A stretch of 64,000 nucleotides of DNA from the IMG/VR virus record IMGVR_UViG_3300002348_000001, positions 19,979 through 83,978 of that record; one strand, 5' to 3'. Both the position numbers and the translations under genes were made by a program. Source of the stretch: a virus. Taxonomy: Duplodnaviria > Heunggongvirae > Uroviricota > Caudoviricetes. The first letter of the stretch is position 1. The number at the start of each line of letters is the position of its first letter. The notes beneath the pieces were generated by a model, which saw only the letters and a program-made list of their open reading frames with translations, was not told the DNA's origin and did not search any database. Below are positions 1 through 64,000 of the stretch, piece after piece.

Positions 1-3000
1 TATATTTACCTAAAAGGGTAATGTTATTTTTTGCCTCTCCATCAAATGTATAGCCATCAACAACTATTTTAGCTGCTGGTGTAGGAGCTACAGGAGCTGC
101 TGGGGCTGTTGGGGTTAGCACCTTCGGTGTTGTTACCACTGTTTTTGGAATAACAAACTTATCCGCATTATCAGTGATTGTAAAATAAACCCCTTCTCTA
201 TTAACATCTTCCTCATTTTTTAAAGGACGAGCTATTGTTGTAAGAGGAATATTCTCTGCATTTCTTTTATTACCATCCGCATCTTTATTAGATAGTAGAT
301 AAGATTGGTAGTTAGGCCATGTTTTTATTTCTAAAGATCCATCTTTTTTAACACCAATAATTTCAGAATAAGGTTCATTCCAAGATTTATTTATAATAGT
401 GGCATTAACATTATTATACATGTCCTGTATAAGAGACATTAAATTATCTTGGTTTTCTTGAATGGATAATGGACCAAAAGGAATGTTTCCTCCTTTTCCA
501 GATAAGAATAATTTTAATATTCCATCTGCATCTTTTTCAAACCATATACTGTTATATCCTGGATTCTTTCTGTTACCATCAACCACTTTAGGAACTCCCC
601 AATATACAACAGATTTGAGCCAATCTAATATAACTAAAGAATCTGCTGATTTAGCATTACCATCTTTTTCTACATTTCTAGAAAGTCTTAAAATCATATT
701 ATATATTAAAGAAGCTTCTTTCTCATTAAACTTTCTATTGTTTAGTTTAACAAGACCATTTGCTGTCTTTAATAATGGTCTACCTTTAGCATTAGTAAAT
801 GTAACGCTACCATTTTCTTCCGCACCTTCTGTAGTACGAAGAACAATTACATTATTGTTTTCTAATCCTTTTGGAACAAGTCCAGCCTCTTCTACAGAGT
901 TTTTAGCTCGGTAGTTAGTCTGTTCAACTCCTTTATCATCTGTATATTTTTCATTTTGTAAAATACCAAATGAAGCGTCTATTCTATATTGTACAAGGTC
1001 AACAGTTGATAATATACCATCTCTCCATGTTTTATACTGCTCTATTAATGCCTTTTTAACATTATCTGGAGTGGTACTTCTAAACATAGAAGATGGCTTA
1101 CCACTCTTACTATATTCAGCACTCCATTCTAATCCCTCATCAGGCATCACCTGATATATTGCATTATCTAATTTATCTACTCCTTCAGGAATAACTTCTC
1201 CATTAACATCAACAAGTTCTCCATCTGTATTAACCATAACAAGAGCTATCACTCCTGCTTTTTGCTCTGGTGTGCCTTCTCCAAAAAGTCTATCTATTAA
1301 TCCAGGTATAAGACTAGCTTGGTTGTTAATTGTAACTAATACACCACGGATATTTGCTTTATTAGGAAGAGTGGGGAAATTGTTACCAAACTTATTAGCT
1401 CTTATATGATGAGGCTTGTCTGACTTTGAAGGCACCTTTGTACTAGTGACAATAGAAATGTCATCCTTTTTAGCATCAGGCTCATAAGTTTCATCATACT
1501 GAAGAGTTTGTTGATCAGCTACCATTGTTCCTAAAATAGCTTGTTTAAACTCTTCATTTTTAGCCAGTCTAGCTTCCTGTTCTTTTTGTTGTTTATGTTT
1601 TTTAGCTACTTCCTCAAATGTATTTAAAATTAATTCTTTTGCTTTAATTTCTTTTTCTACCTCTTTAAGCTGATTTTGTAACCCCTCCATTTCTTTCCTA
1701 AGTTCTTCTAAAGATCTTTCATTAGGAATGACGTCAAGTTCATCTATATCAGCAATATCTCTTTCAAATTCAGAAAGATCTGATAATAGATTTGGGTTTG
1801 CCTGTAAGTAAGATTGATAATCTGGATAGACACCTTTAGCAGAAAGATCTTTATTTAAAAACTCTACAAGTCCTAATGGTGTATATGGAAGATTTGGATA
1901 TTTTGCTTCAAACTTTTTAATAAGATCTAATGCAAAATCAACAGCTGTTTTTAATGCACCGTCCACTTGATCCATTAATTTAGACAAAGCATTAATTTGT
2001 TTTCCTACACTTTCTTGTAATAGGTTTAAATTTAAAGCTTGCTCATTAAGATCTTCTAATAAATCTTTTCCTTCCTCAGGAAACTCATCAATATTTTGAG
2101 CCATATCAGCTACATAAGACTGATTAAACTCTATCTCATCTCTTTCAGCTTCTAATGCTTCTATTTCTAAACGAAGGTCTTCCTTCATTCTAGAAAGTCT
2201 ATTAGCAGCTTTAATTGCTTTATTTGTAGAAGATTTAAAATTGTTTTTCTTAGTGATAGCACCACTACTAATTTTTTCTTCTAATACTTTCATCTCCTCA
2301 ACAATCCTATCCACTTGCTCTTTTTTCTGAGCAATAAGTGTATTAGTTTTGTCTAGCTTAGCAGAAAGATTGTCAAATAAATTAGTAAGTATTTCAAGTC
2401 TACTAGCTCTTCTTGCTTCTATTCTTGCGTCTCTTTCAGCAGCAAACTCTTCTTCTGATTTTTGTTGAACAGCTGTAAGAGTACCAAAAGCTTTTATCAT
2501 TCCATGTTGGTAGCCTTCTTTAGCTTTAAAGTCTTGTCCTACAATTTCTTTTGTTCTTATTTTTCCTTTTGCATCTTTGTATACAAATAATAAAATTCCT
2601 TCTTTAGGAGAATATTGAAGTCTTCCTTTTGCAGGCTGTCCATTCACTTTAATACCGTAATGTTCATATACGGTATTAATATTATCCATGTAAAACTTAG
2701 CTTTTTTATTTTTTTCTGTATCACTCACCTTCCCCAACTTATAACTAGCCAGTTCTTCCTTAGATATATTTTTAATAATTCCTGTAGACCCTTTTATTCT
2801 TATTGTGCCATCCTCATTTTCACCAAGAATTGTTAACTTAGGAAAGTTATGAACTTCTTTACCATCTTTACTATAAGAGACAACACTACCTAAATAATAC
2901 TCTGTACCCACTTCAATATCTTCTTCCCCATCTTTTGTCTTAATTTTAACAATCTGCTTTTCTTTAATTTTTGTATCAGGAGCAAATTCTTCTTCTTCCT

Positions 3001-5161
3001 CTTCTGTATATTTCTCTGGATTGTTTTTAATATCATTATATTCATCTAAAAACTTAGCTCTACGTGCAGATAATTCAGCCACATCTTCTAAAGCTATTTT
3101 AAGATCTGCCACTTTTTCTGGTAATAAATTTTTACCAAGAGCATCAATTTCTGCCATAGCAGCATTAAAAGAATCACTACTTCCAGCTACAACATCATTA
3201 ATAACTGTATCAACATCTATATTTATAGCCTCCAAAGAACCAGATAGTTGTGGTATTCTTTTATCATAATCTGCCACTTTAGTAGCAGCATAAATCATTT
3301 TATTTATTGTCTCTGGAGAGTATACAGGTTTACCATCTTTGGTGATAAGATTACCATATCTTAAATTAATAGATTGGTATAAAGATTTTATGCTATCAGC
3401 AGTTTGTTCAAGATTTTCTATTCTCTGTAAATATTGCTCTCTAGTGTCTCCCTCTAATGCTTTACCCTCCGCCTTTAATTGTGCAAATCCTTCTTCAGTC
3501 ATTGCTAATTTTCTATAATCTTCTATGTCAGAACGAACAAGATCCATTCTGCCATATTTAATTCTAGGTGTTAGGTAGTTGATAATATAATCTTGTTCAA
3601 GATCTTTACTCTCTAAAACATCTCCTTGTCTTAAAGCTTTTTCTCTATCCTCTTGAATAGCAGTGCCTCTATTAACAGCAGATATTGTTTCCTTTGTAAA
3701 ATCAGAGAATTTCCATTCATTGGCTTTTTTAATAAATTCTGCTGTATCTTTTGCTTTTTCTCTACTCTCTTGTATTTTCCCTTTAGCCATCATTAAGGCC
3801 CCAGATAAACCACCAATAAGGACATTTTCCATTCCCTCGTTAGTAGTGAGGGTTTGTTTAACTCCTTCTTTAAGACTATCAATAAAATCAGCTGAAGCTC
3901 CTCTGTATTTTTTATTATAATAATCTTGTGTGCCTGATTGAATAGCAAATTGTGCGCCTTCTTCAAAAGCTTCAGATATAGAAAATGTGTAAGGCCTTAT
4001 ATTATTTAATGTAGATAAAACTCTGTTTTTAAAGAATGAAGGGGCCTTTACTAAATTACCAGCAGCATCTTTAGTAACATCTGCCACTTCTTTTGTAAGA
4101 CCATTAACAATCCCTTTTTCAGCCTTATACGAAGCTCCTAGTATTTTAGGAAACTGAATATAGTTAGTAGCTGTTAATAGAGCAGTGTTAAGAAGGAAAG
4201 AAGATGTACCTACATTTTCTGCCTCATTATTAATTTTTTCAAGATCTTCACCTGTTGGAGCAAGTCCAAAGTTTTGTGCTTTATATTCCTCTATTTTCTT
4301 TTTTCTAAATTCATTAGAATTATTATAAGCTTCAAATCCTGCCTCTCCTGTTGTAGCAAGTCCTGCAACAACAGCTCTACCACCAGCATTAAGACTATTA
4401 TATGTAGATAGGTATTTATCAGAAATACTTTTTATCTTACCAAACATGCTAGCTCCTTTATCAGCAGCAAGAAGAGCCTCTTCTGTAGCCACTAAAGCTT
4501 CTGCAGATTTACCTGCTGCAAATAGTTTTGATGTAAGAGGAAGAGCTTTTAAAACAGAAGCATACACACCTCCAGATAAAGCAGCTCCTGCTGAAAATCC
4601 CATATTTTTAATAATGCCATCCCAGAAGAAATTAGCTGTAAACCATTTCTTAGGAGAGTACCAATCTGCGTCTTTTTCTTCTTTTGTATAATAGTTAGCC
4701 CATTTATCTTCAAGATCTTGATTAAATTCATCTAGACTTCTATTAAAATCATTATCATAAAATGATGAAAACTTTCCTGTTTGGGCCCAATTAGCCACAC
4801 CATTAACCAATCCAGCTGTAGACTGTAAAAATGTGGTTCCTGTTAAAGCAAGTCCTTTGCCTACACCATTAATCATTTTGTTTGTCCAAGCTTGTCCTTG
4901 GGCATATAACTCTTCATTATCAACATTCCTAAATGTTTTAGGGTATCTCTTGGAAGTTTCTTGGGTGGAATAAGCATATTTGCTTGTATCTTCCATACCG
5001 AAAGCTTCCATTCTAGCTCTCTGAAGATCTTCTAAAGGATTGTTTCTATTCTCTCCACCAGACCCACTAGGTCCCACTCCTTGAGGAATACCCTCATCCA
5101 ATCTAGCTAGACCTTCATTTTTAATATTATTTGCCCAATCTAAGAAGTTTTGATCACTCAT
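1..5161 (-). CDS. Very large virion/tail-associated protein, C-terminal >1700 aa (3' end lies beyond window start); coiled-coil rich
   Basis: Minus-strand ATG at 5159-5161 overlaps the TGA stop (5158-5160) of the upstream 919-aa gene (ATGA coupling). No credible plus-strand ORF >150 aa across 5 kb; the plus ORFs listed are low-complexity antisense-type. Manual reverse translation gives a continuous K/E-rich coiled-coil-like protein. Confidence 0.6.
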   Translation of the reverse strand, partial: MSDQNFLDWANNIKNEGLARLDEGIPQGVGPSGSGGENRNNPLEDLQRARMEAFGMEDTSKYAYSTQETSKRYPKTFRNVDNEELYAQGQAWTNKMINGVGKGLALTGTTFLQSTAGLVNGVANWAQTGKFSSFYDNDFNRSLDEFNQDLEDKWANYYTKEEKDADWYSPKKWFTANFFWDGIIKNMGFSAGAALSGGVYASVLKALPLTSKLFAAGKSAEALVATEEALLAADKGASMFGKIKSISDKYLSTYNSLNAGGRAVVAGLATTGEAGFEAYNNSNEFRKKKIEEYKAQNFGLAPTGEDLEKINNEAENVGTSSFLLNTALLTATNYIQFPKILGASYKAEKGIVNGLTKEVADVTKDAAGNLVKAPSFFKNRVLSTLNNIRPYTFSISEAFEEGAQFAIQSGTQDYYNKKYRGASADFIDSLKEGVKQTLTTNEGMENVLIGGLSGALMMAKGKIQESREKAKDTAEFIKKANEWKFSDFTKETISAVNRGTAIQEDREKALRQGDVLESKDLEQDYIINYLTPRIKYGRMDLVRSDIEDYRKLAMTEEGFAQLKAEGKALEGDTREQYLQRIENLEQTADSIKSLYQSINLRYGNLITKDGKPVYSPETINKMIYAATKVADYDKRIPQLSGSLEAINIDVDTVINDVVAGSSDSFNAAMAEIDALGKNLLPEKVADLKIALEDVAELSARRAKFLDEYNDIKNNPEKYTEEEEEEFAPDTKIKEKQIVKIKTKDGEEDIEVGTEYYLGSVVSYSKDGKEVHNFPKLTILGENEDGTIRIKGSTGIIKNISKEELASYKLGKVSDTEKNKKAKFYMDNINTVYEHYGIKVNGQPAKGRLQYSPKEGILLFVYKDAKGKIRTKEIVGQDFKAKEGYQHGMIKAFGTLTAVQQKSEEEFAAERDARIEARRASRLEILTNLFDNLSAKLDKTNTLIAQKKEQVDRIVEEMKVLEEKISSGAITKKNNFKSSTNKAIKAANRLSRMKEDLRLEIEALEAERDEIEFNQSYVADMAQNIDEFPEEGKDLLEDLNEQALNLNLLQESVGKQINALSKLMDQVDGALKTAVDFALDLIKKFEAKYPNLPYTPLGLVEFLNKDLSAKGVYPDYQSYLQANPNLLSDLSEFERDIADIDELDVIPNERSLEELRKEMEGLQNQLKEVEKEIKAKELILNTFEEVAKKHKQQKEQEARLAKNEEFKQAILGTMVADQQTLQYDETYEPDAKKDDISIVTSTKVPSKSDKPHHIRANKFGNNFPTLPNKANIRGVLVTINNQASLIPGLIDRLFGEGTPEQKAGVIALVMVNTDGELVDVNGEVIPEGVDKLDNAIYQVMPDEGLEWSAEYSKSGKPSSMFRSTTPDNVKKALIEQYKTWRDGILSTVDLVQYRIDASFGILQNEKYTDDKGVEQTNYRAKNSVEEAGLVPKGLENNNVIVLRTTEGAEENGSVTFTNAKGRPLLKTANGLVKLNNRKFNEKEASLIYNMILRLSRNVEKDGNAKSADSLVILDWLKSVVYWGVPKVVDGNRKNPGYNSIWFEKDADGILKLFLSGKGGNIPFGPLSIQENQDNLMSLIQDMYNNVNATIINKSWNEPYSEIIGVKKDGSLEIKTWPNYQSYLLSNKDADGNKRNAENIPLTTIARPLKNEEDVNREGVYFTITDNADKFVIPKTVVTTPKVLTPTAPAAPVAPTPAAKIVVDGYTFDGEAKNNITLLGKY

Positions 5162-7917
5162 TTTTTAAAGTTTAATCCACTAAGTGTTTTAATTGTTTGA
5201 AGTCTACCTGGAGTTAAGCTATTTATAAAAGACTGTGCTGCATCAGCAGATGGATATGCAACAGGGTATATATCTCCTGGATTTTTATCAGCAATACCTC
5301 TTACATTACCTTCTCCATCTTTTATATAAAAGTAAATATTATGTTGACCAAGATCATTAACTTTTATATCTGCTCCTAAAATATCTGTTTCTTGTCTTTG
5401 ATGAAAGAATGATGGTGGATAATAAGCACCTGTATATGCAACAGGGTTGTTTGGATCTCCTGTTATAGAATTTGTTGTTCTGTTGTTTTCACTCCATGCA
5501 ATTTTTCTATTAACATCTGAAACAGGGGCAGGAAGATTAATAACTGCTCCTTTTATATAATTTGCTGATCTTTTATCAATAGGTAATTGTTGTACTAAAG
5601 TGTTTCCATCATAAAGGTCTAATGTAAAAGTTTCTCCATAACTTCCAGGAGTTCCTCTATCAACACCAATAGAAACATTATACTTGTCTCTATCTTTTCC
5701 TGCTAAAAAGTTAGTAAATTTGTCAACATCTATTGTTCCTTTATAATTATCAATCACTTCATTAAGTCGTTGATTGACAGATTTAATTTGGGGCTCCTTA
5801 GCATCCTCAGGATATAACGAAACAACTAGAGGCTCATTGCCTAACATTTTTTGTTTTAACACTTTTGCTTTAGCAGATAAAACATTTTGACCTACACTAG
5901 ATGTAATTAATTTACTAGTATTAAAAATCCTTTCTATCCCTTCTTCACTAACCCCCGCATCTTTTGCATAAAGTCTAACAACAGGAGAACCAATTAAACC
6001 AGGTATTCTATACGCTTGGCTACCAAATTTTTTTTCTAATTCTTCTTTAGCCTGTTTAGCAAATGCAGAATATTCCTGATTTTTTAAAAAATCATTATTA
6101 TAAACCAAACTAGCATTAAGAATATCTTTAGGTGTTATTTGAAAATTAAAATGTTTTTTCTCTTGAAAAGGCATCCTAGTTCCTCCTAATAAAACATCAT
6201 CTTCACTTAATGATATATTAAAAGAAGGTAGGCCTTTCCCTAATTTAGTAAAATCTAAATTTTCTCCAGAACCTGCACTTAAAACATCGGGATGTTTATT
6301 CAAGTCTTTCACTTCATTTGAATAATCACTTAAAGCTCTTTGATTAGCTTCTGCTACAGGTAATTGTGTAAGAAGAGGTGTATAATATGGATTTTTGGGA
6401 TTTTTTTGAATATCATCTTTAGCCCTATCATAAGTCCTATCTATATATCCAGGAGCATTTTTTTCCCACTCAGTAATATTTTTTCTTATATCTTCATCAG
6501 AAACAGATTTACCATTTGCAAAATTTATTGCTTTAACATAATTAAAGACAAATTGATCTTTTGTTTTCTTAGCACTTTCTTCTATTTTTTGTCCTTTTTC
6601 TATCCAATTAGAAAAAACTTCTACATCATTTAATGATTTTGTTAAATAGTCTGAACCAGGGGTTAAAGGTTTATCTGGATTATTAGGATCGTTTTTCCAT
6701 TTTTCTTTATCTAAAGCAAGTTGTTGTTTAGAAATATCTATTCTAGACCATCCCTGTTTAATATTTTGTTGGTCTGCCCACCAATCTCTTTCATCTTTAA
6801 TACGTTGTCTTTCAGCTTTCCAAGGAGCACTTTCAACATATTTTCTACTTATTGTTTCTGTTGTATAAGCTTCTGTGAATTTATTTTTTAATCCTTGTTC
6901 GTACACTAATGATTTCCATGTATCAAGATCACCCACTTGTCTGGCTCTCTGTATTTTTTCATCGCCATATTGTTTTAAAGTGGAAATATCATTATCTGTT
7001 TTGTCTATAAGACTTTGTATTAATTTTTTCTTTTCAGGATCTGTTTCAGAAGCTCCTTTAGATAGAAGATCTAATCTCTTAGATTCTAAAATAGAAACTC
7101 CTTTGTTCTTTTCTTCCTCATATTGGCGAACAAAATCATCTAATTTATTATATCCTCTATAATTATAAACACCACGCATAGCCATTTCTTGCTTAGCTTC
7201 TGGTCTACTCAAAACAGTGTCAATAGCTGCAGCAATTTTTTCACTGAACTTCCCTTGTTTTATTTCTTCTACAGCATATTCAGAAAGTATAGGAGCTCCT
7301 GCTTTATCGTATAATATTTTACCAGCAGGATCTGTTTTAAATACCTGCTGTGCTTCATATTTACTATCCCCTACAGCCTTTACAGCCTCTATAAGATTTT
7401 TTTCAATATCCCAAGAAGGTGTATATTGCCCTGAAAATTTTATTGGTTTTCCAGACTGATCTTTTAAATTGGGGTTTGATAAATAAGCATTCCTTTTAAG
7501 GTCATAATAATATCTTGCTTGTGGGGTTAGTTTACCAGCTTTTTCATCAGCTTCCATTTGTTTGTTCTGTTCTCTGTCATTAGCTGTTGAATATACAGCT
7601 GCTTGAACAAATGGATCTTTAACAATTTGTGTAGCCATTCCCCCTACAGAATTAACCAATTGTTGGTTAGAAAAATCCCCCGAAGCTACGGTTCTTAATT
7701 TTCCACCAAGTTCATTTAACTTAGACTTTAAATGTTCTTTATCTACATCCCTAGAAACGTCCATACCAGCAATATTATCAATATATCCCTGGATTTTTTG
7801 TACTCCTTGGTCATATTGTTGCTGTTTAGCCATGCCCACTTTAACCATAGCATCAACAGGAAGTTGTTGCACATAGGGGTTAAATGGTTGTATCTGTGTA
7901 TCGGTAAATGAGGCCAT
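5158..7917 (-). CDS. Large virion structural protein (919 aa), function unknown
   Basis: 919-aa ORF in the structural operon, start and stop coupled to neighbours; K/E/D-rich with coiled-coil stretches. Confidence 0.8.
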   Translation of the reverse strand: MASFTDTQIQPFNPYVQQLPVDAMVKVGMAKQQQYDQGVQKIQGYIDNIAGMDVSRDVDKEHLKSKLNELGGKLRTVASGDFSNQQLVNSVGGMATQIVKDPFVQAAVYSTANDREQNKQMEADEKAGKLTPQARYYYDLKRNAYLSNPNLKDQSGKPIKFSGQYTPSWDIEKNLIEAVKAVGDSKYEAQQVFKTDPAGKILYDKAGAPILSEYAVEEIKQGKFSEKIAAAIDTVLSRPEAKQEMAMRGVYNYRGYNKLDDFVRQYEEEKNKGVSILESKRLDLLSKGASETDPEKKKLIQSLIDKTDNDISTLKQYGDEKIQRARQVGDLDTWKSLVYEQGLKNKFTEAYTTETISRKYVESAPWKAERQRIKDERDWWADQQNIKQGWSRIDISKQQLALDKEKWKNDPNNPDKPLTPGSDYLTKSLNDVEVFSNWIEKGQKIEESAKKTKDQFVFNYVKAINFANGKSVSDEDIRKNITEWEKNAPGYIDRTYDRAKDDIQKNPKNPYYTPLLTQLPVAEANQRALSDYSNEVKDLNKHPDVLSAGSGENLDFTKLGKGLPSFNISLSEDDVLLGGTRMPFQEKKHFNFQITPKDILNASLVYNNDFLKNQEYSAFAKQAKEELEKKFGSQAYRIPGLIGSPVVRLYAKDAGVSEEGIERIFNTSKLITSSVGQNVLSAKAKVLKQKMLGNEPLVVSLYPEDAKEPQIKSVNQRLNEVIDNYKGTIDVDKFTNFLAGKDRDKYNVSIGVDRGTPGSYGETFTLDLYDGNTLVQQLPIDKRSANYIKGAVINLPAPVSDVNRKIAWSENNRTTNSITGDPNNPVAYTGAYYPPSFFHQRQETDILGADIKVNDLGQHNIYFYIKDGEGNVRGIADKNPGDIYPVAYPSADAAQSFINSLTPGRLQTIKTLSGLNFKK

Positions 7918-8003
7918 ATTATAAGAATTAACAAAAGTAATTTAAAATATTTTATATACCAAAAGATATAACAGTTTTTATTAATCTGGTATAATCGAAT
8001 TAA

Positions 8004-11000
8004 TTATAGGTTTTTAATAGCTTTTACAATAGATCCATTTCTAGATTTTATTTTAGCCCCATATTTCCCAGTGTCCTCTTTTGAAGATTTTTTAGTGTCC
8101 ACAGTAGTGGGTCTAGCAAAAGGGTTTCCTTCTAAATTAAACTGTGCAGGATCATTGTAATTAATAGCCTGCCCTTTAGGTCCAAATCTATAATTATATA
8201 GATTTTCGTATATGCCTAATGTTTTGTTTTCTAATCTGTTTTTAGCCATTTTGTCAGAAATAGAACTAAGAGCTGCTTGAGCTTGTTGTTTTGTATTTGT
8301 TTTTGCTTGAGCTTGTCTAGTGTATTGTTGATCGTAAAGAGTTAGATTTTTTAACTGAGCATCATTTAGTGTTCCTCTGTTCCTATTATAAACACCTGCT
8401 CTTTCCGCTTGGTTCATTCTAAATTGATTGCCTAATACACCAGAATTAGCTCCGTATTTTTGAGCAGCTAAAGCTGATAGAGCAGCTGGATTATTTCTCA
8501 CTGTCCTTTGAATTGCATTAAAATCTGCTTGATTAGCATTTAATTGATCCTGTAGAGAAATATCAAATGGTTGTTCTAGTAGTGGTTTGTAAGACTGGGC
8601 CTGAACAGGTTCTAATTGATTTGTTGCTAAAGCATATTGCTCTGCCATTAATTGAGAAGGATCTAATGGTTCTTGGTCTGTTGGTCTAAACAAAGGATTT
8701 AAATTAGATATTGCTGACTCTGCCAACCCTCTCCAGTTAAATTTTCCTTTTTGCTTTTCTTCAGGAACTGCTTTTCTAAAATCTATTGGTCCTCCTTTTG
8801 GTTCAAACCCTCCTAATGTTGGTCTTTGTCTATCAATAATAGTTTCTGCAGGAGTTCTTTTTATATCAATAAGATCGTTCATTATTTTATGATATGGGCC
8901 CACTTTCTTATCAGTAGCCAATCTCATAGCAATATTCTTTTTTTCCTCAAAAGTTTTGCCTTTTTTCAAAGCATTTTTTACATCCTCTGCATCTTGTCCA
9001 CCATAGTTTTCTAAACGAGAAATAAGATCTCTAGCTTTAGTAGGGTTGTTAAAAGCTTCTTTTACTTTAGGAATCCATTTAGAAGAATAACTATCTTTAT
9101 TCCAAAGCTCATTTCCAGAAACAGGCATTGCATTATAATCAATATATCCTGGTTGTTTTGCTCTTATTAAAAACTCTTCTGTACCATCTTGAGCTGTCTG
9201 TAGTTTAGCTCCAAACTTAGCTTTTTTAATTTGTCCTTTAGCAAGAGCATCAGACTCCAGTCCTAATTCTTCTGCTGTATCAAGAATTGCATTTTGCACT
9301 TGAGCTGCTGTTTGTTTTTTCTGAGCTATATTTTTTAATTTCATATCTGCACCAATTAAATTTGCTTGTAAAGCATTCATTTCTAATCCGTCAAAAGGAG
9401 TGTAAACATCTAAATTGTTCACTCTTTCTGTAGACTTATCTATAATTTTATTTTGTTTAGCTTCTGTTTTGGAAATATCATTAATGTAATTCTTAAACTT
9501 CTTCCCTTTAGCTTTTGGATCTTGTAAAGCTTCTACACCATATTTAGGGATTTGCATATTTCCATATACCACCATGCTTTGTTCACCACCATCTTCCATC
9601 TTAATAGCTGGTTCACCTCTTTCCACTTCTACAGGGTTATCGCCATATGTCACCCCTATACCAGATTGTCCTTTTCCATTTGTTTCCTCATGTGATTGTC
9701 CTCTGAACATCACAGTTTCTCCTGTTCCAGGGAGATATGGATTTTGAGAAATGGGTTCTGCATACCCACCCCAATGGGTTTGAAGCTCACCTCCCATTTG
9801 AAACTGATCTTGAGGGAATGTATAATTTTGTGTAATATGTCCTCCAGAGCGTAATGTATTCATTGTTCTATCTGGAGCAAAAAGATCTTTAACATCATAT
9901 TCACCAAATTTAGCTAAGACTTGTGGTTGCCAATCATTTGATACATATCCTCCATCTTCCATGAAAGAAGAATATTGGTTTTGAATATTTTGTCCTGTTT
10001 GTTGGTAAGCAGCTCTTAGTGTATTATCTTCAGCTTGTTTTTGAAATCCTCTAAGTTTTTCTGCATCTTGTGCTCCACCTAAAGCATTTCCAGCAACACC
10101 TCCTAAAAGTCCCCCCACCATTCCACCAACGGGCCCAAAAAACGCTGTTCCTATTGCAGATCCTACACCTTTACCTATAGAAGCTTGGCCAGAACTTTGG
10201 AAATAATCTCCAAACTCTGCTGTAGGAATATGTCCACCATGTCTAAATTGTTTTACATCTGTATCATTTAAAGGCTCATATCCAAGATCATCATAAAGAG
10301 TACCAGGATTGTACATGTTTTGTATCTCTGTTTGGTTACCACCAATTTGTGCACCAAACTCAGCCGCTAAGAAATTACTTCCGCCACCATAACTAGGAGC
10401 CATTTGTTCTGGTTGTAAAATAGTATCTTCAGGTCTAACATATTTACGTCTCACTTTTTCTGGACGCATTTCAGCAGCTTGTGCTGTAAGACCTGTCACT
10501 TGAGCATATTGATCAGCTTTTTTAATATTTTGTTTCTGCTGTTTCATTTCACCAAAACCTTTCATTATATCTCCTGCAGAATCAACAAGGCCAAGCCCTG
10601 CTGCACCAAGCCCTTTTGCAAATCCTGCGCCACCTTTTCCTAAAGCTCCTGCAGGTCCTACATTCATAATTTTTCCAGCTGTTCCAGATCCTCCAAAAAG
10701 ATCTAATGCTTGACTACCCAATTGATTACCACTCATTCCACCAAAATTTCCAGACCCTCCTGTAAATATACTACCAAGTCCACCTAGAATATTTCCTATT
10801 TGACCTGCTTGTTGATTATCAGTTCCTCCTTTAGCTCCTAATAAAGAACTTCCTATACCTGTTAAGGCATTCATTCCCATTTGGGCTTTTTTTATTTTCT
10901 TACCTGTTTTAGCCTTGGCCATATCATTATAATTTGTAAAGTTTGTTAATTGGTCTAATTTTTTTAGTTGACCTCTGTCTTGAATAGATCCACCGTCTTC

Positions 11001-12170
11001 CATTTTCTTTTTAGAATTCTTTTGTATAAATTCTTTTCCATAATAAGGAACACCCATTCTTCCATAATCTTCTGGTTTAATAAATACAGTGTCTCCTTGA
11101 GGTGTTTCATATCCAACAAAAGCTCCAGGACCATTAGCATAAGGTGTTGAGGCATATACAGGAGTTCCTTGATTATAATTAGTTTGGGGAGTAGAAATTG
11201 TTGATTGAACAACTGGTAAAGACTCTTGTTTAGTTTCTTCCTTTTTAATGTCTTTTTTTGGTTCAGATTTTTTATAGATAATAGGTTGTAATGGTTTTTT
11301 ATAGATTAAGTTAGGGTCTTCTCTTTGAGGATATATCATATTTGTAGGATATATACCAGTATTCAATGATTTGTTTAAAAGATTAACTCTTTCTTTAAAG
11401 TTCTTAGGAGAACCATATGAATACCCAGACATCTCCTTAGTACTATTTATAGCTTCTATTATATCTTTTTTAGAGACTTTTGTCTTTCCCCAATTTTTAT
11501 CAGGTTTATAATCTTTTACATCATACTCATCACTATTATACTCAACAAAAGCTTTTTTACCTCTATTATATAGATTTAAACTATCAGTATAAGCTCTAAG
11601 TCTTGAATCATTAGGATTGTCTGTAAATATAGGAGTGCGACCTCCTTTTTGCATCATTGGATATTCTATTACAGAATCTCCTTCATATACATAATCTTGG
11701 TTTGGATACATCATTTGTGTATCTCCTGTATTGCTTACACCTAAAACAGGATAGTTTACACCTTGCATGGTTATTTCATTGGAAGGTATTTCTGTTATTT
11801 TTCCTGGATGAGCCCATTGTCCTCTTGGGTCTTTTATTATTTTAGAGCCTTTCTTGCTTATAGTTTTTGGTCTGAAATCAAGACCTTCTTGATAGAATTT
11901 CATTTCCTTACCATTCTGCGCACTAGCTTTTGTTTTCTTAGCATAAGGACCATTACTAGGAGCAGGACTATTTGTACGTGCATACATCATTCCTACAGAA
12001 CCAGGAAGATTGCCACCCATTTGAAACTGTCCCCCCCATGCAGGAGAATAATTACGTCCAATAGTGTTATACCCATCTCCTACAAAATTTGGAGATAGGT
12101 TAATAGAATAATCGTTATAGTTTAACTCTTTATCCTTTTTTACTTTCTTTTGTATAGGTTTCTTTGCCAT
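8004..12170 (-). CDS. Large Gly-rich virion protein (1388 aa); possible tape-measure or ejection/internal protein
   Basis: 1388-aa ORF with basic N- and C-termini and a long central Gly/Ala/Ser low-complexity region (GGLGSIFTGGSGNFGG...GAGFAKGLGAAGLG). Its stop abuts the start of the next gene. Confidence 0.8.
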   Translation of the reverse strand: MAKKPIQKKVKKDKELNYNDYSINLSPNFVGDGYNTIGRNYSPAWGGQFQMGGNLPGSVGMMYARTNSPAPSNGPYAKKTKASAQNGKEMKFYQEGLDFRPKTISKKGSKIIKDPRGQWAHPGKITEIPSNEITMQGVNYPVLGVSNTGDTQMMYPNQDYVYEGDSVIEYPMMQKGGRTPIFTDNPNDSRLRAYTDSLNLYNRGKKAFVEYNSDEYDVKDYKPDKNWGKTKVSKKDIIEAINSTKEMSGYSYGSPKNFKERVNLLNKSLNTGIYPTNMIYPQREDPNLIYKKPLQPIIYKKSEPKKDIKKEETKQESLPVVQSTISTPQTNYNQGTPVYASTPYANGPGAFVGYETPQGDTVFIKPEDYGRMGVPYYGKEFIQKNSKKKMEDGGSIQDRGQLKKLDQLTNFTNYNDMAKAKTGKKIKKAQMGMNALTGIGSSLLGAKGGTDNQQAGQIGNILGGLGSIFTGGSGNFGGMSGNQLGSQALDLFGGSGTAGKIMNVGPAGALGKGGAGFAKGLGAAGLGLVDSAGDIMKGFGEMKQQKQNIKKADQYAQVTGLTAQAAEMRPEKVRRKYVRPEDTILQPEQMAPSYGGGSNFLAAEFGAQIGGNQTEIQNMYNPGTLYDDLGYEPLNDTDVKQFRHGGHIPTAEFGDYFQSSGQASIGKGVGSAIGTAFFGPVGGMVGGLLGGVAGNALGGAQDAEKLRGFQKQAEDNTLRAAYQQTGQNIQNQYSSFMEDGGYVSNDWQPQVLAKFGEYDVKDLFAPDRTMNTLRSGGHITQNYTFPQDQFQMGGELQTHWGGYAEPISQNPYLPGTGETVMFRGQSHEETNGKGQSGIGVTYGDNPVEVERGEPAIKMEDGGEQSMVVYGNMQIPKYGVEALQDPKAKGKKFKNYINDISKTEAKQNKIIDKSTERVNNLDVYTPFDGLEMNALQANLIGADMKLKNIAQKKQTAAQVQNAILDTAEELGLESDALAKGQIKKAKFGAKLQTAQDGTEEFLIRAKQPGYIDYNAMPVSGNELWNKDSYSSKWIPKVKEAFNNPTKARDLISRLENYGGQDAEDVKNALKKGKTFEEKKNIAMRLATDKKVGPYHKIMNDLIDIKRTPAETIIDRQRPTLGGFEPKGGPIDFRKAVPEEKQKGKFNWRGLAESAISNLNPLFRPTDQEPLDPSQLMAEQYALATNQLEPVQAQSYKPLLEQPFDISLQDQLNANQADFNAIQRTVRNNPAALSALAAQKYGANSGVLGNQFRMNQAERAGVYNRNRGTLNDAQLKNLTLYDQQYTRQAQAKTNTKQQAQAALSSISDKMAKNRLENKTLGIYENLYNYRFGPKGQAINYNDPAQFNLEGNPFARPTTVDTKKSSKEDTGKYGAKIKSRNGSIVKAIKNL

Positions 12171-13036
12171 TATTTATAACTAATTTGAGCAGGTGCCACA
12201 ATAAATTGAGAGATTAAATGAGCATCAGCTCTATCATCTAATATATGTCTTATTTTTAATTCTTTAGCTCTTAATGGTTCCTTTTTAAAGCTTCTCTTAG
12301 AATAGTCCATATTAGGTTGGTTAATTATTTTATCCACTGATAAAGACTCACATCCTGTTGAGAACAAAGGTATAGATTTATTCTTCACTAAAGACCAAAA
12401 TGTATTGTATTGGTAGAAGTTATCAGACTTAGTAAAAGTTATAGTTTTACTTTCTGCATTATATAAAGGATATTTTAAATACTCTTTTAAGTTGTTTTTT
12501 GGTTTAGGCACTAGTTCTAAAAGTCCTGTGCTCTGTTGACCATTGTATAAAACAGCTTTATTAAAATAAATATTGTTTATTTCTATTTTAGCATTGTTAT
12601 TAAACACCCCATCTGGAATAGGAAGATATTGATACACTTTTGTATAATCCTTAACATTCTGTAATATCTCATCTTGAAATTGATAAGAAAATGGATATTC
12701 AATTACATACGGTTGTATATCTCCGTAGTAAATATTATAAATTAATGTATTAGTTAAATGTCTCCATAAAGAAGCTGTGTTTGTATTTGTAAATTTTATA
12801 TTAGCCACCTCATCCAAATAAAGCTGTTTAACAGGAATATTAATTCTTGCTTTACATTTTCCTGTGGATTGTATTACAATAACAGTAACAGCATCATCAA
12901 CACTTGCTGGAAACCCTGCAATAAGATTGTCCTTAGAAACATCAGTTCCCAATACATTCCCATAGTTATCTGAGATTGTAAAAGGACCTGTTCTAGTACC
13001 AGCCTTTGTTAATTTTATGAGTATTGTTTTAGACAT
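12170..13036 (-). CDS. Tail-associated hypothetical protein (288 aa)
   Basis: ORF translationally coupled between the 2229-aa and 1388-aa genes. Confidence 0.7.
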   Translation of the reverse strand: MSKTILIKLTKAGTRTGPFTISDNYGNVLGTDVSKDNLIAGFPASVDDAVTVIVIQSTGKCKARINIPVKQLYLDEVANIKFTNTNTASLWRHLTNTLIYNIYYGDIQPYVIEYPFSYQFQDEILQNVKDYTKVYQYLPIPDGVFNNNAKIEINNIYFNKAVLYNGQQSTGLLELVPKPKNNLKEYLKYPLYNAESKTITFTKSDNFYQYNTFWSLVKNKSIPLFSTGCESLSVDKIINQPNMDYSKRSFKKEPLRAKELKIRHILDDRADAHLISQFIVAPAQISYK

Positions 13037-13062
13037 TTATATATATTAAACTTTTATTTAAA

Positions 13063-16000
13063 TTAAGGGGCAACATTTAAATGTAAGACTGCCACTCTTT
13101 GTCTAGTTTGTCCGTTAAACTGTGTAAAAGAACCTACAACGTACACTAAATTCTGTGCTTCATTTATTTTTATACTCCTAACAAAAGTTGAAGAATCTGT
13201 GTAAAATCCAGTGGAAATAGGCCAAGAGTTATCATATGTTCCGTTTGAATTTATTTTTACAATTCCTCCAGAAGTGTTGCCATTGTAACTTGTAAACTTA
13301 CCTCCTATAACTATTTTACCATTAGACTCCCCACTTAATGCATATCCTAAATTAGAAGTGGATAGATAAGAACCAAATCCAGATCCAGCATTAGTTTTAA
13401 ATGTATTATTAATTGTGTTATCTGTATTAATTTTAACAGGAACAATCCAATAATTTGGGGAGCCAGTATTATTTTCTCCTACCGTTATCACTGAATTATC
13501 AATAGTTTGATGTGTAACTGTTGGGTAAGCACTTGTACTAGGGTCTAAATTATAATTCACTATAAAACTTCCTGTGGAACTTATCTTAAATATTTTTGAT
13601 ATTACTGTTCCATTATAGTTATTAATATTGGCCCCAGTAATTATAATATCTCCATTATTTAAAACTTCTACTGAACCAGCCTCGTTATTAATCCCAGTGC
13701 CTGTTACTAAAGTGGTATCTATACCTCCATTTGTATCCACTCTAACAATACGATTGGCAGAAGAACCATTATAATTAGTAAATGCTCCTACTATTACTAT
13801 TTTACCGTCAGTTTGAATATCAATATCTCTCACTTGTCCTGTAAATCCTGTACCATATACAAAAGAAGAATCTATTGTACCGTCAGAATTTAATCTAATT
13901 ATACTATTGGCAACAGTACCATTATAACTTGTAAAAGCTCCTCCAACTAAAATTTTATTATCTGATTGTATTTTAACTTTATACACTCTTCCATTAAATC
14001 CACTTGTTAATCCAGTGAATGTTGGGTCAGGAACCCCTGAAGAATTAAATCTAATTATTCTATTATATGTAACACCATTGTAAGCAGTGAAATCTCCACC
14101 AACAACATAATTATTATTAGAATCATAATCCACTGTCCATGCGTCATTATTTAATCCTGTACCACTGTTAAAACTAGTGAGTATTTCAGCTGGTAATGTA
14201 GTGGTAGTAGTTGTAGTGCAACTTCCTTCACCATCTATTACAGTGTCTGGGCCAACATGCCAGCAAGTAGTTCCGTCATATATCCATTTATTATTAAATA
14301 GCAATACAGGAAATTCTAATGCTGGATCATAATAAACTGTACATCCTATTCCAAAACTACTTCCACAACTACTATAAACAGTTAATGATGAACCATAACA
14401 TCCAGGATCTGGAATACAACCTTCATTATATCCAGCTATTGCTTCACAACAAGTGTCCTGTCCACCATAACCAACACAAATACAGTTACTAAGATCTGTT
14501 ACAACCACTGAAGTAGTTGCTGCAACTGTATAAACACCGCTTAATACAGTGGTTACAGGAGCTGCTGTAGCTGTTATTATTGAAAAATCAGTAATTGTTC
14601 CACCGCTAACATTTGTAGATATACCATCAACTGTTATTGTAATAGTTGAACTATCAACAGGAACATTAAAACCCCTAAAATTTGAAGTATTCCACGCAGT
14701 GAATGTAGTATTCTCTTTCACTGCTAAACTACCACTTGATGGTGTATCAACATCTAAAGTTTGAAGGTTACCACTAACATCTGTGTAATCTATGTATAAA
14801 CGACCATCAACAAAATATTCCCCTGCTAAATCTGCTTCAGATAAAGACCAATTTATTGTAGAAGGAGGAGGACATGTAAAGAAATTATACAACATTCCTT
14901 CTGGTCCAATTAAATAATAATTTGTACCATCGCTATAATATAATGTACCACCGTTAAAAGGAATTGTACATGCTGGATCAGTATAAAAAATAGTGAGATC
15001 TACTGTTAAACTAGATGTAGTGGTATAATATGTTGTTGTTGGGCCTTCAGGATATAAAGAACAAGCTTCAAACTCTGTTCCACCTGAAGGTCCTAATACT
15101 ACAGGATAGTTACTACAATTAATTTCTATAGATTTTACCGTTATGTTAGAAGGATTGTTATGGTCTCTAACAGCAATATACCAAGTTCCATTATCCACCT
15201 CATCGTTTTGTAAATGAGTGACATTAAGACTAAACACTCCATTTATTGCTCCACTTTCACTAGAATAAGGGAAAGAGTTTATATCATATTCTCCACTACC
15301 GCCAGTAATATATCCTTCTGGATAAACTCCTGTAGGGCCCACTGAGATTCTTCCACAACCATTTCCTACACATATACAAGTGTAAACAAAAGAAAAATCA
15401 ATTGGTATTGGAACTGTTGTAGTAGTAGTGGTTGTAGGAGGAAGTTCTTCAAAAGCAAGAGCTTCAAGATCGCATCCTCCATTTATTCCTGAATAAAAGA
15501 AATTATTTTCTGCTATGTAAAAGTTTGGAATATAACTGTGAAAGCTTACCCAACTTTTGGTGTTCATGTTAAAAGAAAGTGTCCAAGATTTATTACAGAA
15601 ATAATTTGTATCAGACAGACTCACTACATCTTTAAATGTAACACCATTTACAACTCTTTCTACATAAAAATCTTTTGTTGCTTCGTCATATTTAATATTT
15701 GAACTTTGAGGAATATAATCAAATTTTGATATAATCACTCTATCAAACTTACTATCATACACTCCATGTAACCCAATTCCATTAAAGTGATTGTCTGTGT
15801 CTACTGTTGGATAGTATCTGAGTATTTCAAAAGCTAAATGATCCGTAAAAAACTTATTCATTCCAAGCCCAAAAGCAGAAAGATCTGATGCCTGGTTACC
15901 AGTAATTAAAAATATTTGTCCTCTTTTAGCATCAACAGTAATTTGTCCTTGAGGAATTTTTAATAAAAATTTATTTTGACTTCCTACATATCCAAGATCT

Positions 16001-19000
16001 GTTTCAGCAAAATCAATTGGAGGAGCTGATTTAAATAATGTATCATTACCTAAATAAGCTGCTTGTGGATTGCTTGTTTGTACAGTAAGCATTGTATTGT
16101 AAAGCAAAGACTTGTTTTCAAATCTTGCTAATACAGCTTTATTTTGAATACCATCTAATGATGTTAGTTTACCAAAATTTTGTGGAAAATCAAAATAAGA
16201 AGTTGCACTATAGTTCAACCAGTTATTCACTCCTGAGTTTGTAAAACTCTCCTGTTGATCAGAATATATTGCCCTGAAAGGAAAAGTTGTAAAACACACT
16301 TTAGGTTCCCAGTTATTAGGAAGATGCGAAAAAAGATTTTCCTTGTTTTGTTTTGAATATGTTACGTTGTAATAATATGTATTATCTTGAGCAATAGGTA
16401 CAACTGACTCTTGTAGCCAGTTATCAGGAATACCTGTACTTACATGTGGATAAAAATCTCCTTCTTGGTTGTTAAATGCTTGTCTAAGGTCTACGTTAAT
16501 AGAAGATTCCACATAAAAGTATGGAATACCATAAGCATATAAATACATTTTTCCATCATAATAAGTTCTATTAGGATTTACAACAACAGGAGGCCCAGGT
16601 GTTGGTGCAGGAAGTTGACTATTAGGGCAATCAAAATTGTGAGCTTTAATAGATATAATATTCTTCATTACAGTGCCTCCTGTTGGAGTGTAGTCACTAA
16701 GAATAGATCTAGAAGAAAACCAATATTTAGGGTAGGCTATATTTCCCACCTCATCATAAAATATATCTGAATCATCTGGAGCATTCACTCTATCATCTAT
16801 AAATAAAGGAAGTTTAGTTTTAAAAGCAAACTTTCCTATAAAAGTGTCCCCACCAAAAACTGTATCTATTGAAGGCTGCCCATTAAGAATATTATCTATT
16901 TCTATATTTCTTTGGAAACCTGTATCAATTGTGTCATATGAATATATTTGTCCCCATTGGTTAACAAATATATTTTTCATTGATCCGTAATAAGAGATAA
17001 CATCAATATGCCTTTCCTCGCTAGGAGTGGAACATTTATCATCATCAGAAGCTACAAATCTAGAATTATCTGTAAAAAGACTCACCCCTACAGGAGCAAT
17101 AGAAGGACTTTTATCTGGAAATGGAAGAGGTGTTACAACATTACCATTTCTAGTTTCTATAGTTTTTAAAAATACAGAAGACTCTCTATTATAATTATTT
17201 ATATTTATACCATTAGTTTCTCCTATAGCCTGTACTCCCTCAAAAATATACTGAGCAACCGCCAGAGGTCTTTGTTTCACTCCTACATTATTGATTATAT
17301 CAGCACTATAATCATAGCTAGCAATAGAGTTAAAAGAATATGCGTAATTTCTTCTTGTAATACCGTTAATATAAATTTGTAGATAAGCCTGATAAGCAGT
17401 GAATAAAACTAAAGGATCTAATGTTCCTGTTATAGAAGCTATTTCTGTACTAGAGTTTAATGCATCCTTTTGAGCCTCTTTTGTTAATAATTTATATAAA
17501 GCATGTTCTCTAACTTGTACAAAATGAGCCTTTCCGCCACCAAGAATAATATTTTCTAATTTAAGGACATTCCCTAAATAAGGTTGTCCAAATAAAGTTT
17601 CTGGAGAATTAAACACATGTCTGTATTTAGAATCATCAGAAGAAAATCCCTCTAATTCAGGTGTAATGTAATAATCTGATAATGGTATAGTGGTAGACTC
17701 TGTAAATGTTACAGTGCCTGTTAAAGCTATTGGGGTGGATAGAGATGTAATTGTAATAAGAGTACCAGCAGTCATGTTAGCTGTAATAGGTGTATTTGTG
17801 TAACAATCTGTATATTGATATGTACCACTTACACTAGGTGTGCCTGTATACACCTTACACTCATCTTTGTAGGCATTACTTTTTGAAAGTATAAAAGGAT
17901 CTTTTCTAAGATCGTTATATGGGTAGTTTGGATAATAATAGTCTGTCCCCTCTCTATTGTATTTCCCTACATTCCTTAATATCCCTTTAGATATAATGGA
18001 TTTGTTTGTACTTCTATCTCCTCTAACAATTTTAAAAGCAACAATACTTTCTTTTTGTTCTTTTGTTAAATTAGATGTATATATTAATTGAGAAACTTGT
18101 TGAATATCTATCCTCACTCCTATTGGGAATATAGCATCATTTTGCATCACTGGTGAAAAACCTGGTCCTAATGAATAAACAGGACTTTCAAATATAGGAC
18201 TAACTAATACATCAGGAAACTTATGGTGCCTAATTGGTTGATCTGCTAATTCACCCCATACATCTATATTACAAGGATATTTTTCTGTAGATTCCCAATA
18301 AGCAAACTCTCCATATTGATATGGACCTTTATATGTAATTTTATTTAAAGCTGCTAAGTATTCAGGATTAAAACCTGTAACAGATGCTGTATTATAAATT
18401 TTCCAATAAGCACTATATCCTACACCACCAGATTCAAATTCAGGGTCTCCAACAAAATCAGGGTTTGTTGTAGGCACTAATGGTTCAGAAGTTTCATTAA
18501 ATGTAATAGCTCTTCCAGGAATATGAAACCCATCTGTTTGTTTTCCATTTTTTAATAAAAAAACAATTTCAAATGCATACACTTCATCCCTTAAATATCC
18601 TCTATAATTAGTGGCATTTAACTCATCAGCGTATGTTTCAGTGTTAGGAATTCTATAAGATTGCCATTTAAGATCTATTTGATTAGCAATTTGTTGATAG
18701 TTAATTCTATCAATAGATGTAAGACCGTCCCACACTAGTACATCCTGCACTGTTGTAAGATCTTCTGCTATTTCATAATAAGGAAATTTTTCAAAAATGT
18801 CATTAATTGTAAGTCTAATTTGTGTTACATTTTGACCAGTGTAGGTAATCTCTCTACTAACATTATTTATAAAATATGTTCCAACTAATTCTACGGAAGA
18901 AATAGCATTAACGGTTTTTATCACTGCTAAATTAAAATATTTAAACAGTCCTGATATATCTAAATTAGAGACATTAATTACAATAGATCTTCCCACCGTA

Positions 19001-19752
19001 TAGTTAAAATTTAATGTAGTTTTAGCTGCATCAAAAATAGGTGTTGGATTAGTAACAGAATAATATGATGTATATGAATTCCCATTAGCATCACAATATT
19101 GTATTGCAAATTGATATGTTCCAGCTTGCAACTCTCCACCTGTATTAATATCCACCACTTCTAGTTGTGGAATTTCAAAGTTGGGTTGAACATTTAATTT
19201 ATTACAATCTAGTTCTTTTGTTTCTGTTATTCCACATAAATTAATATTTCCACCTAAAGCTATTGGGTAGGATAAAATATATGGTATGTTTTCAATATCT
19301 AAATATCTTCTTGGATTTAAACCATCCGTCCAATAAATTTCAGTGGTACAATTAGTTATTTTATGTACCACTTTATGAATAGGGTTGTCTATATTAAAAT
19401 TTAGACAAGTGGCAGATACTAATGTATGGTAGGTACAATCATTATTATTCATATACCCAATCTCAGAAGCTCCTGAAGATGGATTTGTAAGAAAGAATAT
19501 ATGTTTATTTTTTTCTGGAATAAAATGTGTCCCAATAAGATGATAGTCTTGGGGAAAGTTTAAGCATAGTTCATTTCCTGGTTCATTTTGATAGTTAACA
19601 CTGTCACTATCAAAATTCTCTATAGTAGCATTAAGAGCATAAGAAAGCTTACCCTTTGCTATTTGATTAGCAGAGCTATCCATATCAAGACCAATTCTTG
19701 CTAAGTTATACTCTTCTCTTATATTACCAGCGGATTGATTATTTTCAGCCAT
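13063..19752 (-). CDS. Giant tail fibre/adhesin-like protein (2229 aa) with C-terminal delta-60-type beta-propeller repeats, Cys-rich modules and poly-Thr linkers
   Basis: 2229-aa ORF. C-terminal about 50-aa tandem repeats (VGGDFTAYNGVTYNRIIRFNSSGVPDPTF / VGGAFTSYNGTVANSIIRLNSDGTIDSSF / VGAFTNYNGSSANRIVRVDTNGGIDTTL). Poly-Thr linkers (PPTTTTTTTVPIP; SCTTTTTTTLPAE). Repeated CICVG(N/Y)G Cys-rich motifs. Confidence 0.85.
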   Translation of the reverse strand: MAENNQSAGNIREEYNLARIGLDMDSSANQIAKGKLSYALNATIENFDSDSVNYQNEPGNELCLNFPQDYHLIGTHFIPEKNKHIFFLTNPSSGASEIGYMNNNDCTYHTLVSATCLNFNIDNPIHKVVHKITNCTTEIYWTDGLNPRRYLDIENIPYILSYPIALGGNINLCGITETKELDCNKLNVQPNFEIPQLEVVDINTGGELQAGTYQFAIQYCDANGNSYTSYYSVTNPTPIFDAAKTTLNFNYTVGRSIVINVSNLDISGLFKYFNLAVIKTVNAISSVELVGTYFINNVSREITYTGQNVTQIRLTINDIFEKFPYYEIAEDLTTVQDVLVWDGLTSIDRINYQQIANQIDLKWQSYRIPNTETYADELNATNYRGYLRDEVYAFEIVFLLKNGKQTDGFHIPGRAITFNETSEPLVPTTNPDFVGDPEFESGGVGYSAYWKIYNTASVTGFNPEYLAALNKITYKGPYQYGEFAYWESTEKYPCNIDVWGELADQPIRHHKFPDVLVSPIFESPVYSLGPGFSPVMQNDAIFPIGVRIDIQQVSQLIYTSNLTKEQKESIVAFKIVRGDRSTNKSIISKGILRNVGKYNREGTDYYYPNYPYNDLRKDPFILSKSNAYKDECKVYTGTPSVSGTYQYTDCYTNTPITANMTAGTLITITSLSTPIALTGTVTFTESTTIPLSDYYITPELEGFSSDDSKYRHVFNSPETLFGQPYLGNVLKLENIILGGGKAHFVQVREHALYKLLTKEAQKDALNSSTEIASITGTLDPLVLFTAYQAYLQIYINGITRRNYAYSFNSIASYDYSADIINNVGVKQRPLAVAQYIFEGVQAIGETNGININNYNRESSVFLKTIETRNGNVVTPLPFPDKSPSIAPVGVSLFTDNSRFVASDDDKCSTPSEERHIDVISYYGSMKNIFVNQWGQIYSYDTIDTGFQRNIEIDNILNGQPSIDTVFGGDTFIGKFAFKTKLPLFIDDRVNAPDDSDIFYDEVGNIAYPKYWFSSRSILSDYTPTGGTVMKNIISIKAHNFDCPNSQLPAPTPGPPVVVNPNRTYYDGKMYLYAYGIPYFYVESSINVDLRQAFNNQEGDFYPHVSTGIPDNWLQESVVPIAQDNTYYYNVTYSKQNKENLFSHLPNNWEPKVCFTTFPFRAIYSDQQESFTNSGVNNWLNYSATSYFDFPQNFGKLTSLDGIQNKAVLARFENKSLLYNTMLTVQTSNPQAAYLGNDTLFKSAPPIDFAETDLGYVGSQNKFLLKIPQGQITVDAKRGQIFLITGNQASDLSAFGLGMNKFFTDHLAFEILRYYPTVDTDNHFNGIGLHGVYDSKFDRVIISKFDYIPQSSNIKYDEATKDFYVERVVNGVTFKDVVSLSDTNYFCNKSWTLSFNMNTKSWVSFHSYIPNFYIAENNFFYSGINGGCDLEALAFEELPPTTTTTTTVPIPIDFSFVYTCICVGNGCGRISVGPTGVYPEGYITGGSGEYDINSFPYSSESGAINGVFSLNVTHLQNDEVDNGTWYIAVRDHNNPSNITVKSIEINCSNYPVVLGPSGGTEFEACSLYPEGPTTTYYTTTSSLTVDLTIFYTDPACTIPFNGGTLYYSDGTNYYLIGPEGMLYNFFTCPPPSTINWSLSEADLAGEYFVDGRLYIDYTDVSGNLQTLDVDTPSSGSLAVKENTTFTAWNTSNFRGFNVPVDSSTITITVDGISTNVSGGTITDFSIITATAAPVTTVLSGVYTVAATTSVVVTDLSNCICVGYGGQDTCCEAIAGYNEGCIPDPGCYGSSLTVYSSCGSSFGIGCTVYYDPALEFPVLLFNNKWIYDGTTCWHVGPDTVIDGEGSCTTTTTTTLPAEILTSFNSGTGLNNDAWTVDYDSNNNYVVGGDFTAYNGVTYNRIIRFNSSGVPDPTFTGLTSGFNGRVYKVKIQSDNKILVGGAFTSYNGTVANSIIRLNSDGTIDSSFVYGTGFTGQVRDIDIQTDGKIVIVGAFTNYNGSSANRIVRVDTNGGIDTTLVTGTGINNEAGSVEVLNNGDIIITGANINNYNGTVISKIFKISSTGSFIVNYNLDPSTSAYPTVTHQTIDNSVITVGENNTGSPNYWIVPVKINTDNTINNTFKTNAGSGFGSYLSTSNLGYALSGESNGKIVIGGKFTSYNGNTSGGIVKINSNGTYDNSWPISTGFYTDSSTFVRSIKINEAQNLVYVVGSFTQFNGQTRQRVAVLHLNVAP

Positions 19753-19777
19753 TTATTAAACTTTTCTGTTTAGATTT

Positions 19778-20707
19778 TTACCCATTTCTTCTCCAACCAT
19801 ATCTAGTCACCCTATTAGGTAACTCATACATATTGAATCTATTTAAATCTTGTTTTATTCTTCTCTGTTTAGCATAAACATCTTGCTTTTTTATTTCAAT
19901 ATCTGCCATTATAAATGCTTCATCAGACAGTTGTTTGTAATAAACAAGTTTAGATTGAATCTGTTGGAATGTTTCATCGGTTAACTGATTAGATAACATT
20001 TCAAACACTTTGTATTTAATAAAAGCCTCAACGTATTCTAATATACGATAGTTATCTGGAATCATTTGATTTCCATTATTATCATATTCTGTTGCATAAA
20101 ACAATAAATAAACTACACCATTTCTAAAATTGGTAACAAATTTGTTATCCCTAATATCAAACGAATCTGCAGAAGAAGCCCCAATATTTCTACAATCCAG
20201 AGAACAATGTTCTTTAACAGAGATATTTCCTGGTTTTAATAAATATTGTTTGTGGTAGGAAACAGCCACCTGATTATTTGTTTTGTATACAGCTTGAATT
20301 AATTCAGGCATGCACTCTCCTGTACAATCTTGATTATTACAATCAACATTTGTACAACCAGCTCCTCCGTGTGTAACAGGACTCACTTGAATAGTGGTTT
20401 GAGAAGCAGCTTGAGAATAGAATGAATTAGCTGATTGATAAGGGTAGCCAGGAATTTCTGTACATAACCAAGCTTCTCTAACAGCATAAAAATTATCAGG
20501 TAGTCTTGTCTCAAAATCATGTATATGTAATAGTTGAGGAGTTATTACATAAGTTGTTCTTCCTAATTTTCTTAGACATTTATCTAAATATGTAGGAAAT
20601 AAAAGATCATCTACAGCCCCAGTATCAAAATAACTTTTTAATTCCTCTTTTACAGTGGAATAAACAGATTCTGGAGATATAAAATTATATTTATAATAAT
20701 AAGACAT
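19778..20707 (-). CDS. Cys-rich structural protein (309 aa)
   Basis: ORF in the tail module with a Cys cluster (GGAGCTNVDCNNQDCTGECMPE). Confidence 0.7.
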   Translation of the reverse strand: MSYYYKYNFISPESVYSTVKEELKSYFDTGAVDDLLFPTYLDKCLRKLGRTTYVITPQLLHIHDFETRLPDNFYAVREAWLCTEIPGYPYQSANSFYSQAASQTTIQVSPVTHGGAGCTNVDCNNQDCTGECMPELIQAVYKTNNQVAVSYHKQYLLKPGNISVKEHCSLDCRNIGASSADSFDIRDNKFVTNFRNGVVYLLFYATEYDNNGNQMIPDNYRILEYVEAFIKYKVFEMLSNQLTDETFQQIQSKLVYYKQLSDEAFIMADIEIKKQDVYAKQRRIKQDLNRFNMYELPNRVTRYGWRRNG

Positions 20708-20712
20708 TTATT

Positions 20713-21192
20713 TTAAATTTTCCATGATTTGTAAATATGTTGATATTTTTCGTCAGTTTTTAAGTAATGAGACAACAATCTTGAGGTGACTCTTGTGGGT
20801 TTGAAATACCAGAGATATGAATGTTTTAGTCTTGTCGATTCTTTAAACCACACCCATCCAAAAAAATAACCTTCTGTGTGATAATTAAAATTATAAATTT
20901 TCTTCCCTTTTTCTTTTGTCTTTTGCCAATCAATAGGAAGATTTATATATTCTTTACCATTATAAATACTAACCTTTTTTCTTTTCTTTTTGTTAATTGA
21001 GAATTCACCAAATCCTGAAGGAAGTCTCCCTTTATCCCCTGTTTCTAAAATATATATTTTAAAAGACTCGTTAAAAGAATAAATAATATTCCTCCATTTA
21101 TCAAAAGATATTTTTATGTCAGAGTTTTTTTTACAAAAATCAACATAATTTTCTTTACTAGCACTTCTCCATTCTACTTTTACTCTTGGCAT
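20713..21192 (-). CDS. Hypothetical protein (159 aa), basic
   Basis: ORF coupled to neighbours in the minus-strand operon. Confidence 0.6.
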   Translation of the reverse strand: MPRVKVEWRSASKENYVDFCKKNSDIKISFDKWRNIIYSFNESFKIYILETGDKGRLPSGFGEFSINKKKRKKVSIYNGKEYINLPIDWQKTKEKGKKIYNFNYHTEGYFFGWVWFKESTRLKHSYLWYFKPTRVTSRLLSHYLKTDEKYQHIYKSWKI

Positions 21193-21917
21193 TATTTTCC
21201 ATTTGGTGCATTAACTGCTTGGCCATCTACATTATCATCTGTAAGATCTGTTTTAATTCTAAAGTATGTACCTAATAATTTTTGAGACGTAAGTTCTAGT
21301 ACTTGTTTTTCCAAATAACCAGGACAACCATATTCTTTATCTAATGGATTTTTACAGAAATCTTCTGTGTTAATGTTATTTCTACAAGCACATTCGGAAA
21401 ACATTATTTCATTTGGAACATCTTCTTCAAAAAAAGCAGCAATTCTTATAGCCTCTAAAAGAGGATTGTTTATATATAAATAACCGTTAGCTATCCAATA
21501 ATATTGTTCATTTTTAACAATACGTAGTTTTAATAGATTTAAATATCTATTTATAGTTATCTCTTTAAATCTTTTTCCTTTTCCTCCCAAAGCATTTATA
21601 GACCAAACTCCTTGAATTAAATATTGATAATTTCCTTCAGAAATACGAGGAAGTTTAAATTTTGTTCTAGCTACGGTGCAAGGATCTTGGAAATCACAAC
21701 ATTCAGAAATGGGCACCTCCACTAACTCTAAACAAGGAATAGTGGTGAATAGTGTATCTGTAGCCCAAAGTTTTCTAAGATTAGTCTCTCTTTTAACAAG
21801 AAGAATAGTGTTGTTTTTTATCTCAGAAGCAATAGCACGATCTGTTATCAAACTATCCGTTGATAACAATCTGTGCATACTTCTTACGTCAGAAACTAAT
21901 TTTCTTAATGTAGCCAT
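21192..21917 (-). CDS. Hypothetical structural protein (241 aa)
   Basis: ORF coupled (ATGA-type overlap) with 20713..21192. Confidence 0.65.
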   Translation of the reverse strand: MATLRKLVSDVRSMHRLLSTDSLITDRAIASEIKNNTILLVKRETNLRKLWATDTLFTTIPCLELVEVPISECCDFQDPCTVARTKFKLPRISEGNYQYLIQGVWSINALGGKGKRFKEITINRYLNLLKLRIVKNEQYYWIANGYLYINNPLLEAIRIAAFFEEDVPNEIMFSECACRNNINTEDFCKNPLDKEYGCPGYLEKQVLELTSQKLLGTYFRIKTDLTDDNVDGQAVNAPNGK

Positions 21918-21919
21918 TT

Positions 21920-23143
21920 TTATATTCTTTCTTCAAATTCACCTATTCTACCTGTTTCAGTGTCATACATGGTAGCAATAGCAGATCTGATATTGTTTAC
22001 ATAATTATTGTCAGCATGCCATCTATCTGCTCCAGATAAAGAAGGCATTTGTTGTATTCTCACTCCTTTAATTTCTTTAGCCATATAGAAGTGTTTATCT
22101 CCTGTATGAACCTCTCTATATTTAGCATTTCCAAAACTGTAAGCATCTTTTCCTGTAGCAAATAACAAAGGAAGATCATCTATCTTACAATTTCCATGAT
22201 GGTATCCTATAAATGTGTTTCCTAAAACAATACTTTTTGTTGTTGAGTGGTTTCTTTGAAAATGTATATTAGAGTCTTTTTTAAAAAATACTTCTAGTGC
22301 GTGGGCAAGATAAAAATCTTTAGTTCTATCATGGTTCCCTTGAACAAGAACAACATGCACTTCCTTCGCATTTTCATTTAAAAAAGATATTGCTTCTACA
22401 AGAACATCAAATCCAGCCTCATATTCACTAGCATAATCTGCTATCACATCTTGGGGAGTACCGTTTGTAGTTTGGTTTTGATAATTATCTGTGTGGAAAA
22501 AATCATTACCAATAGGAAGTACTATTCTATCTATAGTTGAAACTGCTCTCACTTTCCCTATCAAATTCTTTACCATTCTTAAAAAAAGATTTTTTCTCTC
22601 TTTTAAACAATTTGGACCATCTATCACTTGTTTGGCCAAATGAAAATCTGCAATAGAAATTTCTACATCAATATCAAAAAGATGTACATGATTAGATTTA
22701 TCTAAAGGAACGTAAGATGGTTTATAATTATTTAAAAACTTTGCAAAATCTTCTGGAGTGTAATCTTTTGGTGCTTTTATTTTGGAAAAAACAGAAGATG
22801 TAAATTTTCCATTAGGAAGTCTTTTAGACCAATAGTTGGTTATTACATATTTGTCTAGATTAATTTTATGTAATTTGGCAAGTTCTATATCATTCTTAGG
22901 CTCAAAATCTACAACTATTGTACTTTCTGCTGTCCCTTTTTCTATATTAACCTTTCTAAAAGCCTCATATTTTTCATTAGCGTCTGTCAAAACTTGAGGA
23001 ACAGACTCTTTTTCTTTTAATTCTTTTAACAATTCTGCCACTTCTTCTTCTGTAATTCCTAGTTTATCCGCATAAAAAGCTTTGGATTTTTTCCAACTTA
23101 AAAGTTTTTCTAATTGAAATAACAGATTTTGATTTTCTATCAT
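21920..23143 (-). CDS. Calcineurin-like metallophosphoesterase domain protein (407 aa)
   Basis: Motif VHVVLVQGNHDRT (the GNHD/E signature of metallophosphoesterases, Mre11/SbcD-like) plus HTGDKHF further on; located inside the tail gene block. Confidence 0.6.
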   Translation of the reverse strand: MIENQNLLFQLEKLLSWKKSKAFYADKLGITEEEVAELLKELKEKESVPQVLTDANEKYEAFRKVNIEKGTAESTIVVDFEPKNDIELAKLHKINLDKYVITNYWSKRLPNGKFTSSVFSKIKAPKDYTPEDFAKFLNNYKPSYVPLDKSNHVHLFDIDVEISIADFHLAKQVIDGPNCLKERKNLFLRMVKNLIGKVRAVSTIDRIVLPIGNDFFHTDNYQNQTTNGTPQDVIADYASEYEAGFDVLVEAISFLNENAKEVHVVLVQGNHDRTKDFYLAHALEVFFKKDSNIHFQRNHSTTKSIVLGNTFIGYHHGNCKIDDLPLLFATGKDAYSFGNAKYREVHTGDKHFYMAKEIKGVRIQQMPSLSGADRWHADNNYVNNIRSAIATMYDTETGRIGEFEERI

Positions 23144-23243
23144 AAGTAATAATTAGTTAAAATTAGTGTAAAGATAGGGATTTATTTTTATATTTACCAA
23201 ATTAATTTAACTAATCTAGTTATATAGTTTAACTAAAATGGTT

Positions 23244-23280
23244 ATAAAATAAAACCCCCCAAGAAAAATCTTGAGGGGAG
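23244..23280 (-). terminator. Rho-independent terminator on minus strand after gene 23314..23640
   Basis: Read on the minus strand: CCCCTCAAG-ATTTTTC-TTGGGGGG hairpin followed by TTTTATTTT. Confidence 0.55.
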
Positions 23281-23313
23281 TCCCGAAAACCAATAAACGA
23301 GACTTTTAACAAT

Positions 23314-23640
23314 TTATAATGGAAGGGTTGTAGATGTGGTAGTTGTAGGTACACAAAATCCTGTTAATGTACAAAAACTCTCTATAAGATCTGTATTTTG
23401 AAAAATCATATATAAAGTTTGTCGTGCTATTGTATAAGGATCTAAGGTATTATCTAGTTTTTCCAAAGCTACAACAAGACTATCTCCTGTATCCACCCCT
23501 GAATTTGGTAAATTAGGGCCATTATATTTAACATCAGTGGCAGCTATTGGATAGCCTTTAAACCATCCATTATCACATTTTTTTGGATAGAAAGCATTCA
23601 CTGTATTTTCAAAACAAGGTGTGCCTGGTAAACAAGACAT
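23314..23640 (-). CDS. Small structural protein with C-terminal Cys-poly-Thr tail (108 aa)
   Basis: ORF ends ...FCVPTTTTSTTLPL, the same C-(T)n-LP type tail seen in other tail proteins here. Confidence 0.6.
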   Translation of the reverse strand: MSCLPGTPCFENTVNAFYPKKCDNGWFKGYPIAATDVKYNGPNLPNSGVDTGDSLVVALEKLDNTLDPYTIARQTLYMIFQNTDLIESFCTLTGFCVPTTTTSTTLPL

Positions 23641-23659
23641 ATATTAATAATTTAAAATA

Positions 23660-24799
23660 TTAAGGAATGTACATAATATAATAACAAGCTCTTACAGGCT
23701 GAATATTTCTATGCCCATTTCCACTTCCTGTATTTCCTACTGATACAGTTGTTTCAACTTCAATATCTGTATAAGCTTTTTGAGTGGTGGTAGCTGTAGA
23801 TAAAATAGAACCAGTTCCTTGAACATTTTCTACTCTTGTAATAGGTCTTCCCTCGTTTGTACTATTGTCATCCCATTGTGTGTAATCAGACACACCCACT
23901 TTAATATCTGTAAAGTGGCCTGGATCTGTTACCACTGTATTAACAGTAGTAGAATGAGTATGGATAGGAAGCTGTGATGTAGAAAGTGCAATAGTGTTAT
24001 CACCTGTTGCGTCTCCTAAACCATAATTTGGATTATCTGGATAAGCAGGGCTTACAGCAGGATCTAAAGCACCTCCAGGAACTAAGGCAATTGCTCCAAC
24101 AGGAACTCTTCCTCTCATATCTGGTGTACCATTTAATCCATTACATAAATACACTTTATCCCACCCTTGTGCTTCAAAACCAGCTCCTGTAGAATCGAAA
24201 TAGCTTAGTGGCCCAAAATACTGCATCATAGTATAAGGAACCATTTTTACATATTGCTGTGTACTTCCAGTTTGGCTGGCTAGATAAGCAGCTATAAGAC
24301 TATTAAGATCTGCAAGTTTTACATAATTTGTATCTACGTCAAGAGCTAATGCTTCAAGATCAACACCGAATTCACATAGTTTTGTTATTACAGCTTGTAA
24401 CACTTGAGCAGTGGTTGAACTAGAAGTCACTCCAGATAAACAATCTACATCATATGTAGGGGGAATAAGTGCTGTATTAATTACATCCACCTGAGATTGT
24501 AAGTCACATGCTGCTTTTACTAAAGCTGTAAAAAGATCTACAATAGTAGGAGTACCGCATTCTGGGAAACAAGGGGCTAAATACTTAGTGACTAAGATGC
24601 AATAAGCACTTGGATCCACTGTAATATTTATACCTGTTCCATCTAAAAAAGATATTATTTTATCAATTAAAATTTGTTCTACAGAAAGAAGTGTATCTCC
24701 TGTTTCTATAGCTAAAATAGGAACATTTTCTCCTGTGTATCTAACACATCTGTCGGAAATTGTTTCTACACAACCGTTATAACAATTTGAGCAACTCAT
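23660..24799 (-). CDS. Tail fibre protein with phage tail collar domain (379 aa)
   Basis: Segment YLCNGLNGTPDMRGRVPVG...DNTIALSTSQLPIHTHS matches the phage tail collar domain pattern (C.G....P.LRGR.P.G....LPxHxH). Confidence 0.65.
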   Translation of the reverse strand: MSCSNCYNGCVETISDRCVRYTGENVPILAIETGDTLLSVEQILIDKIISFLDGTGINITVDPSAYCILVTKYLAPCFPECGTPTIVDLFTALVKAACDLQSQVDVINTALIPPTYDVDCLSGVTSSSTTAQVLQAVITKLCEFGVDLEALALDVDTNYVKLADLNSLIAAYLASQTGSTQQYVKMVPYTMMQYFGPLSYFDSTGAGFEAQGWDKVYLCNGLNGTPDMRGRVPVGAIALVPGGALDPAVSPAYPDNPNYGLGDATGDNTIALSTSQLPIHTHSTTVNTVVTDPGHFTDIKVGVSDYTQWDDNSTNEGRPITRVENVQGTGSILSTATTTQKAYTDIEVETTVSVGNTGSGNGHRNIQPVRACYYIMYIP

Positions 24800-24807
24800 T
24801 ATTTGAT

Positions 24808-25074
24808 TTATTTATGAATTAATATTTTTATTTTACTAGCTATCATAGCCACTGTATATTTGCTTGCATAATCAGGATTGCAAAACTTATATGTTAAAAT
24901 TCTTTTATAATTTAAAAGATCCCCTATAGCAACTTCTGGGATACTATTGTTTAAAGAAAAAACAATATTATTATATTGATCTTTTGCTAAATCTGTTAGT
25001 TTACAATCAATATCAGTTAAAAGTACTGGTATAGTTGTACAATCAATACAATTGGTTAATCTTGGAGATAACAT
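24808..25074 (-). CDS. Hypothetical protein (88 aa)
   Basis: Short ORF in operon register. Confidence 0.45.
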   Translation of the reverse strand: MLSPRLTNCIDCTTIPVLLTDIDCKLTDLAKDQYNNIVFSLNNSIPEVAIGDLLNYKRILTYKFCNPDYASKYTVAMIASKIKILIHK

Positions 25075-25187
25075 TTTTTATTCTTTTAGTGACTGTTTTA
25101 AGTTTATTGTTACAGGCTGAACACAATCCATTTATTAATTGACAGCCACACCCCACTTTTAATCCACAATTACGACAATTAGCCATT

Positions 25188-25811
25188 TTAATAAAAATTA
25201 TTTATGTAATTATTACCAGAACAACCACAATTTGATTTAATAAAATTGTTTAACATTTTGTCAGCCTGACGATATAATTTATTTGCTACATCTACAGCAC
25301 AATTGTTAGCAGCAGCTATAGCCCCCTGTATAAAATAATATATACTATTTAATTGCACTTTTGATTGTGTTTTAATAGCAAGATCACATTCCATCATATC
25401 CAACTTCATAAAAGCACTATCAAATTTCTCCTGTAACTGTTCTACACGAATAATTGTTCTTGTGACATTGTTTTCATACGCAGGAGCCACCGAATATGTT
25501 AAAGTGTAAATACCATCAGGAATAGGTAAAAGAGGATCTCCTACAACGCTAAGTCCTAAAGAAGCTGAATTAAATACATTAAAATCATTTACATTAAACG
25601 GTAAAGAAACTATACCAAACCCAGGCACTGTTATTTCAATAGTGGGTGCAGTTACATTAGGAGGATCGGTGGGATATGTTGAAGCATCCGCAACACCAAG
25701 AGTTAGTGTATTGTATGTTGGAATAACTAATATATCTAATTTTAAATCTGGCATATTCTTAAAATAAATAGTGCCAGAGGATTTGAGATTCATCCTCTCA
25801 CCCTCTGGCAC
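25188..25811 (-). CDS. Hypothetical structural protein (207 aa)
   Basis: ORF in structural module. Confidence 0.6.
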   Translation of the reverse strand: MPEGERMNLKSSGTIYFKNMPDLKLDILVIPTYNTLTLGVADASTYPTDPPNVTAPTIEITVPGFGIVSLPFNVNDFNVFNSASLGLSVVGDPLLPIPDGIYTLTYSVAPAYENNVTRTIIRVEQLQEKFDSAFMKLDMMECDLAIKTQSKVQLNSIYYFIQGAIAAANNCAVDVANKLYRQADKMLNNFIKSNCGCSGNNYINNFY

Positions 25812-25831
25812 AGGTTATATGATTCTACTTA

Positions 25832-26983
25832 CTAAGGAGTTAAAGTGGTAGTAGTTGTAGTTGTTGAAGGAGCTACAGTGGTAGTACTTGTAGTTGTGAT
25901 ACAAGTGTTGTTATCTACAACAAGTCCTAAAGCAGCTTCAAGAATTGTTTCGATTCCAGCACTTTCACCAGGACCAGCAGCAATTATTACCATGTTATCT
26001 TCATGGATGTAATCACCCCAAGTGTATCCTGATTTATCAAACTCATTAAACTTAATGTAGTAGGTATTATAGTTTGTACCATCTACAACCCAGCTTTCAA
26101 AGTTTTCGTTGTAACCAACCATTCTGTATAAATGCTTCAAGTATCCAGCTTGGTAGCTATAGAAATTCTTTTCAAGTTGTTTAATCTCTTCAGAAGTTCC
26201 TGTAGCGTAAGAAGCACGTTGAACAACAACAGCATTTGCTACAATGTTACAATTGTCTGCAACAATAAAGTCAGCAGTGGTAGCAGGACCAGAATAAACG
26301 AAAGTACGGAAGTACATTCTGTCATATTCAAAAGGAAATGCAGCAACATCACAAGGCTGGCCATACTTAGTAAGAGGCTTAGCAGAGATGCGTAAAACAG
26401 TTCCACCTACATTCTCAAATGTGTAGAAAGTGTTGAAGCTAATGTTATCAGGGTTGATACCAGGAGCAGATGCAGTTAATTTCACAATAAACTGATCAAT
26501 TAAAGCTGATGTATCCACTGTATCACAAGGATCAGCACCACAATCACAACAAGGAGCTTGTACAGTCACTGAACGAGTGAAACCATTGAAATATAATGTA
26601 TCAATGTAGCTAGAATGTGCACGCAATGTAAGCGTTACAACATCACCACATTTTACATTAAAATCAGTAACATCAGTGATCTGAGTTGCTGGAGTAGGAC
26701 ATCCTGATACTTTGTACCATTCTGTTACATTGGTTCTACAAGAACCTTCTAAGCAACCAGCAATTTTGTCTGAACGTTTACTGCCCTGAAGGTAAGTATT
26801 CACTCTACCTTGAGCTAGATAAAAATAAGGTTTATCAGCAATATTTCCAGCATTTGCAACACTGTAATCGCTTCTAAAGATACCAAATTGACCTGCGGTC
26901 AAATCTTGTGTGGATGTACCAGGGCTAGGTAGTGTATTTCCTACTGGAACCACAAAGAGCGTAGTTAATGAAAAATCCGCCAT
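25832..26983 (-). CDS. Structural protein with C-terminal poly-Thr tail (383 aa), possible tail tube/fibre component
   Basis: ORF ends ...NNTCITTTSTTTVAPSTTTTTTTLTP. Confidence 0.7.
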   Translation of the reverse strand: MADFSLTTLFVVPVGNTLPSPGTSTQDLTAGQFGIFRSDYSVANAGNIADKPYFYLAQGRVNTYLQGSKRSDKIAGCLEGSCRTNVTEWYKVSGCPTPATQITDVTDFNVKCGDVVTLTLRAHSSYIDTLYFNGFTRSVTVQAPCCDCGADPCDTVDTSALIDQFIVKLTASAPGINPDNISFNTFYTFENVGGTVLRISAKPLTKYGQPCDVAAFPFEYDRMYFRTFVYSGPATTADFIVADNCNIVANAVVVQRASYATGTSEEIKQLEKNFYSYQAGYLKHLYRMVGYNENFESWVVDGTNYNTYYIKFNEFDKSGYTWGDYIHEDNMVIIAAGPGESAGIETILEAALGLVVDNNTCITTTSTTTVAPSTTTTTTTLTP

Positions 26984-27006
26984 TTTATTTTAATTTAAAT
27001 TGTTGA

Positions 27007-27738
27007 CTATTCGTTTGTTTGTATTCTATATTGAGCACTCTGCATTGCTGCAGCATTTTCTGTGTACATAGCAAGATTTTGTACTGTAAGATCTAGAAGT
27101 TCATCCTCCAGATAAGTCTCAAGTTCGCAATCTTGATTTATTGATTCTTGGCCATCAAATTTTATATATCCTTCTTTATCAATATACACTGGGTATCTCA
27201 TATAAGAAATGTATATATCCTTTGGTGTAAATGTTCCGTCTGTGAATATAGAAATCTCATCAGAGGATAAAAAATTAAAAGTTTCCTGATATTCAAAAGA
27301 TGGTTTATAGTGATCATTGTTTAAAATTAAAGAAAGGTCTCCGTGTTTAGCAAGATCTCTATTAATCCATATTTTTCTATCTTTACATATTCCCTTGTCA
27401 GCTATGACATAACTATCAACATAGAACATGTATTTTGGATCTAATTTATGAATATCAGCTGACCATTGATTTAGTTCAATATTTTTGATTTTTACATCAA
27501 GTTTGCCCTTGTTATAAGGTACTATAAGACTCTGTAAATCTTCATATCTCTTTTTAAAAGAATCTAATCCAAGTCCAGAAACAGTACTAAATCCATCAAC
27601 CTTTTGTTTAATCAGCTTTATTTGAGCTTCATTTAAAGCTAATATTTTATCTTCTAAAGGAATCTCCTGATGATCATTTGTTGATAGTTTATTTAGTTTC
27701 TGATCAATTTTATATAATAAACTATCTACGGGTATCAT
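27007..27738 (-). CDS. Hypothetical structural protein (243 aa)
   Basis: ORF overlapping the upstream gene by 4 nt (coupling). Confidence 0.65.
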   Translation of the reverse strand: MIPVDSLLYKIDQKLNKLSTNDHQEIPLEDKILALNEAQIKLIKQKVDGFSTVSGLGLDSFKKRYEDLQSLIVPYNKGKLDVKIKNIELNQWSADIHKLDPKYMFYVDSYVIADKGICKDRKIWINRDLAKHGDLSLILNNDHYKPSFEYQETFNFLSSDEISIFTDGTFTPKDIYISYMRYPVYIDKEGYIKFDGQESINQDCELETYLEDELLDLTVQNLAMYTENAAAMQSAQYRIQTNE

Positions 27739-28703
27739 ACAGAAGCTAATTTTTTAGTTTTTACTTTTTGTTCTAGTGTAATCAATTCATCTTGATTATC
27801 GTCATCAGCAAGGAATTTAACTAAATCGTCTTCATCTTTTGCCACCTCAAATTCACCTTCGTAAATTTTTCCATTTGCCTTTGCTCTATAAATCGAATGG
27901 GTAAGGGCCTGTTTAACAAGATCTTTAATGTGAAGAAGATTTTCCTTCATATCTGCAAATCTATTAAAAACTTCAACTGGTGTTAATCCTTGGTATTTAC
28001 CTGTTTTGAACTCTGTTTGTTTTAAAACATTATCTACAAGATTATATACCACTTCTTCTTTGGTATCATCTGTAACTGGAAGTCCTAACAATCTAGCCAC
28101 CTTTTTCTTTTTATCTGGTGTCATAGAGTCAAACTTAACAATTGCTTTGTTGATAAGTTGTTTCTTTTTGAATATAACAGCATTTTCAATCTCATCATCT
28201 GCTACATAAAATTGTGTTTCTGCAGCAAATTCTCCTCTTTCCCATGCTTGATAAGAGGATGCAATTGTAGGATGTACTCTTAACCATGAGAAAGCTAATT
28301 CTTGTAAAGGTTGTGCTAAATCAAAATAGTTATCTCCATCTAACAATTTTACAGGTTGAACATGTAAAGTGTCATCTGTAGATGTAGACAATCCATAGTT
28401 CCAGAAACTAGATCTAGACCCTAGATTAACATCTCCAAGAGCTGCTTCAAGTTTTGTCTTAAGAGCTGTTACACGTTCAACTTCCATCTCTCTTTCTAAA
28501 GGATCAGAAATTCTACGAATATAAGCAGCATTAGGATCAAGCCCTGTTCTATATTGTCCATCAAGTTCCTTATAAGGATACTTAAATACACCTGTACCAG
28601 GAATCCTTGTCATACCTTTTTGAGAAAGCCCTCCCTGCATTGTTTGCAATTGAGAGTTGTTGTAGTCTTTCTTAATAGTTGAAATTTTGCCTATCTTACC
28701 CAT
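27735..28703 (-). CDS. Hypothetical head-associated protein (322 aa)
   Basis: ORF immediately downstream (minus sense) of the capsid candidate. Confidence 0.65.
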   Translation of the reverse strand: MGKIGKISTIKKDYNNSQLQTMQGGLSQKGMTRIPGTGVFKYPYKELDGQYRTGLDPNAAYIRRISDPLEREMEVERVTALKTKLEAALGDVNLGSRSSFWNYGLSTSTDDTLHVQPVKLLDGDNYFDLAQPLQELAFSWLRVHPTIASSYQAWERGEFAAETQFYVADDEIENAVIFKKKQLINKAIVKFDSMTPDKKKKVARLLGLPVTDDTKEEVVYNLVDNVLKQTEFKTGKYQGLTPVEVFNRFADMKENLLHIKDLVKQALTHSIYRAKANGKIYEGEFEVAKDEDDLVKFLADDDNQDELITLEQKVKTKKLASV

Positions 28704-28798
28704 ATGTAGTTTTTATTTGGTTTTTTAGCAGATGGTTCTCATCGAAGAGTATGCTGCTGGGAGACACCCCAACACATCCATCTGTATTTTAAGAAGAG

Positions 28799-28821
28799 CT
28801 CCCCCACCCTGAAGTGGGGGG
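28799..28821 (-). other. GC-rich stem-loop in the 186-bp intergenic region after the major capsid candidate
   Basis: CTCCCCCAC-CCTGAA-GTGGGGGG forms a 7-8 bp G/C stem; the surrounding 28704-28889 has elevated GC and a second inverted repeat (GCAGATGG...CCATCTG). Confidence 0.5.
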
Positions 28822-28889
28822 CATTCTCTTCTTGAATTTATGAGCTTCTTTTGGAAGCGGTCTAAGAATACTATTCTTAGAGGAGGAAT

Positions 28890-30443
28890 CTAGAATTGTG
28901 GTATTTCCTCAATTAAAACGGTACGAGATAAATCTTCGATGAATACATCACAACGATCTTTCATCCAGATTTCGTAACCAGGGAATTTGTTTGCAGAACT
29001 CATACCTTGAGACTTAGCAAAACCTAAGTGGTGACGAGTACCATCAATATATCCCCAAGTCATAGAAGGTGCACCCTTCATTCTCACTTCACGAATATTA
29101 TTAATCATAGAACCATCAGACATTGGAGACACATCAAACACCATGAATACTGGAGTGCTCTTTTTGTTCTGACCAAATTCTAAGTTTGATTGAGGAAGAT
29201 CTAACTCTTTTAAGTGAATTAGTTCAACACGACCAGTCTCACGAGTAACCATTGCATCGAAAGCAAAGTTGTAAGTGATGTGTTGACCTTCTCCTTGCAT
29301 ATAACGATTTCCAGAATCAGCCATGAAAGTAAGACCACTATTCAAAGCGTCATTCTTTAAAGCTTGTTGGAATACATCAAAACCAGCTTCGTTAGTGTAC
29401 ATTTTAACCTTACGGTCTTTAACATCCACACGTCTGTAGAAAAGATCTCCAAAAACTGAACGGATTAAGTTAGCAGAGAACTCACCACGGTTGTATTGTA
29501 CTAAGTTACCGTTGTTACGCATTCTGTGGTAAACACCTGCAGATGTACGCTTCAACTCTTGCTTAGAACCGTTTGTTTTCACTGTACCTGGTTTGCTCCA
29601 AATCATACGCTTAACTTTCAACTCAAGCATAGATTTACGCATCCAGAATTCAATAAATGGTTCCCATTTAACATCATTACGAGTTAAAGGAAGTTGATTT
29701 CTACGTTGAGGAGCATATACTAAAATGTCTAGAGGCTTACCAGAAGCATCTCTCATCATTTTGTCATCAGCCCACTCAGTGATTTTGTGCTCATAACCAT
29801 ATGCAGAACCTAAAGATTCAAACATAGTGATTTGCTCACCTAAACGAGGAAGACCTAAAAGATCTTGATCAAATTCACCAATAGCTGCATCAACTAATTC
29901 CAATTCAATACCAGTCTGTAAGAAGGTAGAGCTTACGAAATCAACTGTTGGGTTGTCAGTTACTAAAGTGAAAGTGTAAAGGTAGCCCATGTTCCAAGGA
30001 ACAGGATCTTTAATTACGTAGAAACGAGGTCCATACTGACGAGATCCTACAGAAACAATAGCGTTCTTAGAGAACTCATTTGTGTCTAATACAAGAGAAA
30101 ACTCTTGGCCATCAATACCAGGCTTGCTCAAATTGATTGTGCTATCTGGAACATCAATGATTTTAGGAAATTTGTAAGGAACTTGTACTTGCCACTTCCA
30201 AGCATCACTGTTATTGTCGATGTAATAAGGAGTGCTCTTATTAATCATATCCAAAAAGTCATTGCTGTACAATGAGCTCTGAGTGTATAAGCTGATGATT
30301 TTTTTATCATAATCAGCAGGCTCAGTTGAGTGAAAGCTTTCCAAGTGGTTAGAATCTGTTAATTTACCAACAGCACGTTTGTCCATAGAGGCCACACGAG
30401 CATAAGTAAATCCAGTTAAACCTGGAATAGTTTGAATTGCCAT
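28890..30443 (-). CDS. Major capsid protein candidate (517 aa)
   Basis: 517-aa ORF directly downstream of an acidic scaffold-like gene and followed by a strong hairpin. Position and size are typical of an MCP; no motif-level proof. Confidence 0.5.
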   Translation of the reverse strand: MAIQTIPGLTGFTYARVASMDKRAVGKLTDSNHLESFHSTEPADYDKKIISLYTQSSLYSNDFLDMINKSTPYYIDNNSDAWKWQVQVPYKFPKIIDVPDSTINLSKPGIDGQEFSLVLDTNEFSKNAIVSVGSRQYGPRFYVIKDPVPWNMGYLYTFTLVTDNPTVDFVSSTFLQTGIELELVDAAIGEFDQDLLGLPRLGEQITMFESLGSAYGYEHKITEWADDKMMRDASGKPLDILVYAPQRRNQLPLTRNDVKWEPFIEFWMRKSMLELKVKRMIWSKPGTVKTNGSKQELKRTSAGVYHRMRNNGNLVQYNRGEFSANLIRSVFGDLFYRRVDVKDRKVKMYTNEAGFDVFQQALKNDALNSGLTFMADSGNRYMQGEGQHITYNFAFDAMVTRETGRVELIHLKELDLPQSNLEFGQNKKSTPVFMVFDVSPMSDGSMINNIREVRMKGAPSMTWGYIDGTRHHLGFAKSQGMSSANKFPGYEIWMKDRCDVFIEDLSRTVLIEEIPQF

Positions 30444-30477
30444 TTGTGTTATTTTTTAATTTAAATGTATAAATTGT

Positions 30478-31728
30478 TTATTGAAACCATGATGTTGTAG
30501 CACTGGCTGATTTCCCTGTTTTAACAGCAGATTTTGTCACCTGTCTAGCCACTTCACCAAACAATTCATTAGACTTTTTGGTGAGGCCTGTTTTTTGTAT
30601 TGTAGATAACATAGGATCTTTTTCTAAAATTTTTAATAAAAGACCCACTTTAACTTTCATTTCGTGGTTTTCTGGTCTTTTTAATTCTAGAATTGTTCTG
30701 TCAAAATCTGTTAAAGTTTCGCCAGAAGTTGTTTTATACTTATCTACTAATAGGAAATCTTGTAGTTCACCAGCCAGTTTTGGGTTAATTGGAATACCGT
30801 CAAACTCTTTTGTTTTCACTTTATCTTGCAAAATAGTTTGAACGTTATTATAATATTGTTGTTTAACCGCTTGTTGTTGTTGTAATCTTTTTTCGTTCTC
30901 TTGCTCCATTTGTTGAAGCTTTGCTGATTCTTTTTTTACTAGTACTTTGTGGTGTTTTGCAGCTACAGTCTCAAGATCACCATAGTTCTTTAAACGCTCC
31001 ACTTCTGTTGTAACATCTTCAGGATCAAATCCTTGATCAGCTAATGCTTGTTTAATCACTGCCACTTGATTAGCTTCCTCTGAAAGATCTAGTTCAGCAA
31101 AATTTTGTATATTATTATAAACACCAAAATATTCTTTAGGATCCACTCCTTTTACAAATATGGCATCAAATGCTTGTTGATAGTCTTCACCAAATTGACC
31201 AATGAAGTTATTTACCACTTCAATAGCACCTTTCTTTTTCTCTGCATTAAACCTTTCTAAGAATTCTTCTGGGGTAGAAATTGTTACATCATCATCTTCT
31301 CCATCTTCCTTAGTAAATACACCAAGTTTGAATAAGTCATTAGATAATGCTGTAAATTGACTAACCTCTTCAGACTCTTCTCCATCATTGTTGTCAGCCT
31401 CTTCTGGTTTTGCAGGAGCCTTAGTAGGAGGCTCATCACTATCTGTTTCTTCTTCATCATCATCTCCACCTAATAAAAAATCCTGTAAAGACTTTTTAGT
31501 CTTTTCTTCTGTGTCTTCTTTAGGAGATTCTTGTTTAGGTTTATCTACAGTAGTTTTGGGGGAAGCAGGTTTTGGATCTTCCTCTTTAATATCTTTAATA
31601 TCATCAGGATTACTAGTGGAAGTTTCTGCACCCATAAGATCATTAAGTAATTCTGCATTACCCAATCCCATTTCCATAGTGTTCTCAATCCCAAAATTAA
31701 AAGATGGACTATCTAGATTTTCAGCCAT
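30478..31728 (-). CDS. Scaffolding-like protein (416 aa), acidic/low-complexity N-terminus, coiled-coil C-terminus
   Basis: D/E/K/P-rich N-terminal half (EEDPKPASPKTTVDKPKQESPKEDTEEK...DDDEEETDSDEPP) and a Q/K-rich helical C-terminal half, between portal and capsid candidates. Confidence 0.5.
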   Translation of the reverse strand: MAENLDSPSFNFGIENTMEMGLGNAELLNDLMGAETSTSNPDDIKDIKEEDPKPASPKTTVDKPKQESPKEDTEEKTKKSLQDFLLGGDDDEEETDSDEPPTKAPAKPEEADNNDGEESEEVSQFTALSNDLFKLGVFTKEDGEDDDVTISTPEEFLERFNAEKKKGAIEVVNNFIGQFGEDYQQAFDAIFVKGVDPKEYFGVYNNIQNFAELDLSEEANQVAVIKQALADQGFDPEDVTTEVERLKNYGDLETVAAKHHKVLVKKESAKLQQMEQENEKRLQQQQAVKQQYYNNVQTILQDKVKTKEFDGIPINPKLAGELQDFLLVDKYKTTSGETLTDFDRTILELKRPENHEMKVKVGLLLKILEKDPMLSTIQKTGLTKKSNELFGEVARQVTKSAVKTGKSASATTSWFQ

Positions 31729-31845
31729 ATGTAGTTTTTTAGTTGGTTTTCAGATGTAAAAGTATATTATATAAACTTAATATCAAAGACTATATGATGT
31801 ATATGGACCATTTTTGCTGATAATATAGCATTAATCATTTTTACT

Positions 31846-32376
31846 CTAATCAAGTTTATTTGTTATTGTATCATTTAATATTCTAAAACTTCTGATAGGA
31901 GCAAGGTCTGTTAGTGTCACTTGTTGTATTTCCACTCCCCACTTCTTTGCTTCCACTCTCATTTTTTTAGTGAGAATATTATCTAATTCAACATCTGTGC
32001 ATTCATCAAGAGTCATAGACATAATAACATTTTTTATAATACTTTGTGACATATCTGCTATAGCATCTTGAGCATCAAACACTTCTAATAAAAATGTCTT
32101 TACATCTGCTATTTTATATTTAATCACCCCCTTGACAACAATGTTTTGTTTGTCCTTAGTATATAAAGACTGGGCAGAGAGGCTTAATGTGGTGACAACA
32201 ACATGCTGTACAATCACTTCATCCACTATAGGTATTTTAAAATAAAATCCTGGATATAGATTTTTTCTATATTTACCAAGTCTTAAAAGGACAGCTTCTT
32301 CATAGTCCCTAATAATGATGGCTGGGGATATTTCCAGCCACCATTGTGTAAGAAGGTCTATTAATTTATCAAACAT
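31846..32376 (-). CDS. SPFH/band-7 (stomatin/prohibitin-like) domain protein (176 aa)
   Basis: Sequence ...LYTKDKQNIVVKGVIKYKIADVKTFLLEVFDAQDAIADMSQSIIKNVIMSMTLDECTDVELDNILTKKMRVEAKKWGVEIQQVTLTDLAP follows the SPFH core pattern (T.D...V.VD.V..Y.V.D......V.D......L.Q..LR...G...LDE.L..R..I........WGV.V..V...D..P). Confidence 0.6.
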   Translation of the reverse strand: MFDKLIDLLTQWWLEISPAIIIRDYEEAVLLRLGKYRKNLYPGFYFKIPIVDEVIVQHVVVTTLSLSAQSLYTKDKQNIVVKGVIKYKIADVKTFLLEVFDAQDAIADMSQSIIKNVIMSMTLDECTDVELDNILTKKMRVEAKKWGVEIQQVTLTDLAPIRSFRILNDTITNKLD

Positions 32377-34961
32377 TATTTTTTAGTTTTTGCTCTACCT
32401 TTTGCATTTTCTTTTGCAATAGCAAGATCGTTTGCTTGATTTTCCCTGGCCACTTGAAGTTTTTCTCTTTCCACTTGAAGTTTTTGGTTAGCCAATCTGT
32501 TCTTAGCATTTATATCTGCCATTTTAGTTTCGTAGTCTTTAGTGGTTCTCACTTGTTCTGCAGCCAGTCTACTCATCTCTAAAACATCTGGTACAGCATT
32601 TTGATTTACATCTTCGCTCTCCACTTTACCATATCCTGTAGCAGAAATGATAGCAATTTTCTCTTTAGATAGTCTATCAAGTTCTTTTTGGTAATCATCG
32701 TGAGCAAGTTTTTCTTCATGCTGCTGTTGGGCCTGTTGAAGGGCAGCTTGAGCTTGTTCTTGCTGTTGTTCCATTTGCTGCTGCTGCTGTTGCATTTGTT
32801 GGTCTTGCATTTGTTCCTGTCTTTCTTTAAGCGTCTTAAACACTTTCTTCATCTGTCTAACAGAGTTTGTAGAATACAACTCAATAACATCATGAAGACT
32901 GGCACCATTTTGAAGAGCAGCTTGAGAAAGACTTCTAATCTCATTAAACAACTTCTGATCTTCTGGTCTGTTAGTTAAAAACACTTTAATATCTCTAAAC
33001 TTAAGATCGGATCCATTCACCTGAACAAAAGCAGATTCTCCTTCAGAAGTGATGTATGATAGGGTGGATTGTGGTTTTTTACTTTCTACATATAAAGCTG
33101 CGTCAATGATTGCTTGATATAGTTGGCCCAATACATATTCATGGGCTACAAATAATGGCTCTGTCTGGGAATAAGATTGAGTAAGTGCTGCATTAGTTCC
33201 TGTAGCAGATTCACTTGCAGATATAGAACCCATTCTTTGTCTAGACATACCGATTAATTCCCAACACTCAGTTTTAAGTTGCATAGCAAGCTGATAACGA
33301 GATTGAATTTCCTGTGTACGTGTAAGATCTATATCTCTAAACTGGTTAAAAGAGCTAGGAGATTTTAAATTCTCAGGACTATCATCTATAAAAACTATAC
33401 CCCTGTTTCTTGCTTCCATTTCCCAAACATCTAAAGCATCCTGCGCATCCCCATCTTTTGGAATAGGAACGTGTCTTATGGATGTTAAATACACTTTACC
33501 CACTTCCTTTTCAAGAAGTTTATAAAGCTGGTTCATACAAACATTGTACAGCACTTGGAAAGGTTTCATAAGGTCTACTAAAGATTTAGCCTCTGTATTT
33601 TTCACCTCATGAATAGTTCCTATTATAGGACAATAATTTAATAATTTGTAAGGTTTTATATGGTAGATGTCTGGTCCTATCTTTATTCCTTGATACCATT
33701 GATTAATCCATCCCCATTCTAAAGACTGCTGTGTAGGAATTGTGTTTGATTTATAATTTTCGTCTACAAGCATAGATTGCTCATTTCCCATCTCATCCAA
33801 ATAAATCAACTTACCTATTTTCTTTTTAGAAATCCAATATGCCCTAACCACCACATATTTGTATCCAAAAGAAGACACATTTGATGTAAGGCCTAAGAAA
33901 TCTTTTAATCCATCATTGTTTTCTTTCATTTCACTTTCTATAATCATACGTGTCTGAAGAACAGCAGGATCATAAGTGTCATATTGAACAGAATCTATAC
34001 CTGGAGCAGCATCAGGATTTCCAAGGTTGGATTCACGCACATTAATTAATCCGTAATCTTGGAGAGATGAACGTAAATGATCTATCTCTTCCTTAGTAAG
34101 ATCTGGAATACTTTCAATTATTTCGGAGAGTTCCATCACCTGCACTATACCAGCAGCATATGCTCCCTGCGCTCTTCCTGTAGGATCTGATATATATTTT
34201 CTATCTGGAGTGGTAAGAAACCATGTATTTTTAGGATTGGCCACTTCTATATTAAACCCAAGTTTTGAATTATCCTCATATATATGATAGAATTCTCTAG
34301 CAGATATAAGCATATCTCTAAAAGCATCTTCACTTTTTTCTTTTAGAACAAACTCGGCTTTTTGGCATGTAAGAATATGATTGGCCCATTTTTCAGCTAT
34401 AGATGTGTAATTATCAAGTTCATCCTTTACATCATCCATTGTCATTTGTTGAAGCTCCTCTTCCCCAAGTTCTTGTCCTTGGAGGGAGGCTTGTTCCATT
34501 ATCTTTTGTTTAGCCTGACTAATTACAAAATCTTGTAATATCTTAGTTTTAAATTCTAACTCTTCAGACTGACTATCTTCATCAAAAGCTTTCACTCTAA
34601 ATGCATCTGGTCTTTTAGAAATTTCTCCTACAAGCTCATTAATTGGTGTAGTGAGAATAGAATAATGTTTTACATATGCAGGAAGTTCAAGATCTGTTGT
34701 TAGCATTTCTGTAAAACTCTTCACCTGAGGCTCCTGATAAAAATCTTCCATTCTTAAAATACCCTTAATAAGATCGTAGTTTTTAACAAATGTATCTCTG
34801 TTTTTTACATATTCAGCATAGGCCTTGTTAGCAAAATAGTCCATTGTGTTTTTCACCCAACTTTCATCTTCCTTCTCTTTATCAGTTTTAAACTGATCTG
34901 GAAATATGTTTAAATAGGCATACCTTATGGTAGCATCTTTTGTATATCTTATTATTGCCAT
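32376..34961 (-). CDS. Portal protein candidate (861 aa) with Q-rich coiled-coil C-terminus
   Basis: Large ORF immediately downstream of terminase large subunit (canonical order). C-terminal QQMQQQQQQMEQQQEQAQAALQQAQQQ coiled coil. Confidence 0.45.
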   Translation of the reverse strand: MAIIRYTKDATIRYAYLNIFPDQFKTDKEKEDESWVKNTMDYFANKAYAEYVKNRDTFVKNYDLIKGILRMEDFYQEPQVKSFTEMLTTDLELPAYVKHYSILTTPINELVGEISKRPDAFRVKAFDEDSQSEELEFKTKILQDFVISQAKQKIMEQASLQGQELGEEELQQMTMDDVKDELDNYTSIAEKWANHILTCQKAEFVLKEKSEDAFRDMLISAREFYHIYEDNSKLGFNIEVANPKNTWFLTTPDRKYISDPTGRAQGAYAAGIVQVMELSEIIESIPDLTKEEIDHLRSSLQDYGLINVRESNLGNPDAAPGIDSVQYDTYDPAVLQTRMIIESEMKENNDGLKDFLGLTSNVSSFGYKYVVVRAYWISKKKIGKLIYLDEMGNEQSMLVDENYKSNTIPTQQSLEWGWINQWYQGIKIGPDIYHIKPYKLLNYCPIIGTIHEVKNTEAKSLVDLMKPFQVLYNVCMNQLYKLLEKEVGKVYLTSIRHVPIPKDGDAQDALDVWEMEARNRGIVFIDDSPENLKSPSSFNQFRDIDLTRTQEIQSRYQLAMQLKTECWELIGMSRQRMGSISASESATGTNAALTQSYSQTEPLFVAHEYVLGQLYQAIIDAALYVESKKPQSTLSYITSEGESAFVQVNGSDLKFRDIKVFLTNRPEDQKLFNEIRSLSQAALQNGASLHDVIELYSTNSVRQMKKVFKTLKERQEQMQDQQMQQQQQQMEQQQEQAQAALQQAQQQHEEKLAHDDYQKELDRLSKEKIAIISATGYGKVESEDVNQNAVPDVLEMSRLAAEQVRTTKDYETKMADINAKNRLANQKLQVEREKLQVARENQANDLAIAKENAKGRAKTKK

Positions 34962-36982
34962 TATGTAAACAATTTACGTTTTTTAGTATTAAACAATCCA
35001 TTAGATTGTGAAAATAATGTATTCTTTGGTTTTTTAGAATATAATGCTTGCACTCTATCATCTCCTGATCCGCCTATTTTTCCCATTATAGGATCCATTT
35101 TCATAGCTTGTGCTATGGCTAGTTCTGCAGCAATAATTCGGTCAAAGTTTCCTGAATCATTATATTGTATCATTTCTTCTAACAAGACAGGATCAAATAT
35201 CTTACTTATTCCCAGCACTTCCTTTATAACATCTCCCTGTTCATTGGTTTCTTTGTATATAACACTTTCTGTGTATTTTTTTAAACAGTTGTGCAAATAG
35301 TCAATTATCTTTTCACTGGAACGGTGTATTCCATAGTCTCTCTTCACTGTTGTATTAGGAACAATCTCTTTTAACCATTCGGGCTGCTTCTCTAAATAAT
35401 GAGCATCTCCCTTAGCTTTCATATACTCAATAAATGATATATCATCATTCTCACACAACGTACGAGCATTATAGAATTTAATCAACATCCTGGCCTGCTC
35501 TTCCCATATTTCCTTTTTATCAGGACGTGCACAATAGGAAGCAACAAACATATCTTGATATTTTTCCCCTGTAAGATCGTGCATTCTTTTATAAACATAT
35601 ACAGATCCTAAAGAAGAACTGTATGCTGATTTACCTTGTCTATATGGGTCCACCCCAGCAACATACAATCCATAAGGAGGATTTTCTACAGGAAACTCAT
35701 ATATCACTACAGGAGCGTCTTTAAGATCACTATTCTTTAATGGAAAATTTGAAATAGGTCTTTTATCTGTAAATTCATGGGCTATTTTTTCTCCGTCATT
35801 AAATAATATGACAGGAGTGCCTGTTCTTTCTTGCTGTAAAAGTCTGGCCTTTTGTCTTTTAGCCCCCTCTATATCAAATATATTTGTATCTTCATTTAAG
35901 AATATATCATCCACTTCCTGGGGATAGTACATCTTTTCTTTTAAATAGGCAATTCTGTCTCCTGCCTTTTTAAGCTTTTCTAAGTTTGAGTTGGTAATCT
36001 CTGTAGCTTTCTCCTCATTAGACACTAACATCTGTATATTATGGAGATCACTTGATGCAGGCTGTTCCAAAAAAGCTCCTAATGTAGAAGACTCTTTTGC
36101 TTCCATTCTATATTTATGGGAAATAAACAACCCATGAATACGTTTATCATCCTTACTATTATTATATGTAAGGAAGTTAAAATTATCTACATCAAACATT
36201 AGAGATTTAGCATCAAGAAATTTCTTCATATCTCCCCCTGTTCCTGTAAGAATTGGAGAACATCCCCAACCAAATGGTGTTGTAAAACCAGGAACAGCTG
36301 CCTGCAGTCCTCTAAGAAAAGATCCTTTTCCTATCTCATCAATAATTAGTTTACGGGGTTTTGTACCAGCAATTGCTTCTTCATTATTACCCTCATCTAA
36401 GTTACGAATAAGAATAGAAGAAAAAGGAATACGTTCTCCACTCTTAGTTTTGATACCGAGGGTCACTTGATTTTTCCAATTATCCTCAATCCTCTGCCAT
36501 CTCCAATATTCAGGAATAAAATTTAACCCCTTATCAATCTTATCTGTAATCAGTTTTATATCTGGAGCGTTCAATCCAGCAATAATATTTTGAGAATTCT
36601 CATCAAATGTAGCACCCCATGCAATATAACTTGCCTCTAAAACACTCTTGGCAAAACGTCTAATTCCTAAAATAACCAGGCCTTTCTTTTCTCCTTGGGC
36701 TCTATCAATTTCATTAGACACCAACCACTCATTATCTCTTAAGAATGGATTGGCATATTTTTGAGCTATTCTTCCATAGCTATCAATTACATCCACTTCT
36801 GTATGCCAGATGTTTAAGTGCCAATATAAAAAGGGGTTGATATACACCCCATCCATCATAGCTCCATTTAAACAAACATCTTTATGGAAATCAAAGAATT
36901 GTTTACATTCTACAGAATCTCTGTCTGGAATTCGTTTTTGATTTATAAACCAATCTTTATAATCTATATTTTGTAATTCCAT
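34961..36982 (-). CDS. terL: Terminase large subunit (673 aa)
   Basis: Deviant Walker A LGIRRFAKS (T4 gp17-type RQ..GKS/T), Walker B KLIIDEIGK, coupling motif ILTGTGG, C-terminal nuclease-like region (VYVAGVDPYRQG). Confidence 0.75.
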   Translation of the reverse strand: MELQNIDYKDWFINQKRIPDRDSVECKQFFDFHKDVCLNGAMMDGVYINPFLYWHLNIWHTEVDVIDSYGRIAQKYANPFLRDNEWLVSNEIDRAQGEKKGLVILGIRRFAKSVLEASYIAWGATFDENSQNIIAGLNAPDIKLITDKIDKGLNFIPEYWRWQRIEDNWKNQVTLGIKTKSGERIPFSSILIRNLDEGNNEEAIAGTKPRKLIIDEIGKGSFLRGLQAAVPGFTTPFGWGCSPILTGTGGDMKKFLDAKSLMFDVDNFNFLTYNNSKDDKRIHGLFISHKYRMEAKESSTLGAFLEQPASSDLHNIQMLVSNEEKATEITNSNLEKLKKAGDRIAYLKEKMYYPQEVDDIFLNEDTNIFDIEGAKRQKARLLQQERTGTPVILFNDGEKIAHEFTDKRPISNFPLKNSDLKDAPVVIYEFPVENPPYGLYVAGVDPYRQGKSAYSSSLGSVYVYKRMHDLTGEKYQDMFVASYCARPDKKEIWEEQARMLIKFYNARTLCENDDISFIEYMKAKGDAHYLEKQPEWLKEIVPNTTVKRDYGIHRSSEKIIDYLHNCLKKYTESVIYKETNEQGDVIKEVLGISKIFDPVLLEEMIQYNDSGNFDRIIAAELAIAQAMKMDPIMGKIGGSGDDRVQALYSKKPKNTLFSQSNGLFNTKKRKLFT

Positions 36983-37314
36983 TATTTTCTATTTGCTAGG
37001 AATTCAGCAGCAGCTCCAGAGAGTTCTCCTTTCCCCCTCACTTCCACTTTAGCCTCTTCTTTTTCTCTCAGCTTCTCCACCACTTCTAATAAAGCTAAAT
37101 AATTCTTCATTGTTTCTTGGATGAATTTTCCCTGGGCCTCAATAGAGGCTATCACCATAGGAAGCATTCCTCCTTTTGATGTTGGTTTCCACTCAATCCT
37201 ATCTTTAAGCTCATGCAAAGGATTTGCATCCACATAAGCTTTCCAAGACTGCAGCTGCTGTTCAGACCAATCTAACTCAGCATTTATGTATGTAGTTTTT
37301 TTAAGTGTAGCCAT
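36982..37314 (-). CDS. Hypothetical protein (110 aa); possible terminase small subunit by position
   Basis: ORF coupled immediately upstream of terL. Confidence 0.4.
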   Translation of the reverse strand: MATLKKTTYINAELDWSEQQLQSWKAYVDANPLHELKDRIEWKPTSKGGMLPMVIASIEAQGKFIQETMKNYLALLEVVEKLREKEEAKVEVRGKGELSGAAAEFLANRK

Positions 37315-37323
37315 ATTTTTTAT

Positions 37324-37611
37324 TTACGTCTCTTCTTCATACTCTTCTCCTCTAAACAAGAGGCCAAGATCCATTCCTTCTTTAATTATCCTATCTATCT
37401 CTGACTCTTCTGTATGAGGAACATCCATCTCTATTTGTTCCTTATATTTCTCTAGAGCATAGACAAGCTCTTTATCTGTTATTCCCCACATATCACCATA
37501 TCCTTCTAAGGCTGTTGAAAGATGTCTTCCCATATTATACATGGGAAACTCTTTATGTAATTCCTGTAGAATATGAATAGCCTGGAAATAATGGTTTTTC
37601 TTTACACTCAT
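37324..37611 (-). CDS. Hypothetical protein (95 aa)
   Basis: ORF in operon register. Confidence 0.5.
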   Translation of the reverse strand: MSVKKNHYFQAIHILQELHKEFPMYNMGRHLSTALEGYGDMWGITDKELVYALEKYKEQIEMDVPHTEESEIDRIIKEGMDLGLLFRGEEYEEET

Positions 37612-37617
37612 ATTACG

Positions 37618-37800
37618 TTATTTTGTAATAATACCAGAAGCTGAAGCTGTTAGCTTTGCTAGTCCTGGAGATACAACATCTTTTAATAATTTCTCAATTT
37701 GCTCGTTTGCAACTTTCTGTACATCCGCAGATATTCCTGGGGTGGCACACAATGCTCCTAATTTTTCTATTACAATCCACGCTTCTACTGTTGGGTTCAT
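37618..37800 (-). CDS. Hypothetical small protein (60 aa)
   Basis: Short ORF overlapping next gene by 4 nt. Confidence 0.4.
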   Translation of the reverse strand: MNPTVEAWIVIEKLGALCATPGISADVQKVANEQIEKLLKDVVSPGLAKLTASASGIITK

Positions 37801-38036
37801 GTTAATTCATTTAAGTCCTCATCGGACAATTTTATATTGGTTATTGGTTTCTCTTCCTCTGTATTAATATAATCATCATTATAAGCAATACCTATCTGAT
37901 CTTGTTTCCCGTCTAACACCCCTATTACATCAACAAAATCCACTCCTCTATTATAAATAGAAATTAATGTATTCACTAATTCTAATAAAGGCACTTTTCT
38001 TAATACAAATTGGTTATTCTCCTGGGACATCATCAA
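37797..38036 (-). CDS. Hypothetical small protein (79 aa)
   Basis: Short ORF, coupled. Confidence 0.45.
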   Translation of the reverse strand: MMMSQENNQFVLRKVPLLELVNTLISIYNRGVDFVDVIGVLDGKQDQIGIAYNDDYINTEEEKPITNIKLSDEDLNELT

Positions 38037-38322
38037 AAGATTTTAATATTTCAGATTCTTTGTCTTCATCCATCAAGGCCATCCACTTTTTCAAGGGACA
38101 TTCACAGGACAGACACTTTGTTTTTTTAGCTAAAGGACATCCACAAGCTGTACAATGAACATCCTTTCTTATTGTTTTATGATGCTTAGAATGTGCTGGG
38201 CACTGCTCACATATATTTATTCGCTCCTCACTAACACTCAAAATTATGCTCTTAAGCTCTTCGGGAGGAAAAAGATCGTTTCTCCATCCTTCAAATATCT
38301 GGGAAAAATTAAGCTTCATCAC
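38014..38322 (-). CDS. Cys-rich zinc-binding protein (102 aa)
   Basis: CEQCPAHSKHH...HCTACGCPLAKKTKCLSCECPLKK: at least nine Cys and several His in Zn-ribbon-like pairs. Confidence 0.55.
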   Translation of the reverse strand: MMKLNFSQIFEGWRNDLFPPEELKSIILSVSEERINICEQCPAHSKHHKTIRKDVHCTACGCPLAKKTKCLSCECPLKKWMALMDEDKESEILKSFDDVPGE

Positions 38323-38668
38323 CCTCTTTTAATTTGTCTTTTATTAATTGTACAGAATTCTGTACATCATTTAAAATCCTCATTGCCTTTTGTTTCTTTG
38401 CTTCTGTAGCGGCCTCATCTGCCAACACTGCATTTTGTATCCGTTGTACATTTGCAAACATCTCTAGCTTTTTATTTGCTTTATTTACATTAAATATAAA
38501 TTTTCCAAACCCAGAAATCTCCACTGTATTGTTTTTTTGCAAAGCCTCATTAGCAGATTGAAATTGATGTGCTACAACAGCCTCTATCACTTTTTCAGAC
38601 GTCATTGACTTCACTGCTAATATTCTAATTAAATAGTCTTTGACAGACATTGAAACTGGCTTATCCAT
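38309..38668 (-). CDS. Small DNA-binding-like protein (119 aa) with HU-type GFGKF motif
   Basis: VEISGFGKF resembles the HU/IHF signature, but the downstream beta-arm consensus is not conserved, so the family assignment is weak. Confidence 0.45.
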   Translation of the reverse strand: MDKPVSMSVKDYLIRILAVKSMTSEKVIEAVVAHQFQSANEALQKNNTVEISGFGKFIFNVNKANKKLEMFANVQRIQNAVLADEAATEAKKQKAMRILNDVQNSVQLIKDKLKEGDEA

Positions 38669-39014
38669 TTATTAGTTTTATTTCTAATGTAATATCATTA
38701 TCAAACTTAAGAACAATAGCTGGATTCACCTTCACCTTTGTTCCCTCTTTAACTAACACCCCCACCTTCTTCAATTTAGAAATAATATTGTTTATTGTAG
38801 GAGCTGTTGTATTATACTTTGTACAAAATTCCTCTCGTATATTAGCATAAGAAATATTCCCCTTAATAGCTGTAAAAGCTACAAGCTGTATTTCCCTTTC
38901 TGTCAATCCTAACTTATTAAGACTTGATATAAAATTATAATACATCTCTGCCTTTTCGTACTCGTCCTTAAAAGACTTTCTCAACTTCTGTAATATAAAC
39001 TTATTGTTTTCCAT
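38661..39014 (-). CDS. Putative HTH transcriptional regulator (117 aa)
   Basis: Helix-turn-helix-like segment TAPTINNIISKLKKVGVLVKEG; first gene region of the minus-strand operon. Confidence 0.45.
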   Translation of the reverse strand: MENNKFILQKLRKSFKDEYEKAEMYYNFISSLNKLGLTEREIQLVAFTAIKGNISYANIREEFCTKYNTTAPTINNIISKLKKVGVLVKEGTKVKVNPAIVLKFDNDITLEIKLING

Positions 39015-39093
39015 ATTTAATTAATGCAAAGATAGAACATGTTCATCCAACATCAAATAATAATTATTATTATTTGTTATACGTATTGCTATA

Positions 39094-39339
39094 TTATACC
39101 CCACTTTCTTCTCCATCCTTATAAAATATAAGAGAAATATTTATAAAAAATAGCCCTATTAACAATTCTTGTTCTATATATTCAGGAACGTAATACTCAT
39201 TAAAAGAAACACCTAAATTAAAACAAGGAGAAGTGAAAAGATTAAATTCTATAGCTAGTTCTAACCTTCTCATATTATGTATTCCACTAATAATAGATCC
39301 TATTATTATTACTAACACAAAAAGACCAATGTATTCCAT
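39094..39339 (-). CDS. Small membrane protein (81 aa, N-terminal TM helix)
   Basis: MEYIGLFVLVIIIGSIISGI hydrophobic segment; first ORF after the divergent junction. Confidence 0.45.
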   Translation of the reverse strand: MEYIGLFVLVIIIGSIISGIHNMRRLELAIEFNLFTSPCFNLGVSFNEYYVPEYIEQELLIGLFFINISLIFYKDGEESGV

Positions 39340-39499
39340 ATTTATTTGTTTTGTTTATGAAGGAACCTTTATCTAGGAATGTTTATACATCCTTCCCCAC
39401 CCAATCCACCCCAAAGATAGACAAGAATTTATATATATTCCAAATATTATATTACACAGGGGTGTGTAAAAAACACAATTTTGCTTTAAACAGGGTGAT

Positions 39500-39600
39500 A
39501 AAAAATTTTTTTCGTGGAGGGGGGGGGCTAAAATTTTTTTCAAAATCAAAAAACTTATAATATGCCCCCCTGAGGAGACCACTCCCCATCAGCCACCCCA
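39500..39600. repeat. Homopolymer-rich element: G9 tract (39519-39527) and C6 tract (39565-39570) flanked by duplicated AAAATTTTTTT
   Basis: Directly visible: AAAAATTTTTTT-CGTGGAGGGGGGGGGC-TAAAATTTTTTT...ATGCCCCCCTGAGG, inside an otherwise very AT-rich genome, at the boundary between divergent operons. Confidence 0.8.
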
Positions 39601-39658
39601 CCTATAATTGGGGAAACCGACATACCTCCCCATCATTATTAATCTTAAATCAAAAATC

Positions 39659-40039
39659 ATGTCAGTAAAATTTGAAGAAATTGTTTGGAGAGATGAACTT
39701 ACCTCTAATGGAAATCTTAACACCTTAGGCACTGTAAAAGAACTATTTCACGATTGTGAACTTTTACCTGTTACCAAGAACCTTGACAAGCGTGCCACTT
39801 TAATGTTCAAGAAAGACGGAAAGGTTGCTAACGTTGTAATGTCCAAAAGTGTTAATGAGCTTTTTAGAGCTGGAAAGCTTACCATCCCACAAGTGATGGG
39901 GTTCCAAGTAATCAAAGCAGAAAATGGTGGCTTCTATGCTGCATTACCTGCTTCTGGCTGGATTGAAGTGAAGACCATTAAGGTGCAGGATTTCAAACCG
40001 TCTGGTTTGAGCTTGGAAGACCTTATTAAGGCAAGCTAA
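39659..40039 (+). CDS. Hypothetical early protein (126 aa from the motif-associated ATG)
   Basis: The ORF track starts at 39608. The conserved upstream motif AAATCAAAAATCATGTCA (39647-39664) places the likely start at 39659. Confidence 0.6.
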   Translation: MSVKFEEIVWRDELTSNGNLNTLGTVKELFHDCELLPVTKNLDKRATLMFKKDGKVANVVMSKSVNELFRAGKLTIPQVMGFQVIKAENGGFYAALPASGWIEVKTIKVQDFKPSGLSLEDLIKAS

Positions 40040-40044
40040 AGAAT

Positions 40045-40070
40045 GAGAGCCTTCGGGCTCTCTTCTTTTA
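40045..40070 (+). terminator. Rho-independent terminator
   Basis: GAGAGCC-TTCG-GGCTCTC hairpin (TTCG tetraloop) followed by TTCTTTTA. Confidence 0.7.
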
Positions 40071-40425
40071 TATATAGGGTGGGGGAAAAGAATTAAAGGG
40101 TGGGCTTAGATAAAAACTTTTTTGTCTATATATATAAAGAAATTTATTTCCTATATATATATAGAAGAAAATATTTTTGTTACATATATATATGTATGAA
40201 AAAGTTTTACGGCTAATATATATAAATTTATTATAATGTTCTATTGATAATCAATGAGTTATGAAAGATTTATATGTTTTTTTGGAGTGTGAGGAATGGT
40301 GTGTTACCCTCTTTTGGTTTTATTTGTTCTTTTTGAAAGCCTATTTTAATGGTTGTATTGATTATTTATAGCATTAATATACATATATATTTATTATTCT
40401 CTCTTATATATATATTATATTCCTT
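40071..40425. repeat. AT-rich non-coding region with seven spaced (TA)n islands (iteron-like)
   Basis: TATATATA-type blocks at about 40071, 40127, 40152, 40184, 40216, 40382, 40407, most followed by an A-run (AAAGAAA/GAAGAAAA/GAAAAAG); no ORF. Confidence 0.75.
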
Positions 40426-40552
40426 TGTATAGGATATTAATGTTTTGTTTTTAGCAAGGTGGTGTTAGGCCTTGTGCGTTCTATAGATATACACCTTTAA
40501 ACTAGCTGACATCAGGTTGTAAGATAACAGCTATATCTATAGAGGTCACCAA

Positions 40553-40569
40553 TTAAAATCAATTATATG
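40553..40569 (+). promoter_or_regulatory. Conserved start-proximal motif TTAAAATCAATTATATG (copy 1), ending in the start codon
   Basis: Identical 17-mer at 41147..41163 and a 16-mer variant at 40870..40885, each terminating in the ATG of a small early gene. Confidence 0.6.
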
Positions 40570-40803
40570 AGCAACTTAGAATTCGCTAAAGAAATGATTT
40601 CTTATCATTCAGATGCAATTTTACACACAGAGGGTATTTCTACATCTCCAGGATGGGGAGTGGAAATTGCTATTCTTCATTCTTTTGATGAGAATGATGG
40701 AGCTGGTGTAAAAGAAAAGTTAGAGTTTTTCCCTTATTACTCTGAGGATGAGAATGATCCTTGGGAAGAAGCTCAGGAATTCATTAACAGTATATGCTGT
40801 TAA
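40567..40803 (+). CDS. Hypothetical small acidic protein (78 aa)
   Basis: ORF preceded by the conserved motif. Confidence 0.55.
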   Translation: MSNLEFAKEMISYHSDAILHTEGISTSPGWGVEIAILHSFDENDGAGVKEKLEFFPYYSEDENDPWEEAQEFINSICC

Positions 40804-40869
40804 TGTCGTTTATATCCATCATTATTCTCTTTTTTAGGGGTTAATGATGGATTTTTCATACATCATCAA

Positions 40870-40885
40870 TTAAATCAATTATATG
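40870..40885 (+). promoter_or_regulatory. Conserved start-proximal motif TTAAATCAATTATATG (copy 2)
   Basis: See 40553..40569. Confidence 0.6.
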
Positions 40886-41089
40886 AAAAACACAATTATG
40901 ATGCTAGCTTTTATAGCAAGTATTTTATTAACCTGGTTATTTTTAGGCTTATTAAATTATTTATTTACAAATTTAGATATAAGCTTTAAAGAAGCTTGTA
41001 CATCTGGAGGAGTACTTATGGTAACAGTTGTTTTTGGCTGGGTACCAGGAATAGTTATTTTATCAGATCTTGATGAAAAACTAAAATAA
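40883..41089 (+). CDS. Small membrane protein (68 aa, two predicted TM helices)
   Basis: IMMLAFIASILLTWLFLGLL and VLMVTVVFGWVPGIVIL hydrophobic segments. Confidence 0.55.
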   Translation: MKNTIMMLAFIASILLTWLFLGLLNYLFTNLDISFKEACTSGGVLMVTVVFGWVPGIVILSDLDEKLK

Positions 41090-41146
41090 ACTTATTATGG
41101 TGAACTGGGGCTTACGAGCTCTGGTTCCCATTTATTTTGTCATTAT

Positions 41147-41163
41147 TTAAAATCAATTATATG
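41147..41163 (+). promoter_or_regulatory. Conserved start-proximal motif TTAAAATCAATTATATG (copy 3)
   Basis: See 40553..40569. Confidence 0.6.
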
Positions 41164-41589
41164 TATTTAATTATTAACAGAGCATCTGGAAAAACCACAC
41201 CTCATGAAGGAGATTTTCCTTTAACATTAGTGGAAGAATTACTATTAAAGGGTGATGATATAATAGTCATTAGCTTATATAGTAATACTATTAAAATACC
41301 TGCTGGATTTAACAGTGCAATATCTGAATGGGATTGGGTTGAATATCCTCTTCCTATAAAAGATATATCAGAGTATTATCAGGAAAAATTAGACGATAAT
41401 GTCTATTATGGATATGCAGGTATTGACTCTTTATATGCTGTTGCCGTTAAAAAAGGCACAAGTTATAAAGATATAGTCAATAAGATGAGGAATCGTATTA
41501 ATGAAATACATCCTTATAGTGTTTCATCTATTATGTGGGAAGACCTTGAAGAGATAACAAAAGAAGACTATCTCTCTGTATTGAATTAA
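41161..41589 (+). CDS. Hypothetical protein (142 aa from the motif-associated ATG)
   Basis: Track ORF 41137..41589; the in-frame ATG at 41161 is the one embedded in the conserved motif. Confidence 0.55.
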   Translation: MYLIINRASGKTTPHEGDFPLTLVEELLLKGDDIIVISLYSNTIKIPAGFNSAISEWDWVEYPLPIKDISEYYQEKLDDNVYYGYAGIDSLYAVAVKKGTSYKDIVNKMRNRINEIHPYSVSSIMWEDLEEITKEDYLSVLN

Positions 41590-41600
41590 AGAAAATTGAA

Positions 41601-41632
41601 AGAAACGTGTAGAAATATACGTTTCTTTTTTT
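41601..41632 (+). terminator. Rho-independent terminator
   Basis: AGAAACGT-(10 nt loop)-ACGTTTCT followed by TTTTTTT. Confidence 0.65.
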
Positions 41633-41690
41633 ATTATTAATTAGCTTAAAGCAAAATATAATCTGCCAAATGTCTTAAAAAATCATAGAT

Positions 41691-42158
41691 TTGGCAAAAT
41701 ATAACACATTCATTAACAATCAAAAATTAAACAAAATGAGTAAAGAAACATTTTTTGCTGTAAGAAGCACAACAGAATCATGGCATTTATATAATGCTTT
41801 TGCAGAAGAATTAAAAGCTATTGGTTTTACAATAGCAGAACATTTCAATCCATTTAATGAAACATATTTTCAAAAATATAATTGTATTGGTATTTCTTCA
41901 GAATGGAATAGTGAATATTTTGGGCCTTCTTTTACATTTACTAGTAGTAGTGACTATTGTATTATATTAGAAAAAGAATGGGAATTAGCCATTGAAAAAG
42001 CTAAAGAATTTTATAAAAACCACTCAAAACCCACAATTAAACTAAATAGGGAATATACAGCTCTTATAGATTATAATAATGAAACTGTAGAAGTGGGGTG
42101 TCAATCATTTACATTTAATAAAATACATGAATTATTCACATTAATTATCAAAAAATAA
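41691..42158 (+). CDS. Hypothetical protein (155 aa)
   Basis: ORF; no recognisable motif. Confidence 0.55.
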   Translation: MAKYNTFINNQKLNKMSKETFFAVRSTTESWHLYNAFAEELKAIGFTIAEHFNPFNETYFQKYNCIGISSEWNSEYFGPSFTFTSSSDYCIILEKEWELAIEKAKEFYKNHSKPTIKLNREYTALIDYNNETVEVGCQSFTFNKIHELFTLIIKK

Positions 42159-42198
42159 AGAATTTAATTCCTATCTTTAAATTTTAAAATTATATTTT

Positions 42199-42471
42199 AT
42201 GTATGTATTAAAAAGTTATAGTGACAAATCACTAAAAAATGTAATATCAGATACAGAGTATTATAATCTTCCTTATTATAAAAAATTATCTTATGAAAAA
42301 AAAGAAGAGCGTGCTACAGAAGAGAACATAGTTAATGATATTATAGATATAGGAATTTCAACTCTTTCATTATTTAACACCAGTTCATCATCTGATAGTA
42401 GTGATTCATCTTCATTTGGTGGGTTTGATGGTGGTGATACAGGCGGTGGTGGAGCTGGTGGAGACTGGTAA
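42199..42471 (+). CDS. Hypothetical protein with Ser/Gly-rich C-terminus (90 aa)
   Basis: ORF ending SSSSDSSDSSSFGGFDGGDTGGGGAGGDW. Confidence 0.45.
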   Translation: MYVLKSYSDKSLKNVISDTEYYNLPYYKKLSYEKKEERATEENIVNDIIDIGISTLSLFNTSSSSDSSDSSSFGGFDGGDTGGGGAGGDW

Positions 42472-42479
42472 AAAGCTTT

Positions 42480-42972
42480 AAAACAACTAATGGTTAATAC
42501 TAGACAGTGACATAACAAGGGACGTGCGTAATCCTTCGCAAAAGGCCTACCCTCGCACATGTGTTACCTCACAGTCTAAGATGTGAGTGGTTTAGATTAA
42601 CTGCAAAGTCGACATTAAAATCAAGTTGGACAACTAAGGTTAAGCCAAAGATAACTTGTGTATCATTGCATCTCTTAGAAGGCATTAGTTGTTTTTACAC
42701 ACTCAAGTGGCGAAAAGTATAGACGCTAAACTAAGACGGTGAGAATGGAATGGGAAAAGGTTAAGATATACAAGTTGGGTAAACATCAGACACTTAACAC
42801 ATTCCAATAAAACTGATGAAAATAATGAGTCATGTCCTTGTTAAAAAGTGCCAACTAACATCAGTTATAATTCATGCAGGTGAAATCCCTGCCTTGAGTG
42901 CAAAATCCTGCTTACTTGAGGTGTTTACACCAATAATAGATAAGGTGGTTGACTGATGGAAAGACATCATAT
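42480..42972 (+). ncRNA. ORF-free, GC-elevated, highly self-complementary region; candidate structured non-coding RNA(s) or decayed tRNA-like elements
   Basis: No ORF of 60 aa or more on either strand except a low-complexity antisense one at the edge. Nested hairpins GTGCG..(CCTT-CGCAA-AAGG)..CGCAC, CTCACA-GTCTAAGA-TGTGAG, GGAATGG..GGTTAAG..CTTAAC..CATTCC, GCAGG-TGAAATC-CCTGC. A D-arm-like segment GTGGCGAAAAGTATAGACGC resembles that of the adjacent tRNA-like gene. Confidence 0.4.
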
Positions 42973-43075
42973 GGTCAGGTGGCGGAATTGGTGAGACGCT
43001 AAATATTTAGGGAAGTCATAGCTAAGTATTTAATATTGTGTACAAATAATACAGGTTCGAATCCTGTCCTGACTG
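42973..43075 (+). tRNA. tRNA-like gene, Leu-type (type II) D-arm, atypically long (103 nt) with an 11-bp hairpin inserted between D-arm and T-arm
   Basis: GGTCAGG-T-G-GCGGAATTGGTGAGACGC (near-identical to a bacterial tRNA-Leu D-arm). Canonical T-arm ACAGG-TTCGAAT-CCTGT. Acceptor 3' strand CCTGACT pairs with the 5' strand (G-U at 1:72). The 51-nt interval contains the hairpin TAAATATTTAG-(11 nt)-CTAAGTATTTA. A possible UAG anticodon loop (TTTAGGG) lacks a canonical stem. Confidence 0.5.
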
Positions 43076-43094
43076 CTTATTAAAAATAAATCGT

Positions 43095-43487
43095 ATGGAA
43101 ATAAAACCAAATTACGTAACATTTGAACAAGCTAAATTACTTAAAGAAAAAGGATTGGTTGTTAAATCAGATAGATATTGGGTTAAAATGACTGAAGATT
43201 CATATACTGATATGACTGATTGGCGATTAGAAGATTTGGATAGTGATATTGGGATTGGTGGCAATCTTGTAATTACCAAATATCAACAATGGCAAGTTGT
43301 GGAATTTTTAAGAATTAATTACGGTATTTGGGTTGGTGTTACAATGTATATTAATCATGATGGTAGATTTTATTCAGCCAATATTCAGAATAATGACAAT
43401 AAACATCAATCATTTAATGGACATAAATCACCACAAGAAGCATATTCAGCAGCATTTGATCATATATTAAATAATAATTTAATTTAA
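43095..43487 (+). CDS. Hypothetical protein (130 aa) located between the two tRNA-like genes
   Basis: ORF; no motif recognised. Confidence 0.55.
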   Translation: MEIKPNYVTFEQAKLLKEKGLVVKSDRYWVKMTEDSYTDMTDWRLEDLDSDIGIGGNLVITKYQQWQVVEFLRINYGIWVGVTMYINHDGRFYSANIQNNDNKHQSFNGHKSPQEAYSAAFDHILNNNLI

Positions 43488-43566
43488 AAACATTATTTGT
43501 TGTACACCATTAAAACGTTGGGTGATTAAATAATCTACGTCCAAAAGATAGCAACAAATATTTTAT

Positions 43567-43653
43567 TAGAGAGTGGTGAAATTGGTTAGACGCTATACTG
43601 TTGCCTTAAACAAGCTACGGTGAATTTTACAGGTTCGAATCCTGTCTCTCTAA
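43567..43653 (+). tRNA. tRNA-like gene (87 nt, type II-like length); anticodon arm not canonically foldable by hand (possible UAA loop CTTAAAC)
   Basis: TAGAGAG-T-G-GTGAAATTGGTTAGACGC D-arm, T-arm ACAGG-TTCGAAT-CCTGT identical to the other tRNA, acceptor 3' strand CTCTCTA complementary to the 5' end. Confidence 0.5.
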
Positions 43654-43677
43654 CTTTGTTAGTTTTAGTTTTAATAC

Positions 43678-43708
43678 GGGGGTGCATTTCTATGCTGCTC
43701 CCTTTTTT
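43678..43708 (+). terminator. Hairpin plus T-run after tRNA-like gene 2
   Basis: GGGGGTGCATTTCTATGCTGCTCCC imperfect hairpin followed by TTTTTT. Confidence 0.45.
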
Positions 43709-43766
43709 ATTATTAGGTAGCTTTAAGCATAATATATATTTATTAATTTAAAAAAAAACAAAAATC

Positions 43767-43982
43767 ATGTCAAAAAGTAAAAAAACCGTAACAATCACTG
43801 ATGTTAGAGAAGCTTGCCAAGATATTGGTGATAAATTAAAAGACAATTTTGACAAAACAAAAGATTTTAAAGCTGCTCAAGGATCTGTTCAAGCTTATTC
43901 AGCTGCTATTTCTGCAGCTAAAACACAGCTAATTTACAAAAAGCTCACAGGAACACCTATTGAAATTGAATTTCTTAAATAA
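43767..43982 (+). CDS. Hypothetical small protein (71 aa)
   Basis: Preceded by the CAAAAATCATGTCA motif variant. Confidence 0.5.
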   Translation: MSKSKKTVTITDVREACQDIGDKLKDNFDKTKDFKAAQGSVQAYSAAISAAKTQLIYKKLTGTPIEIEFLK

Positions 43983-43989
43983 TTAATTC

Positions 43990-44496
43990 ATGCCTACAAT
44001 AGATATTCCAGATAAGATATGTCCACATTGTGGTGGTACAAGATGGTGTGTTTCTGAACAAAAATATAAGGTAGTTTCTGGAGAAATTAGAGTTAAAAAA
44101 AACTATAGATGTTCTAAAAGAGGTATGGAAATTAGTGAGAAATATAGAAAAAATAATATAGAAAAATATAAAAAAAGCAGAAGAGAATATGTAAAATTAA
44201 AAAGAAAAATTGATCCTGTTTTTAGAGAGACAAAAATTAAAAGAGATAAACTATATTATAAAGAACATAAAAAAGAAATCCGAGAATATAGAAAAAAATG
44301 GACTATTGAAAATCTTGATAAAAATAGAGGTTATTCAAAAAAATATTCTAAAAAACAATCTGAAAAATTATCAGGATATTATGTTACTAAACTTTTAACT
44401 GCCAGATCAAATATTTTAAAAGAAGACATACCACAAGACCTTATTGAGCTTAAACGAAAACAATTATTATTAAAAAGACAATTAAATGATTTATGA
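43990..44496 (+). CDS. Zinc-ribbon protein with extremely basic K/R/E-rich repeat body (168 aa)
   Basis: CPHCGG...C...C N-terminal Zn-ribbon, then the KYRKNNIEKYKKSRREYVKLKRK...KEHKKEIREYRKKW charge-repeat region. Confidence 0.55.
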   Translation: MPTIDIPDKICPHCGGTRWCVSEQKYKVVSGEIRVKKNYRCSKRGMEISEKYRKNNIEKYKKSRREYVKLKRKIDPVFRETKIKRDKLYYKEHKKEIREYRKKWTIENLDKNRGYSKKYSKKQSEKLSGYYVTKLLTARSNILKEDIPQDLIELKRKQLLLKRQLNDL

Positions 44497-44858
44497 AAAC
44501 ACTATTATTGTTTATGACTATGTCTGTATTCTCAAATAATAATTTTATAGAGAATATTACATTAACGACGTACAGACCATCTATTAAAGAAACAGATGCT
44601 AACCCAGATGTTACAGCCAGTGGATTTAAAATTGATTTAAAAACTCCAGAGAAACATAAAATACTAGCTGTTAGTAGGGATTTAAAGAAAAAGTTTAAAT
44701 GGGGTTCTAAAGTGAGAATCACCAATGCTGGGAGGTTTAATGGTGTATATCGTGTTCATGATGTTATGAACAAAAGATATAAAAAGAGAATTGACGTATT
44801 AATAGGGTGGAAACAAAAAGCCACTAAATTAAATAATGTTAAAATTATTAGATTGTGA
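44493..44858 (+). CDS. Secreted 3D-domain-like protein (121 aa); possible peptidoglycan-binding/hydrolase
   Basis: N-terminal signal-peptide-like MKTLLLFMTMSVFS. TASG...AVS...G.KVRIT...GVYRVHDVMNKRYKKRIDVLI resembles the 3D (MltA/YuiC-like) domain pattern. Confidence 0.45.
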   Translation: MKTLLLFMTMSVFSNNNFIENITLTTYRPSIKETDANPDVTASGFKIDLKTPEKHKILAVSRDLKKKFKWGSKVRITNAGRFNGVYRVHDVMNKRYKKRIDVLIGWKQKATKLNNVKIIRL

Positions 44859-45112
44859 CAGAAAAAAGAAGACAATTAAATTTTAAACATCTTTGTCAGA
44901 AATATCCAGATATAAATCCTGTTGAGGGGGAAAATCTGGATATTCCTACAATGAGAATAAACATTTTAAAAAAATGCTGGTATGATAAATCTCGTTTTAA
45001 ATCTGTTACAAGCATAGCTAAAGTGACAGGAATTTCAGAAAGAGAGATATTAAGAACAGCAAGTGATGAAAAATTTACTCAAAGAAGAGATATTAAAACT
45101 GTTAAATTATGA
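44855..45112 (+). CDS. Small HTH-containing protein (85 aa)
   Basis: VTSIAKVTGISEREILRTA helix-turn-helix-like segment. Confidence 0.45.
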   Translation: MTEKRRQLNFKHLCQKYPDINPVEGENLDIPTMRINILKKCWYDKSRFKSVTSIAKVTGISEREILRTASDEKFTQRRDIKTVKL

Positions 45113-45217
45113 AATCAAACAAAGAATCATTAATTATTTTAGCATTATATCTAGCTTTATTAGCTTGGATAATACTTATGCTCACATCATGTTCTGCACC
45201 AAAAACAGGTTGTAGAT

Positions 45218-45400
45218 ATGTTGTACACAAAAAAGCTTACAGTACATTTTAAATCAAATCAAATGAAAAAAATCACACTCACAGCACAAGAATTTAATGT
45301 TTTTAAGGAAATTGCATCATTTATGTATCAATTCTGGGTTTCTAAAGGAATTATACATATCCAGGCACAAGAATCTCAATTGGCAGAATTAGGTTATTAA
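45218..45400 (+). CDS. Hypothetical small protein (60 aa)
   Basis: Short ORF followed by a hairpin terminator. Confidence 0.4.
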   Translation: MLYTKKLTVHFKSNQMKKITLTAQEFNVFKEIASFMYQFWVSKGIIHIQAQESQLAELGY

Positions 45401-45407
45401 TTTTAGG

Positions 45408-45440
45408 CTCCCTCATATACATATATGGGGGAGATTTTTA
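45408..45440 (+). terminator. Hairpin terminator CTCCCTCATATA..TATATGGGGGAG plus T-run; member of a repeated hairpin family
   Basis: 12-bp stem then ATTTTTA; related hairpin at 46401..46427. Confidence 0.6.
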
Positions 45441-45462
45441 CATCACCATCAAAAATTATTTT

Positions 45463-45909
45463 ATGTTAGCAAAAATTGTAATGAAATCTTATATGCCTAA
45501 AGAATTAGAATTAGGTATGATGTTTATGGGGGCAGACTCTGTATATGCATTGCACAAAATTCCTAATGATATGGAAAAGTACATTGCTTTACATGGAGCT
45601 CCTGTTGAACCTTATATTATTGCAGAAATGCAAAATCCTGATGATCAGCCAATTGTATTAGCCACTCCAGACCAATTAGCTTGGTGGGATGAGGGAGAAT
45701 TTACAGATGAATTAAGAGATATGACTATTGTAGATCTTAATAGTGTATTGTCTGATTGGGATGGATATATAGAAATCGAGACGGAAGAAGGTGATATTCC
45801 TACATTATATGAAGGAAAAGTGACCATTTCTGTATGTTTTGAAGAAGATGCTGAAGAAGATGCTTCTTCATTTTTAGAAGATGAAGACCAATTTTGGAAC
45901 TGGGAATAG
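45463..45909 (+). CDS. Highly acidic protein (148 aa); possible DNA-mimic/anti-restriction-type protein
   Basis: D/E-rich throughout, ending CFEEDAEEDASSFLEDEDQFWNWE. Function inferred only from charge bias and early-region location. Confidence 0.55.
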   Translation: MLAKIVMKSYMPKELELGMMFMGADSVYALHKIPNDMEKYIALHGAPVEPYIIAEMQNPDDQPIVLATPDQLAWWDEGEFTDELRDMTIVDLNSVLSDWDGYIEIETEEGDIPTLYEGKVTISVCFEEDAEEDASSFLEDEDQFWNWE

Positions 45910-45934
45910 ATTTTTTAATTAAAAATTAAATAAA

Positions 45935-46168
45935 ATGACGGAAATTAATTTATTTTTAGAAGTTATTGTAGAATTTTTTGTAGCTCTAACTAATTCAATT
46001 AAAAATCTTGATACAAAGAAAAAGATTGTAATTAAATTAGTTAATGATCCAAAAGTTCAATCCACTGTGTACCCTTCTCAAACTTATTCTTTTGAGGAGT
46101 GGTGTAAAGTTGTTAATGCTTCTTTGTTACATGGAAGAAGCACCAATCATATTGATTGTGATGTGTGA
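45935..46168 (+). CDS. Hypothetical small protein (77 aa)
   Basis: ORF followed by a strong terminator. Confidence 0.5.
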   Translation: MTEINLFLEVIVEFFVALTNSIKNLDTKKKIVIKLVNDPKVQSTVYPSQTYSFEEWCKVVNASLLHGRSTNHIDCDV

Positions 46169-46176
46169 GAAAGCAA

Positions 46177-46210
46177 GCCCTTAATGCAAAGGTGTTAAGG
46201 GCCCTTTTTT
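46177..46210 (+). terminator. Rho-independent terminator
   Basis: GCCCTTAA-(loop)-TTAAGGGC hairpin followed by CCTTTTTT. Confidence 0.7.
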
Positions 46211-46238
46211 ATCAATCTTTTCATCAAAAACCCATAAT

Positions 46239-46397
46239 ATGCCAAAAGCAACATTAGTTTTTACTTCTAGAAGATTAAATAGAAGCAGAATAAGAGTTTT
46301 TACAGCAGATAAAGCAAAAAGATCTGCTATTAAATTCATAGACAAAGTTATGCTGGCAGCAAAAGCAAGCAAAAAAGAATGCTTGTTTAATTAATTA
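46239..46397 (+). CDS. Possible small basic protein (52 aa) between two hairpins
   Basis: ATG 46239; MPKATLVFTSRRLNRSRIRVFTADKAKRSAIKFIDKVMLAAKASKKECLFN. Alternative to the antisense 63-aa ORF 46181..46372; neither is verified. Confidence 0.25.
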
Positions 46398-46400
46398 ATC

Positions 46401-46427
46401 AGCCCTCTCATATATAATGGGAGGGCT
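46401..46427 (+). other. Hairpin AGCCCTCTCATATATAATGGGAGGGCT, paralogous in sequence to the 45408 hairpin
   Basis: 10-11 bp stem; shares CCCTC(T)CATATA...TGGG(A/G)GG with the 45408 element. Confidence 0.55.
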
Positions 46428-46441
46428 TAAATTACACACAC

Positions 46442-46846
46442 ATGAAAAAATTATTTATTTTATTGCTCATATTACTTTTTAGTAGTATATCAAACGCACA
46501 ATCATCTTCTTACATATGTTCAAAAACAGAAATCTCTGTTTATAACAACCTATTAGACAAATGGGAAACCAGAGTGGTGGAGGAAGATGCTAATATTAAA
46601 ATCACAATAGAAAGCAACATTATTATTATCCATGCTAAAGCTAAGAGTATTATTTCTGTAGGAAAAAATATTTCCAAAAAAGAAGAACAAGATTATACAA
46701 GTGATATGTTTAATGCTTATGATTATGAATCAGGAGAAACCTGTAAAGTGTGTTTTATTAGGAATAATGTTTCTGGTACACTCACTTTAATGGTATTTAA
46801 ATCATTAAAATCAAGAGAATTAGCACTTACATATGAATTAAATTAA
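46442..46846 (+). CDS. Secreted protein (134 aa) with N-terminal signal peptide
   Basis: MKKLFILLLILLFSSISNAQSS signal-peptide-like N-terminus. Confidence 0.55.
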   Translation: MKKLFILLLILLFSSISNAQSSSYICSKTEISVYNNLLDKWETRVVEEDANIKITIESNIIIIHAKAKSIISVGKNISKKEEQDYTSDMFNAYDYESGETCKVCFIRNNVSGTLTLMVFKSLKSRELALTYELN

Positions 46847-46853
46847 ATATATT

Positions 46854-47129
46854 ATGAATAAAAGAGAAAGACATAAATTATATAAACAATTATTAAAAAT
46901 AGTTTGTGCAGACCCAGAGGTAAGACAAGGAATATGTTATTATTTAGCAAACTGCACTACTCTTGGAATAACGTTATGCTATCGTATGGAGGAATTATTA
47001 CCAGAATTATATGAAAAAGCTCCTAAAAAATGGAAAAAAAACTTTTTTTCATACTGGTTTCCTACAACATATGAAGGATGGGAAAAAAGAATAGCTATTA
47101 TTGAACAATGTATTGAAGAAACAAAATAA
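46854..47129 (+). CDS. Hypothetical protein (91 aa), paralog of 47336..47671
   Basis: Shared features with 47336 ORF: R(H)xxYKxLL, C.Y..., LPELY.KAP..W(K)..., Y...W..RI...C..ET. Confidence 0.55.
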   Translation: MNKRERHKLYKQLLKIVCADPEVRQGICYYLANCTTLGITLCYRMEELLPELYEKAPKKWKKNFFSYWFPTTYEGWEKRIAIIEQCIEETK

Positions 47130-47131
47130 TT

Positions 47132-47332
47132 ATGAAATATAGAATTTATTTACCAAAAGACAGAGCTTTTTATATTATAGAACATCTTGATGCCTCTTTG
47201 TTTAAAATCCTTGAAAAAGAAGGAGAACATAGTTTTTATAAAATGGAATTTGAAATAAAAGATTCTGTAGATTTGTCTTCTTTATTATCAACTATATTTC
47301 ATTGTGGATTTGAACAAGCATTAAATATTTGA
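47132..47332 (+). CDS. Hypothetical small protein (66 aa)
   Basis: Short ORF between the two paralogs. Confidence 0.45.
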   Translation: MKYRIYLPKDRAFYIIEHLDASLFKILEKEGEHSFYKMEFEIKDSVDLSSLLSTIFHCGFEQALNI

Positions 47333-47335
47333 AAT

Positions 47336-47671
47336 ATGGCAAAGTTAACAAAAAAAGATAGACACGAATTTTACAAAAAACTGTTAGATTTTACAGTGGA
47401 AGATCCAAATCTTGATAATGGAATGTGTTTTTATATACATCGTATAATAATTGACAATTATAAATCAAATACTAAAATTAGAAAATTATATAGAGAATGG
47501 AATCACTCTACTACTTATTTTTTAATAGAATGTTTACCAGAATTGTACCATAAAGCTCCTATATTATGGAAAAATTTTCCAAAAGGAAGATATTGGTACT
47601 CATTACATAGTAAAAAATATTGGAATATGAGAATAAAACACATTTTTGACTGCGTAAATGAAACAGCATGA
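47336..47671 (+). CDS. Hypothetical protein (111 aa), paralog of 46854..47129
   Basis: See 46854..47129. Confidence 0.55.
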   Translation: MAKLTKKDRHEFYKKLLDFTVEDPNLDNGMCFYIHRIIIDNYKSNTKIRKLYREWNHSTTYFLIECLPELYHKAPILWKNFPKGRYWYSLHSKKYWNMRIKHIFDCVNETA

Positions 47672-48348
47672 GTATATCAGTTAAATACCCCATAATTGGG
47701 GCTAAAGTGGTAAGAGGAAAAGATTGGTGTTATGATGAACAAGATGGAGGAGAAGGAAAAACAGGTGTTATAGTAGATAAATTAAAATATGATTGGGTAA
47801 GAGTATTATGGGAAAATGGTAATAAAGATGATTATCGTATAGGAAATGAAGGTAAATACGACCTCTATTTTGCCACAGAAAAAGATGCACTCCTTCAAGA
47901 AGCTATGGAAAGATTTCCAAGTGGATGTTCTTATGAAGATACAATGGGAAGTCATCATAAAAACATTAAATATAATTATCCATATTGGTGGTCTGAATCA
48001 AGGATAGCTTTAAAAGAAGGTAAGGGATTGGTTTATGATAATGGTAAGTGGGCTGTACGTACTGATGTTCCTGTAAAAGAAGAATACGCAAAAATTATTA
48101 AACATAAAACAATAAATACAGATCAAAATGGCGAAAAATCAAAAAGTAATCCCAGCAGCAATGGGTCCACAAACACAACAAATGTTGAATGCAGTACCAA
48201 ACGAGAAAATGGAATTAAAGTACAAAGACTTAATTTCAAAATCCCAACAACAGTTAGAAGCGGAGGAGCTGGACTTAAAAGTTCAAATTGCAAAGTCAGA
48301 TTTGGAAGTAACAATAGCTACCACCAAAAAAGACTTAGCATCAGCTAG
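47668..48348 (+). CDS. Hypothetical protein (up to 226 aa); N-terminal domain paralogous to 48528..49748. The 3' 70-75 codons look low-complexity and overlap 48128..48478 out of frame
   Basis: VVRGKDWCYDEQDGGEGKTGVIV and YDNGKWAVRTDVPVKEEY mirror KVGDKVRVLK...GEICIVFYI and YYNGKWADIANVPRETEK in the 406-aa protein. The tail after about 48125 (NPSSNGSTNTTNVE...) is compositionally odd. Confidence 0.5.
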   Translation: MSISVKYPIIGAKVVRGKDWCYDEQDGGEGKTGVIVDKLKYDWVRVLWENGNKDDYRIGNEGKYDLYFATEKDALLQEAMERFPSGCSYEDTMGSHHKNIKYNYPYWWSESRIALKEGKGLVYDNGKWAVRTDVPVKEEYAKIIKHKTINTDQNGEKSKSNPSSNGSTNTTNVECSTKRENGIKVQRLNFKIPTTVRSGGAGLKSSNCKVRFGSNNSYHQKRLSIS

Positions 48349-48478
48349 ACGTGAATTAATTGCTGCTCAATCAGCTGTTCCTTACAATGTACAATATGAG
48401 TTAGATGCTTATCAACAAGTGCAAGGATTGGAATCAGCATTAGATTTTGCTGAAAGAATTTTATTACAGAGATTTTAA
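48128..48478 (+). CDS. Small coiled-coil protein (116 aa), resembles 49759..50106 in character
   Basis: Clean helical heptad-like sequence (QQQLEAEELDLKVQIAKSDLEVTIATTKKDLASARRELIAAQSA) followed directly by a terminator. Overlaps the previous ORF by about 220 nt in another frame. Confidence 0.5.
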   Translation: MAKNQKVIPAAMGPQTQQMLNAVPNEKMELKYKDLISKSQQQLEAEELDLKVQIAKSDLEVTIATTKKDLASARRELIAAQSAVPYNVQYELDAYQQVQGLESALDFAERILLQRF

Positions 48479-48487
48479 ATTACAAAA

Positions 48488-48515
48488 AGAGGGAATGTAA
48501 CTATTCCCTCTTTTT
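48488..48515 (+). terminator. Rho-independent terminator
   Basis: AGAGGGAAT-GTAACT-ATTCCCTCT followed by TTTTT. Confidence 0.7.
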
Positions 48516-48527
48516 AATTTATTATGT

Positions 48528-49748
48528 ATGAAAAATGTAAAAGTAGGGGATAAAGTTAGAGTGCTGAAACATTCTGGACATAAAAAAGAAGATTTTAAAG
48601 ATAATTCCATAGAAGAAGGAGAAATATGTATTGTTTTTTATATAGATAGCTACACGGAGCCTCTTGCTTATGTAAATAGAACAGGAGCAAATAATAAAAT
48701 AGAACCATATGAAGTATTATATGGGTATGAATATGAACTTTTTATTGATATTCCTGCATGCACCTACTATAAAATGCCTTCTATTAAACATGTGATACAT
48801 ACAGAAAAATGGTTAGTCTCAGTTGGTTATGAAATGGCTCAACCTATGGGAAGAGATCCGAATTATTTATTTATACATGGGAGTACGAAAAAGTTCCATT
48901 ACAATAATTCTGAAAGTTATAATGATGATGATTATAAAAAATTTGAAGAATTATATAAGTATGGAATGCCTATATTTATTGAACAGTCGGTTCCTGAAGA
49001 AAATCCATTAATAACAGAAGCTAAGAAAAGATACCCTGTAGGAACAAGTTTTCATCCAGCTCATGTAGCTAATTCAAGTTTTTATTGTACTATTACAGAA
49101 AATTCCGTCTTTAAAATAATAAGTAGTGATGAAATAACTGCTAGTATAAATCAACAAAGTTGGGTAGATCCTGATTTATCAGAAAATAAAATATACGGAA
49201 ACTGTCAGCTTAATAGGACTGTTTATTATAATGGAAAATGGGCAGATATAGCAAATGTTCCACGTGAAACAGAGAAGAAAAAAGAAAAAGTAGAAATATT
49301 CCCTGGAATATACATAGGAGATATTGTAGTTTCTTTGGCTAAAAATGGAAACAATAAGAATATAGGAGATATGTTTGAGGTTTTGCCTAGTAGTTTTAAC
49401 AATTCTTTATATTATAAAGAAGATGTAAATTCTTCTGATAGAAGTAATTGGAGAAAAGCTACACATGAAGAAATAAGTGCATATCATTTAGGAGCACGTA
49501 ATATTGATAAATTAATCAATGTTAAAATTGACGAAGATGGATTTATGTATACTTCAGACAAAGATTTTATTTATACAATACCTCCATCTCCTTGTCCTGA
49601 AATAGAACTTCCTAAAGAAAAACATAAAGAAATTGAAGCAATATCTGTATTTTTACCTAAAAAACAACAAGGTATGAATATGGATGTATTTACACAACAA
49701 AGTCCGGTGGTACTAAGTAAACCAAAACCACAATTAATAACAATTTAA
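48528..49748 (+). CDS. Hypothetical protein (406 aa), N-terminal domain paralogous to 47668 ORF
   Basis: See 47668..48348. Confidence 0.6.
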   Translation: MKNVKVGDKVRVLKHSGHKKEDFKDNSIEEGEICIVFYIDSYTEPLAYVNRTGANNKIEPYEVLYGYEYELFIDIPACTYYKMPSIKHVIHTEKWLVSVGYEMAQPMGRDPNYLFIHGSTKKFHYNNSESYNDDDYKKFEELYKYGMPIFIEQSVPEENPLITEAKKRYPVGTSFHPAHVANSSFYCTITENSVFKIISSDEITASINQQSWVDPDLSENKIYGNCQLNRTVYYNGKWADIANVPRETEKKKEKVEIFPGIYIGDIVVSLAKNGNNKNIGDMFEVLPSSFNNSLYYKEDVNSSDRSNWRKATHEEISAYHLGARNIDKLINVKIDEDGFMYTSDKDFIYTIPPSPCPEIELPKEKHKEIEAISVFLPKKQQGMNMDVFTQQSPVVLSKPKPQLITI

Positions 49749-49758
49749 ATCAAAAACC

Positions 49759-50106
49759 ATGTCAAACGAAATCAAAAAAGGTCAGTTGTTCATCAATCAA
49801 GTAATTGCACGTCTTAAAGGAGATAATGCAGAAGTGTTAGCTAATAAAATAGCTCGTAAAGGACTTTCAGCAGTTGAGGGTCAGTTAGCAAGTCTTAACT
49901 CTAAAAGAGTGGATCTTGAGTCAGCAGTAGAAGATGCAGAAGAAGCATTAATTGCTGCAAAGTTTCCAACAGAGTTAATCACTTCTAACGAGAACTACAT
50001 TCAGAACATTTTAAATGCTCAGAATAAATTAAACAATGCTAAAGCTGATTTACAAGCAACAGAAGAAGCAATTGTATATTTTACAGATCTTTTGAATAGT
50101 TATTAA
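49759..50106 (+). CDS. Small coiled-coil protein (115 aa)
   Basis: Preceded by the CAAAAACCATGTCA motif variant, followed by a terminator. Confidence 0.55.
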   Translation: MSNEIKKGQLFINQVIARLKGDNAEVLANKIARKGLSAVEGQLASLNSKRVDLESAVEDAEEALIAAKFPTELITSNENYIQNILNAQNKLNNAKADLQATEEAIVYFTDLLNSY

Positions 50107-50114
50107 TTACATTA

Positions 50115-50150
50115 AAAATGTACAGGTGTAAAAGCCTGTACATTTTATTA
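50115..50150 (+). terminator. Rho-independent terminator
   Basis: AAAATGTACAGG-TGTAAAAG-CCTGTACATTTT. Confidence 0.65.
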
Positions 50151-50161
50151 AAATTTTTAAT

Positions 50162-50854
50162 ATGAGTAATAATAAAGTAGAATTAATTTCGTGGCATAAT
50201 GGAGACCGTGGAATTGCAAGAGCAGCGTGGACTTCTACTAACATAGATGTAGATAGTAAAACAGATCTTCAAATAGAAGACCTTATAGTGAATAAACTAT
50301 GGAATAATGGTACAGGAAAACCACACAAAACTCCTTTTGAAAGAGGAATAGTGGAGTTTAATATTACCTGCGAACAGGCTTCACATATACATATGATTAA
50401 GCATCGTTTAGCAAATATTAACGGAGAAAGCGCAAGATATAAAGAGTTGAAAGAAGATAAGTTTTATCTTCCTGAAGATTGGTGGGAAATAAGAGTGACA
50501 CCTGATGTAAAAGATGATTTAGAATATCCTCAAGAGGAATATATGGATTGGTTTCACGCTTTAGAATTATACACTGAATTAGGAAACAAATTATATCATA
50601 AAGCTTTAGCTCAATTAACCCCAATATTAGGACGCAAAAGAGCAAAAGAATCAGCAAGGTTTTTTAAAACCATGAATAGTCAACTTACATTATCTGTAAT
50701 GATGAATATGAGTTGTTTTCAAAACTTTGTCACACTTAGAGCAGACGATGCAGCTCAGAAAGAAATTCATGAAATAGCAGATATGATGGTGGAAGCTGTA
50801 GAAAATATAGAAGGCAACCCATTTAAACACACATTAAAAGCATTTGGTATATGA
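50162..50854 (+). CDS. thyX: Flavin-dependent thymidylate synthase ThyX-like (230 aa)
   Basis: MIKHRLANINGESARY matches the ThyX signature RHR.......S.R(Y); size typical of ThyX. Confidence 0.55.
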   Translation: MSNNKVELISWHNGDRGIARAAWTSTNIDVDSKTDLQIEDLIVNKLWNNGTGKPHKTPFERGIVEFNITCEQASHIHMIKHRLANINGESARYKELKEDKFYLPEDWWEIRVTPDVKDDLEYPQEEYMDWFHALELYTELGNKLYHKALAQLTPILGRKRAKESARFFKTMNSQLTLSVMMNMSCFQNFVTLRADDAAQKEIHEIADMMVEAVENIEGNPFKHTLKAFGI

Positions 50855-50881
50855 AAAGTGTTATATTAATTTGTATTTATT

Positions 50882-51121
50882 TTGTATTATTGTTTGTTTG
50901 TTATAAAAGTGCTCAATATAAAAAAGACGATTATGAATAACTCAATACATGATTATGTATTTCATTTTAATGAATATACAAAACTTTGGTATGCAATACC
51001 TAGAAATGTTTACAAAGAATACTGGGACAATCAAGACACTAAAGGTGTATTAAAATCAAAAGAAATATCTGTTTTGATTGAATTAATTAACAAAGGCACT
51101 CAATTTATAGAAAAATTATGA
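50882..51121 (+). CDS. Hypothetical small protein (79 aa)
   Basis: ORF. Confidence 0.45.
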   Translation: MYYCLFVIKVLNIKKTIMNNSIHDYVFHFNEYTKLWYAIPRNVYKEYWDNQDTKGVLKSKEISVLIELINKGTQFIEKL

Positions 51122-51393
51122 AATTATTTAGAATTAAAGCAAGACTAAATCAAGAATCTATAGGAAGAACATTTTCAAAAAAAAATGAATATCATGTAGG
51201 AGTGGTATCAATGAACAAATGCCCTATAGTGGTTAAAGGAGATCCTACATTAATCTCTGAAACAATCTTTCATACAGAAGATGAGATTAATAGAGCTGTA
51301 GAGCTTATTGAAAGAGAGAATTTCTTTGATGTAGAAGTCATCCTTGTTAATAAAAAGAAAAGAAAGGATTATGAAAAAATCAATAGAAAATGA
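51118..51393 (+). CDS. Hypothetical small protein (91 aa)
   Basis: ORF coupled with neighbours by 4-nt overlaps. Confidence 0.5.
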   Translation: MKLFRIKARLNQESIGRTFSKKNEYHVGVVSMNKCPIVVKGDPTLISETIFHTEDEINRAVELIERENFFDVEVILVNKKKRKDYEKINRK

Positions 51394-53384
51394 ATTATAT
51401 TGTAACAAAAAACAGACAATATTTTGAAAAAATTGGAGATTACCAATATTGTGATATTTCTGAAATGATATTTCCTGATGTAGTGTCTATAGATACAGAA
51501 ACATCTGGATTGTTTCCAAGGAATTCTGATGTGTTTTGTGTTCAAATTGGAACAGGAACAAATAATTATCTTATACATATGTATGATGATAATTATGAAT
51601 TTAAAGATGTTGTTCCATATATAAAAGACAAAACATTAATTTTTCATAATGCATTATTTGATCTTGGTTTTTGTTACAAACATAATTTTTACCCCGAAAA
51701 GGTTAAAGACACTATGTTAGCCACAAAAATCTTATATAATGGAGATATTTTTAACTTAAAAGCAGATTTTAAATCTGTTATGGAAAGAGAATTAAACATT
51801 ACATATGATAAAACAGATCAAAAAAACATACATATTGTAAAACTTAGCCAACCCAGTACAATTCTTTACTCTTTTAATGATGTAGACAGACTTATAGAAT
51901 TACATGATGCATTAGAAAAAAAAATAATATCAGGAGGATATACAGAAACATACAACTTACATTGTGAATATATTAAAGCACTAGCTTATATGGAACAATG
52001 CGGGCTACCAATTAGTTCTGAATCATGGAAAAACAAAATGTTAGAAGATCAAACAAATGCTTTTAAATGGAAAACATTAATTGAAGAATATATTTATGAT
52101 AATATTCCTGAATATAGACAATCTCAATTAGATCTATTTAGTCAAGATAAAAAAATAAGTGTTCTTCTTACATCTCCTTTACAAATGGTAAAAGTGTTTA
52201 AAAAATTAGGAATAAATACTAAAGATAAAGAAGGTAAAGATTCTATTAATGAAAGTATAATATCAAAGAGTAAACATGAGTTTGTTGATATGTGGCTTAA
52301 ATATCAAGAAGCAAACCATAGAGTGACAACATTTGGCGACACTATTTTTAAACAAATAGAAAATGAACGTATTTATACTAATTTTAATCCTATGGTGGAT
52401 ACAGCTAGACTTTCAACCAGAAAAGGGCATATTAACTTTTTAAACTTTCCTTCTGATAAAGCTACAAGAAAATCTTTTAAAGCTAATGAGGGAAATGTTA
52501 TGGTGGTATGTGACTGGAGTGGTCAGGAAACTGTAATAGCTGCTGATCTTTCTCAAGATGAAGCTATGACTAAATCTGTTGTAGAAGGAGCTGATCTTCA
52601 TTGTTTGTTAGCAAGAGTGTTATTTCCAGAAATAGCTGATCTTACAGATGAAGAAATTATTAAACAACACAAAGATAAAAGACAAGCTTCTAAGAGCCCA
52701 AGATTTGCAATGTCCTATGGAGGAAATGCTTATACAATTCACATGAATGAAAGTATTCCATTAAAAAGAGCTCAAGAAATTGAAGATGGATTTAAAAAAT
52801 TACATGAAGGACTGTATACATGGGGTGAACAAGTTTTTCAACAATCTATAGCCACTGGATATATTGAATCAGCGGATGGATGGAAATTAAAGCTTCCTAA
52901 ATATGAAAATTTTTTGGAATTAAAAGACAAAGTGGAGTCTATTAAAAAAGAGGAGTGGCAATTGTATAAACAAGGCAAAATTGATTATAAAAAACAAAAA
53001 GAAGACAAAACACACATTATAAAAGATCTTAATGCTTTTAAATTTTATAAATCAAAGAAAAAAGATGTTTCAGACTTTTTTAAACTAAAATCTGAATACC
53101 AGCGTTTGTGTTTAAACAATCCTGTTCAGTCTAGAGGAGCTCATCAGCTAAAAAGAGCTACAGTGATGTTATTTAATTGGATAAAAGAAAATAATTATTT
53201 AAATGTAGTGAAGATAGTTAATACAGTGCATGATGAATGTGTTTTAGAATGTCCAACAGACATTGCAGAAATTGTAAAAATACAATTAGAAAAATGCATG
53301 GTGGAAGGAGGTAATTATTACTTATCTAATTTACAAATTAAAGCTGATGCTCAAATTGGAATATCTTGGGGAGATGCAAAATAA
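51390..53384 (+). CDS. Family A DNA polymerase with 3'-5' exonuclease domain (664 aa)
   Basis: Exo I VVSIDTETSGL; Exo II IFHNALFDLGF; pol motif A VVCDWSGQETVIAA (DYSQIELR-type); motif B RQASKSPRFAMSYGG (R..AK..NFG..YG); motif C VHDECVLE. Confidence 0.9.
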   Translation: MNYIVTKNRQYFEKIGDYQYCDISEMIFPDVVSIDTETSGLFPRNSDVFCVQIGTGTNNYLIHMYDDNYEFKDVVPYIKDKTLIFHNALFDLGFCYKHNFYPEKVKDTMLATKILYNGDIFNLKADFKSVMERELNITYDKTDQKNIHIVKLSQPSTILYSFNDVDRLIELHDALEKKIISGGYTETYNLHCEYIKALAYMEQCGLPISSESWKNKMLEDQTNAFKWKTLIEEYIYDNIPEYRQSQLDLFSQDKKISVLLTSPLQMVKVFKKLGINTKDKEGKDSINESIISKSKHEFVDMWLKYQEANHRVTTFGDTIFKQIENERIYTNFNPMVDTARLSTRKGHINFLNFPSDKATRKSFKANEGNVMVVCDWSGQETVIAADLSQDEAMTKSVVEGADLHCLLARVLFPEIADLTDEEIIKQHKDKRQASKSPRFAMSYGGNAYTIHMNESIPLKRAQEIEDGFKKLHEGLYTWGEQVFQQSIATGYIESADGWKLKLPKYENFLELKDKVESIKKEEWQLYKQGKIDYKKQKEDKTHIIKDLNAFKFYKSKKKDVSDFFKLKSEYQRLCLNNPVQSRGAHQLKRATVMLFNWIKENNYLNVVKIVNTVHDECVLECPTDIAEIVKIQLEKCMVEGGNYYLSNLQIKADAQIGISWGDAK

Positions 53385-53390
53385 TACATT

Positions 53391-53642
53391 ATGGCTAAAA
53401 TAAATCGTGAAAATATAAGTGAACATTTGCTTGATTATCAACTATCTATGATAGACAGAAGCATTTATGAAGCTCTCATCAACCCAAAATGGAGAGAGGA
53501 ATGGTGTATAAACGAAGAACAATACAATCAGTTTAAAAGATATGCCATTCCTCTTTTAAAAAAAGTGTTTAGATGTAACAAATCTAAAGCAGAAAAAACA
53601 TTAGAATGGTTTCACAGCCAATTTGGTTTAAAAATTAAATGA
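53391..53642 (+). CDS. Hypothetical small protein (83 aa)
   Basis: ORF. Confidence 0.5.
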   Translation: MAKINRENISEHLLDYQLSMIDRSIYEALINPKWREEWCINEEQYNQFKRYAIPLLKKVFRCNKSKAEKTLEWFHSQFGLKIK

Positions 53643-53812
53643 TTATGGAAGATAAAAAACACACACACTTTATTGAGGTATGGTCAGGATATAAAAATAA
53701 ACCACATAATACCGAATGCGTTGAAATAGAAAAGTTACCAATATATTTAAAAATCACAGAAGAATATATGTTTTGCAAAACCGTTGCTATTTGGAAAATT
53801 AAATTAAAATAA
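53639..53812 (+). CDS. Possible small protein (57 aa), not in the ORF track
   Basis: ATGA overlap with the preceding stop: MIMEDKKHTHFIEVWSGYKNKPHNTECVEIEKLPIYLKITEEYMFCKTVAIWKIKLK. Confidence 0.3.
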   Translation: MIMEDKKHTHFIEVWSGYKNKPHNTECVEIEKLPIYLKITEEYMFCKTVAIWKIKLK

Positions 53813-53815
53813 ATT

Positions 53816-53917
53816 ATGAAAACAATAATAATAACAATAATAATAACAATAATAGTATGGGAAATAGTAAGAGGAATACTAAAAAAATTAATCCTAAAGT
53901 ACATGAACGACATGTAA
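53816..53917 (+). CDS. Possible tiny hydrophobic peptide (33 aa), built on an ATA/ACA codon repeat
   Basis: MKTIIITIIITIIVWEIVRGILKKLILKYMNDM; overlaps the spurious-looking antisense ORF 53635..53913. Confidence 0.3.
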   Translation: MKTIIITIIITIIVWEIVRGILKKLILKYMNDM

Positions 53918-54012
53918 TGATAAAGTTTTTTTTATTAGTAATTATAGCTTATATAGGACTTTTTATTATGGCTATTATTCAAAAAATTAAAGAACTTTTT
54001 ATAAAATCATAA
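53917..54012 (+). CDS. Possible tiny TM peptide (31 aa)
   Basis: MIKFFLLVIIAYIGLFIMAIIQKIKELFIKS; start overlaps the previous stop (TAATG). Confidence 0.3.
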   Translation: MIKFFLLVIIAYIGLFIMAIIQKIKELFIKS

Positions 54013-54038
54013 TTATGACATTTGAAAAATTATAAACT

Positions 54039-54281
54039 ATGGCTATAGCTTTATTAAAATTTGATCTAAATGATCCTGAAGATGAAATACAGCATAAGAG
54101 AGCTATAAAATCTCTTGATATGATGTTATGTTTCTGGGATATTAGTCAATATTTAAGACAAATAGTGAAATATGAAGACAATTCTAAAATATCAGGAGAT
54201 GATATGGCTGATAAAATAAAAGAAAAATTCCATGAAATTTTAGATGAACATGGTATTTCAATTGATGAATTGTTGGGCTAA
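54039..54281 (+). CDS. Hypothetical small protein (80 aa)
   Basis: ORF. Confidence 0.5.
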   Translation: MAIALLKFDLNDPEDEIQHKRAIKSLDMMLCFWDISQYLRQIVKYEDNSKISGDDMADKIKEKFHEILDEHGISIDELLG

Positions 54282-54292
54282 ATTTTTAAAAT

Positions 54293-54472
54293 ATGGTGGA
54301 ATTAAAAGTGGATTTTGAAAGAGAATTTTTAAAAGATTATATATATTTGTTAGAGGAGAATATGATCCTGGACAAAGAAATTCAAAAAGAAATGCACAGC
54401 AGAAAACCTGCTAAAATAATTGTAATAACAGAAAAAGTAGAAGAAAATGAACATAACCCCCTACCATTTTAA
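54293..54472 (+). CDS. Possible small protein (59 aa), not in the ORF track
   Basis: MVELKVDFEREFLKDYIYLLEENMILDKEIQKEMHSRKPAKIIVITEKVEENEHNPLPF; overlaps the next gene by 26 nt. Confidence 0.3.
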   Translation: MVELKVDFEREFLKDYIYLLEENMILDKEIQKEMHSRKPAKIIVITEKVEENEHNPLPF

Positions 54473-55070
54473 AGAAATAACTAATAAAGGATACAATTTA
54501 GATATTATATACACTTTAAAGCTTGTAGAAGAGGGAGTGGATGTCAAATCTTTTTGTGAAGAAGCTCCTAAATTAAAAATAGTTTATCAATCTATAATAA
54601 GAAAAGGATTAATATCAGAACAGGATTGTCTAACCACAGACGGGAAAAGTCTTCTCAAGTTTTTAGAAACACCAGCAAATGAAGTTGTTAAATTGATTAA
54701 ACAAAAACCTAATTCTTCTGATTTTGATCTTTGGTGGAAAACCTATCCCTCTACAGACACTTTTGTTATTAAAGGAACAAACTTTTTAGGTAGCAGATCA
54801 TTTAAAGTGAAAAAAGATGAATGTAAACTTAAATTACAAAAAATCCTTGCAGAAGGAGAATATACAATTGAAGAGCTTGTAAAAGCTTTAGAATTAGATG
54901 TATTCCAGAAGAAGGAAAATTCCTTTAAAACAAAAACAAATAAACTTAGCTTTCTCCAAAACAGTCTTACATATTTAAATCAAAGAAGCTTTGAAGGATA
55001 TATAGATCTTATTAGACAAGGATTTTCTCCTAAAGAAGAACCAGAGATAGTAGGTAGTACAGACATATAA
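54447..55070 (+). CDS. Hypothetical protein (207 aa) immediately upstream of the helicase; possible replication initiation/helicase-loading role by position only
   Basis: ORF; no motif recognised. Confidence 0.55.
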   Translation: MNITPYHFKEITNKGYNLDIIYTLKLVEEGVDVKSFCEEAPKLKIVYQSIIRKGLISEQDCLTTDGKSLLKFLETPANEVVKLIKQKPNSSDFDLWWKTYPSTDTFVIKGTNFLGSRSFKVKKDECKLKLQKILAEGEYTIEELVKALELDVFQKKENSFKTKTNKLSFLQNSLTYLNQRSFEGYIDLIRQGFSPKEEPEIVGSTDI

Positions 55071-55079
55071 ATATTTAAT

Positions 55080-56147
55080 ATGAATTTTCAGGAATTAAAC
55101 AAACAAGTGGAGCTAGGACTGTCAAATAAAAACAGTGGAATTCCTATGGGTTTTAACAGGCTTAATAAATATATTGGTATTAGAAAATCCATATATACAT
55201 TAGTGGGAGGGCTTACGGGCTCAGGAAAAACATCTTTTATTGATGATGCATTTGTTTTAAATCCATTTGATTGGTTTATTTCTAAAGAAGGCCAAGCTTC
55301 AGGAATAAAACTAAAAATATGGTATAGATCTATGGAGCGTAGCAGAGTGTATAAAATGGCTAAATGGGTGTCTAGGAAAATATTTCTTGATCATGGTATA
55401 ATTATCACTGTTCCTAAACTATTAGGCTGGACAGAGAAAATGAACCACGATGAACATGATCTATTTTTACAATATGAGGATTATGTGGAAAGAATGAATG
55501 ATGTAATTACAATTATTGATGGTCCAGAGAATCCTGTAGGTATAGCTAAAGAATTAAAAGCTTTTGCTGAAAAGAATGGAGAAATAGTTCAAATAGATCA
55601 ATATAATAAGAAATACATTCCTAATGATGAAAGTCAGATAGTTATTCCTATTATAGATCATATTGGCCTACTTAAACTCACTAAAGATCAACCTACAAAG
55701 AAACAGGCTATTGATAAAATGTCAGATGAGCTGAGATATGCTAGAGATTTCTATGGATATAGTCCTGTTGTTGTTAGTCAGTTCAATAGAGATATTTCCA
55801 ACCCAATAAGAATGAAAAATGGAGATGTAGAGCCCCAATTAGAAGATTTTGCAGAAAGCTCTTCCACACAAAATGATGCTGATGTTGTTTTAGCTTTATT
55901 TGACCCTATGAGATATAAAGTGCCAGATCCTTCTGGATATAGTCTTGAAAAGCTAAAAGATGAATTTGGTGCTAAATATTTTAGAAGTCTTAGACTAATA
56001 AAGAATTCTTATGGGTCAGATGATGTAAGAATTGGTCTTGCATTTTTGGGTGAAATAGGTGTATTTAAAGAACTTCCTAGAAGAAAAAACATAACAGATG
56101 CTGATTATCAAGCTGTTGTAAATAAATCTTATTTTTTAAACCAATAA
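55080..56147 (+). CDS. DnaB-like replicative helicase, RecA-fold domain (355 aa)
   Basis: H1/Walker A VGGLTGSGKTSF; H2 IVIPIIDHIGLL; H3 VVVSQFNRD; H4 ESSSTQNDADVVLAL. This is the characteristic DnaB C-terminal motif set. Confidence 0.8.
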   Translation: MNFQELNKQVELGLSNKNSGIPMGFNRLNKYIGIRKSIYTLVGGLTGSGKTSFIDDAFVLNPFDWFISKEGQASGIKLKIWYRSMERSRVYKMAKWVSRKIFLDHGIIITVPKLLGWTEKMNHDEHDLFLQYEDYVERMNDVITIIDGPENPVGIAKELKAFAEKNGEIVQIDQYNKKYIPNDESQIVIPIIDHIGLLKLTKDQPTKKQAIDKMSDELRYARDFYGYSPVVVSQFNRDISNPIRMKNGDVEPQLEDFAESSSTQNDADVVLALFDPMRYKVPDPSGYSLEKLKDEFGAKYFRSLRLIKNSYGSDDVRIGLAFLGEIGVFKELPRRKNITDADYQAVVNKSYFLNQ

Positions 56148-56155
56148 ATAATTAT

Positions 56156-56491
56156 ATGTCAGGAGGTAGATTTGATTACATACAAAATCGTTTGCCCGAT
56201 GTGGCAGAAAGTATTGAAAATGTAATAGAAAGAAATGGAAAAAGAAAGACTAATGATGAATTAAAATTAGAATCTTGGCACTCATTAGATTGGTATGAAA
56301 AATACCCAGAGGACTTACATCATTATAAATATCCAGATGAAGTGATAGAAGAATTTAAAAAAGGAGTGGAAATTATTAAAAGAGCTTATGTTTATATCCA
56401 AAGGATTGATTGGCTTTTATCTGATGATGATGGAGAAGAGTCTTTTTTAGAAAGATTAAATAAAGAATTAAAAAATTTAAAAAATCAATAA
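56156..56491 (+). CDS. Hypothetical protein (111 aa)
   Basis: ORF. Confidence 0.5.
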   Translation: MSGGRFDYIQNRLPDVAESIENVIERNGKRKTNDELKLESWHSLDWYEKYPEDLHHYKYPDEVIEEFKKGVEIIKRAYVYIQRIDWLLSDDDGEESFLERLNKELKNLKNQ

Positions 56492-56745
56492 TGGACAGTG
56501 TATCAATAGAAGTGGAAATACTTCCAGAAATTCCTGTAACATTTACAGGAGAACCAGAATTCCATGATGATAGTTTTACCCATGAATTTGGTACAGAAGT
56601 GATTAAATACTGGTGCGTAGATAAGTTTACATGGGACAAAGAAGGCCACACAGAAGAAGAAATAACCAAAATTGAAGAGTGGTTAGGGTTCACTTCTAAC
56701 AAAGATTGGATTTGTGAAAATTTAACAAATAAAATAAAAAAATGA
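56491..56745 (+). CDS. Hypothetical acidic small protein (84 aa)
   Basis: ORF coupled to neighbours. Confidence 0.5.
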   Translation: MDSVSIEVEILPEIPVTFTGEPEFHDDSFTHEFGTEVIKYWCVDKFTWDKEGHTEEEITKIEEWLGFTSNKDWICENLTNKIKK

Positions 56746-56987
56746 CCAGAGAACTTTATTTAACTTACAGAAATCAAAATAATGCTGCTATCTTATATGA
56801 ATGGTATAAGGAAAAATTTGATTCTGTAAAACATCGTCCATTTTTATCATTCAATGAATTTTTTATATATCTACCTATGTGGGGAGATATAAACAATATT
56901 TATCAAAAAATTACACAAATTTTAGATGAAAAGTTTTCTATTAGAAAACTAATGAATTCAAATGGTGAGATAATAAATTACATATGA
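56742..56987 (+). CDS. Hypothetical small protein (81 aa)
   Basis: ORF coupled to neighbours. Confidence 0.5.
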   Translation: MTRELYLTYRNQNNAAILYEWYKEKFDSVKHRPFLSFNEFFIYLPMWGDINNIYQKITQILDEKFSIRKLMNSNGEIINYI

Positions 56988-58063
56988 GCAAACAAAATGA
57001 AATTCAAGAAAAATTTATAACAAAAGGACTTAGTTTTCTAAAAAAGAATAAGAAAGGATATTTCGATCTTGCTATGAGATTTGGTAAATGTCGCACCACT
57101 ATTGAAATACTTAAAAATCTTGTTCCTTCTCGTAGTACAATTCTTATAGCTTATCCAGATAATAAGTTAAAAGCCACTTGGCAATCAGAATGTGAAACAT
57201 GGGGATATAAGAATCCAAACATTTTTTATGTAAATTTTAGTTCTCTAAAGAAACATGCTACACATATATTTGATGTATTTGTTATAGATGAATTACACAG
57301 TTGCTCAGAAAATGAGAGAGAATATGCTCATCAAATAATGAATAATTGTGAATATACAATTGGACTTTCGGGCACTATTACAGCAGACACTGCTGAATTA
57401 TGGGATATGAAGGAAATAGCTTCTTACAGTACAGACGATGGTATAAAAGCTGGTATTCTTGCGGATTACAAAATTACAGTGCATGTAGTGAATTTAGATA
57501 ATAAAATATATACAAAAGATTCCAAAGGAAAGTCAAAGACAGAGAAACAAAGATATGATGCTTATACATGGGTAATTGAAAAACTAAAAAAAGAAGGAAG
57601 AGATTTTATGTTTTTAGCTTTAACAAGAAACAGACTTTCTCAATCTTCTGTAGGAAAATTACATTATGTTCAAGCTTTATTGGAAAAACTAAAAGACAAA
57701 AGAGTCTTGGTATTTACAGGACTATCTAAAGCTGCAGATAGTATTGGTATTCCTTCCTATCATACAAAAAGTAAAAATGATGATGCTTTTGTTGCTTTTC
57801 AAAATGAAGAGATTAATCATTTAGCTTTAGCTGCTATGGGAAAAGTGGGAGTGACATACCCTCATCTTGATTCTGTTATATTAACAAATTTTGTGTATGC
57901 AGCTGAGGAAAATGCTCAGATTTTGAACAGATGTATAAAATTAGATTATCAAGAAAAAGTAGCAGACATGCATGTAATTTGTTTAAATGAACCTGCAGAA
58001 ATAAAAAAATTAAAAGAAGGGCTTAGTTTATTAGACTCTTCAAAAATTATTTGGCAGTATTAA
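56984..58063 (+). CDS. SF2 (DExH-type) helicase/ATPase (359 aa)
   Basis: Motif I AMRFGKCRT, motif II VFVIDELHS (DExH), motif III GLSGTIT. Confidence 0.6.
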   Translation: MSKQNEIQEKFITKGLSFLKKNKKGYFDLAMRFGKCRTTIEILKNLVPSRSTILIAYPDNKLKATWQSECETWGYKNPNIFYVNFSSLKKHATHIFDVFVIDELHSCSENEREYAHQIMNNCEYTIGLSGTITADTAELWDMKEIASYSTDDGIKAGILADYKITVHVVNLDNKIYTKDSKGKSKTEKQRYDAYTWVIEKLKKEGRDFMFLALTRNRLSQSSVGKLHYVQALLEKLKDKRVLVFTGLSKAADSIGIPSYHTKSKNDDAFVAFQNEEINHLALAAMGKVGVTYPHLDSVILTNFVYAAEENAQILNRCIKLDYQEKVADMHVICLNEPAEIKKLKEGLSLLDSSKIIWQY

Positions 58064-58099
58064 ATATTTTACATATATTTGTGAACAAACTTCTCAAAT

Positions 58100-59077
58100 A
58101 TGATTGATAATTACGGAAAATACTACTTGTATAGACACATAAGACTTGATAAAAACGAACCTTTTTATATAGGAATTGGTACTAAAAAAGAGTCTAAAGC
58201 TAAAATAAAATTTAATAAAAAGTTTCAAAGTATTAAATATATATATGATAGAGCATATTCAAAAATAAGAAAAAGTTCTAAAATTTGGAATTTAATTACA
58301 GCAAAAACCGATTATAAAGTAGAAATCTTGTTAGAGTCAGACAGTCTTTCTTTTATAAAAGAAAAAGAAAAGGAATTTATAGCTTTTTATGGGAGAATTG
58401 ATAAAAATACAGGAATTTTAGCTAATATGACAGATGGTGGAGAAGGAATGACTGGAACTTCTAGAAAATTTACAGAAGAACAAAAAATAAAACATAGAAA
58501 TCATACTTCTTGTAAAAAAGTAGTAAAATTAGACAGTAACTATGAAATAGTTGAAATTTATCTTAGTTCTAGAGAAGCAAGTAGAAAAAATTTTATTTCT
58601 AAAGTATGTGATATTTGTAATGATAAATGTAAATTAAAAAATGGATTTACTTATAGATATTTAAATGACTACATTTTTTATAAAAATAAAGAAAACTTTT
58701 ATATTAAAGGAAGTAAGTACATAATATATGAAAATAAAGAATGGCACATACATGATTTTTGTAAATATATAGCTAACATAAATAAAACTTCTTATGTTAA
58801 AATTTATAATAGATTACAAAAAGGATTATCAATAGATGAATCTATAAAACTAAATACAAAACTTAAACCTTCTAAATATATTTATATAATAGAAAATGTT
58901 AAAACTGGGGAAAAAACAAAATTTAAAACAATGATTGAATTGTGTAATGAATTAAAAGAACAGAGACCTACAATATGGTATAGAATAAAAAATAAAACTG
59001 TAAAAAATGGGTTTATAATAAAGAAAGAAAGTCTTTCAATGTTGGATGAAAACAAAATAAGTTATATCTTTGGTTAA
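58100..59077 (+). CDS. Free-standing GIY-YIG homing endonuclease (325 aa)
   Basis: N-terminal KYYLYRHI...PFYIGIGT (GIY...YIG variant). Downstream FTEEQKIKHRNH (NUMOD3-like) and DSNYEIVEIYLSSREASRK (IENR1/NUMOD1-like) DNA-binding modules. Confidence 0.65.
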   Translation: MIDNYGKYYLYRHIRLDKNEPFYIGIGTKKESKAKIKFNKKFQSIKYIYDRAYSKIRKSSKIWNLITAKTDYKVEILLESDSLSFIKEKEKEFIAFYGRIDKNTGILANMTDGGEGMTGTSRKFTEEQKIKHRNHTSCKKVVKLDSNYEIVEIYLSSREASRKNFISKVCDICNDKCKLKNGFTYRYLNDYIFYKNKENFYIKGSKYIIYENKEWHIHDFCKYIANINKTSYVKIYNRLQKGLSIDESIKLNTKLKPSKYIYIIENVKTGEKTKFKTMIELCNELKEQRPTIWYRIKNKTVKNGFIIKKESLSMLDENKISYIFG

Positions 59078-59099
59078 AACAATTTAAAACAAAATAAAA

Positions 59100-59771
59100 A
59101 TGGCAAGCAAATTAATTGGCATAGTGGGCCAAACAGGAACAGGAAAATCAACATCAATTAAACATTTAAATCCAGAAGAAACTTACATTATTAACGTAGC
59201 AAAAAAAGAATTACCTTTCAAAGGAAGTGAAAAACTGTATAATACAGAAAAAAAGAATTATAAAGAAGTGGACGATGCTATTGAAATTACACGTTTATTA
59301 AGAACAATTTCAGAGAAAGCTACCCACATCAAAAATATTGTGATAGAAGATTCTAATTATATAATGGGTTTTAATATGGTGGCTAAAGCTACAGAAACAG
59401 GGTACACTAAATTTAGTGTTATGGCTAAAGATATGGTGGAATTGTTTAGAGAAGCCAGAAAGCTAAGAGATGATATAAAGGTGTTTTATTTCACTCATCC
59501 AGAAACAGTGGAAGATGGTGGTGATATTATTGGGTATAAAATTAAGACAGCTGGTAAATTGATTGATAATCAAGTGCTATTAGAAGGACTTCTAACAGTG
59601 TGTTTATACACATTAGTAGAAGAAAATAAAGATGGATCAGCCTCTTATTATTTTATAACAAATAGATATAAAAAGTTCCCAGCGAAAAGTCCAGATGGTA
59701 TGTTTAGTGAATTAAAAATTCCTAACAATTTACAAGAAGTGGTAAACAATGTAGACAACTATTATAAATAA
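59100..59771 (+). CDS. P-loop NTPase (223 aa); Sak4/RecA-like recombination ATPase or nucleotide kinase
   Basis: Walker A IGIVGQTGTGKST at N-terminus; hydrophobic stretch then D/E (IVIEDSNY) as Walker B candidate. Confidence 0.5.
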   Translation: MASKLIGIVGQTGTGKSTSIKHLNPEETYIINVAKKELPFKGSEKLYNTEKKNYKEVDDAIEITRLLRTISEKATHIKNIVIEDSNYIMGFNMVAKATETGYTKFSVMAKDMVELFREARKLRDDIKVFYFTHPETVEDGGDIIGYKIKTAGKLIDNQVLLEGLLTVCLYTLVEENKDGSASYYFITNRYKKFPAKSPDGMFSELKIPNNLQEVVNNVDNYYK

Positions 59772-59791
59772 ACAATTAAAAACAAAACAAA

Positions 59792-60661
59792 ATGAGTACA
59801 ATTGGCGGAAAAAAGAGAGAGCAACAAAATTTTGACAGTCCTATTAGAAAGATTGGCCTTGCAGAAATGAAAGTGATAGCTATTAATCCTGATGAGGAAG
59901 AGTATAAAGAAGTGTTAAAAATGGAGCTTAAAGAAGGAAGCAAAGCTACAGAATATTTAGGGGAAAGTCAGGATGGTAATAAAACTCTAAGAGTTGATTT
60001 TTGGATGGAAGAAGTGAAAAGCAAGGATAAATTTAAGGTGACTTTCTTCTTAGAAAATAAAATGAGATGGAATAAAGACAACACTAAACAACAATATATT
60101 AATAATTTAGGGTCTTGTTCTTGGGCTGAAGATGAGAATGAATTACAAGACTGGTTTAAAAAAAGAGAGTATAGACCAGCTTATATAGGAGAAGAAGATC
60201 TTTACAACTTCTTACGCACTTGGTTAGGAAATTTAGACTATAAAGATGCAGAAACCACTTTACAAATTGAGTGGGCTAAGCTTATGAAAGGTAATGTTAA
60301 AGACCTTAAAGCACAAATTGACGGAGAATATGCTACAAGTTTCTTAGCTCTATTAACTATCAAAACTGTAGAAAAAGAAGGAGAAACCAAAGAATATCAA
60401 TCTGTATATAACAGAGCTTTTCTTCCAGCTTATTTATTAAAGCAATTTAGACTTATAGACTATAACAATTCTGATGTTCAACGTAGTTTAAAATCAAAGC
60501 TTTCTAAAGAATTAAAACCTGCAGAAAGATTTGTTGTTAATGTTACAGGAGAATATGGTTGTAAAGATTTTTATACATTTAAAGATGCAAAAGAATACAA
60601 CGCTTCTGAAAATTTAGTAGCATCAAATGATACTATTTCTGAAGATGATAGTGACTATTAA
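59792..60661 (+). CDS. Putative single-stranded DNA-binding protein (289 aa) with acidic aromatic C-terminal tail
   Basis: C-terminus ...SNDTISEDDSDY (acidic tail ending in an aromatic residue, as in E. coli SSB and T7 gp2.5). Pairing with a Sak4-like ATPase is a common arrangement. No OB-fold motif verified. Confidence 0.4.
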   Translation: MSTIGGKKREQQNFDSPIRKIGLAEMKVIAINPDEEEYKEVLKMELKEGSKATEYLGESQDGNKTLRVDFWMEEVKSKDKFKVTFFLENKMRWNKDNTKQQYINNLGSCSWAEDENELQDWFKKREYRPAYIGEEDLYNFLRTWLGNLDYKDAETTLQIEWAKLMKGNVKDLKAQIDGEYATSFLALLTIKTVEKEGETKEYQSVYNRAFLPAYLLKQFRLIDYNNSDVQRSLKSKLSKELKPAERFVVNVTGEYGCKDFYTFKDAKEYNASENLVASNDTISEDDSDY

Positions 60662-60688
60662 TCCCCCTGTTTTTTGATTTAGATAAAA

Positions 60689-60716
60689 GCCCCAATAGAA
60701 ATATTGGGGCTTTTTT
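60689..60716 (+). terminator. Rho-independent terminator with GAAA tetraloop
   Basis: GCCCCAATA-GAAA-TATTGGGGC followed by TTTTTT. Confidence 0.75.
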
Positions 60717-60730
60717 ATTAAGTTTGTAGT

Positions 60731-61735
60731 ATGATACATGGAAGAAAAAAATTAAAATTAACCCCAGAAACAGTGTTATCTAAAATCACTCCATATGATA
60801 TATTTATGTATTATATGCCTAGTAAGAATTGGAAATTAAATAGTGTCACTTATTCCCCTTTTAGACAAGAAAATCATCCTTCTTTTTTAATAGGAAATAA
60901 GAATGGAGATCTTTCTTTTATAGACTTTGCAGATACAGGTAAAAGAGGTGATTGTTTCCAATTTGTGAAGCTTATGTACAATTTGTTTTCTATAGATGAG
61001 GTGTTAAAAATGATAGATAAAGATTTTTCTTTGGGAATATCAACAGGAACCTTTTCAGAAGACTATAAGAAAATAACTTCCCAATATAAACAACCAGAAG
61101 AATTAGGTAAAAGGTATTCTTTAATACAAGTGATTACTGGAAAGTTTACAAAAGAAGAACTGGCATACTGGAATCAATATCACCAGGATATACAAGATCT
61201 TAGAGATAATAACATTTATTCTGTTAAAAAAGTGTATTTAAACAAACAATTGTTCTATTTAGACGATAACCAACTAAGATTTGGTTATTATTATGACGGA
61301 AATTGGAAAATATATTCACCTTTTGCAGATAAAAAGAAAAAATGGGTGCCCAATAATGTACCTATTAATACATTAGAAGGAAAAGATAATATCAAAGATT
61401 GTGATGTGGCTCTAATTTCTAAGAGTAAAAAAGATCTCATGGTGTTAAAAAAAGTGTTTCCTTGCGTATGCGCTGTTCAAAATGAAGGAATTGCTTGTTT
61501 TTCTGAGGAAAATGTACAGTTTTTAAAAGATAATTCTAATAAACAGATTTTGTCTTTTGATAGTGACATTACAGGTGTAACAAACAGTCAACAGATAACA
61601 AAATTATTTGATTTTGACTATTGTAATGTTCCTAAGGAATATTTAAAAGAAGGTATTAAAGATTTCGCAGATCTTGGAAAAATACACGGATTAAAAACAA
61701 TTGAAAATTATTTAAAACAAAAACAATTATTATGA
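60731..61735 (+). CDS. DnaG-like DNA primase (334 aa) with degenerate zinc-binding region and Toprim-like C-terminal half
   Basis: YSPFRQENHPSFLIGNKNGDLSFIDFADTGKRGDCFQFVKLM parallels the DnaG Zn-ribbon block (CPFH.E.TPSF.V......CFGCG..GD.I.FV) with the Cys ligands replaced. A D.D (FDSD) motif lies in the C-terminal half. Confidence 0.5.
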   Translation: MIHGRKKLKLTPETVLSKITPYDIFMYYMPSKNWKLNSVTYSPFRQENHPSFLIGNKNGDLSFIDFADTGKRGDCFQFVKLMYNLFSIDEVLKMIDKDFSLGISTGTFSEDYKKITSQYKQPEELGKRYSLIQVITGKFTKEELAYWNQYHQDIQDLRDNNIYSVKKVYLNKQLFYLDDNQLRFGYYYDGNWKIYSPFADKKKKWVPNNVPINTLEGKDNIKDCDVALISKSKKDLMVLKKVFPCVCAVQNEGIACFSEENVQFLKDNSNKQILSFDSDITGVTNSQQITKLFDFDYCNVPKEYLKEGIKDFADLGKIHGLKTIENYLKQKQLL

Positions 61736-61908
61736 AAAATGAAATGAGAAAATGGGCAATGGATAGAATAAAAGAACACCCACAATACAACCAAGAGATT
61801 ACAGATTTATGGAATTTATGTATGAGTGAGATTGAAGAAGGAGGATCTGAATCCCACGAATTAGAGTTATTTAGAAACGATGTTGAAGAACTAATAAAAC
61901 AAAATTAA
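61732..61908 (+). CDS. Possible small protein (58 aa), not in the ORF track
   Basis: ATGA overlap with the primase stop: MKNEMRKWAMDRIKEHPQYNQEITDLWNLCMSEIEEGGSESHELELFRNDVEELIKQN. Confidence 0.35.
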   Translation: MKNEMRKWAMDRIKEHPQYNQEITDLWNLCMSEIEEGGSESHELELFRNDVEELIKQN

Positions 61909-61909
61909 T

Positions 61910-62113
61910 ATGACACAGAAGCAATTAGTAGAAACAATTCAAGAAAATATTGAGTGGTTAAGTACAACAGAAGGAAATGAGGTAGAATGTATAGGAATAG
62001 AGAATTTAGAAAGTATTTTAAGTAAGTATTTAGGAAAAAAGGTGCGTATTAGTTTAGACGCAGAAACAATTGTAGAAAAGGAAAGTAGATTTAAACAATT
62101 AGAATTATTTTAA
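61910..62113 (+). CDS. Hypothetical small protein (67 aa)
   Basis: ORF. Confidence 0.45.
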   Translation: MTQKQLVETIQENIEWLSTTEGNEVECIGIENLESILSKYLGKKVRISLDAETIVEKESRFKQLELF

Positions 62114-62114
62114 T

Positions 62115-62831
62115 ATGGAATGGAGTAAATTTTCACATCATTTTCATCCCTCTTGGGAGCATAAAATCAGACCATTTATAGAGAGTGAGGAATGTAACAA
62201 CATATATAAATTTTTAAAATCTGAGTCACAAAAAGGAAAAAAATTAGCTCCTATTTCTACAGATACATATAAAGTTTTTCAACTAACACCTTTAAATGAG
62301 GTGGTAGCTATAGTGCTTGGTATGTGTCCCTACCACACTACTAAAAATAATATGATAGTGGCAGATGGACTTGCTTTAGGATGTTCTAATACAAAAGAAT
62401 TACAACCTTCTTTGGAGCAATTTTATAATGCCATTGAAAAGGATGTTTATGGAGGAATGTGTTTAGAGGGGTTTAAATCTTTCGATGTTTCCTTTCTATC
62501 CAAACAAGGAGTGTTAATGTTAAATGCTGCTTTAACTACAGAAATAGGAAAAGCTGGGGCACATATGGATATTTGGACTCCTTTCACTACATATTTATTT
62601 AAAAATATATTTAATTATATGGATGTGCCTATAATAATGTTAGGTAAAGAAGCTCAAAAATATGGACAATACATCACTAACCAGGAGATGTTATTTCCAC
62701 TATCTCATCCAGCTTCAGCATCCTATAAAAAAACAGATTGGGATTCAGAAGGAGTTTTTAAAAAAGTGACAGAAATAGTTAAAAATACAAATGGAAACAA
62801 CCTCGATTGGTGGGAAATGTGTCCATTTTAA
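62115..62831 (+). CDS. ung: Uracil-DNA glycosylase, family 1-like (238 aa)
   Basis: VVAIVLGMCPYHT corresponds to the UNG water-activating loop (V.ILGQDPYH); FPLSHPASASYKK corresponds to the C-terminal HPSPLS motif. Confidence 0.6.
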   Translation: MEWSKFSHHFHPSWEHKIRPFIESEECNNIYKFLKSESQKGKKLAPISTDTYKVFQLTPLNEVVAIVLGMCPYHTTKNNMIVADGLALGCSNTKELQPSLEQFYNAIEKDVYGGMCLEGFKSFDVSFLSKQGVLMLNAALTTEIGKAGAHMDIWTPFTTYLFKNIFNYMDVPIIMLGKEAQKYGQYITNQEMLFPLSHPASASYKKTDWDSEGVFKKVTEIVKNTNGNNLDWWEMCPF

Positions 62832-62843
62832 AAATCAAAAATT

Positions 62844-63170
62844 ATGGAATTACAAATAATAGAAGTGAAAGACTTAGAAGTGGGAGATGAAATAATCATC
62901 TCTTGCCAGTCTTATTTTAAGTATTTAAAAATACTTAGAAAACCTACTTTAAGTGGAAAAACCCACTGGAGTAGAGGAGTTCCTTTGTATAAAGCTGTAA
63001 AATGCTCTACACGTAGAGAAGAAAAAGATATAACTTGGAGAACACATCTTGGTCAAACAATCACTCGAACAGAGAGAACCTGGGGATTTGGCCCAGAAAA
63101 TCATAACTATACCCAGTATATAGATTTAGAATACAGACAAATGATATTAATAAAGAAAAACACACAATAA
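62844..63170 (+). CDS. Hypothetical protein (108 aa)
   Basis: ORF. Confidence 0.5.
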   Translation: MELQIIEVKDLEVGDEIIISCQSYFKYLKILRKPTLSGKTHWSRGVPLYKAVKCSTRREEKDITWRTHLGQTITRTERTWGFGPENHNYTQYIDLEYRQMILIKKNTQ

Positions 63171-63173
63171 AAC

Positions 63174-64000
63174 ATGATACTAGAAAAACAAACAGACGCA
63201 ACAATCCTATCAGAAGGAAATTCTCAAGATTCAATTGGGATGAGCCTAGACTTAGATTCTGCACAAATGTTGATGCAGATGTTAAGTAAGAATTTATATT
63301 CAGATGGTATAGGAAGTACAATTAGAGAAACAGCCAGTAATGCATTAGATTCACATAGAAGAGCTGGTATTGATAAACCAATTGTTGTTAGCTTTAAACA
63401 AAATAATCAAGGAAATTATGAATTCTCTGTAGAAGATTTTGGTGCAGGCCTAGATGATGATGATGTTAAAAACATTATTAGTAAATATGGTAAATCCACT
63501 AAAAGAACACAAGCTAATGAATTGGGAATGTTCGGATTGGGCTTTAAGAGTCCTTTAGCTTATTCTTCTTCATTTTATTTTGTTTGTAGGAAGAACGGAG
63601 TGGAAAGAAAATATATGATGTATGAAGGAGAAGAAATTAACACTATAGATCTTCTTTATGAAACTCCTACAGAAGAATGTAATGGTGTAAAAGTGATTGT
63701 TCCTGTTAATTATAGAGACAGACATGATTTTGTAACGAAAATTAAAGAACAATTGGCTTATTTTGAAAATGTTTATTTTAATGTAGACGGGATTTCTAAC
63801 GATTTCACTATATTTAGAGGGGAACATTTTCAATTTTCTGAACTTTGTACAGATAAAAAACTCCATATTTGCTTAGACAATGTCTACTACCCAGTTGATT
63901 TTTCAAAACTTGGAATAGAGTCTATTTGGTTCCCTGTTGCATTGAGATTTGGTCTTTCTGATGGAATATTTCCTATTCCTAATAGAGAGGCTATAAAAAT
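63174..64000 (+). CDS. GHKL-superfamily ATPase, Hsp90/MORC-like ATP-binding domain (N-terminal 275 aa; continues past window end)
   Basis: Open frame from ATG 63174 to the window end. N-box ETASNALDS (Hsp90 ELISNASDALDK-like), G1 box EDFGAGLD, lid ISKYGKSTKR, G2 box LGMFGLGFKS (Hsp90 IGQFGVGFYS-like). Confidence 0.6.
   Translation, partial: MILEKQTDATILSEGNSQDSIGMSLDLDSAQMLMQMLSKNLYSDGIGSTIRETASNALDSHRRAGIDKPIVVSFKQNNQGNYEFSVEDFGAGLDDDDVKNIISKYGKSTKRTQANELGMFGLGFKSPLAYSSSFYFVCRKNGVERKYMMYEGEEINTIDLLYETPTEECNGVKVIVPVNYRDRHDFVTKIKEQLAYFENVYFNVDGISNDFTIFRGEHFQFSELCTDKKLHICLDNVYYPVDFSKLGIESIWFPVALRFGLSDGIFPIPNREAIK

Follow-up and report, generated by a model that had tools for sequence, protein, structure and literature searches.

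The DNA from position 42480 of the window (the whole 64,000-nt stretch that was analysed) carries an array of RNA modules that all lie on the + strand; the genome is that of a crAss-like phage. At least three of these modules are separately conserved, with covariation support, in line with an initial annotation that had seen one or more structured RNAs here; its picture of a single 490-bp RNA fused to a tRNA-like gene gives way to module boundaries at 42694/42701, 42900/42901 and 42972/42973. Module A belongs to a conserved phage RNA family absent from Rfam 15, while modules D, E and, divergently, B are members of a phage tRNA-Leu-like class that keeps the acceptor stem, D-arm and T-arm. Modules A, B, C and D are found independently and in other orders among homologues. 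The features are:

42482..42694, +: module A, member (213 nt) of a phage RNA family of 136-302 nt, with core helices P1-P5, a pseudoknot and hypervariable domains V1 and V2
42482..42492, +: 5' strand of P1, AACAACTAATG, pairing with CATTAGTTGTT at 42683-42693 and closing module A
42493..42505, +: 5' strand of P2, GTTAATaCTAGAC, pairing with GGTTTAGATTAAC at 42590-42601
42507..42567, +: P3 and variable domain V1, containing the GTGCG...CGCAC and CCTT-CGCAA-AAGG repeats
42568..42587, +: P4 hairpin, CTCACA-GUCUAAGA-UGUGAG, whose loop UCUAAG (42575-42580) is complementary to 42674-42679
42602..42671, +: P5, each of whose 5 base pairs has double changes, and variable domain V2
42674..42679, +: 3' strand of the pseudoknot, CUUAGA, within the conserved segment CUUAGAAGG
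42701..42900, +: module B, a divergent tRNA-like RNA in which two hairpin domains of ~60 nt replace the anticodon and variable arms
42901..42972, +: module C, spacer with the conserved leader hairpin (GAAAGA loop) at its 3' end
42973..43076, +: module D, tRNA-Leu-like, with acceptor GGTCAGG/CCTGACT, discriminator G73, D-arm GGCGGAATTGGTGAGACGC and a canonical T-arm
43567..43654, +: module E, a third tRNA-like RNA, beyond the coordinates of the initial annotation, with acceptor TAGAGAG/CTCTCTA and A73
43678..43708, +: terminator-like hairpin followed by UUUUUUA (MFE -15.3 kcal/mol, z-score -2.49)

Coding potential, composition and genome context

The region had been described as ORF-free, G+C-elevated and rich in nested inverted repeats, and each of these descriptions holds. 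Between 42472 and 43094 there is no ORF of at least 60 aa: from the stop of gene 42199..42471 to 42972 the longest are of 53 aa (42561..42722, GTG) and 46 aa (42816..42956), and an 89-aa antisense ORF (42291..42560) lies for most of its length beneath the upstream gene. A protein-coding gene, possibly frameshifted, finds no support: the longest ORF is of 53 aa, and what separates the homologues is the swapping of whole domains and compensatory changes in pairs, with no codon-like pattern. G+C in 200-nt windows across 42400-43100 is 0.365-0.44, against 0.16-0.32 in the flanks. The inverted repeats are all present and map to helices of modules A and B: V1 of module A contains GTGCG/CGCAC and CCTT/AAGG, P4 is formed by CTCACA-GTCTAAGA-TGTGAG, and in module B GGAATGG/GGTTAAG...CTTAAC/CATTCC makes up the first long arm and GCAGG-TGAAATC-CCTGC the T-arm-like hairpin.

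Folding energy by itself does not tell the region from chance, since the MFE z-score of the whole region is -1.19 on the + strand and -1.84 on the - strand, and those of single modules are similarly weak (-0.7 to -2.2). The structure is supported by comparative evidence, that is, by covariation among homologues.

The genome encodes a crAss-type capsid protein (1.5e-28) and a P22-like portal. There is no ORF longer than 170 aa from 41.1 to 47.6 kb, and the neighbouring ORFs that were scanned (90-168 aa) had nothing beyond weak PHROG matches, either to a Lar-like protein or to families of unknown function. Neither the region nor the surrounding 14 kb matched any GenBank phage, and text and sequence-string searches of the literature found neither RNA family described. 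Among loci with homologues of the flanking proteins, two (L003, L004) have densely packed ORFs and no RNA-sized gap past the matched gene, and a third (L001) has one tRNA-like RNA only. Elsewhere in the window there is no antisense match of at least 14 nt to the array.

Module A is a conserved RNA with two exchangeable domains

Two independent DNA patterns gathered ~38 distinct homologues of module A, of 136-302 nt. Neither module A nor the two homologues tested had a match in Rfam at E<=10. In the core alignment (A2; 36 sequences, 48 modelled pairs) 93% of cells are paired, compared with 32-42% in slid controls; double changes occur at 24 of the 48 pairs, every helix has at least one compensatory change, and the observed values were reached by none of 500 shuffles. 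The window copy pairs at all 48 modelled positions, the usual wobbles excepted, and its MFE fold recovers P1-P5.

The individual helices are supported as follows. Compensatory pairs make up 6 of 11 in P1, where the L082 variant reads ATAGTTTGGATCG/CGATACAAACTAT, and 5 of the 8 pairs at the base of P3 covary. P2 has 12 pairs, with 97% of cells paired and double changes at 4 pairs; because many of its cells are G-U or U-G, the + strand can be taken as the RNA strand. Three of the 6 pairs of P4 are compensatory, and its variants AACACA/TGTGTT and AACAAA/TTTGTT were seen in homologues retrieved without using P4. The pseudoknot is paired in 99.5% of cells across the 36 sequences and has one compensatory change, in L186 (loop UAUAAG with CUUAUA), so its support consists of that single sequence together with conservation. 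In both P4 and the pseudoknot, variation is confined to few sequences.

V1 and V2 are hypervariable and are shuffled between phages, close relatives included. The 38 homologues fall into 34 clusters by V1 and 29 by V2, and 10 pairs of homologues have just one cassette in common. In the window, the V2 cassette is 97% identical to that of a close relative, L002, whose V1 is unrelated; the V1 cassette is instead 87.5% identical to that of L170. One V2 cassette type, known from 5 sequences, has 6 compensatory pairs. A tRNA or tRNA-like RNA begins 1-9 nt past P1 in 15 of 34 copies of module A, the gap being 6 nt in the window.

A tRNA-Leu-like family with replaced anticodon arms

The family to which module D belongs was defined by four features: an (A/G)GTCAGG/CCTGACT acceptor, a Leu-type D-arm, the T-arm ACAGG-TTCGAAT-CCTGT and a non-tRNA insert. 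Module D carries all four. At the site of the anticodon arm its predicted fold has an arm of 11 bp, capped by a loop of 11 nt and followed by a short additional hairpin, and its insert is low in G+C, roughly genome-like by our own count. The initial annotation had called this an atypical tRNA-like gene, which is borne out by an Rfam tRNA score (RF00005, 42973-43075) of 39.8 bits, with a gathering score of 29 and 17 extra nt in the anticodon region, and by the silence of ARAGORN. Module E shares its D- and T-arms with D and has an arm of 8 bp topped by a 9-nt loop. Its Rfam tRNA score is 34.2 bits, the anticodon arm being mispaired in that match, and the Ser(act) assignment by ARAGORN, which places the anticodon at position 31, lacks credibility. 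The Rfam and ARAGORN searches that had been proposed for the region returned tRNA only, at D and E: of 4227 Rfam families, no other matched the window at gathering score or 42000-44000 at E<=10, and ARAGORN finds no canonical tRNA in the window.

Modules E and B fit the family with covarying acceptor stems, the T-loop of B being altered. In module B the acceptor stem pairs ACTCAAG (42701-42707) with CTTGAGT (42893-42899), followed by discriminator G42900 (G73). The D-arm (42708-42726) is Leu-type and lacks the GG of a normal D-loop; it corresponds to the D-arm-like copy noticed earlier, GTGGCGAAAAGTATAGACGC at 42707-42726, and the pattern GTGGYGRAA-N(2-12)-AGACGC occurs 3 times in the window, where 0.00 are expected. 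The two long arms, at about 42746-42806 and 42811-42866, are followed by the T-arm-like hairpin GCAGG-UGAAAUC-CCUGC (42876-42892), which has lost the UUC of the T-loop. The MFE fold is a multi-arm cloverleaf. Rfam gave no tRNA match to module B at E<=10, ARAGORN misses it, and no full-length homologue of this copy was found. In L002 its acceptor strand and D-arm are in place with a different insert, homologous to that of an element in L026, and the trailer CAAAATCCTGCTTA that follows its 3' end also follows a family member in L068. Without G18G19, the T-loop UUC or a full-length homologue, module B may be decaying. The suggestion of a decayed tRNA array was right about the tRNA-derived shape of B, D and E and not about decay of the array, as >120 phage contigs have kept the tRNA-like half, with variation confined to the anticodon and variable-arm region.

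The family 24-mer ACAGGTTCGARTCCTGTCCTGACT occurs in >120 IMG/VR contigs, with up to 6 copies in 5 kb, and in no isolate genome and no GenBank phage; the consensus halves of the family found just generic T-arm or D-arm similarity to ordinary tRNAs among GenBank phages. A search of 185,579 species genomes gave 16 hits only, all on MAG contigs. The flanks inspected around the MAG hits contain short ORFs, some with tRNAs, as the phage loci do. The carrier phages are uncultured and apparently mostly freshwater.

Conservation across the family reaches 83% for U-1, 97% for U8, 90% for A14, 91% for A15, 83% for U48 and at least 74% for G18G19, and at the 3' end 91% for A73 and 97% for C74. The acceptor and T stem alignment was selected for pairing; among loci retrieved independently of that acceptor, about 15 of 22 have AGTCAGG. 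The minority acceptor stems remain fully paired, and the 5' acceptor strand is nearly invariant, with changes on the 3' strand that preserve wobble pairing. The same phages encode ordinary tRNA-Leu genes, whose acceptor stems differ from those of the family. A same-strand ORF starts within 30 nt downstream of ~30% of members, and an upstream stop lies within 30 nt of ~28%.

In place of the anticodon arm, family members carry 10 to >150 nt of unrelated, hypervariable and mostly structured sequence, and in 139 of 175 copies an anticodon arm is not detectable. ARAGORN calls the other 36, with anticodons that are scattered or of 2-4 nt. None of B, D and E combines the 5-bp anticodon stem, 7-nt loop, U33 and purine at 37 of a functional decoder. 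The shortest member (L046, 55 nt) has no insert arm, and near-normal loops are seen in a few, such as a 95-nt copy in L016 (8-nt loop with CAA) and a copy in L019/L022 (CUC). The inserts are 4 points richer in G+C than their own loci, and their MFE z-scores average -0.64 (p=8e-12). Insert types are found again on other contigs, and in the type shared by L055, L076, L089 and L121 a stem changes from U-A to C-G (by eye); the inserts of B, D and E had no homologues in 1.4 Mb of related loci, and no conserved exon-like anticodon-stem sequence was found in the inserts. Inserts and cassettes are under structural selection.

Leader hairpin and array end

Module C, which resembles L068 and L169, ends in a leader hairpin made up of TTGAC (42949-42953), TGATG (42954-42958), GAAAGA (42959-42964) and CATCA (42965-42969), then TAT. 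A strict regex gave just 2 copies of this hairpin; the relaxed pattern N4-GGAAAGAC-N4' with a paired stem gave 24 in ~1.4 Mb of loci, against ~1 in shuffles. Covariation is seen in the stems, and in 19 copies a tRNA-like RNA follows 3-6 nt downstream. The TTGACA of the hairpin was considered as a -35 box, but the covarying stem favours an RNA element, and a sigma-70 promoter scan found no excess over chance. At the other end, the hairpin at 43678..43708, which a consensus terminator scan does not list, is likely the end of the transcription unit, judging from its predicted fold and U-run.

Neighbourhood analysis of the family found no recurrent partner protein: the top neighbour is present in 15 of 120 loci, and the commonest clusters are DUF932, terminase and metallophosphoesterase (none in more than 15 of 120). 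Near family members there is no recurrent recombinase or nuclease, and a GIY-YIG nuclease considered as a neighbour was not confirmed by Pfam.

Comparison with known RNAs

The family is close to bacterial type II tRNA-Leu, with which it shares a 7-bp acceptor stem, a 5-bp T-stem with a UUCGAAU loop, the D-arm GCGGAAU(U)GGUAGACGC, and U8, A14, A15-U48, G18G19 and A73; unlike type II tRNA-Leu, it has no conserved anticodon arm and its first pair is A1-U72. The conserved positions match the E. coli tRNA-Leu identity set, namely A73, A14, A15-U48, G18G19 and an intact D/T-loop interaction, and tRNA-Leu variants without the anticodon and variable arms are still active for leucylation (PMC9976931). 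Within the window, E has A73, D has G73, and B has G73 without the GG; since E. coli LeuRS requires A73, whereas B and D have G73, leucylation cannot be general.

The design is also that of the engineered tRNA scaffold of Ponchon and Dardel, in which the acceptor stem and T-/D-arms are kept and the anticodon stem-loop is the insertion site, the published aim being that cellular processing factors recognise the RNA and nucleases spare it (PMC3753655). That scaffold is man-made, whereas this is a natural multi-copy phage family in which the payload role is inferred. Similarly, bacterial and phage Y RNAs (YrlA) are non-decoding and join a tRNA-like D/T/acceptor module to another functional module; the tRNA-like module of M. 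smegmatis YrlA is cleaved by RNase P and receives CCA (PMC4201824). Y RNAs, in contrast, adjoin Ro60/Rsr and have a Ro60-binding stem, while the family RNA ends in an acceptor stem, as a real tRNA does, and Rfam gave no Y RNA match. tmRNA likewise combines a tRNA-like acceptor/T domain with a large structured insertion at the anticodon-arm site; unlike tmRNA, the family has a complete D-stem and a body of Leu type, not Ala type (no G3-U70). The window has no tag reading frame, and neither ARAGORN nor Rfam found a tmRNA in it. The tools do work on such material, having picked up a genuine tmRNA in locus L082.

Murine gammaherpesvirus 68 TMERs are non-decoding tRNA-like units that pass cargo RNA hairpins to host tRNA-processing enzymes. 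They come from a eukaryotic virus, and their cargo follows the tRNA-like unit and does not replace the anticodon arm. Module A, for its part, shares with ROOL and GOLLD that it is a structured phage RNA defined by covariation alone; it is much smaller and consists of a core of five helices, one pseudoknot and a pair of hypervariable domains. GOLLD and ROOL are often near tRNA islands in phages (PMC12286853). Neither GOLLD (RF01998) nor ROOL (RF03087) matched (the window at gathering score, 42000-44000 at E<=10), nor did Intron_gpI at E<=10, and the inserts are not flanked by conserved anticodon-stem sequences.

Discussion

On balance, we lean towards the reading that 42480-43078 together with 43567-43654 is an array of non-coding RNA modules in which the tRNA-like half is a carrier and the variable domains are its payload. 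The array would be co-transcribed with the flanking small genes; RNase P would cleave the 5' end of each tRNA-like module, setting the 3' end of module A as well, and tRNA 3'-processing enzymes and the CCA-adding enzyme would complete the 3' ends. We infer RNase P cleavage and 3' processing from the tRNA shape plus U-1, A73 and C74. The tRNA-like half would then act as a natural tRNA scaffold that provides processing and nuclease resistance, with the A73 copies possibly leucylated, and the variable domains would be the working payload, binding a host or phage partner. The hyperdiversity of the cassettes and their exchange among close relatives suggest phage-host or phage-phage conflict. It is tempting to speculate, tentatively, that a chargeable tRNA-Leu-like half and, as a second, pseudoknotted scaffold, module A are a natural RNA display system, each presenting swappable structured cassettes that diversify fast and act as aptamers or decoys against host factors, for example defence proteins. 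Host tRNA processing may release the cassettes, and the conserved scaffold ends may shuffle them between phages.

An unlikely though credible alternative is that the tRNA-like modules only let enzymes cut the transcript, trim mRNAs and free module A, the inserts being neutral filler. The closeness of many members to a downstream start (~30%) or an upstream stop (~28%) would suit this, as would conservation limited to the parts that processing enzymes recognise, the lack of an insert arm in L046 and the genome-like G+C of the module D insert. However, inserts show, on average, raised G+C and more structure than their shuffled versions, their types recur across contigs, one with the U-A to C-G stem change seen by eye, and at lengths of up to 150 nt or more they would be costly filler; processing alone also leaves the conservation of A14, A15-U48, G18G19 and A73 unexplained. 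We consider it improbable that the element works at the DNA level, the conserved 25-nt ends being recombination or homing sites that move cassettes and the RNA shape being incidental. Close relatives do exchange cassettes at conserved boundaries, and the near-invariant 5' acceptor strand, opposite a 3' strand that tolerates wobble-keeping changes, could be read in this way, but tolerance of G-U wobble is an RNA-level signature, the tertiary positions U8, A14, A15 and U48 have no obvious role in DNA, module A shows the same cassette behaviour around a core backed by RNA covariation, and no recombinase or nuclease is recurrent nearby.

Less probable still is an array of decaying tRNA-Leu pseudogenes without present function. 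The loss of G18G19 and the T-loop UUC in module B, the inability of B, D and E to decode and the absence of homologues of their inserts in 1.4 Mb of related loci all fit such decay, whereas the preservation of the tRNA-like half in >120 contigs with the middle replaced, the covarying helices (in an alignment selected for pairing), the co-conserved leader hairpin and the ordinary tRNA-Leu genes with other acceptor stems in the same phages do not. That these are functional unusual tRNAs, whether suppressors, frameshifters or intron-containing tRNAs spliced to normal ones, is in our view very improbable: the called anticodons are spread over many amino acids on one Leu-type body, 139 of 175 copies have no detectable anticodon arm, and the inserts contain neither a conserved exon-like anticodon stem nor a group I intron match (E<=10). 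This stands against Rfam scores of D and E above the tRNA gathering score and near-normal loops in a few members (L016, L019/L022). Also in favour of such tRNAs, crAss-like phages are known to recode stop codons. The least probable of all is one large ornate RNA of the GOLLD/ROOL kind, or a group I intron, across the whole 490 bp; the size and tRNA-adjacent position resemble GOLLD/ROOL (PMC12286853), yet a search of 4227 Rfam families gave tRNA only at E<=10, and A, B, C and D occur independently.

If the carrier-and-payload reading is true, two RNA families that Rfam 15 lacks are encoded by a common group of uncultured phages. The tRNA-like family, found in >120 viral contigs and often in multiple copies, would be nature's equivalent of the engineered tRNA scaffold. 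For annotation, such elements score as 'tRNA' in Rfam, yet ARAGORN misses or misnames them. Phages would then use the tRNA fold to carry other RNAs, beyond decoding, and naturally selected scaffolds with a large library of structured cassettes would be available to RNA biology. Finally, should this reading hold, the hypervariable cassettes point to an unexplored RNA layer in the conflict between phages and their hosts.

A gene-free stretch packed with RNA modules

The window belongs to a crAss-like phage. It has a Crass_capsid match (1.5e-28), together with a portal of the P22 type, a DNA polymerase of family A and a helicase resembling DnaB; no relative was found among GenBank phages. The initial annotation had described a G/C-rich stretch free of open reading frames, and this description holds, as the longest ORFs in 42472-43094 reach 53 and 46 aa (none is ≥60 aa) and G+C is 0.365-0.44 in the region versus 0.16-0.32 in its flanks. 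All the inverted repeats it listed are present, and its D-arm-like copy, GTGGCGAAAAGTATAGACGC, lies at 42707-42726 as one of three copies of this pattern in the window, against 0.00 by chance. With energy z-scores of -1.2 and -1.8, the region is indistinguishable from shuffles on energy alone, so the case rests on comparison with other sequences. A coding gene across the region was excluded by the ORF map and the pattern of variation. The features are as follows.

41598-41629, terminator-like hairpin upstream of the array's flanking genes
42482-42694 (+), module A, pseudoknotted RNA family
42701-42900, module B, tRNA-like: 7-bp acceptor stem, Leu-type D-arm, two long arms, T-arm-like hairpin GCAGG-UGAAAUC-CCUGC
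42901-42972, module C, spacer whose 3' end is a leader hairpin, TTGAC-TGATG-GAAAGA-CATCA-TAT (42949-42972)
42973-43076, module D, tRNA-like
43567-43654, module E, tRNA-like
43678-43708, terminator-like hairpin 3' of the last tRNA-like element

Rfam matched only tRNA in the array region, at 42973-43075 (39.8 bits) and 43567-43653 (34.2 bits), with nothing else at E≤10. ARAGORN missed the first of these, reported the other as 'Ser(act)', which is not plausible, and found no canonical tRNA in the window. The window (1-64000) holds three tRNA-like RNAs despite the absence of a canonical tRNA; related contigs, such as L082 (L numbers denote loci of related phage or metagenome contigs), carry about 30 tRNAs and a tmRNA alongside the same RNA families.

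The neighbouring genes are small, with weak or uninformative PHROG matches. Because terminator-like hairpins stand at 41598-41629 and 43678-43708, the array probably shares a transcript with ORFs 41691-42158, 42199-42471 and 43095-43487. The 90-aa ORF at 42199-42471 (+), also conserved in L002, has a C-terminal tail rich in Gly, GGFDGGDTGGGGAGGDW; the 89-aa ORF antisense to it (42291-42560, -) is its low-complexity shadow, and neither PHROGs nor neighbouring ORFs gave a function. Just 3' of the array, a 168-aa ORF (43990-44496) weakly matches a Lar-like restriction alleviation protein (phrog_599, E=2.8e-4); the match would hint at anti-defence functions nearby, but is too weak to rely on.

A pseudoknotted RNA with hypervariable domains

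Module A is 84% identical in the close relative L002, which keeps blocks of it and has a different sequence at the site of the window's GTGCG...CGCAC hairpin. Probing with the conserved hairpin CTCAYAGTCTAAGATGTGAG retrieved 10 viral and 33 metagenome contigs, and a second probe, the 5' core with the hairpin left out, added 5 homologues with differing hairpin stems. Family members span 136-302 nt, and two additional homologues have no Rfam match at E≤10. P1 closes the RNA and is followed by P2; P3 and P5 are the bases of variable domains V1 and V2, with the P4 hairpin between them, and last comes the 3' strand CUUAGAAGG, within which CUUAGA complements the P4 loop UCUAAG to form a pseudoknot.

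The covariation sought by the initial annotation is present. When the cores of 36 sequences are aligned and the interiors of V1 and V2 masked, 93% of cells pair versus 32-42% with slid partners, and two-sided changes occur in 24 of 48 pairs, at least one in every helix; these values were reached in 0 of 500 shuffles. P4, for instance, appears as CTCACA/TGTGAG, AACACA/TGTGTT and AACAAA/TTTGTT, and the pseudoknot has one compensatory case (UAUAAG/CUUAUA in L186). As G-U pairs are frequent, the RNA strand is +.

The variable domains form 34 (V1) and 29 (V2) clusters among 38 homologues, and ten pairs of homologues have one domain in common and not the other. In the window, V2 matches that of L002 (97% identity) and V1 resembles that of L170 (87.5%). 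One V2 type, common to 5 contigs, has six compensatory pairs; these domains are thus structured RNAs under selection rather than filler. V2 (42633-42665) and the first long arm of module B (42757-42777) both contain the strings AAGGTTAAG and CAAGTTGG, in differing order; this may allow a 12-bp A-B pairing, or be coincidence (about 0.08 by chance, a hand estimate).

A tRNA or tRNA-like RNA begins 1-9 nt past P1 in 15 of 34 copies. Several copies lie ≤10 nt after a tRNA, and in some others a conserved GTTCTTTGAAAATATTA motif precedes. The form GTTCTTTGAAAATATTA(A) lies directly 5' of module A in L155, L156, L159, L164, L170, L175, L181, L182 and L183, and also, in related phages, 5' of further non-coding modules (L068 ~12200; L016); it is a candidate promoter or processing signal. 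No good copy exists in the window, whose two matches at 2 mismatches are not above chance.

A tRNA-like family with unrelated inserts

The 24-mer ACAGGTTCGARTCCTGTCCTGACT, the T-arm and 3' acceptor strand of module D, matches at least 120 IMG/VR contigs. As homologues were gathered with exact patterns, here as for module A, family size and sequence invariance partly reflect the way of retrieval. Several contigs hold multiple copies (L016 has 6 within 5 kb, L028 has 4 within 1.9 kb). The 175 distinct copies (54-196 nt) begin with (A/G)GTCAGG-TG-GCGGAAT(T)GGTAGACGC and, after an insert unrelated between copies, end with (T)ACAGGTTCGAATCCTGT-CCTGACT-A-C. Conserved are U-1 (83%), U8 (97%), A14 (90%), A15 (91%), G18G19 (≥74%), U48 (83%), A73 (91%) and C74 (97%), corresponding to the tRNA tertiary core plus the E. 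coli LeuRS identity set (PMC9976931). This enzyme needs neither the anticodon nor the long variable arm of tRNA-Leu, and a truncated tRNA-Leu stays active (PMC9976931). Ordinary tRNA-Leu(UAA/UAG) genes also occur in these phages, their acceptor stems unlike those of the family.

Among loci fetched via module A, a sample independent of the family probe, about 15 of 22 non-canonical copies have the AGTCAGG acceptor. Minority acceptor stems are wholly different yet paired (among them ACTCAAG/CTTGAGT in B and TAGAGAG/CTCTCTA in E), a pairing test that is partly circular because the minority set had been selected for pairing. A search of 185,579 species genomes gave only 16 occurrences of the 24-mer, always on MAG contigs (many in Bacteroidota bins, several from lakes) and never in isolate genomes; the flanks inspected have short ORFs and sometimes tRNAs, resembling phage loci. 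No GenBank phage has both halves of the family. About 30% of copies have a same-strand start codon ≤30 nt downstream.

Module B has GU at the G18G19 position and GA at the U55 C56 position, so that the 19-56 pair may be retained as U-A. At this position L002 shares the acceptor strand and D-arm of B and has a different insert, homologous to that of L026, an AGTCAGG-type member; thus, the insert has been swapped between close relatives. The trailer of B, CAAAATCCTGCTTA, matches the one after a family member in L068, which places the 3' terminus of B at 42900. Module B may still be functional though divergent, or may be decaying. The hairpin GCAGG-UGAAAYC-CCUGC (5 bp, 7-nt loop, T-loop-like UGAAA), found at 42876-42892 in B, recurs in V1 of the L154 and L174 module A, and a partial repeat, AAAATCCTGC, directly follows B (42901-42912).

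The leader hairpin of module C has the form TTGAC(A/G), 5-bp stem, GAAAGA loop, opposite strand, AAYAT. There are 24 copies in the loci (about 1 in shuffles), with covarying stems, and 19 of them precede a tRNA-like RNA by 3-6 nt; it also occurs in L068 (13738), L006, L037, L082 (4513), L127, L152, L156 and others. An alternative structure could arise if its UGAC paired with GUCA in the 5' strand of the acceptor.

Discussion

The modules are folded and conserved, carry hypervariable domains and are tightly packed on the same strand. We propose that host RNase P would cut the 5' end of every tRNA-like module, thereby also defining the 3' end of module A, and that tRNA 3'-end enzymes and CCA addition would complete the RNAs, the tRNA-like half having a role in processing and stability. 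The same design is used in the engineered tRNA scaffold, which retains the acceptor stem, T-arm and D-arm, with the anticodon stem-loop as insertion site (PMC3753655). Similarly, the proposed processing resembles that of the M. smegmatis YrlA tRNA-like module, an RNase P substrate to which CCA is added (PMC4201824). A Leu-type body would fit a scaffold chargeable whatever the insert; since B and D carry G73, charging cannot be essential. No antisense target of the array was found within the window, nor a recurrent partner protein near family members.

Could the tRNA-like RNAs be processing punctuation only, with neutral inserts? We consider this unlikely, though worth keeping in mind; inserts average 4 points of G+C above their own locus and fold better than shuffles (mean z-score -0.64, p=8e-12). 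A DNA-level recombination element, which the swapped inserts and recombined V1 and V2 bring to mind, seems improbable, and tRNA pseudogenes, of which a decaying module B might be one, slightly more so. Unusual decoding tRNAs are very improbable: ARAGORN calls only 36 of 175 copies, with anticodons spread across many amino acids or 2-4 nt long, and judged from these sequences the family members are not decoders. A single RNA of the GOLLD/ROOL kind, or an intron, is hardly credible for an array of separate modules.

Both families are absent from Rfam 15, and neither was found described in the openly accessible literature, searched by text and by sequence string. The same arrays contain another recurrent non-coding motif, GTGTTGTTCCCTTGAGAAAGGAA...ACAACACAGAGGACTTCTCAYCCTC, whose ends look complementary (L068 12232-12350, L082 11823-11910, L064 ~430-560, and downstream of module A in L175, L181 and L182); it had no Rfam match at gathering score in the loci scanned. 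Two more recurrent blocks, AATTGTACCCTCATAGCATAACTTAAACCCATAAGGTTATGAGG and CTGTACCCTTGAAAAACTCGTATTTAAAGATAAGCAGGTTAGCTC, were seen among L143, L151 and L173 (downstream of module A), L068 13520, L064 ~300 and L144. The tRNA islands of these phages seem to contain several undescribed RNA motifs.

Follow-up and report, generated by a model that had tools for sequence, protein, structure and literature searches.

A tRNA-Leu-like phage element with a hairpin in place of its anticodon arm, and the constant-frame family it fits

What is a tRNA-like gene for if the arm that should read codons has been replaced? The question arises at positions 42973-43075 (+ strand) of the 64-kb window, the whole stretch of DNA that we analysed, which comes from a bacterial tailed phage of crAss-like lineage with related contigs binned with Bacteroidota. 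An earlier note on this DNA offered three readings of the element, here called E2: an intron-containing tRNA, a tRNA-derived decoy or mimic, and a pseudo-tRNA. The decoy or mimic comes nearest, in that E2 is best described as a tRNA-derived, non-decoding RNA gene; the other two are both unlikely. We propose, and regard as probable though far from assured, that E2 belongs to a multi-copy phage gene family whose constant frame, derived from tRNA-Leu, lends a variable structured insert the end processing and stability of a tRNA, and whose two frame halves act as recombination joints.

The E2 element and its fold

E2 is a tRNA-shaped RNA gene of 103 nt whose frame is that of a class II tRNA of Leu type and whose middle is non-canonical. 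The 5' half of the frame (42973-42999), read directly from the sequence, comprises the acceptor 5' strand GGTCAGG (42973-42979), U8 and G9, and the D-arm GCGG-AATTGGTGAG-ACGC at 42982-42999. The 3' half (43051-43075) comprises the T-arm ACAGG-TTCGAAT-CCTGT at 43051-43067, the acceptor 3' strand CCTGACT (43068-43074) and the discriminator G43075 (G73). The acceptor strands form 7 bp with a G1-U72 wobble, T42972 precedes the element and C74 lies at 43076. U8, A14, G18, G19 and the GTTCGAATC T-loop of the tertiary core are all there. The acceptor stem, Leu-type D-arm and perfect T-arm claimed in the earlier note are therefore in place, and its count of 51 nt between the D- and T-arms is exact (43000-43050).

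These 51 nt fold into two hairpins. The first (43000-43032), which replaces the 5-bp/7-nt anticodon arm, is an A/U-rich helix of 11 bp, one of them U-G, between TAAATATTTAG (43000-43010) and CTAAGTATTTA (43022-43032), closed by the 11-nt loop GGAAGTCATAG (43011-43021). RNAfold places this hairpin, with its loop GGAAGUCAUAG, in both the minimum-energy and the centroid structure, in agreement with the long hairpin and 11-nt loop drawn by hand before; no homologue of the cargo, as we call the insert, was found, so that the helix has no support from covariation. The second (43033-43050) is a short variable-arm hairpin that pairs approximately 43035-43039 with 43046-43050 and ends in U48. The z-score of the fold is modest (-2.0 to -2.4).

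The resemblance of E2 to tRNA exceeds chance. Rfam assigns it to the tRNA family with 39.8 bits against a gathering score of 29 (E = 6.5e-5 for both strands of the 64-kb window and 4227 families), the alignment taking up a 17-nt insertion in the anticodon loop, and within positions 42600-43800 no other RNA family matched at E <= 10. ARAGORN makes no tRNA call at E2 under default settings, and its intron mode reads E2 as tRNA-Leu(tag), for which it has to place a 14-nt 'intron' at a non-canonical site. Neither mode yields a canonical cloverleaf, which bears out the hand fold.

E2 shares with canonical bacterial and phage tRNA-Leu the 7-bp acceptor, the Leu-type D-arm, the GUUCGAAUC T-loop, a variable arm and the U(-1), C74 and CCA-less context of the true tRNAs of these phages, but it lacks a 5-bp/7-nt anticodon arm with U33 and a purine at 37. 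We reject a canonical elongator tRNA-Leu on the 11-bp stem with its 11-nt loop, the silence of default ARAGORN, and the presence of G73 where A73 is needed (PMC2377443). E2 cannot decode: the helix in place of its anticodon stem exceeds the normal length by about 6 bp and closes a loop of 11 nt.

A constant frame around variable inserts

Scans of public viral contigs identify hundreds of elements that share a near-constant frame, with the consensus U(-1), (A/G)GTCAGG-UG-GCGGAAUUGGU(U)AGACGC ... ACAGGUUCGAAUCCUGU-CCUGACU, N73, C74 and a 5' half of AGTCAGGTGGCGGAATTGGT(T)AGACGC; part of this uniformity is built in, since most scans demanded exact frame motifs. The pattern AATTGGTNAGACGC-N(28-58)-GGTTCGAATCC, run over viral sequences, returned 55 viral loci, most of them with the identical acceptor AGTCAGG/CCTGACT and with unrelated middles, and scans with the 3' half only and with the D-arm only gave at least 119 and at least 120 stretches. 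The census comprises 273 unique elements with a median length of 103 nt. Cargos in the census range from 16 to 146 nt, and 237 of them fall into 199 sequence clusters, including 175 singletons. The elements are located on the coding strand among small ORFs of the early region, at local densities of up to 6-10 per 5-10 kb.

E2 fits this pattern. Against the family 5' half, (A/G)GTCAGG-TG-GCGGAATTGGT(N)AGACGC, it carries GGTCAGGTGGCGGAATTGGTGAGACGC; against the 3' half, ACAGGTTCGAATCCTGT-CCTGACT-N73-C74 with U or C at -1, it carries ACAGGTTCGAATCCTGTCCTGACT-G-C after T42972; and its middle is element-specific and non-canonical, with other cargos at the same site in relatives. Membership of a family with constant frame and variable insert was not visible to the reader who wrote the earlier note.

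The frame is under RNA-level selection, as its stems covary. In the D-arm-anchored set, a perfect 7-bp acceptor lies beside the T-arm in 139 of 154 hits, '100% paired' being an inflated figure where extraction itself demanded acceptor pairing. The same set contains 28 acceptor sequences, with double changes at 7 of 7 acceptor and 4 of 5 T-stem pairs, and its frame covariation score is 0.576, compared with 0.165 for shuffled and at most 0.09 for slid controls. Across the family U8 is present in 100%, A14 and A15 in about 90%, and U48, just before the T stem, in 87%. The acceptor reads AGTCAGG in about 64% of D-arm-anchored elements; such identity of the stems is higher than an RNA fold needs, and could alternatively reflect a sequence-specific protein partner or recent spread as a mobile element.

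The immediate flanks resemble those of true tRNA genes. The same loci contain 266 true tRNAs, of which 184 are preceded by U(-1), 238 are followed by C74 and none has an encoded CCA; in the frame family U(-1) occurs in 81% and C74 in 98% of members, and the family shares with the true phage tRNAs an A-rich trailer and the absence of an encoded CCA. From this common context we infer that the elements may be processed, receive CCA and persist as stable RNAs. In the true tRNA-Leu genes of these phages the acceptor stems are different and follow the pattern GCCNNNG. A few frame copies have canonical-looking anticodon arms (Lys-UUU, Ile-UAU), so that the boundary to real tRNAs is not sharp.

The 3' half matched 23 times in 185,579 species genomes, always on contigs of metagenome-assembled genomes and mostly in Bacteroidota. 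None of these 23 matches is the tRNA gene of an isolate, and we reject an attP site or copy of a host tRNA. Searches of deposited phages by DNA similarity found no match to the region and no cultured member, and a query with the family consensus returned nothing but generic T-arm matches. Leptolyngbya phage Lbo-JY46 is the nearest cultured relative by terminase, and all tRNAs in its annotation are of normal length (71-84 nt). We found no description of the family in Rfam, deposited phage records or the searchable literature, and it is apparently undescribed so far.

E2 has neighbours of its own kind. E1 (42701-42900, + strand) has the acceptor ACTCAAG/CTTGAGT, the D-arm GCGA-AAAGTATAG-ACGC, the T-arm GCAGG-TGAAATC-CCTGC, G73 and a structured cargo of about 150 nt. 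This cargo is 88% identical to that of an element on a different frame at locus L041 (1982-2185, - strand), the only locus found in a search for homologues; of the 49 pairs predicted for the whole element, 7 differ between the two by compensatory changes, and the cargo is better conserved than the frame. E3 (43567-43653, + strand) combines the acceptor TAGAGAG/CTCTCTA with the same D- and T-arms; its middle is non-canonical and 36 nt long, and its discriminator is A. Rfam scores it as tRNA with 34.2 bits and a mismatched anticodon stem. Between E2 and E3, ORF130 (43095-43487, + strand) starts 20 nt past the end of E2. Its homologues in relatives also have a frame element upstream, with a different cargo each time (one element each in L079, L211, L214 and L301). 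The window and L211 are about 100% identical from the T-arm (43051) into ORF130, and their cargos and upstream DNA are unrelated. In L214 an RNA ligase gene lies near a frame element, which is not a general feature.

The inserts are hypervariable across elements, yet within one insert type they are conserved with compensatory changes, which we found inside cargo clusters. A frame together with its insert assorts independently of the flanks: when elements from different loci are paired, 114 pairs have only the cargo in common, 26 only the downstream flank and 33 only the upstream flank. Inserts are also swapped between identical flanks, as 5 such pairs have both flanks in common and different cargos. 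Cargo-like sequences lie in a frame in 245 cases versus 6 outside one, and one cargo is also found closed by a plain stem. The E2 cargo itself appears confined to this phage lineage: an exact 17-mer search for homologues matched only an unrelated coding gene, and the closest ORF130 relatives carry other cargos. Neither the E2 loop CTATGACTTCC nor the cargos of E1-E3 had an antisense target above shuffled controls in the 64-kb window, and for this reason a host RNA or protein is the likelier partner of the E2 insert. At the gathering threshold, Rfam found tRNA in 17 element-rich loci, plus GOLLD, tmRNA and freshwater-1 in L015, none of which is tied to a frame cargo; freshwater-1 was checked and lies outside any frame.

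A proposed cassette mechanism and its competitors

We propose that the frame, made up of the acceptor stem, Leu-type D-arm, T-arm and the tertiary-core residues U8, A14, A15, G18, G19 and U48, would hold an insert at the location of the anticodon and variable arms. Judging from the genomic context, host tRNA maturation enzymes would cut each element from a polycistronic transcript, with RNase P at the 5' end and RNase Z or exonucleases together with the CCA-adding enzyme at the 3' end, and the tRNA-like fold would stabilize the freed RNA. The same cleavage may set the ends of neighbouring mRNAs, in which case the leader of ORF130 would begin at C74, 19 nt ahead of its AUG. The near-identical frame halves, about 25 nt each, could serve as DNA homology arms for the exchange of inserts and neighbouring genes between phages. 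Such an arrangement would be a natural counterpart to engineered tRNA scaffolds and tRNA-guide arrays.

Several of these steps would also be expected if the frame were all that functions. On that account the elements act as tRNA-like 'punctuation', at which RNase P and RNase Z would split the early polycistronic transcript into single mRNAs, and as recombination linkers, whose halves would promote module shuffling; the middles would be filler. The genomic layout is favourable to it, since the elements are packed tightly between small ORFs and a start codon commonly follows about 20 nt further 3'. Mosaic junctions located inside the frame, cargo turnover at syntenic sites and the lack of a conserved protein next door (the best protein cluster accompanies only 8 of 79 loci) point the same way. 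However, filler should shrink and drift, and what we observe are cargos of up to about 150 nt, the same cargo in unrelated contexts in the 114 pairs above, helices preserved by compensatory changes, an E1 cargo conserved above its frame and a cargo also known without the tRNA frame. We consider a purely frame-based function unlikely.

Alternatively, the elements might be non-decoding RNAs aminoacylated by host LeuRS, for use as an amino-acid donor, a synthetase or EF-Tu sponge, or a signalling mimic, with middles free to vary because LeuRS ignores the anticodon. Bacterial LeuRS depends critically on A73 and the tertiary core and does not need the anticodon arm to charge its tRNA (PMC2377443). 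In favour of charging are the bacterial tRNA-Leu type of D-arm, A73 in 90% of AGTCAGG-type members, and the conserved U8, A14, A15, G18, G19 and U48. Against this, E2 and E1 both have G73, A73 falls to 12 of 23 in divergent frames, and multiple copies per genome with different, conserved cargos would go unexplained. No transferase or other conserved partner gene is seen near the elements, and Pfam searches of the replication-module proteins in the window found no RNA ligase, CCA-adding enzyme or synthetase. This reading seems to us quite improbable.

As a decoy or sponge, an element would divert host defences directed at tRNA, for example nucleases of the anticodon arm or acceptor end and tRNA-modifying toxins: its tRNA body would attract the effector, and its altered anticodon region would resist or trap it. 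Phage tRNAs are known to counter anticodon nucleases. The faithful retention of the tRNA body with the anticodon region abolished, and the position in the variable early region of lytic phages beside small ORFs without known function, are consistent with such a role. A decoy nevertheless needs to mimic the targeted arm, which hundreds of unrelated middles do not, and the phages with frame elements also have full sets of normal tRNAs; we regard this possibility as very unlikely.

The intron-containing tRNA of the earlier note fares worse. If a 14-nt intervening sequence were removed, as in the ARAGORN intron-mode call, the junction would decide whether the product is tRNA-Leu(UAG), tRNA-Leu(UAA) or a suppressor with CUA or UUA; the first 5 bp of the hairpin (AAAUA/UAUUU) lie exactly at stem 27-31/39-43, a variable arm is present, and two frame copies elsewhere have canonical anticodon arms. 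However, the helix at 43000-43032 is continuous, so that the splice sites would be base-paired, and it has no bulge-helix-bulge (two 3-nt bulges and a 4-bp helix, usually at 37/38) as in introns of the archaeal or eukaryal type. The extra 14 nt are also much too short for self-splicing, where a group I intron of the cyanobacterial or plastid tRNA-Leu type has about 200 nt or more with a P1-P9 core, and no Rfam intron or ribozyme matches at E <= 10. We know of no tRNA-splicing endonuclease in bacteria, and this is the genome of a bacterial tailed phage. G73 is wrong for Leu, and large genes read through in the standard code with no sign of a need for suppression. Across the family, intron mode returns scattered, implausible anticodons, and many middles, for example a 4-bp stem with a tetraloop or a long single strand, leave no anticodon arm to restore. 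We regard splicing as highly improbable. A decaying pseudo-tRNA or chance tRNA-like sequence, which the non-functional anticodon arm and the miss by default ARAGORN might suggest, is scarcely tenable in view of a frame that matches the consensus of hundreds of elements with covarying stems, the 100% identity of the region across independent assemblies of this phage, and the Rfam E-value.

Known relatives in design and the meaning of the family

The cassette mechanism that we favour has a close parallel in human designs. Engineered tRNA scaffolds and polycistronic tRNA-guide RNA arrays replace the anticodon region with a structured RNA; in these, the ends are set by the tRNA enzymes of the host, the insert is protected by the fold and one transcript carries several units, whereas for the frame family such processing is predicted. 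Unlike these constructs, the family would be a natural one that evolves in phages, and its inserts sit in the anticodon and variable-arm region of a class II frame. The TMERs of murine gammaherpesvirus 68 and the mascRNA and menRNA of MALAT1 and NEAT1 likewise use tRNA-like modules as RNase P and RNase Z handles for small RNAs rather than for decoding. They are eukaryotic, however, depend on pol III or nuclear processing, place the functional RNA beside the tRNA-like unit instead of within it, and have no sequence relationship to the family.

Among bacterial RNAs, tmRNA and the Y RNA YrlA are non-decoding and join an acceptor and T-arm module to a different functional domain, and phage-encoded examples exist; frame-family cargos, by comparison, are short and hypervariable. 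tmRNA differs in lacking a D stem and in having a tag reading frame and pseudoknots, and neither the ARAGORN tmRNA search nor Rfam reported a tmRNA at E2; the same method did detect a real phage tmRNA in L015. In YrlA the termini form a Ro-binding stem and the tRNA-like module is internal, whereas the termini of E2 form an acceptor stem and tRNA is its only Rfam match; both identities are rejected. Phage T4 makes stable RNAs C and D (species 1 and 2) from its tRNA cluster, which are co-transcribed and co-processed with the phage tRNAs and are of unknown function. By description, they would resemble the frame elements as small stable RNAs that accompany phage tRNAs, and differ as single genes outside any multi-copy family of constant frame and variable insert.

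At the level of DNA, a comparable logic is seen in integron attC sites and in the promoter-stem-loop (PeSL) cassettes of T4-type phages, where short boundaries of conserved structure enclose or adjoin variable sequence, mark mosaic junctions and allow accessory modules to shuffle. attC sites act as folded single-stranded DNA with an integrase, and PeSLs are promoter-plus-terminator units; in the frame family an entire tRNA fold, covarying at the level of RNA, forms the boundary, and no recombinase dedicated to it is seen.

We tentatively suggest that freshwater Bacteroidota phages, including crAss-like ones, keep a natural 'plug-and-play' system for RNA expression, with a standard frame that tRNA-processing enzymes of the cell would recognize and hundreds of small structured RNAs, exchangeable between phages by way of the frame halves, that are perhaps aptamers, decoys or regulators directed at the host or rival elements. 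This would be an RNA-cassette system, similar in logic to integron gene cassettes, for non-coding RNAs.

If our reading is true, many small RNAs of phages escape tRNA finders or are given a wrong label by them. Default ARAGORN calls just 43 of the 273 elements, many with abnormal loops and with scattered anticodons; E3 appears as 'tRNA-Ser(act)' in default mode and as 'Gly(gcc)+10-nt intron' in intron mode, and other members as Ala, Pro, Tyr and so on. Phage tRNA counts, and inferences on codon usage and recoding drawn from them, are contaminated by such elements, which a dedicated covariance model could catalogue. The family would provide a natural precedent for the tRNA scaffolds of biotechnology, in which each cargo is a candidate functional RNA with pre-defined boundaries. 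It would also offer a concrete mechanism for module exchange and mosaicism in the hypervariable early regions of phage genomes.

A tRNA-Leu-like element and its family

We find that E2, the element at window 42973-43075(+), has the anatomy that an earlier note had described from inspection: acceptor, Leu-type D-arm, T-arm, a 51-nt spacing between the two arms and a long hairpin within it. The acceptor is GGTCAGG/CCTGACT with a G1-U72 wobble, the D-arm is of tRNA-Leu type (U8, G9, then GCGG-AATTGGTGAG-ACGC), the T-arm reads ACAGG-TTCGAAT-CCTGT and the discriminator is G. The predicted fold of the inter-arm stretch is an 11-bp hairpin (43000-43010/43022-43032, one U-G pair among them) that closes an 11-nt loop, and a short variable-arm hairpin lies 3' of it. 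Because this helix is ~6 bp too long and closes an 11-nt loop, E2 cannot decode. The Rfam tRNA model scores it at 39.8 bits (E = 6.5e-5 over the entire window), but aligns it only by inserting 17 nt into the anticodon loop. ARAGORN does not call E2 at default settings and returns tRNA-Leu(tag) with a 14-nt 'intron' in intron mode; a canonical cloverleaf appears in neither mode, in keeping with the earlier hand fold. E2 lacks the defining features of a canonical tRNA-Leu, a BHB-intron tRNA, a group I-intron tRNA, tmRNA and YrlA, and has every sequence feature of the family defined in this analysis, in which a conserved acceptor, D-arm and T-arm (the frame) enclose a variable middle (the cargo).

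A scan of viral contigs for the D-loop and T-loop only, spaced 28-58 nt, returned 55 loci, most with a near-invariant frame, (A/G)GTCAGG-TG-GCGGAATTGGT(T)AGACGC ... ACAGGTTCGAATCCTGT-CCTGACT, around middles unrelated in length and sequence. Scans with the 3' half only and the D-arm only returned at least 119 and at least 120 stretches, respectively. Among the matches listed, 273 unique elements carry the (A/G)GTCAGG/CCTGACT acceptor (median length 103 nt); cargo length there is 16-146 nt (median 53), and 237 cargos fall into 199 sequence clusters, 175 of them singletons. Frames with other acceptors likewise bear cargos, of 50-170 nt. Some loci hold 6-10 elements within a few kb, amid small ORFs and true tRNA arrays. 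ARAGORN calls just 43 of the 273 by default; many loops are abnormal and anticodons scattered, and members with a tetraloop or long single strand where the anticodon arm belongs cannot decode. Two copies, U164 and U206, combine the AGTCAGG acceptor and family T-arm with canonical-looking anticodon arms (Lys-UUU, Ile-UAU); perhaps genuine tRNAs use this frame as well, or perhaps some cargos imitate an anticodon arm. The consensus T-loop is missing in ~12 of 250 paired ends. At L214 ~2240-2345(+), the family ends are kept (AGTCAGGTGACG...TTTTTGTCCTGACTAC) with no recognisable T-arm.

Conservation of frame and cargo

Covariation supports selection of the frame at the RNA level. When matches were anchored on the D-arm alone, with the 3' half left free, a perfect 7-bp acceptor lay directly 3' of the T-arm in 139 of the 154 listed, which include 28 distinct acceptor sequences and many T-stem variants. 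In a frame-only alignment, two-sided changes occur in 7/7 acceptor pairs and 4/5 T-stem pairs. The covariation score reaches 0.576; shuffles score 0.165 and slid partners at most 0.09. Because only pairing ends were extracted, the value of 100% paired cells follows from the method, whereas the variety of compensated pairs does not. The tertiary core is kept (U8 100%, A14/A15 ~90%, G18, G19, U48 87%).

Comparison of cargos provides evidence that they, too, probably matter, beyond the frame. Stem differences within clusters are compensatory (for example, GUGU/ACAC vs GCGU/ACGC), and cargo-like sequences occur 245 times inside the frame vs 6 outside. At L086:8457-8532, a cargo that lacks D- and T-arms and has nothing but a simple stem (TTAGTTCAAGAG...CTTTTGAGCTAA) to close it is ~82% identical to that of a 119-nt frame element (GGTCAGGTGGCGGAATTGGTT-GTCAAAGTATAAAAC...) in L004 and L026; framed and plain-stem occurrences of one cargo fit a frame that acts as carrier.

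Two further tRNA-shaped elements, whose middles are not tRNA-like, flank E2 on its own strand. E1 (42701-42900(+), 200 nt) has acceptor ACTCAAG/CTTGAGT, a D-arm, a T-arm and a ~150-nt middle, and is missed by ARAGORN and Rfam alike. The single homologue found for its cargo, at L041:1982-2185(-), is 88% identical despite different frames, with 7 of 49 predicted pairs across the whole element compensatory; we regard the E1 cargo as a candidate for a new structured RNA motif. The non-coding, GC-richer stretch 5' of E1 (42472-42700(+)) has a predicted perfect 13-bp long-range helix, AAAACAACUAAUG (~42480-42492) with CAUUAGUUGUUUU (~42684-42696), enclosing ~190 nt of hairpins; its overall fold z-score is only -1.4, and this stretch may represent a further RNA gene that lacks a tRNA frame. 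E3 (43567-43653(+)) shares its D- and T-arms with E2 and has acceptor TAGAGAG/CTCTCTA and a 36-nt middle. Right after it, at 43655-43715(+), a G+C-rich hairpin and T-run (GGGGGTGCA...GCTGCTCCCTTTTTTATT) look like the terminator of a unit running to E3 from ORF130, the small gene just 3' of E2; the hairpin is absent from the consensus scan listing. The 64-kb window holds no antisense target above shuffled controls for the E1-E3 cargos or the E2 loop.

Flanks, mosaicism and genomic setting

Family flanks show U(-1) in 81%, C74 in 98% and an A-rich trailer, and E2 has T42972, G73 and C74. Among 266 true tRNAs called by ARAGORN in the same loci, U(-1) occurs in 184 and C74 in 238, with an A-rich trailer and an encoded CCA in none. 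The shared signature suggests indirectly that the elements may mature through the tRNA machinery.

The family is also mosaic. Among element pairs drawn from different loci, 113 share cargo and both flanks, 114 share cargo only, with unrelated flanks, 33 share the upstream flank only, 26 the downstream flank only, and 5 share both flanks around different cargos. L211, whose ORF130 homologue is 72% identical to that of the window, matches the window at ~100% identity from the T-arm onwards, across the leader and into ORF130, with unrelated cargo and upstream DNA. From these counts and this junction, the frame halves coincide with recombination joints. ORF130 relatives in L079, L214 and L301 each come with a frame element bearing yet another cargo. 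No conserved protein lies next to the elements among the neighbouring genes of the loci compared. An RNA ligase gene (L214:1-319; PF09414 / PHA02142) lies ~1.7 kb 5' of a frame element, and none was seen among 10 window replication-module proteins scanned against Pfam. A MIB_HERC2-domain protein, an unusual phage domain, is encoded at window 47668-48348(+) (Pfam E = 1.5e-17), and a 426-aa MIB_HERC2 protein encoded at L211:968-2248 lies directly 5' of the frame element of that relative.

The phage genome is AT-rich (window ~31% GC), ~112.5 kb in full and recurrent across many lake metagenome assemblies, three of which are identical (100%) over 42601-43700. The structural arm is on the (-) strand: PHROGs identify its major head protein, portal and large terminase, and it also holds ORFs of 2229 aa (13063-19752) and 1388 aa (8004-12170) that recall the giant virion proteins known from crAss-like phages. 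From ~40 kb onward the (+) strand carries small ORFs and replication genes. The terminase is 41% identical to that of Leptolyngbya phage Lbo-JY46, ~33% to those of Cellulophaga phages phi17:2 and phi4:1 and ~28% to those of gut crAss-like phages. Under the standard code the large genes stay open throughout, so there is no hint that a suppressor tRNA is needed.

CrAss-type terminase or portal genes lie near elements in ~ten loci. Blastn of deposited phage genomes found no family member; a species-genome collection has the 3' half in 23 contigs, mostly Bacteroidota (Chitinophagia, Sediminibacterium, Flavobacterium, Saprospiraceae). We rejected an attP copy of a host tRNA because all 23 are MAG contigs and none of the matches is an isolate tRNA gene. 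One locus rich in frame elements, L015, also encodes GOLLD RNA (11836-12243, 317 bits), phage tmRNA (13561-13958, 98.7 bits) and freshwater-1 RNA (3348-3409, 87.7 bits); phages of this type carry an unusual wealth of non-coding RNA genes.

Proposed role and rival readings

The best-supported reading is that the frame is a tRNA-Leu-derived carrier for diverse small RNAs. The sequences show how the family is built, its covariation, the conservation of cargos, the flank signature and the mosaicism; processing, stability and a role for the cargo we infer. The frame would give early-operon small RNAs tRNA-type 5'/3' end formation and a stable fold. Cleavage would also set the ends of adjoining mRNAs, since the ORF130 AUG lies 20 nt 3' of E2, and both frame halves could double as homology arms in cassette exchange.

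A rival is that the elements are non-decoding RNAs charged by LeuRS, which requires A73 and the tertiary core and can dispense with the anticodon arm (PMC2377443); however, E2 and E1 have G73, and A73 occurs in just 12 of 23 divergent frames. A decoy against tRNA-targeting defences fits poorly with hypervariable middles. Punctuation or linkage by the frame alone is opposed by cargos that are long, conserved and compensated. The intron-containing tRNA that the earlier note entertained is argued against by the absence of a bulge-helix-bulge, an insert too short for group I, the lack of any Rfam intron or ribozyme match and a bacterial system. Its pseudo-tRNA option is made unlikely by a conserved, covarying frame.

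The closest functional likenesses of this putative carrier system are engineered tRNA scaffolds and tRNA-guide arrays, gammaherpesvirus TMERs and mascRNA, T4 stable RNAs, and tmRNA and YrlA; in DNA-level behaviour it recalls integron attC sites and T4 PeSL cassettes. The family is undescribed in Rfam 15 and in the literature searched, whose coverage is incomplete. We would class it with tRNA-like non-coding RNAs, and the probability that it forms a system apart is substantial. Its members also contaminate phage tRNA annotation, as E3 exemplifies: ARAGORN calls it Ser(act) by default and Gly(gcc) with an intron in intron mode, and its Rfam alignment has a mismatched anticodon stem.
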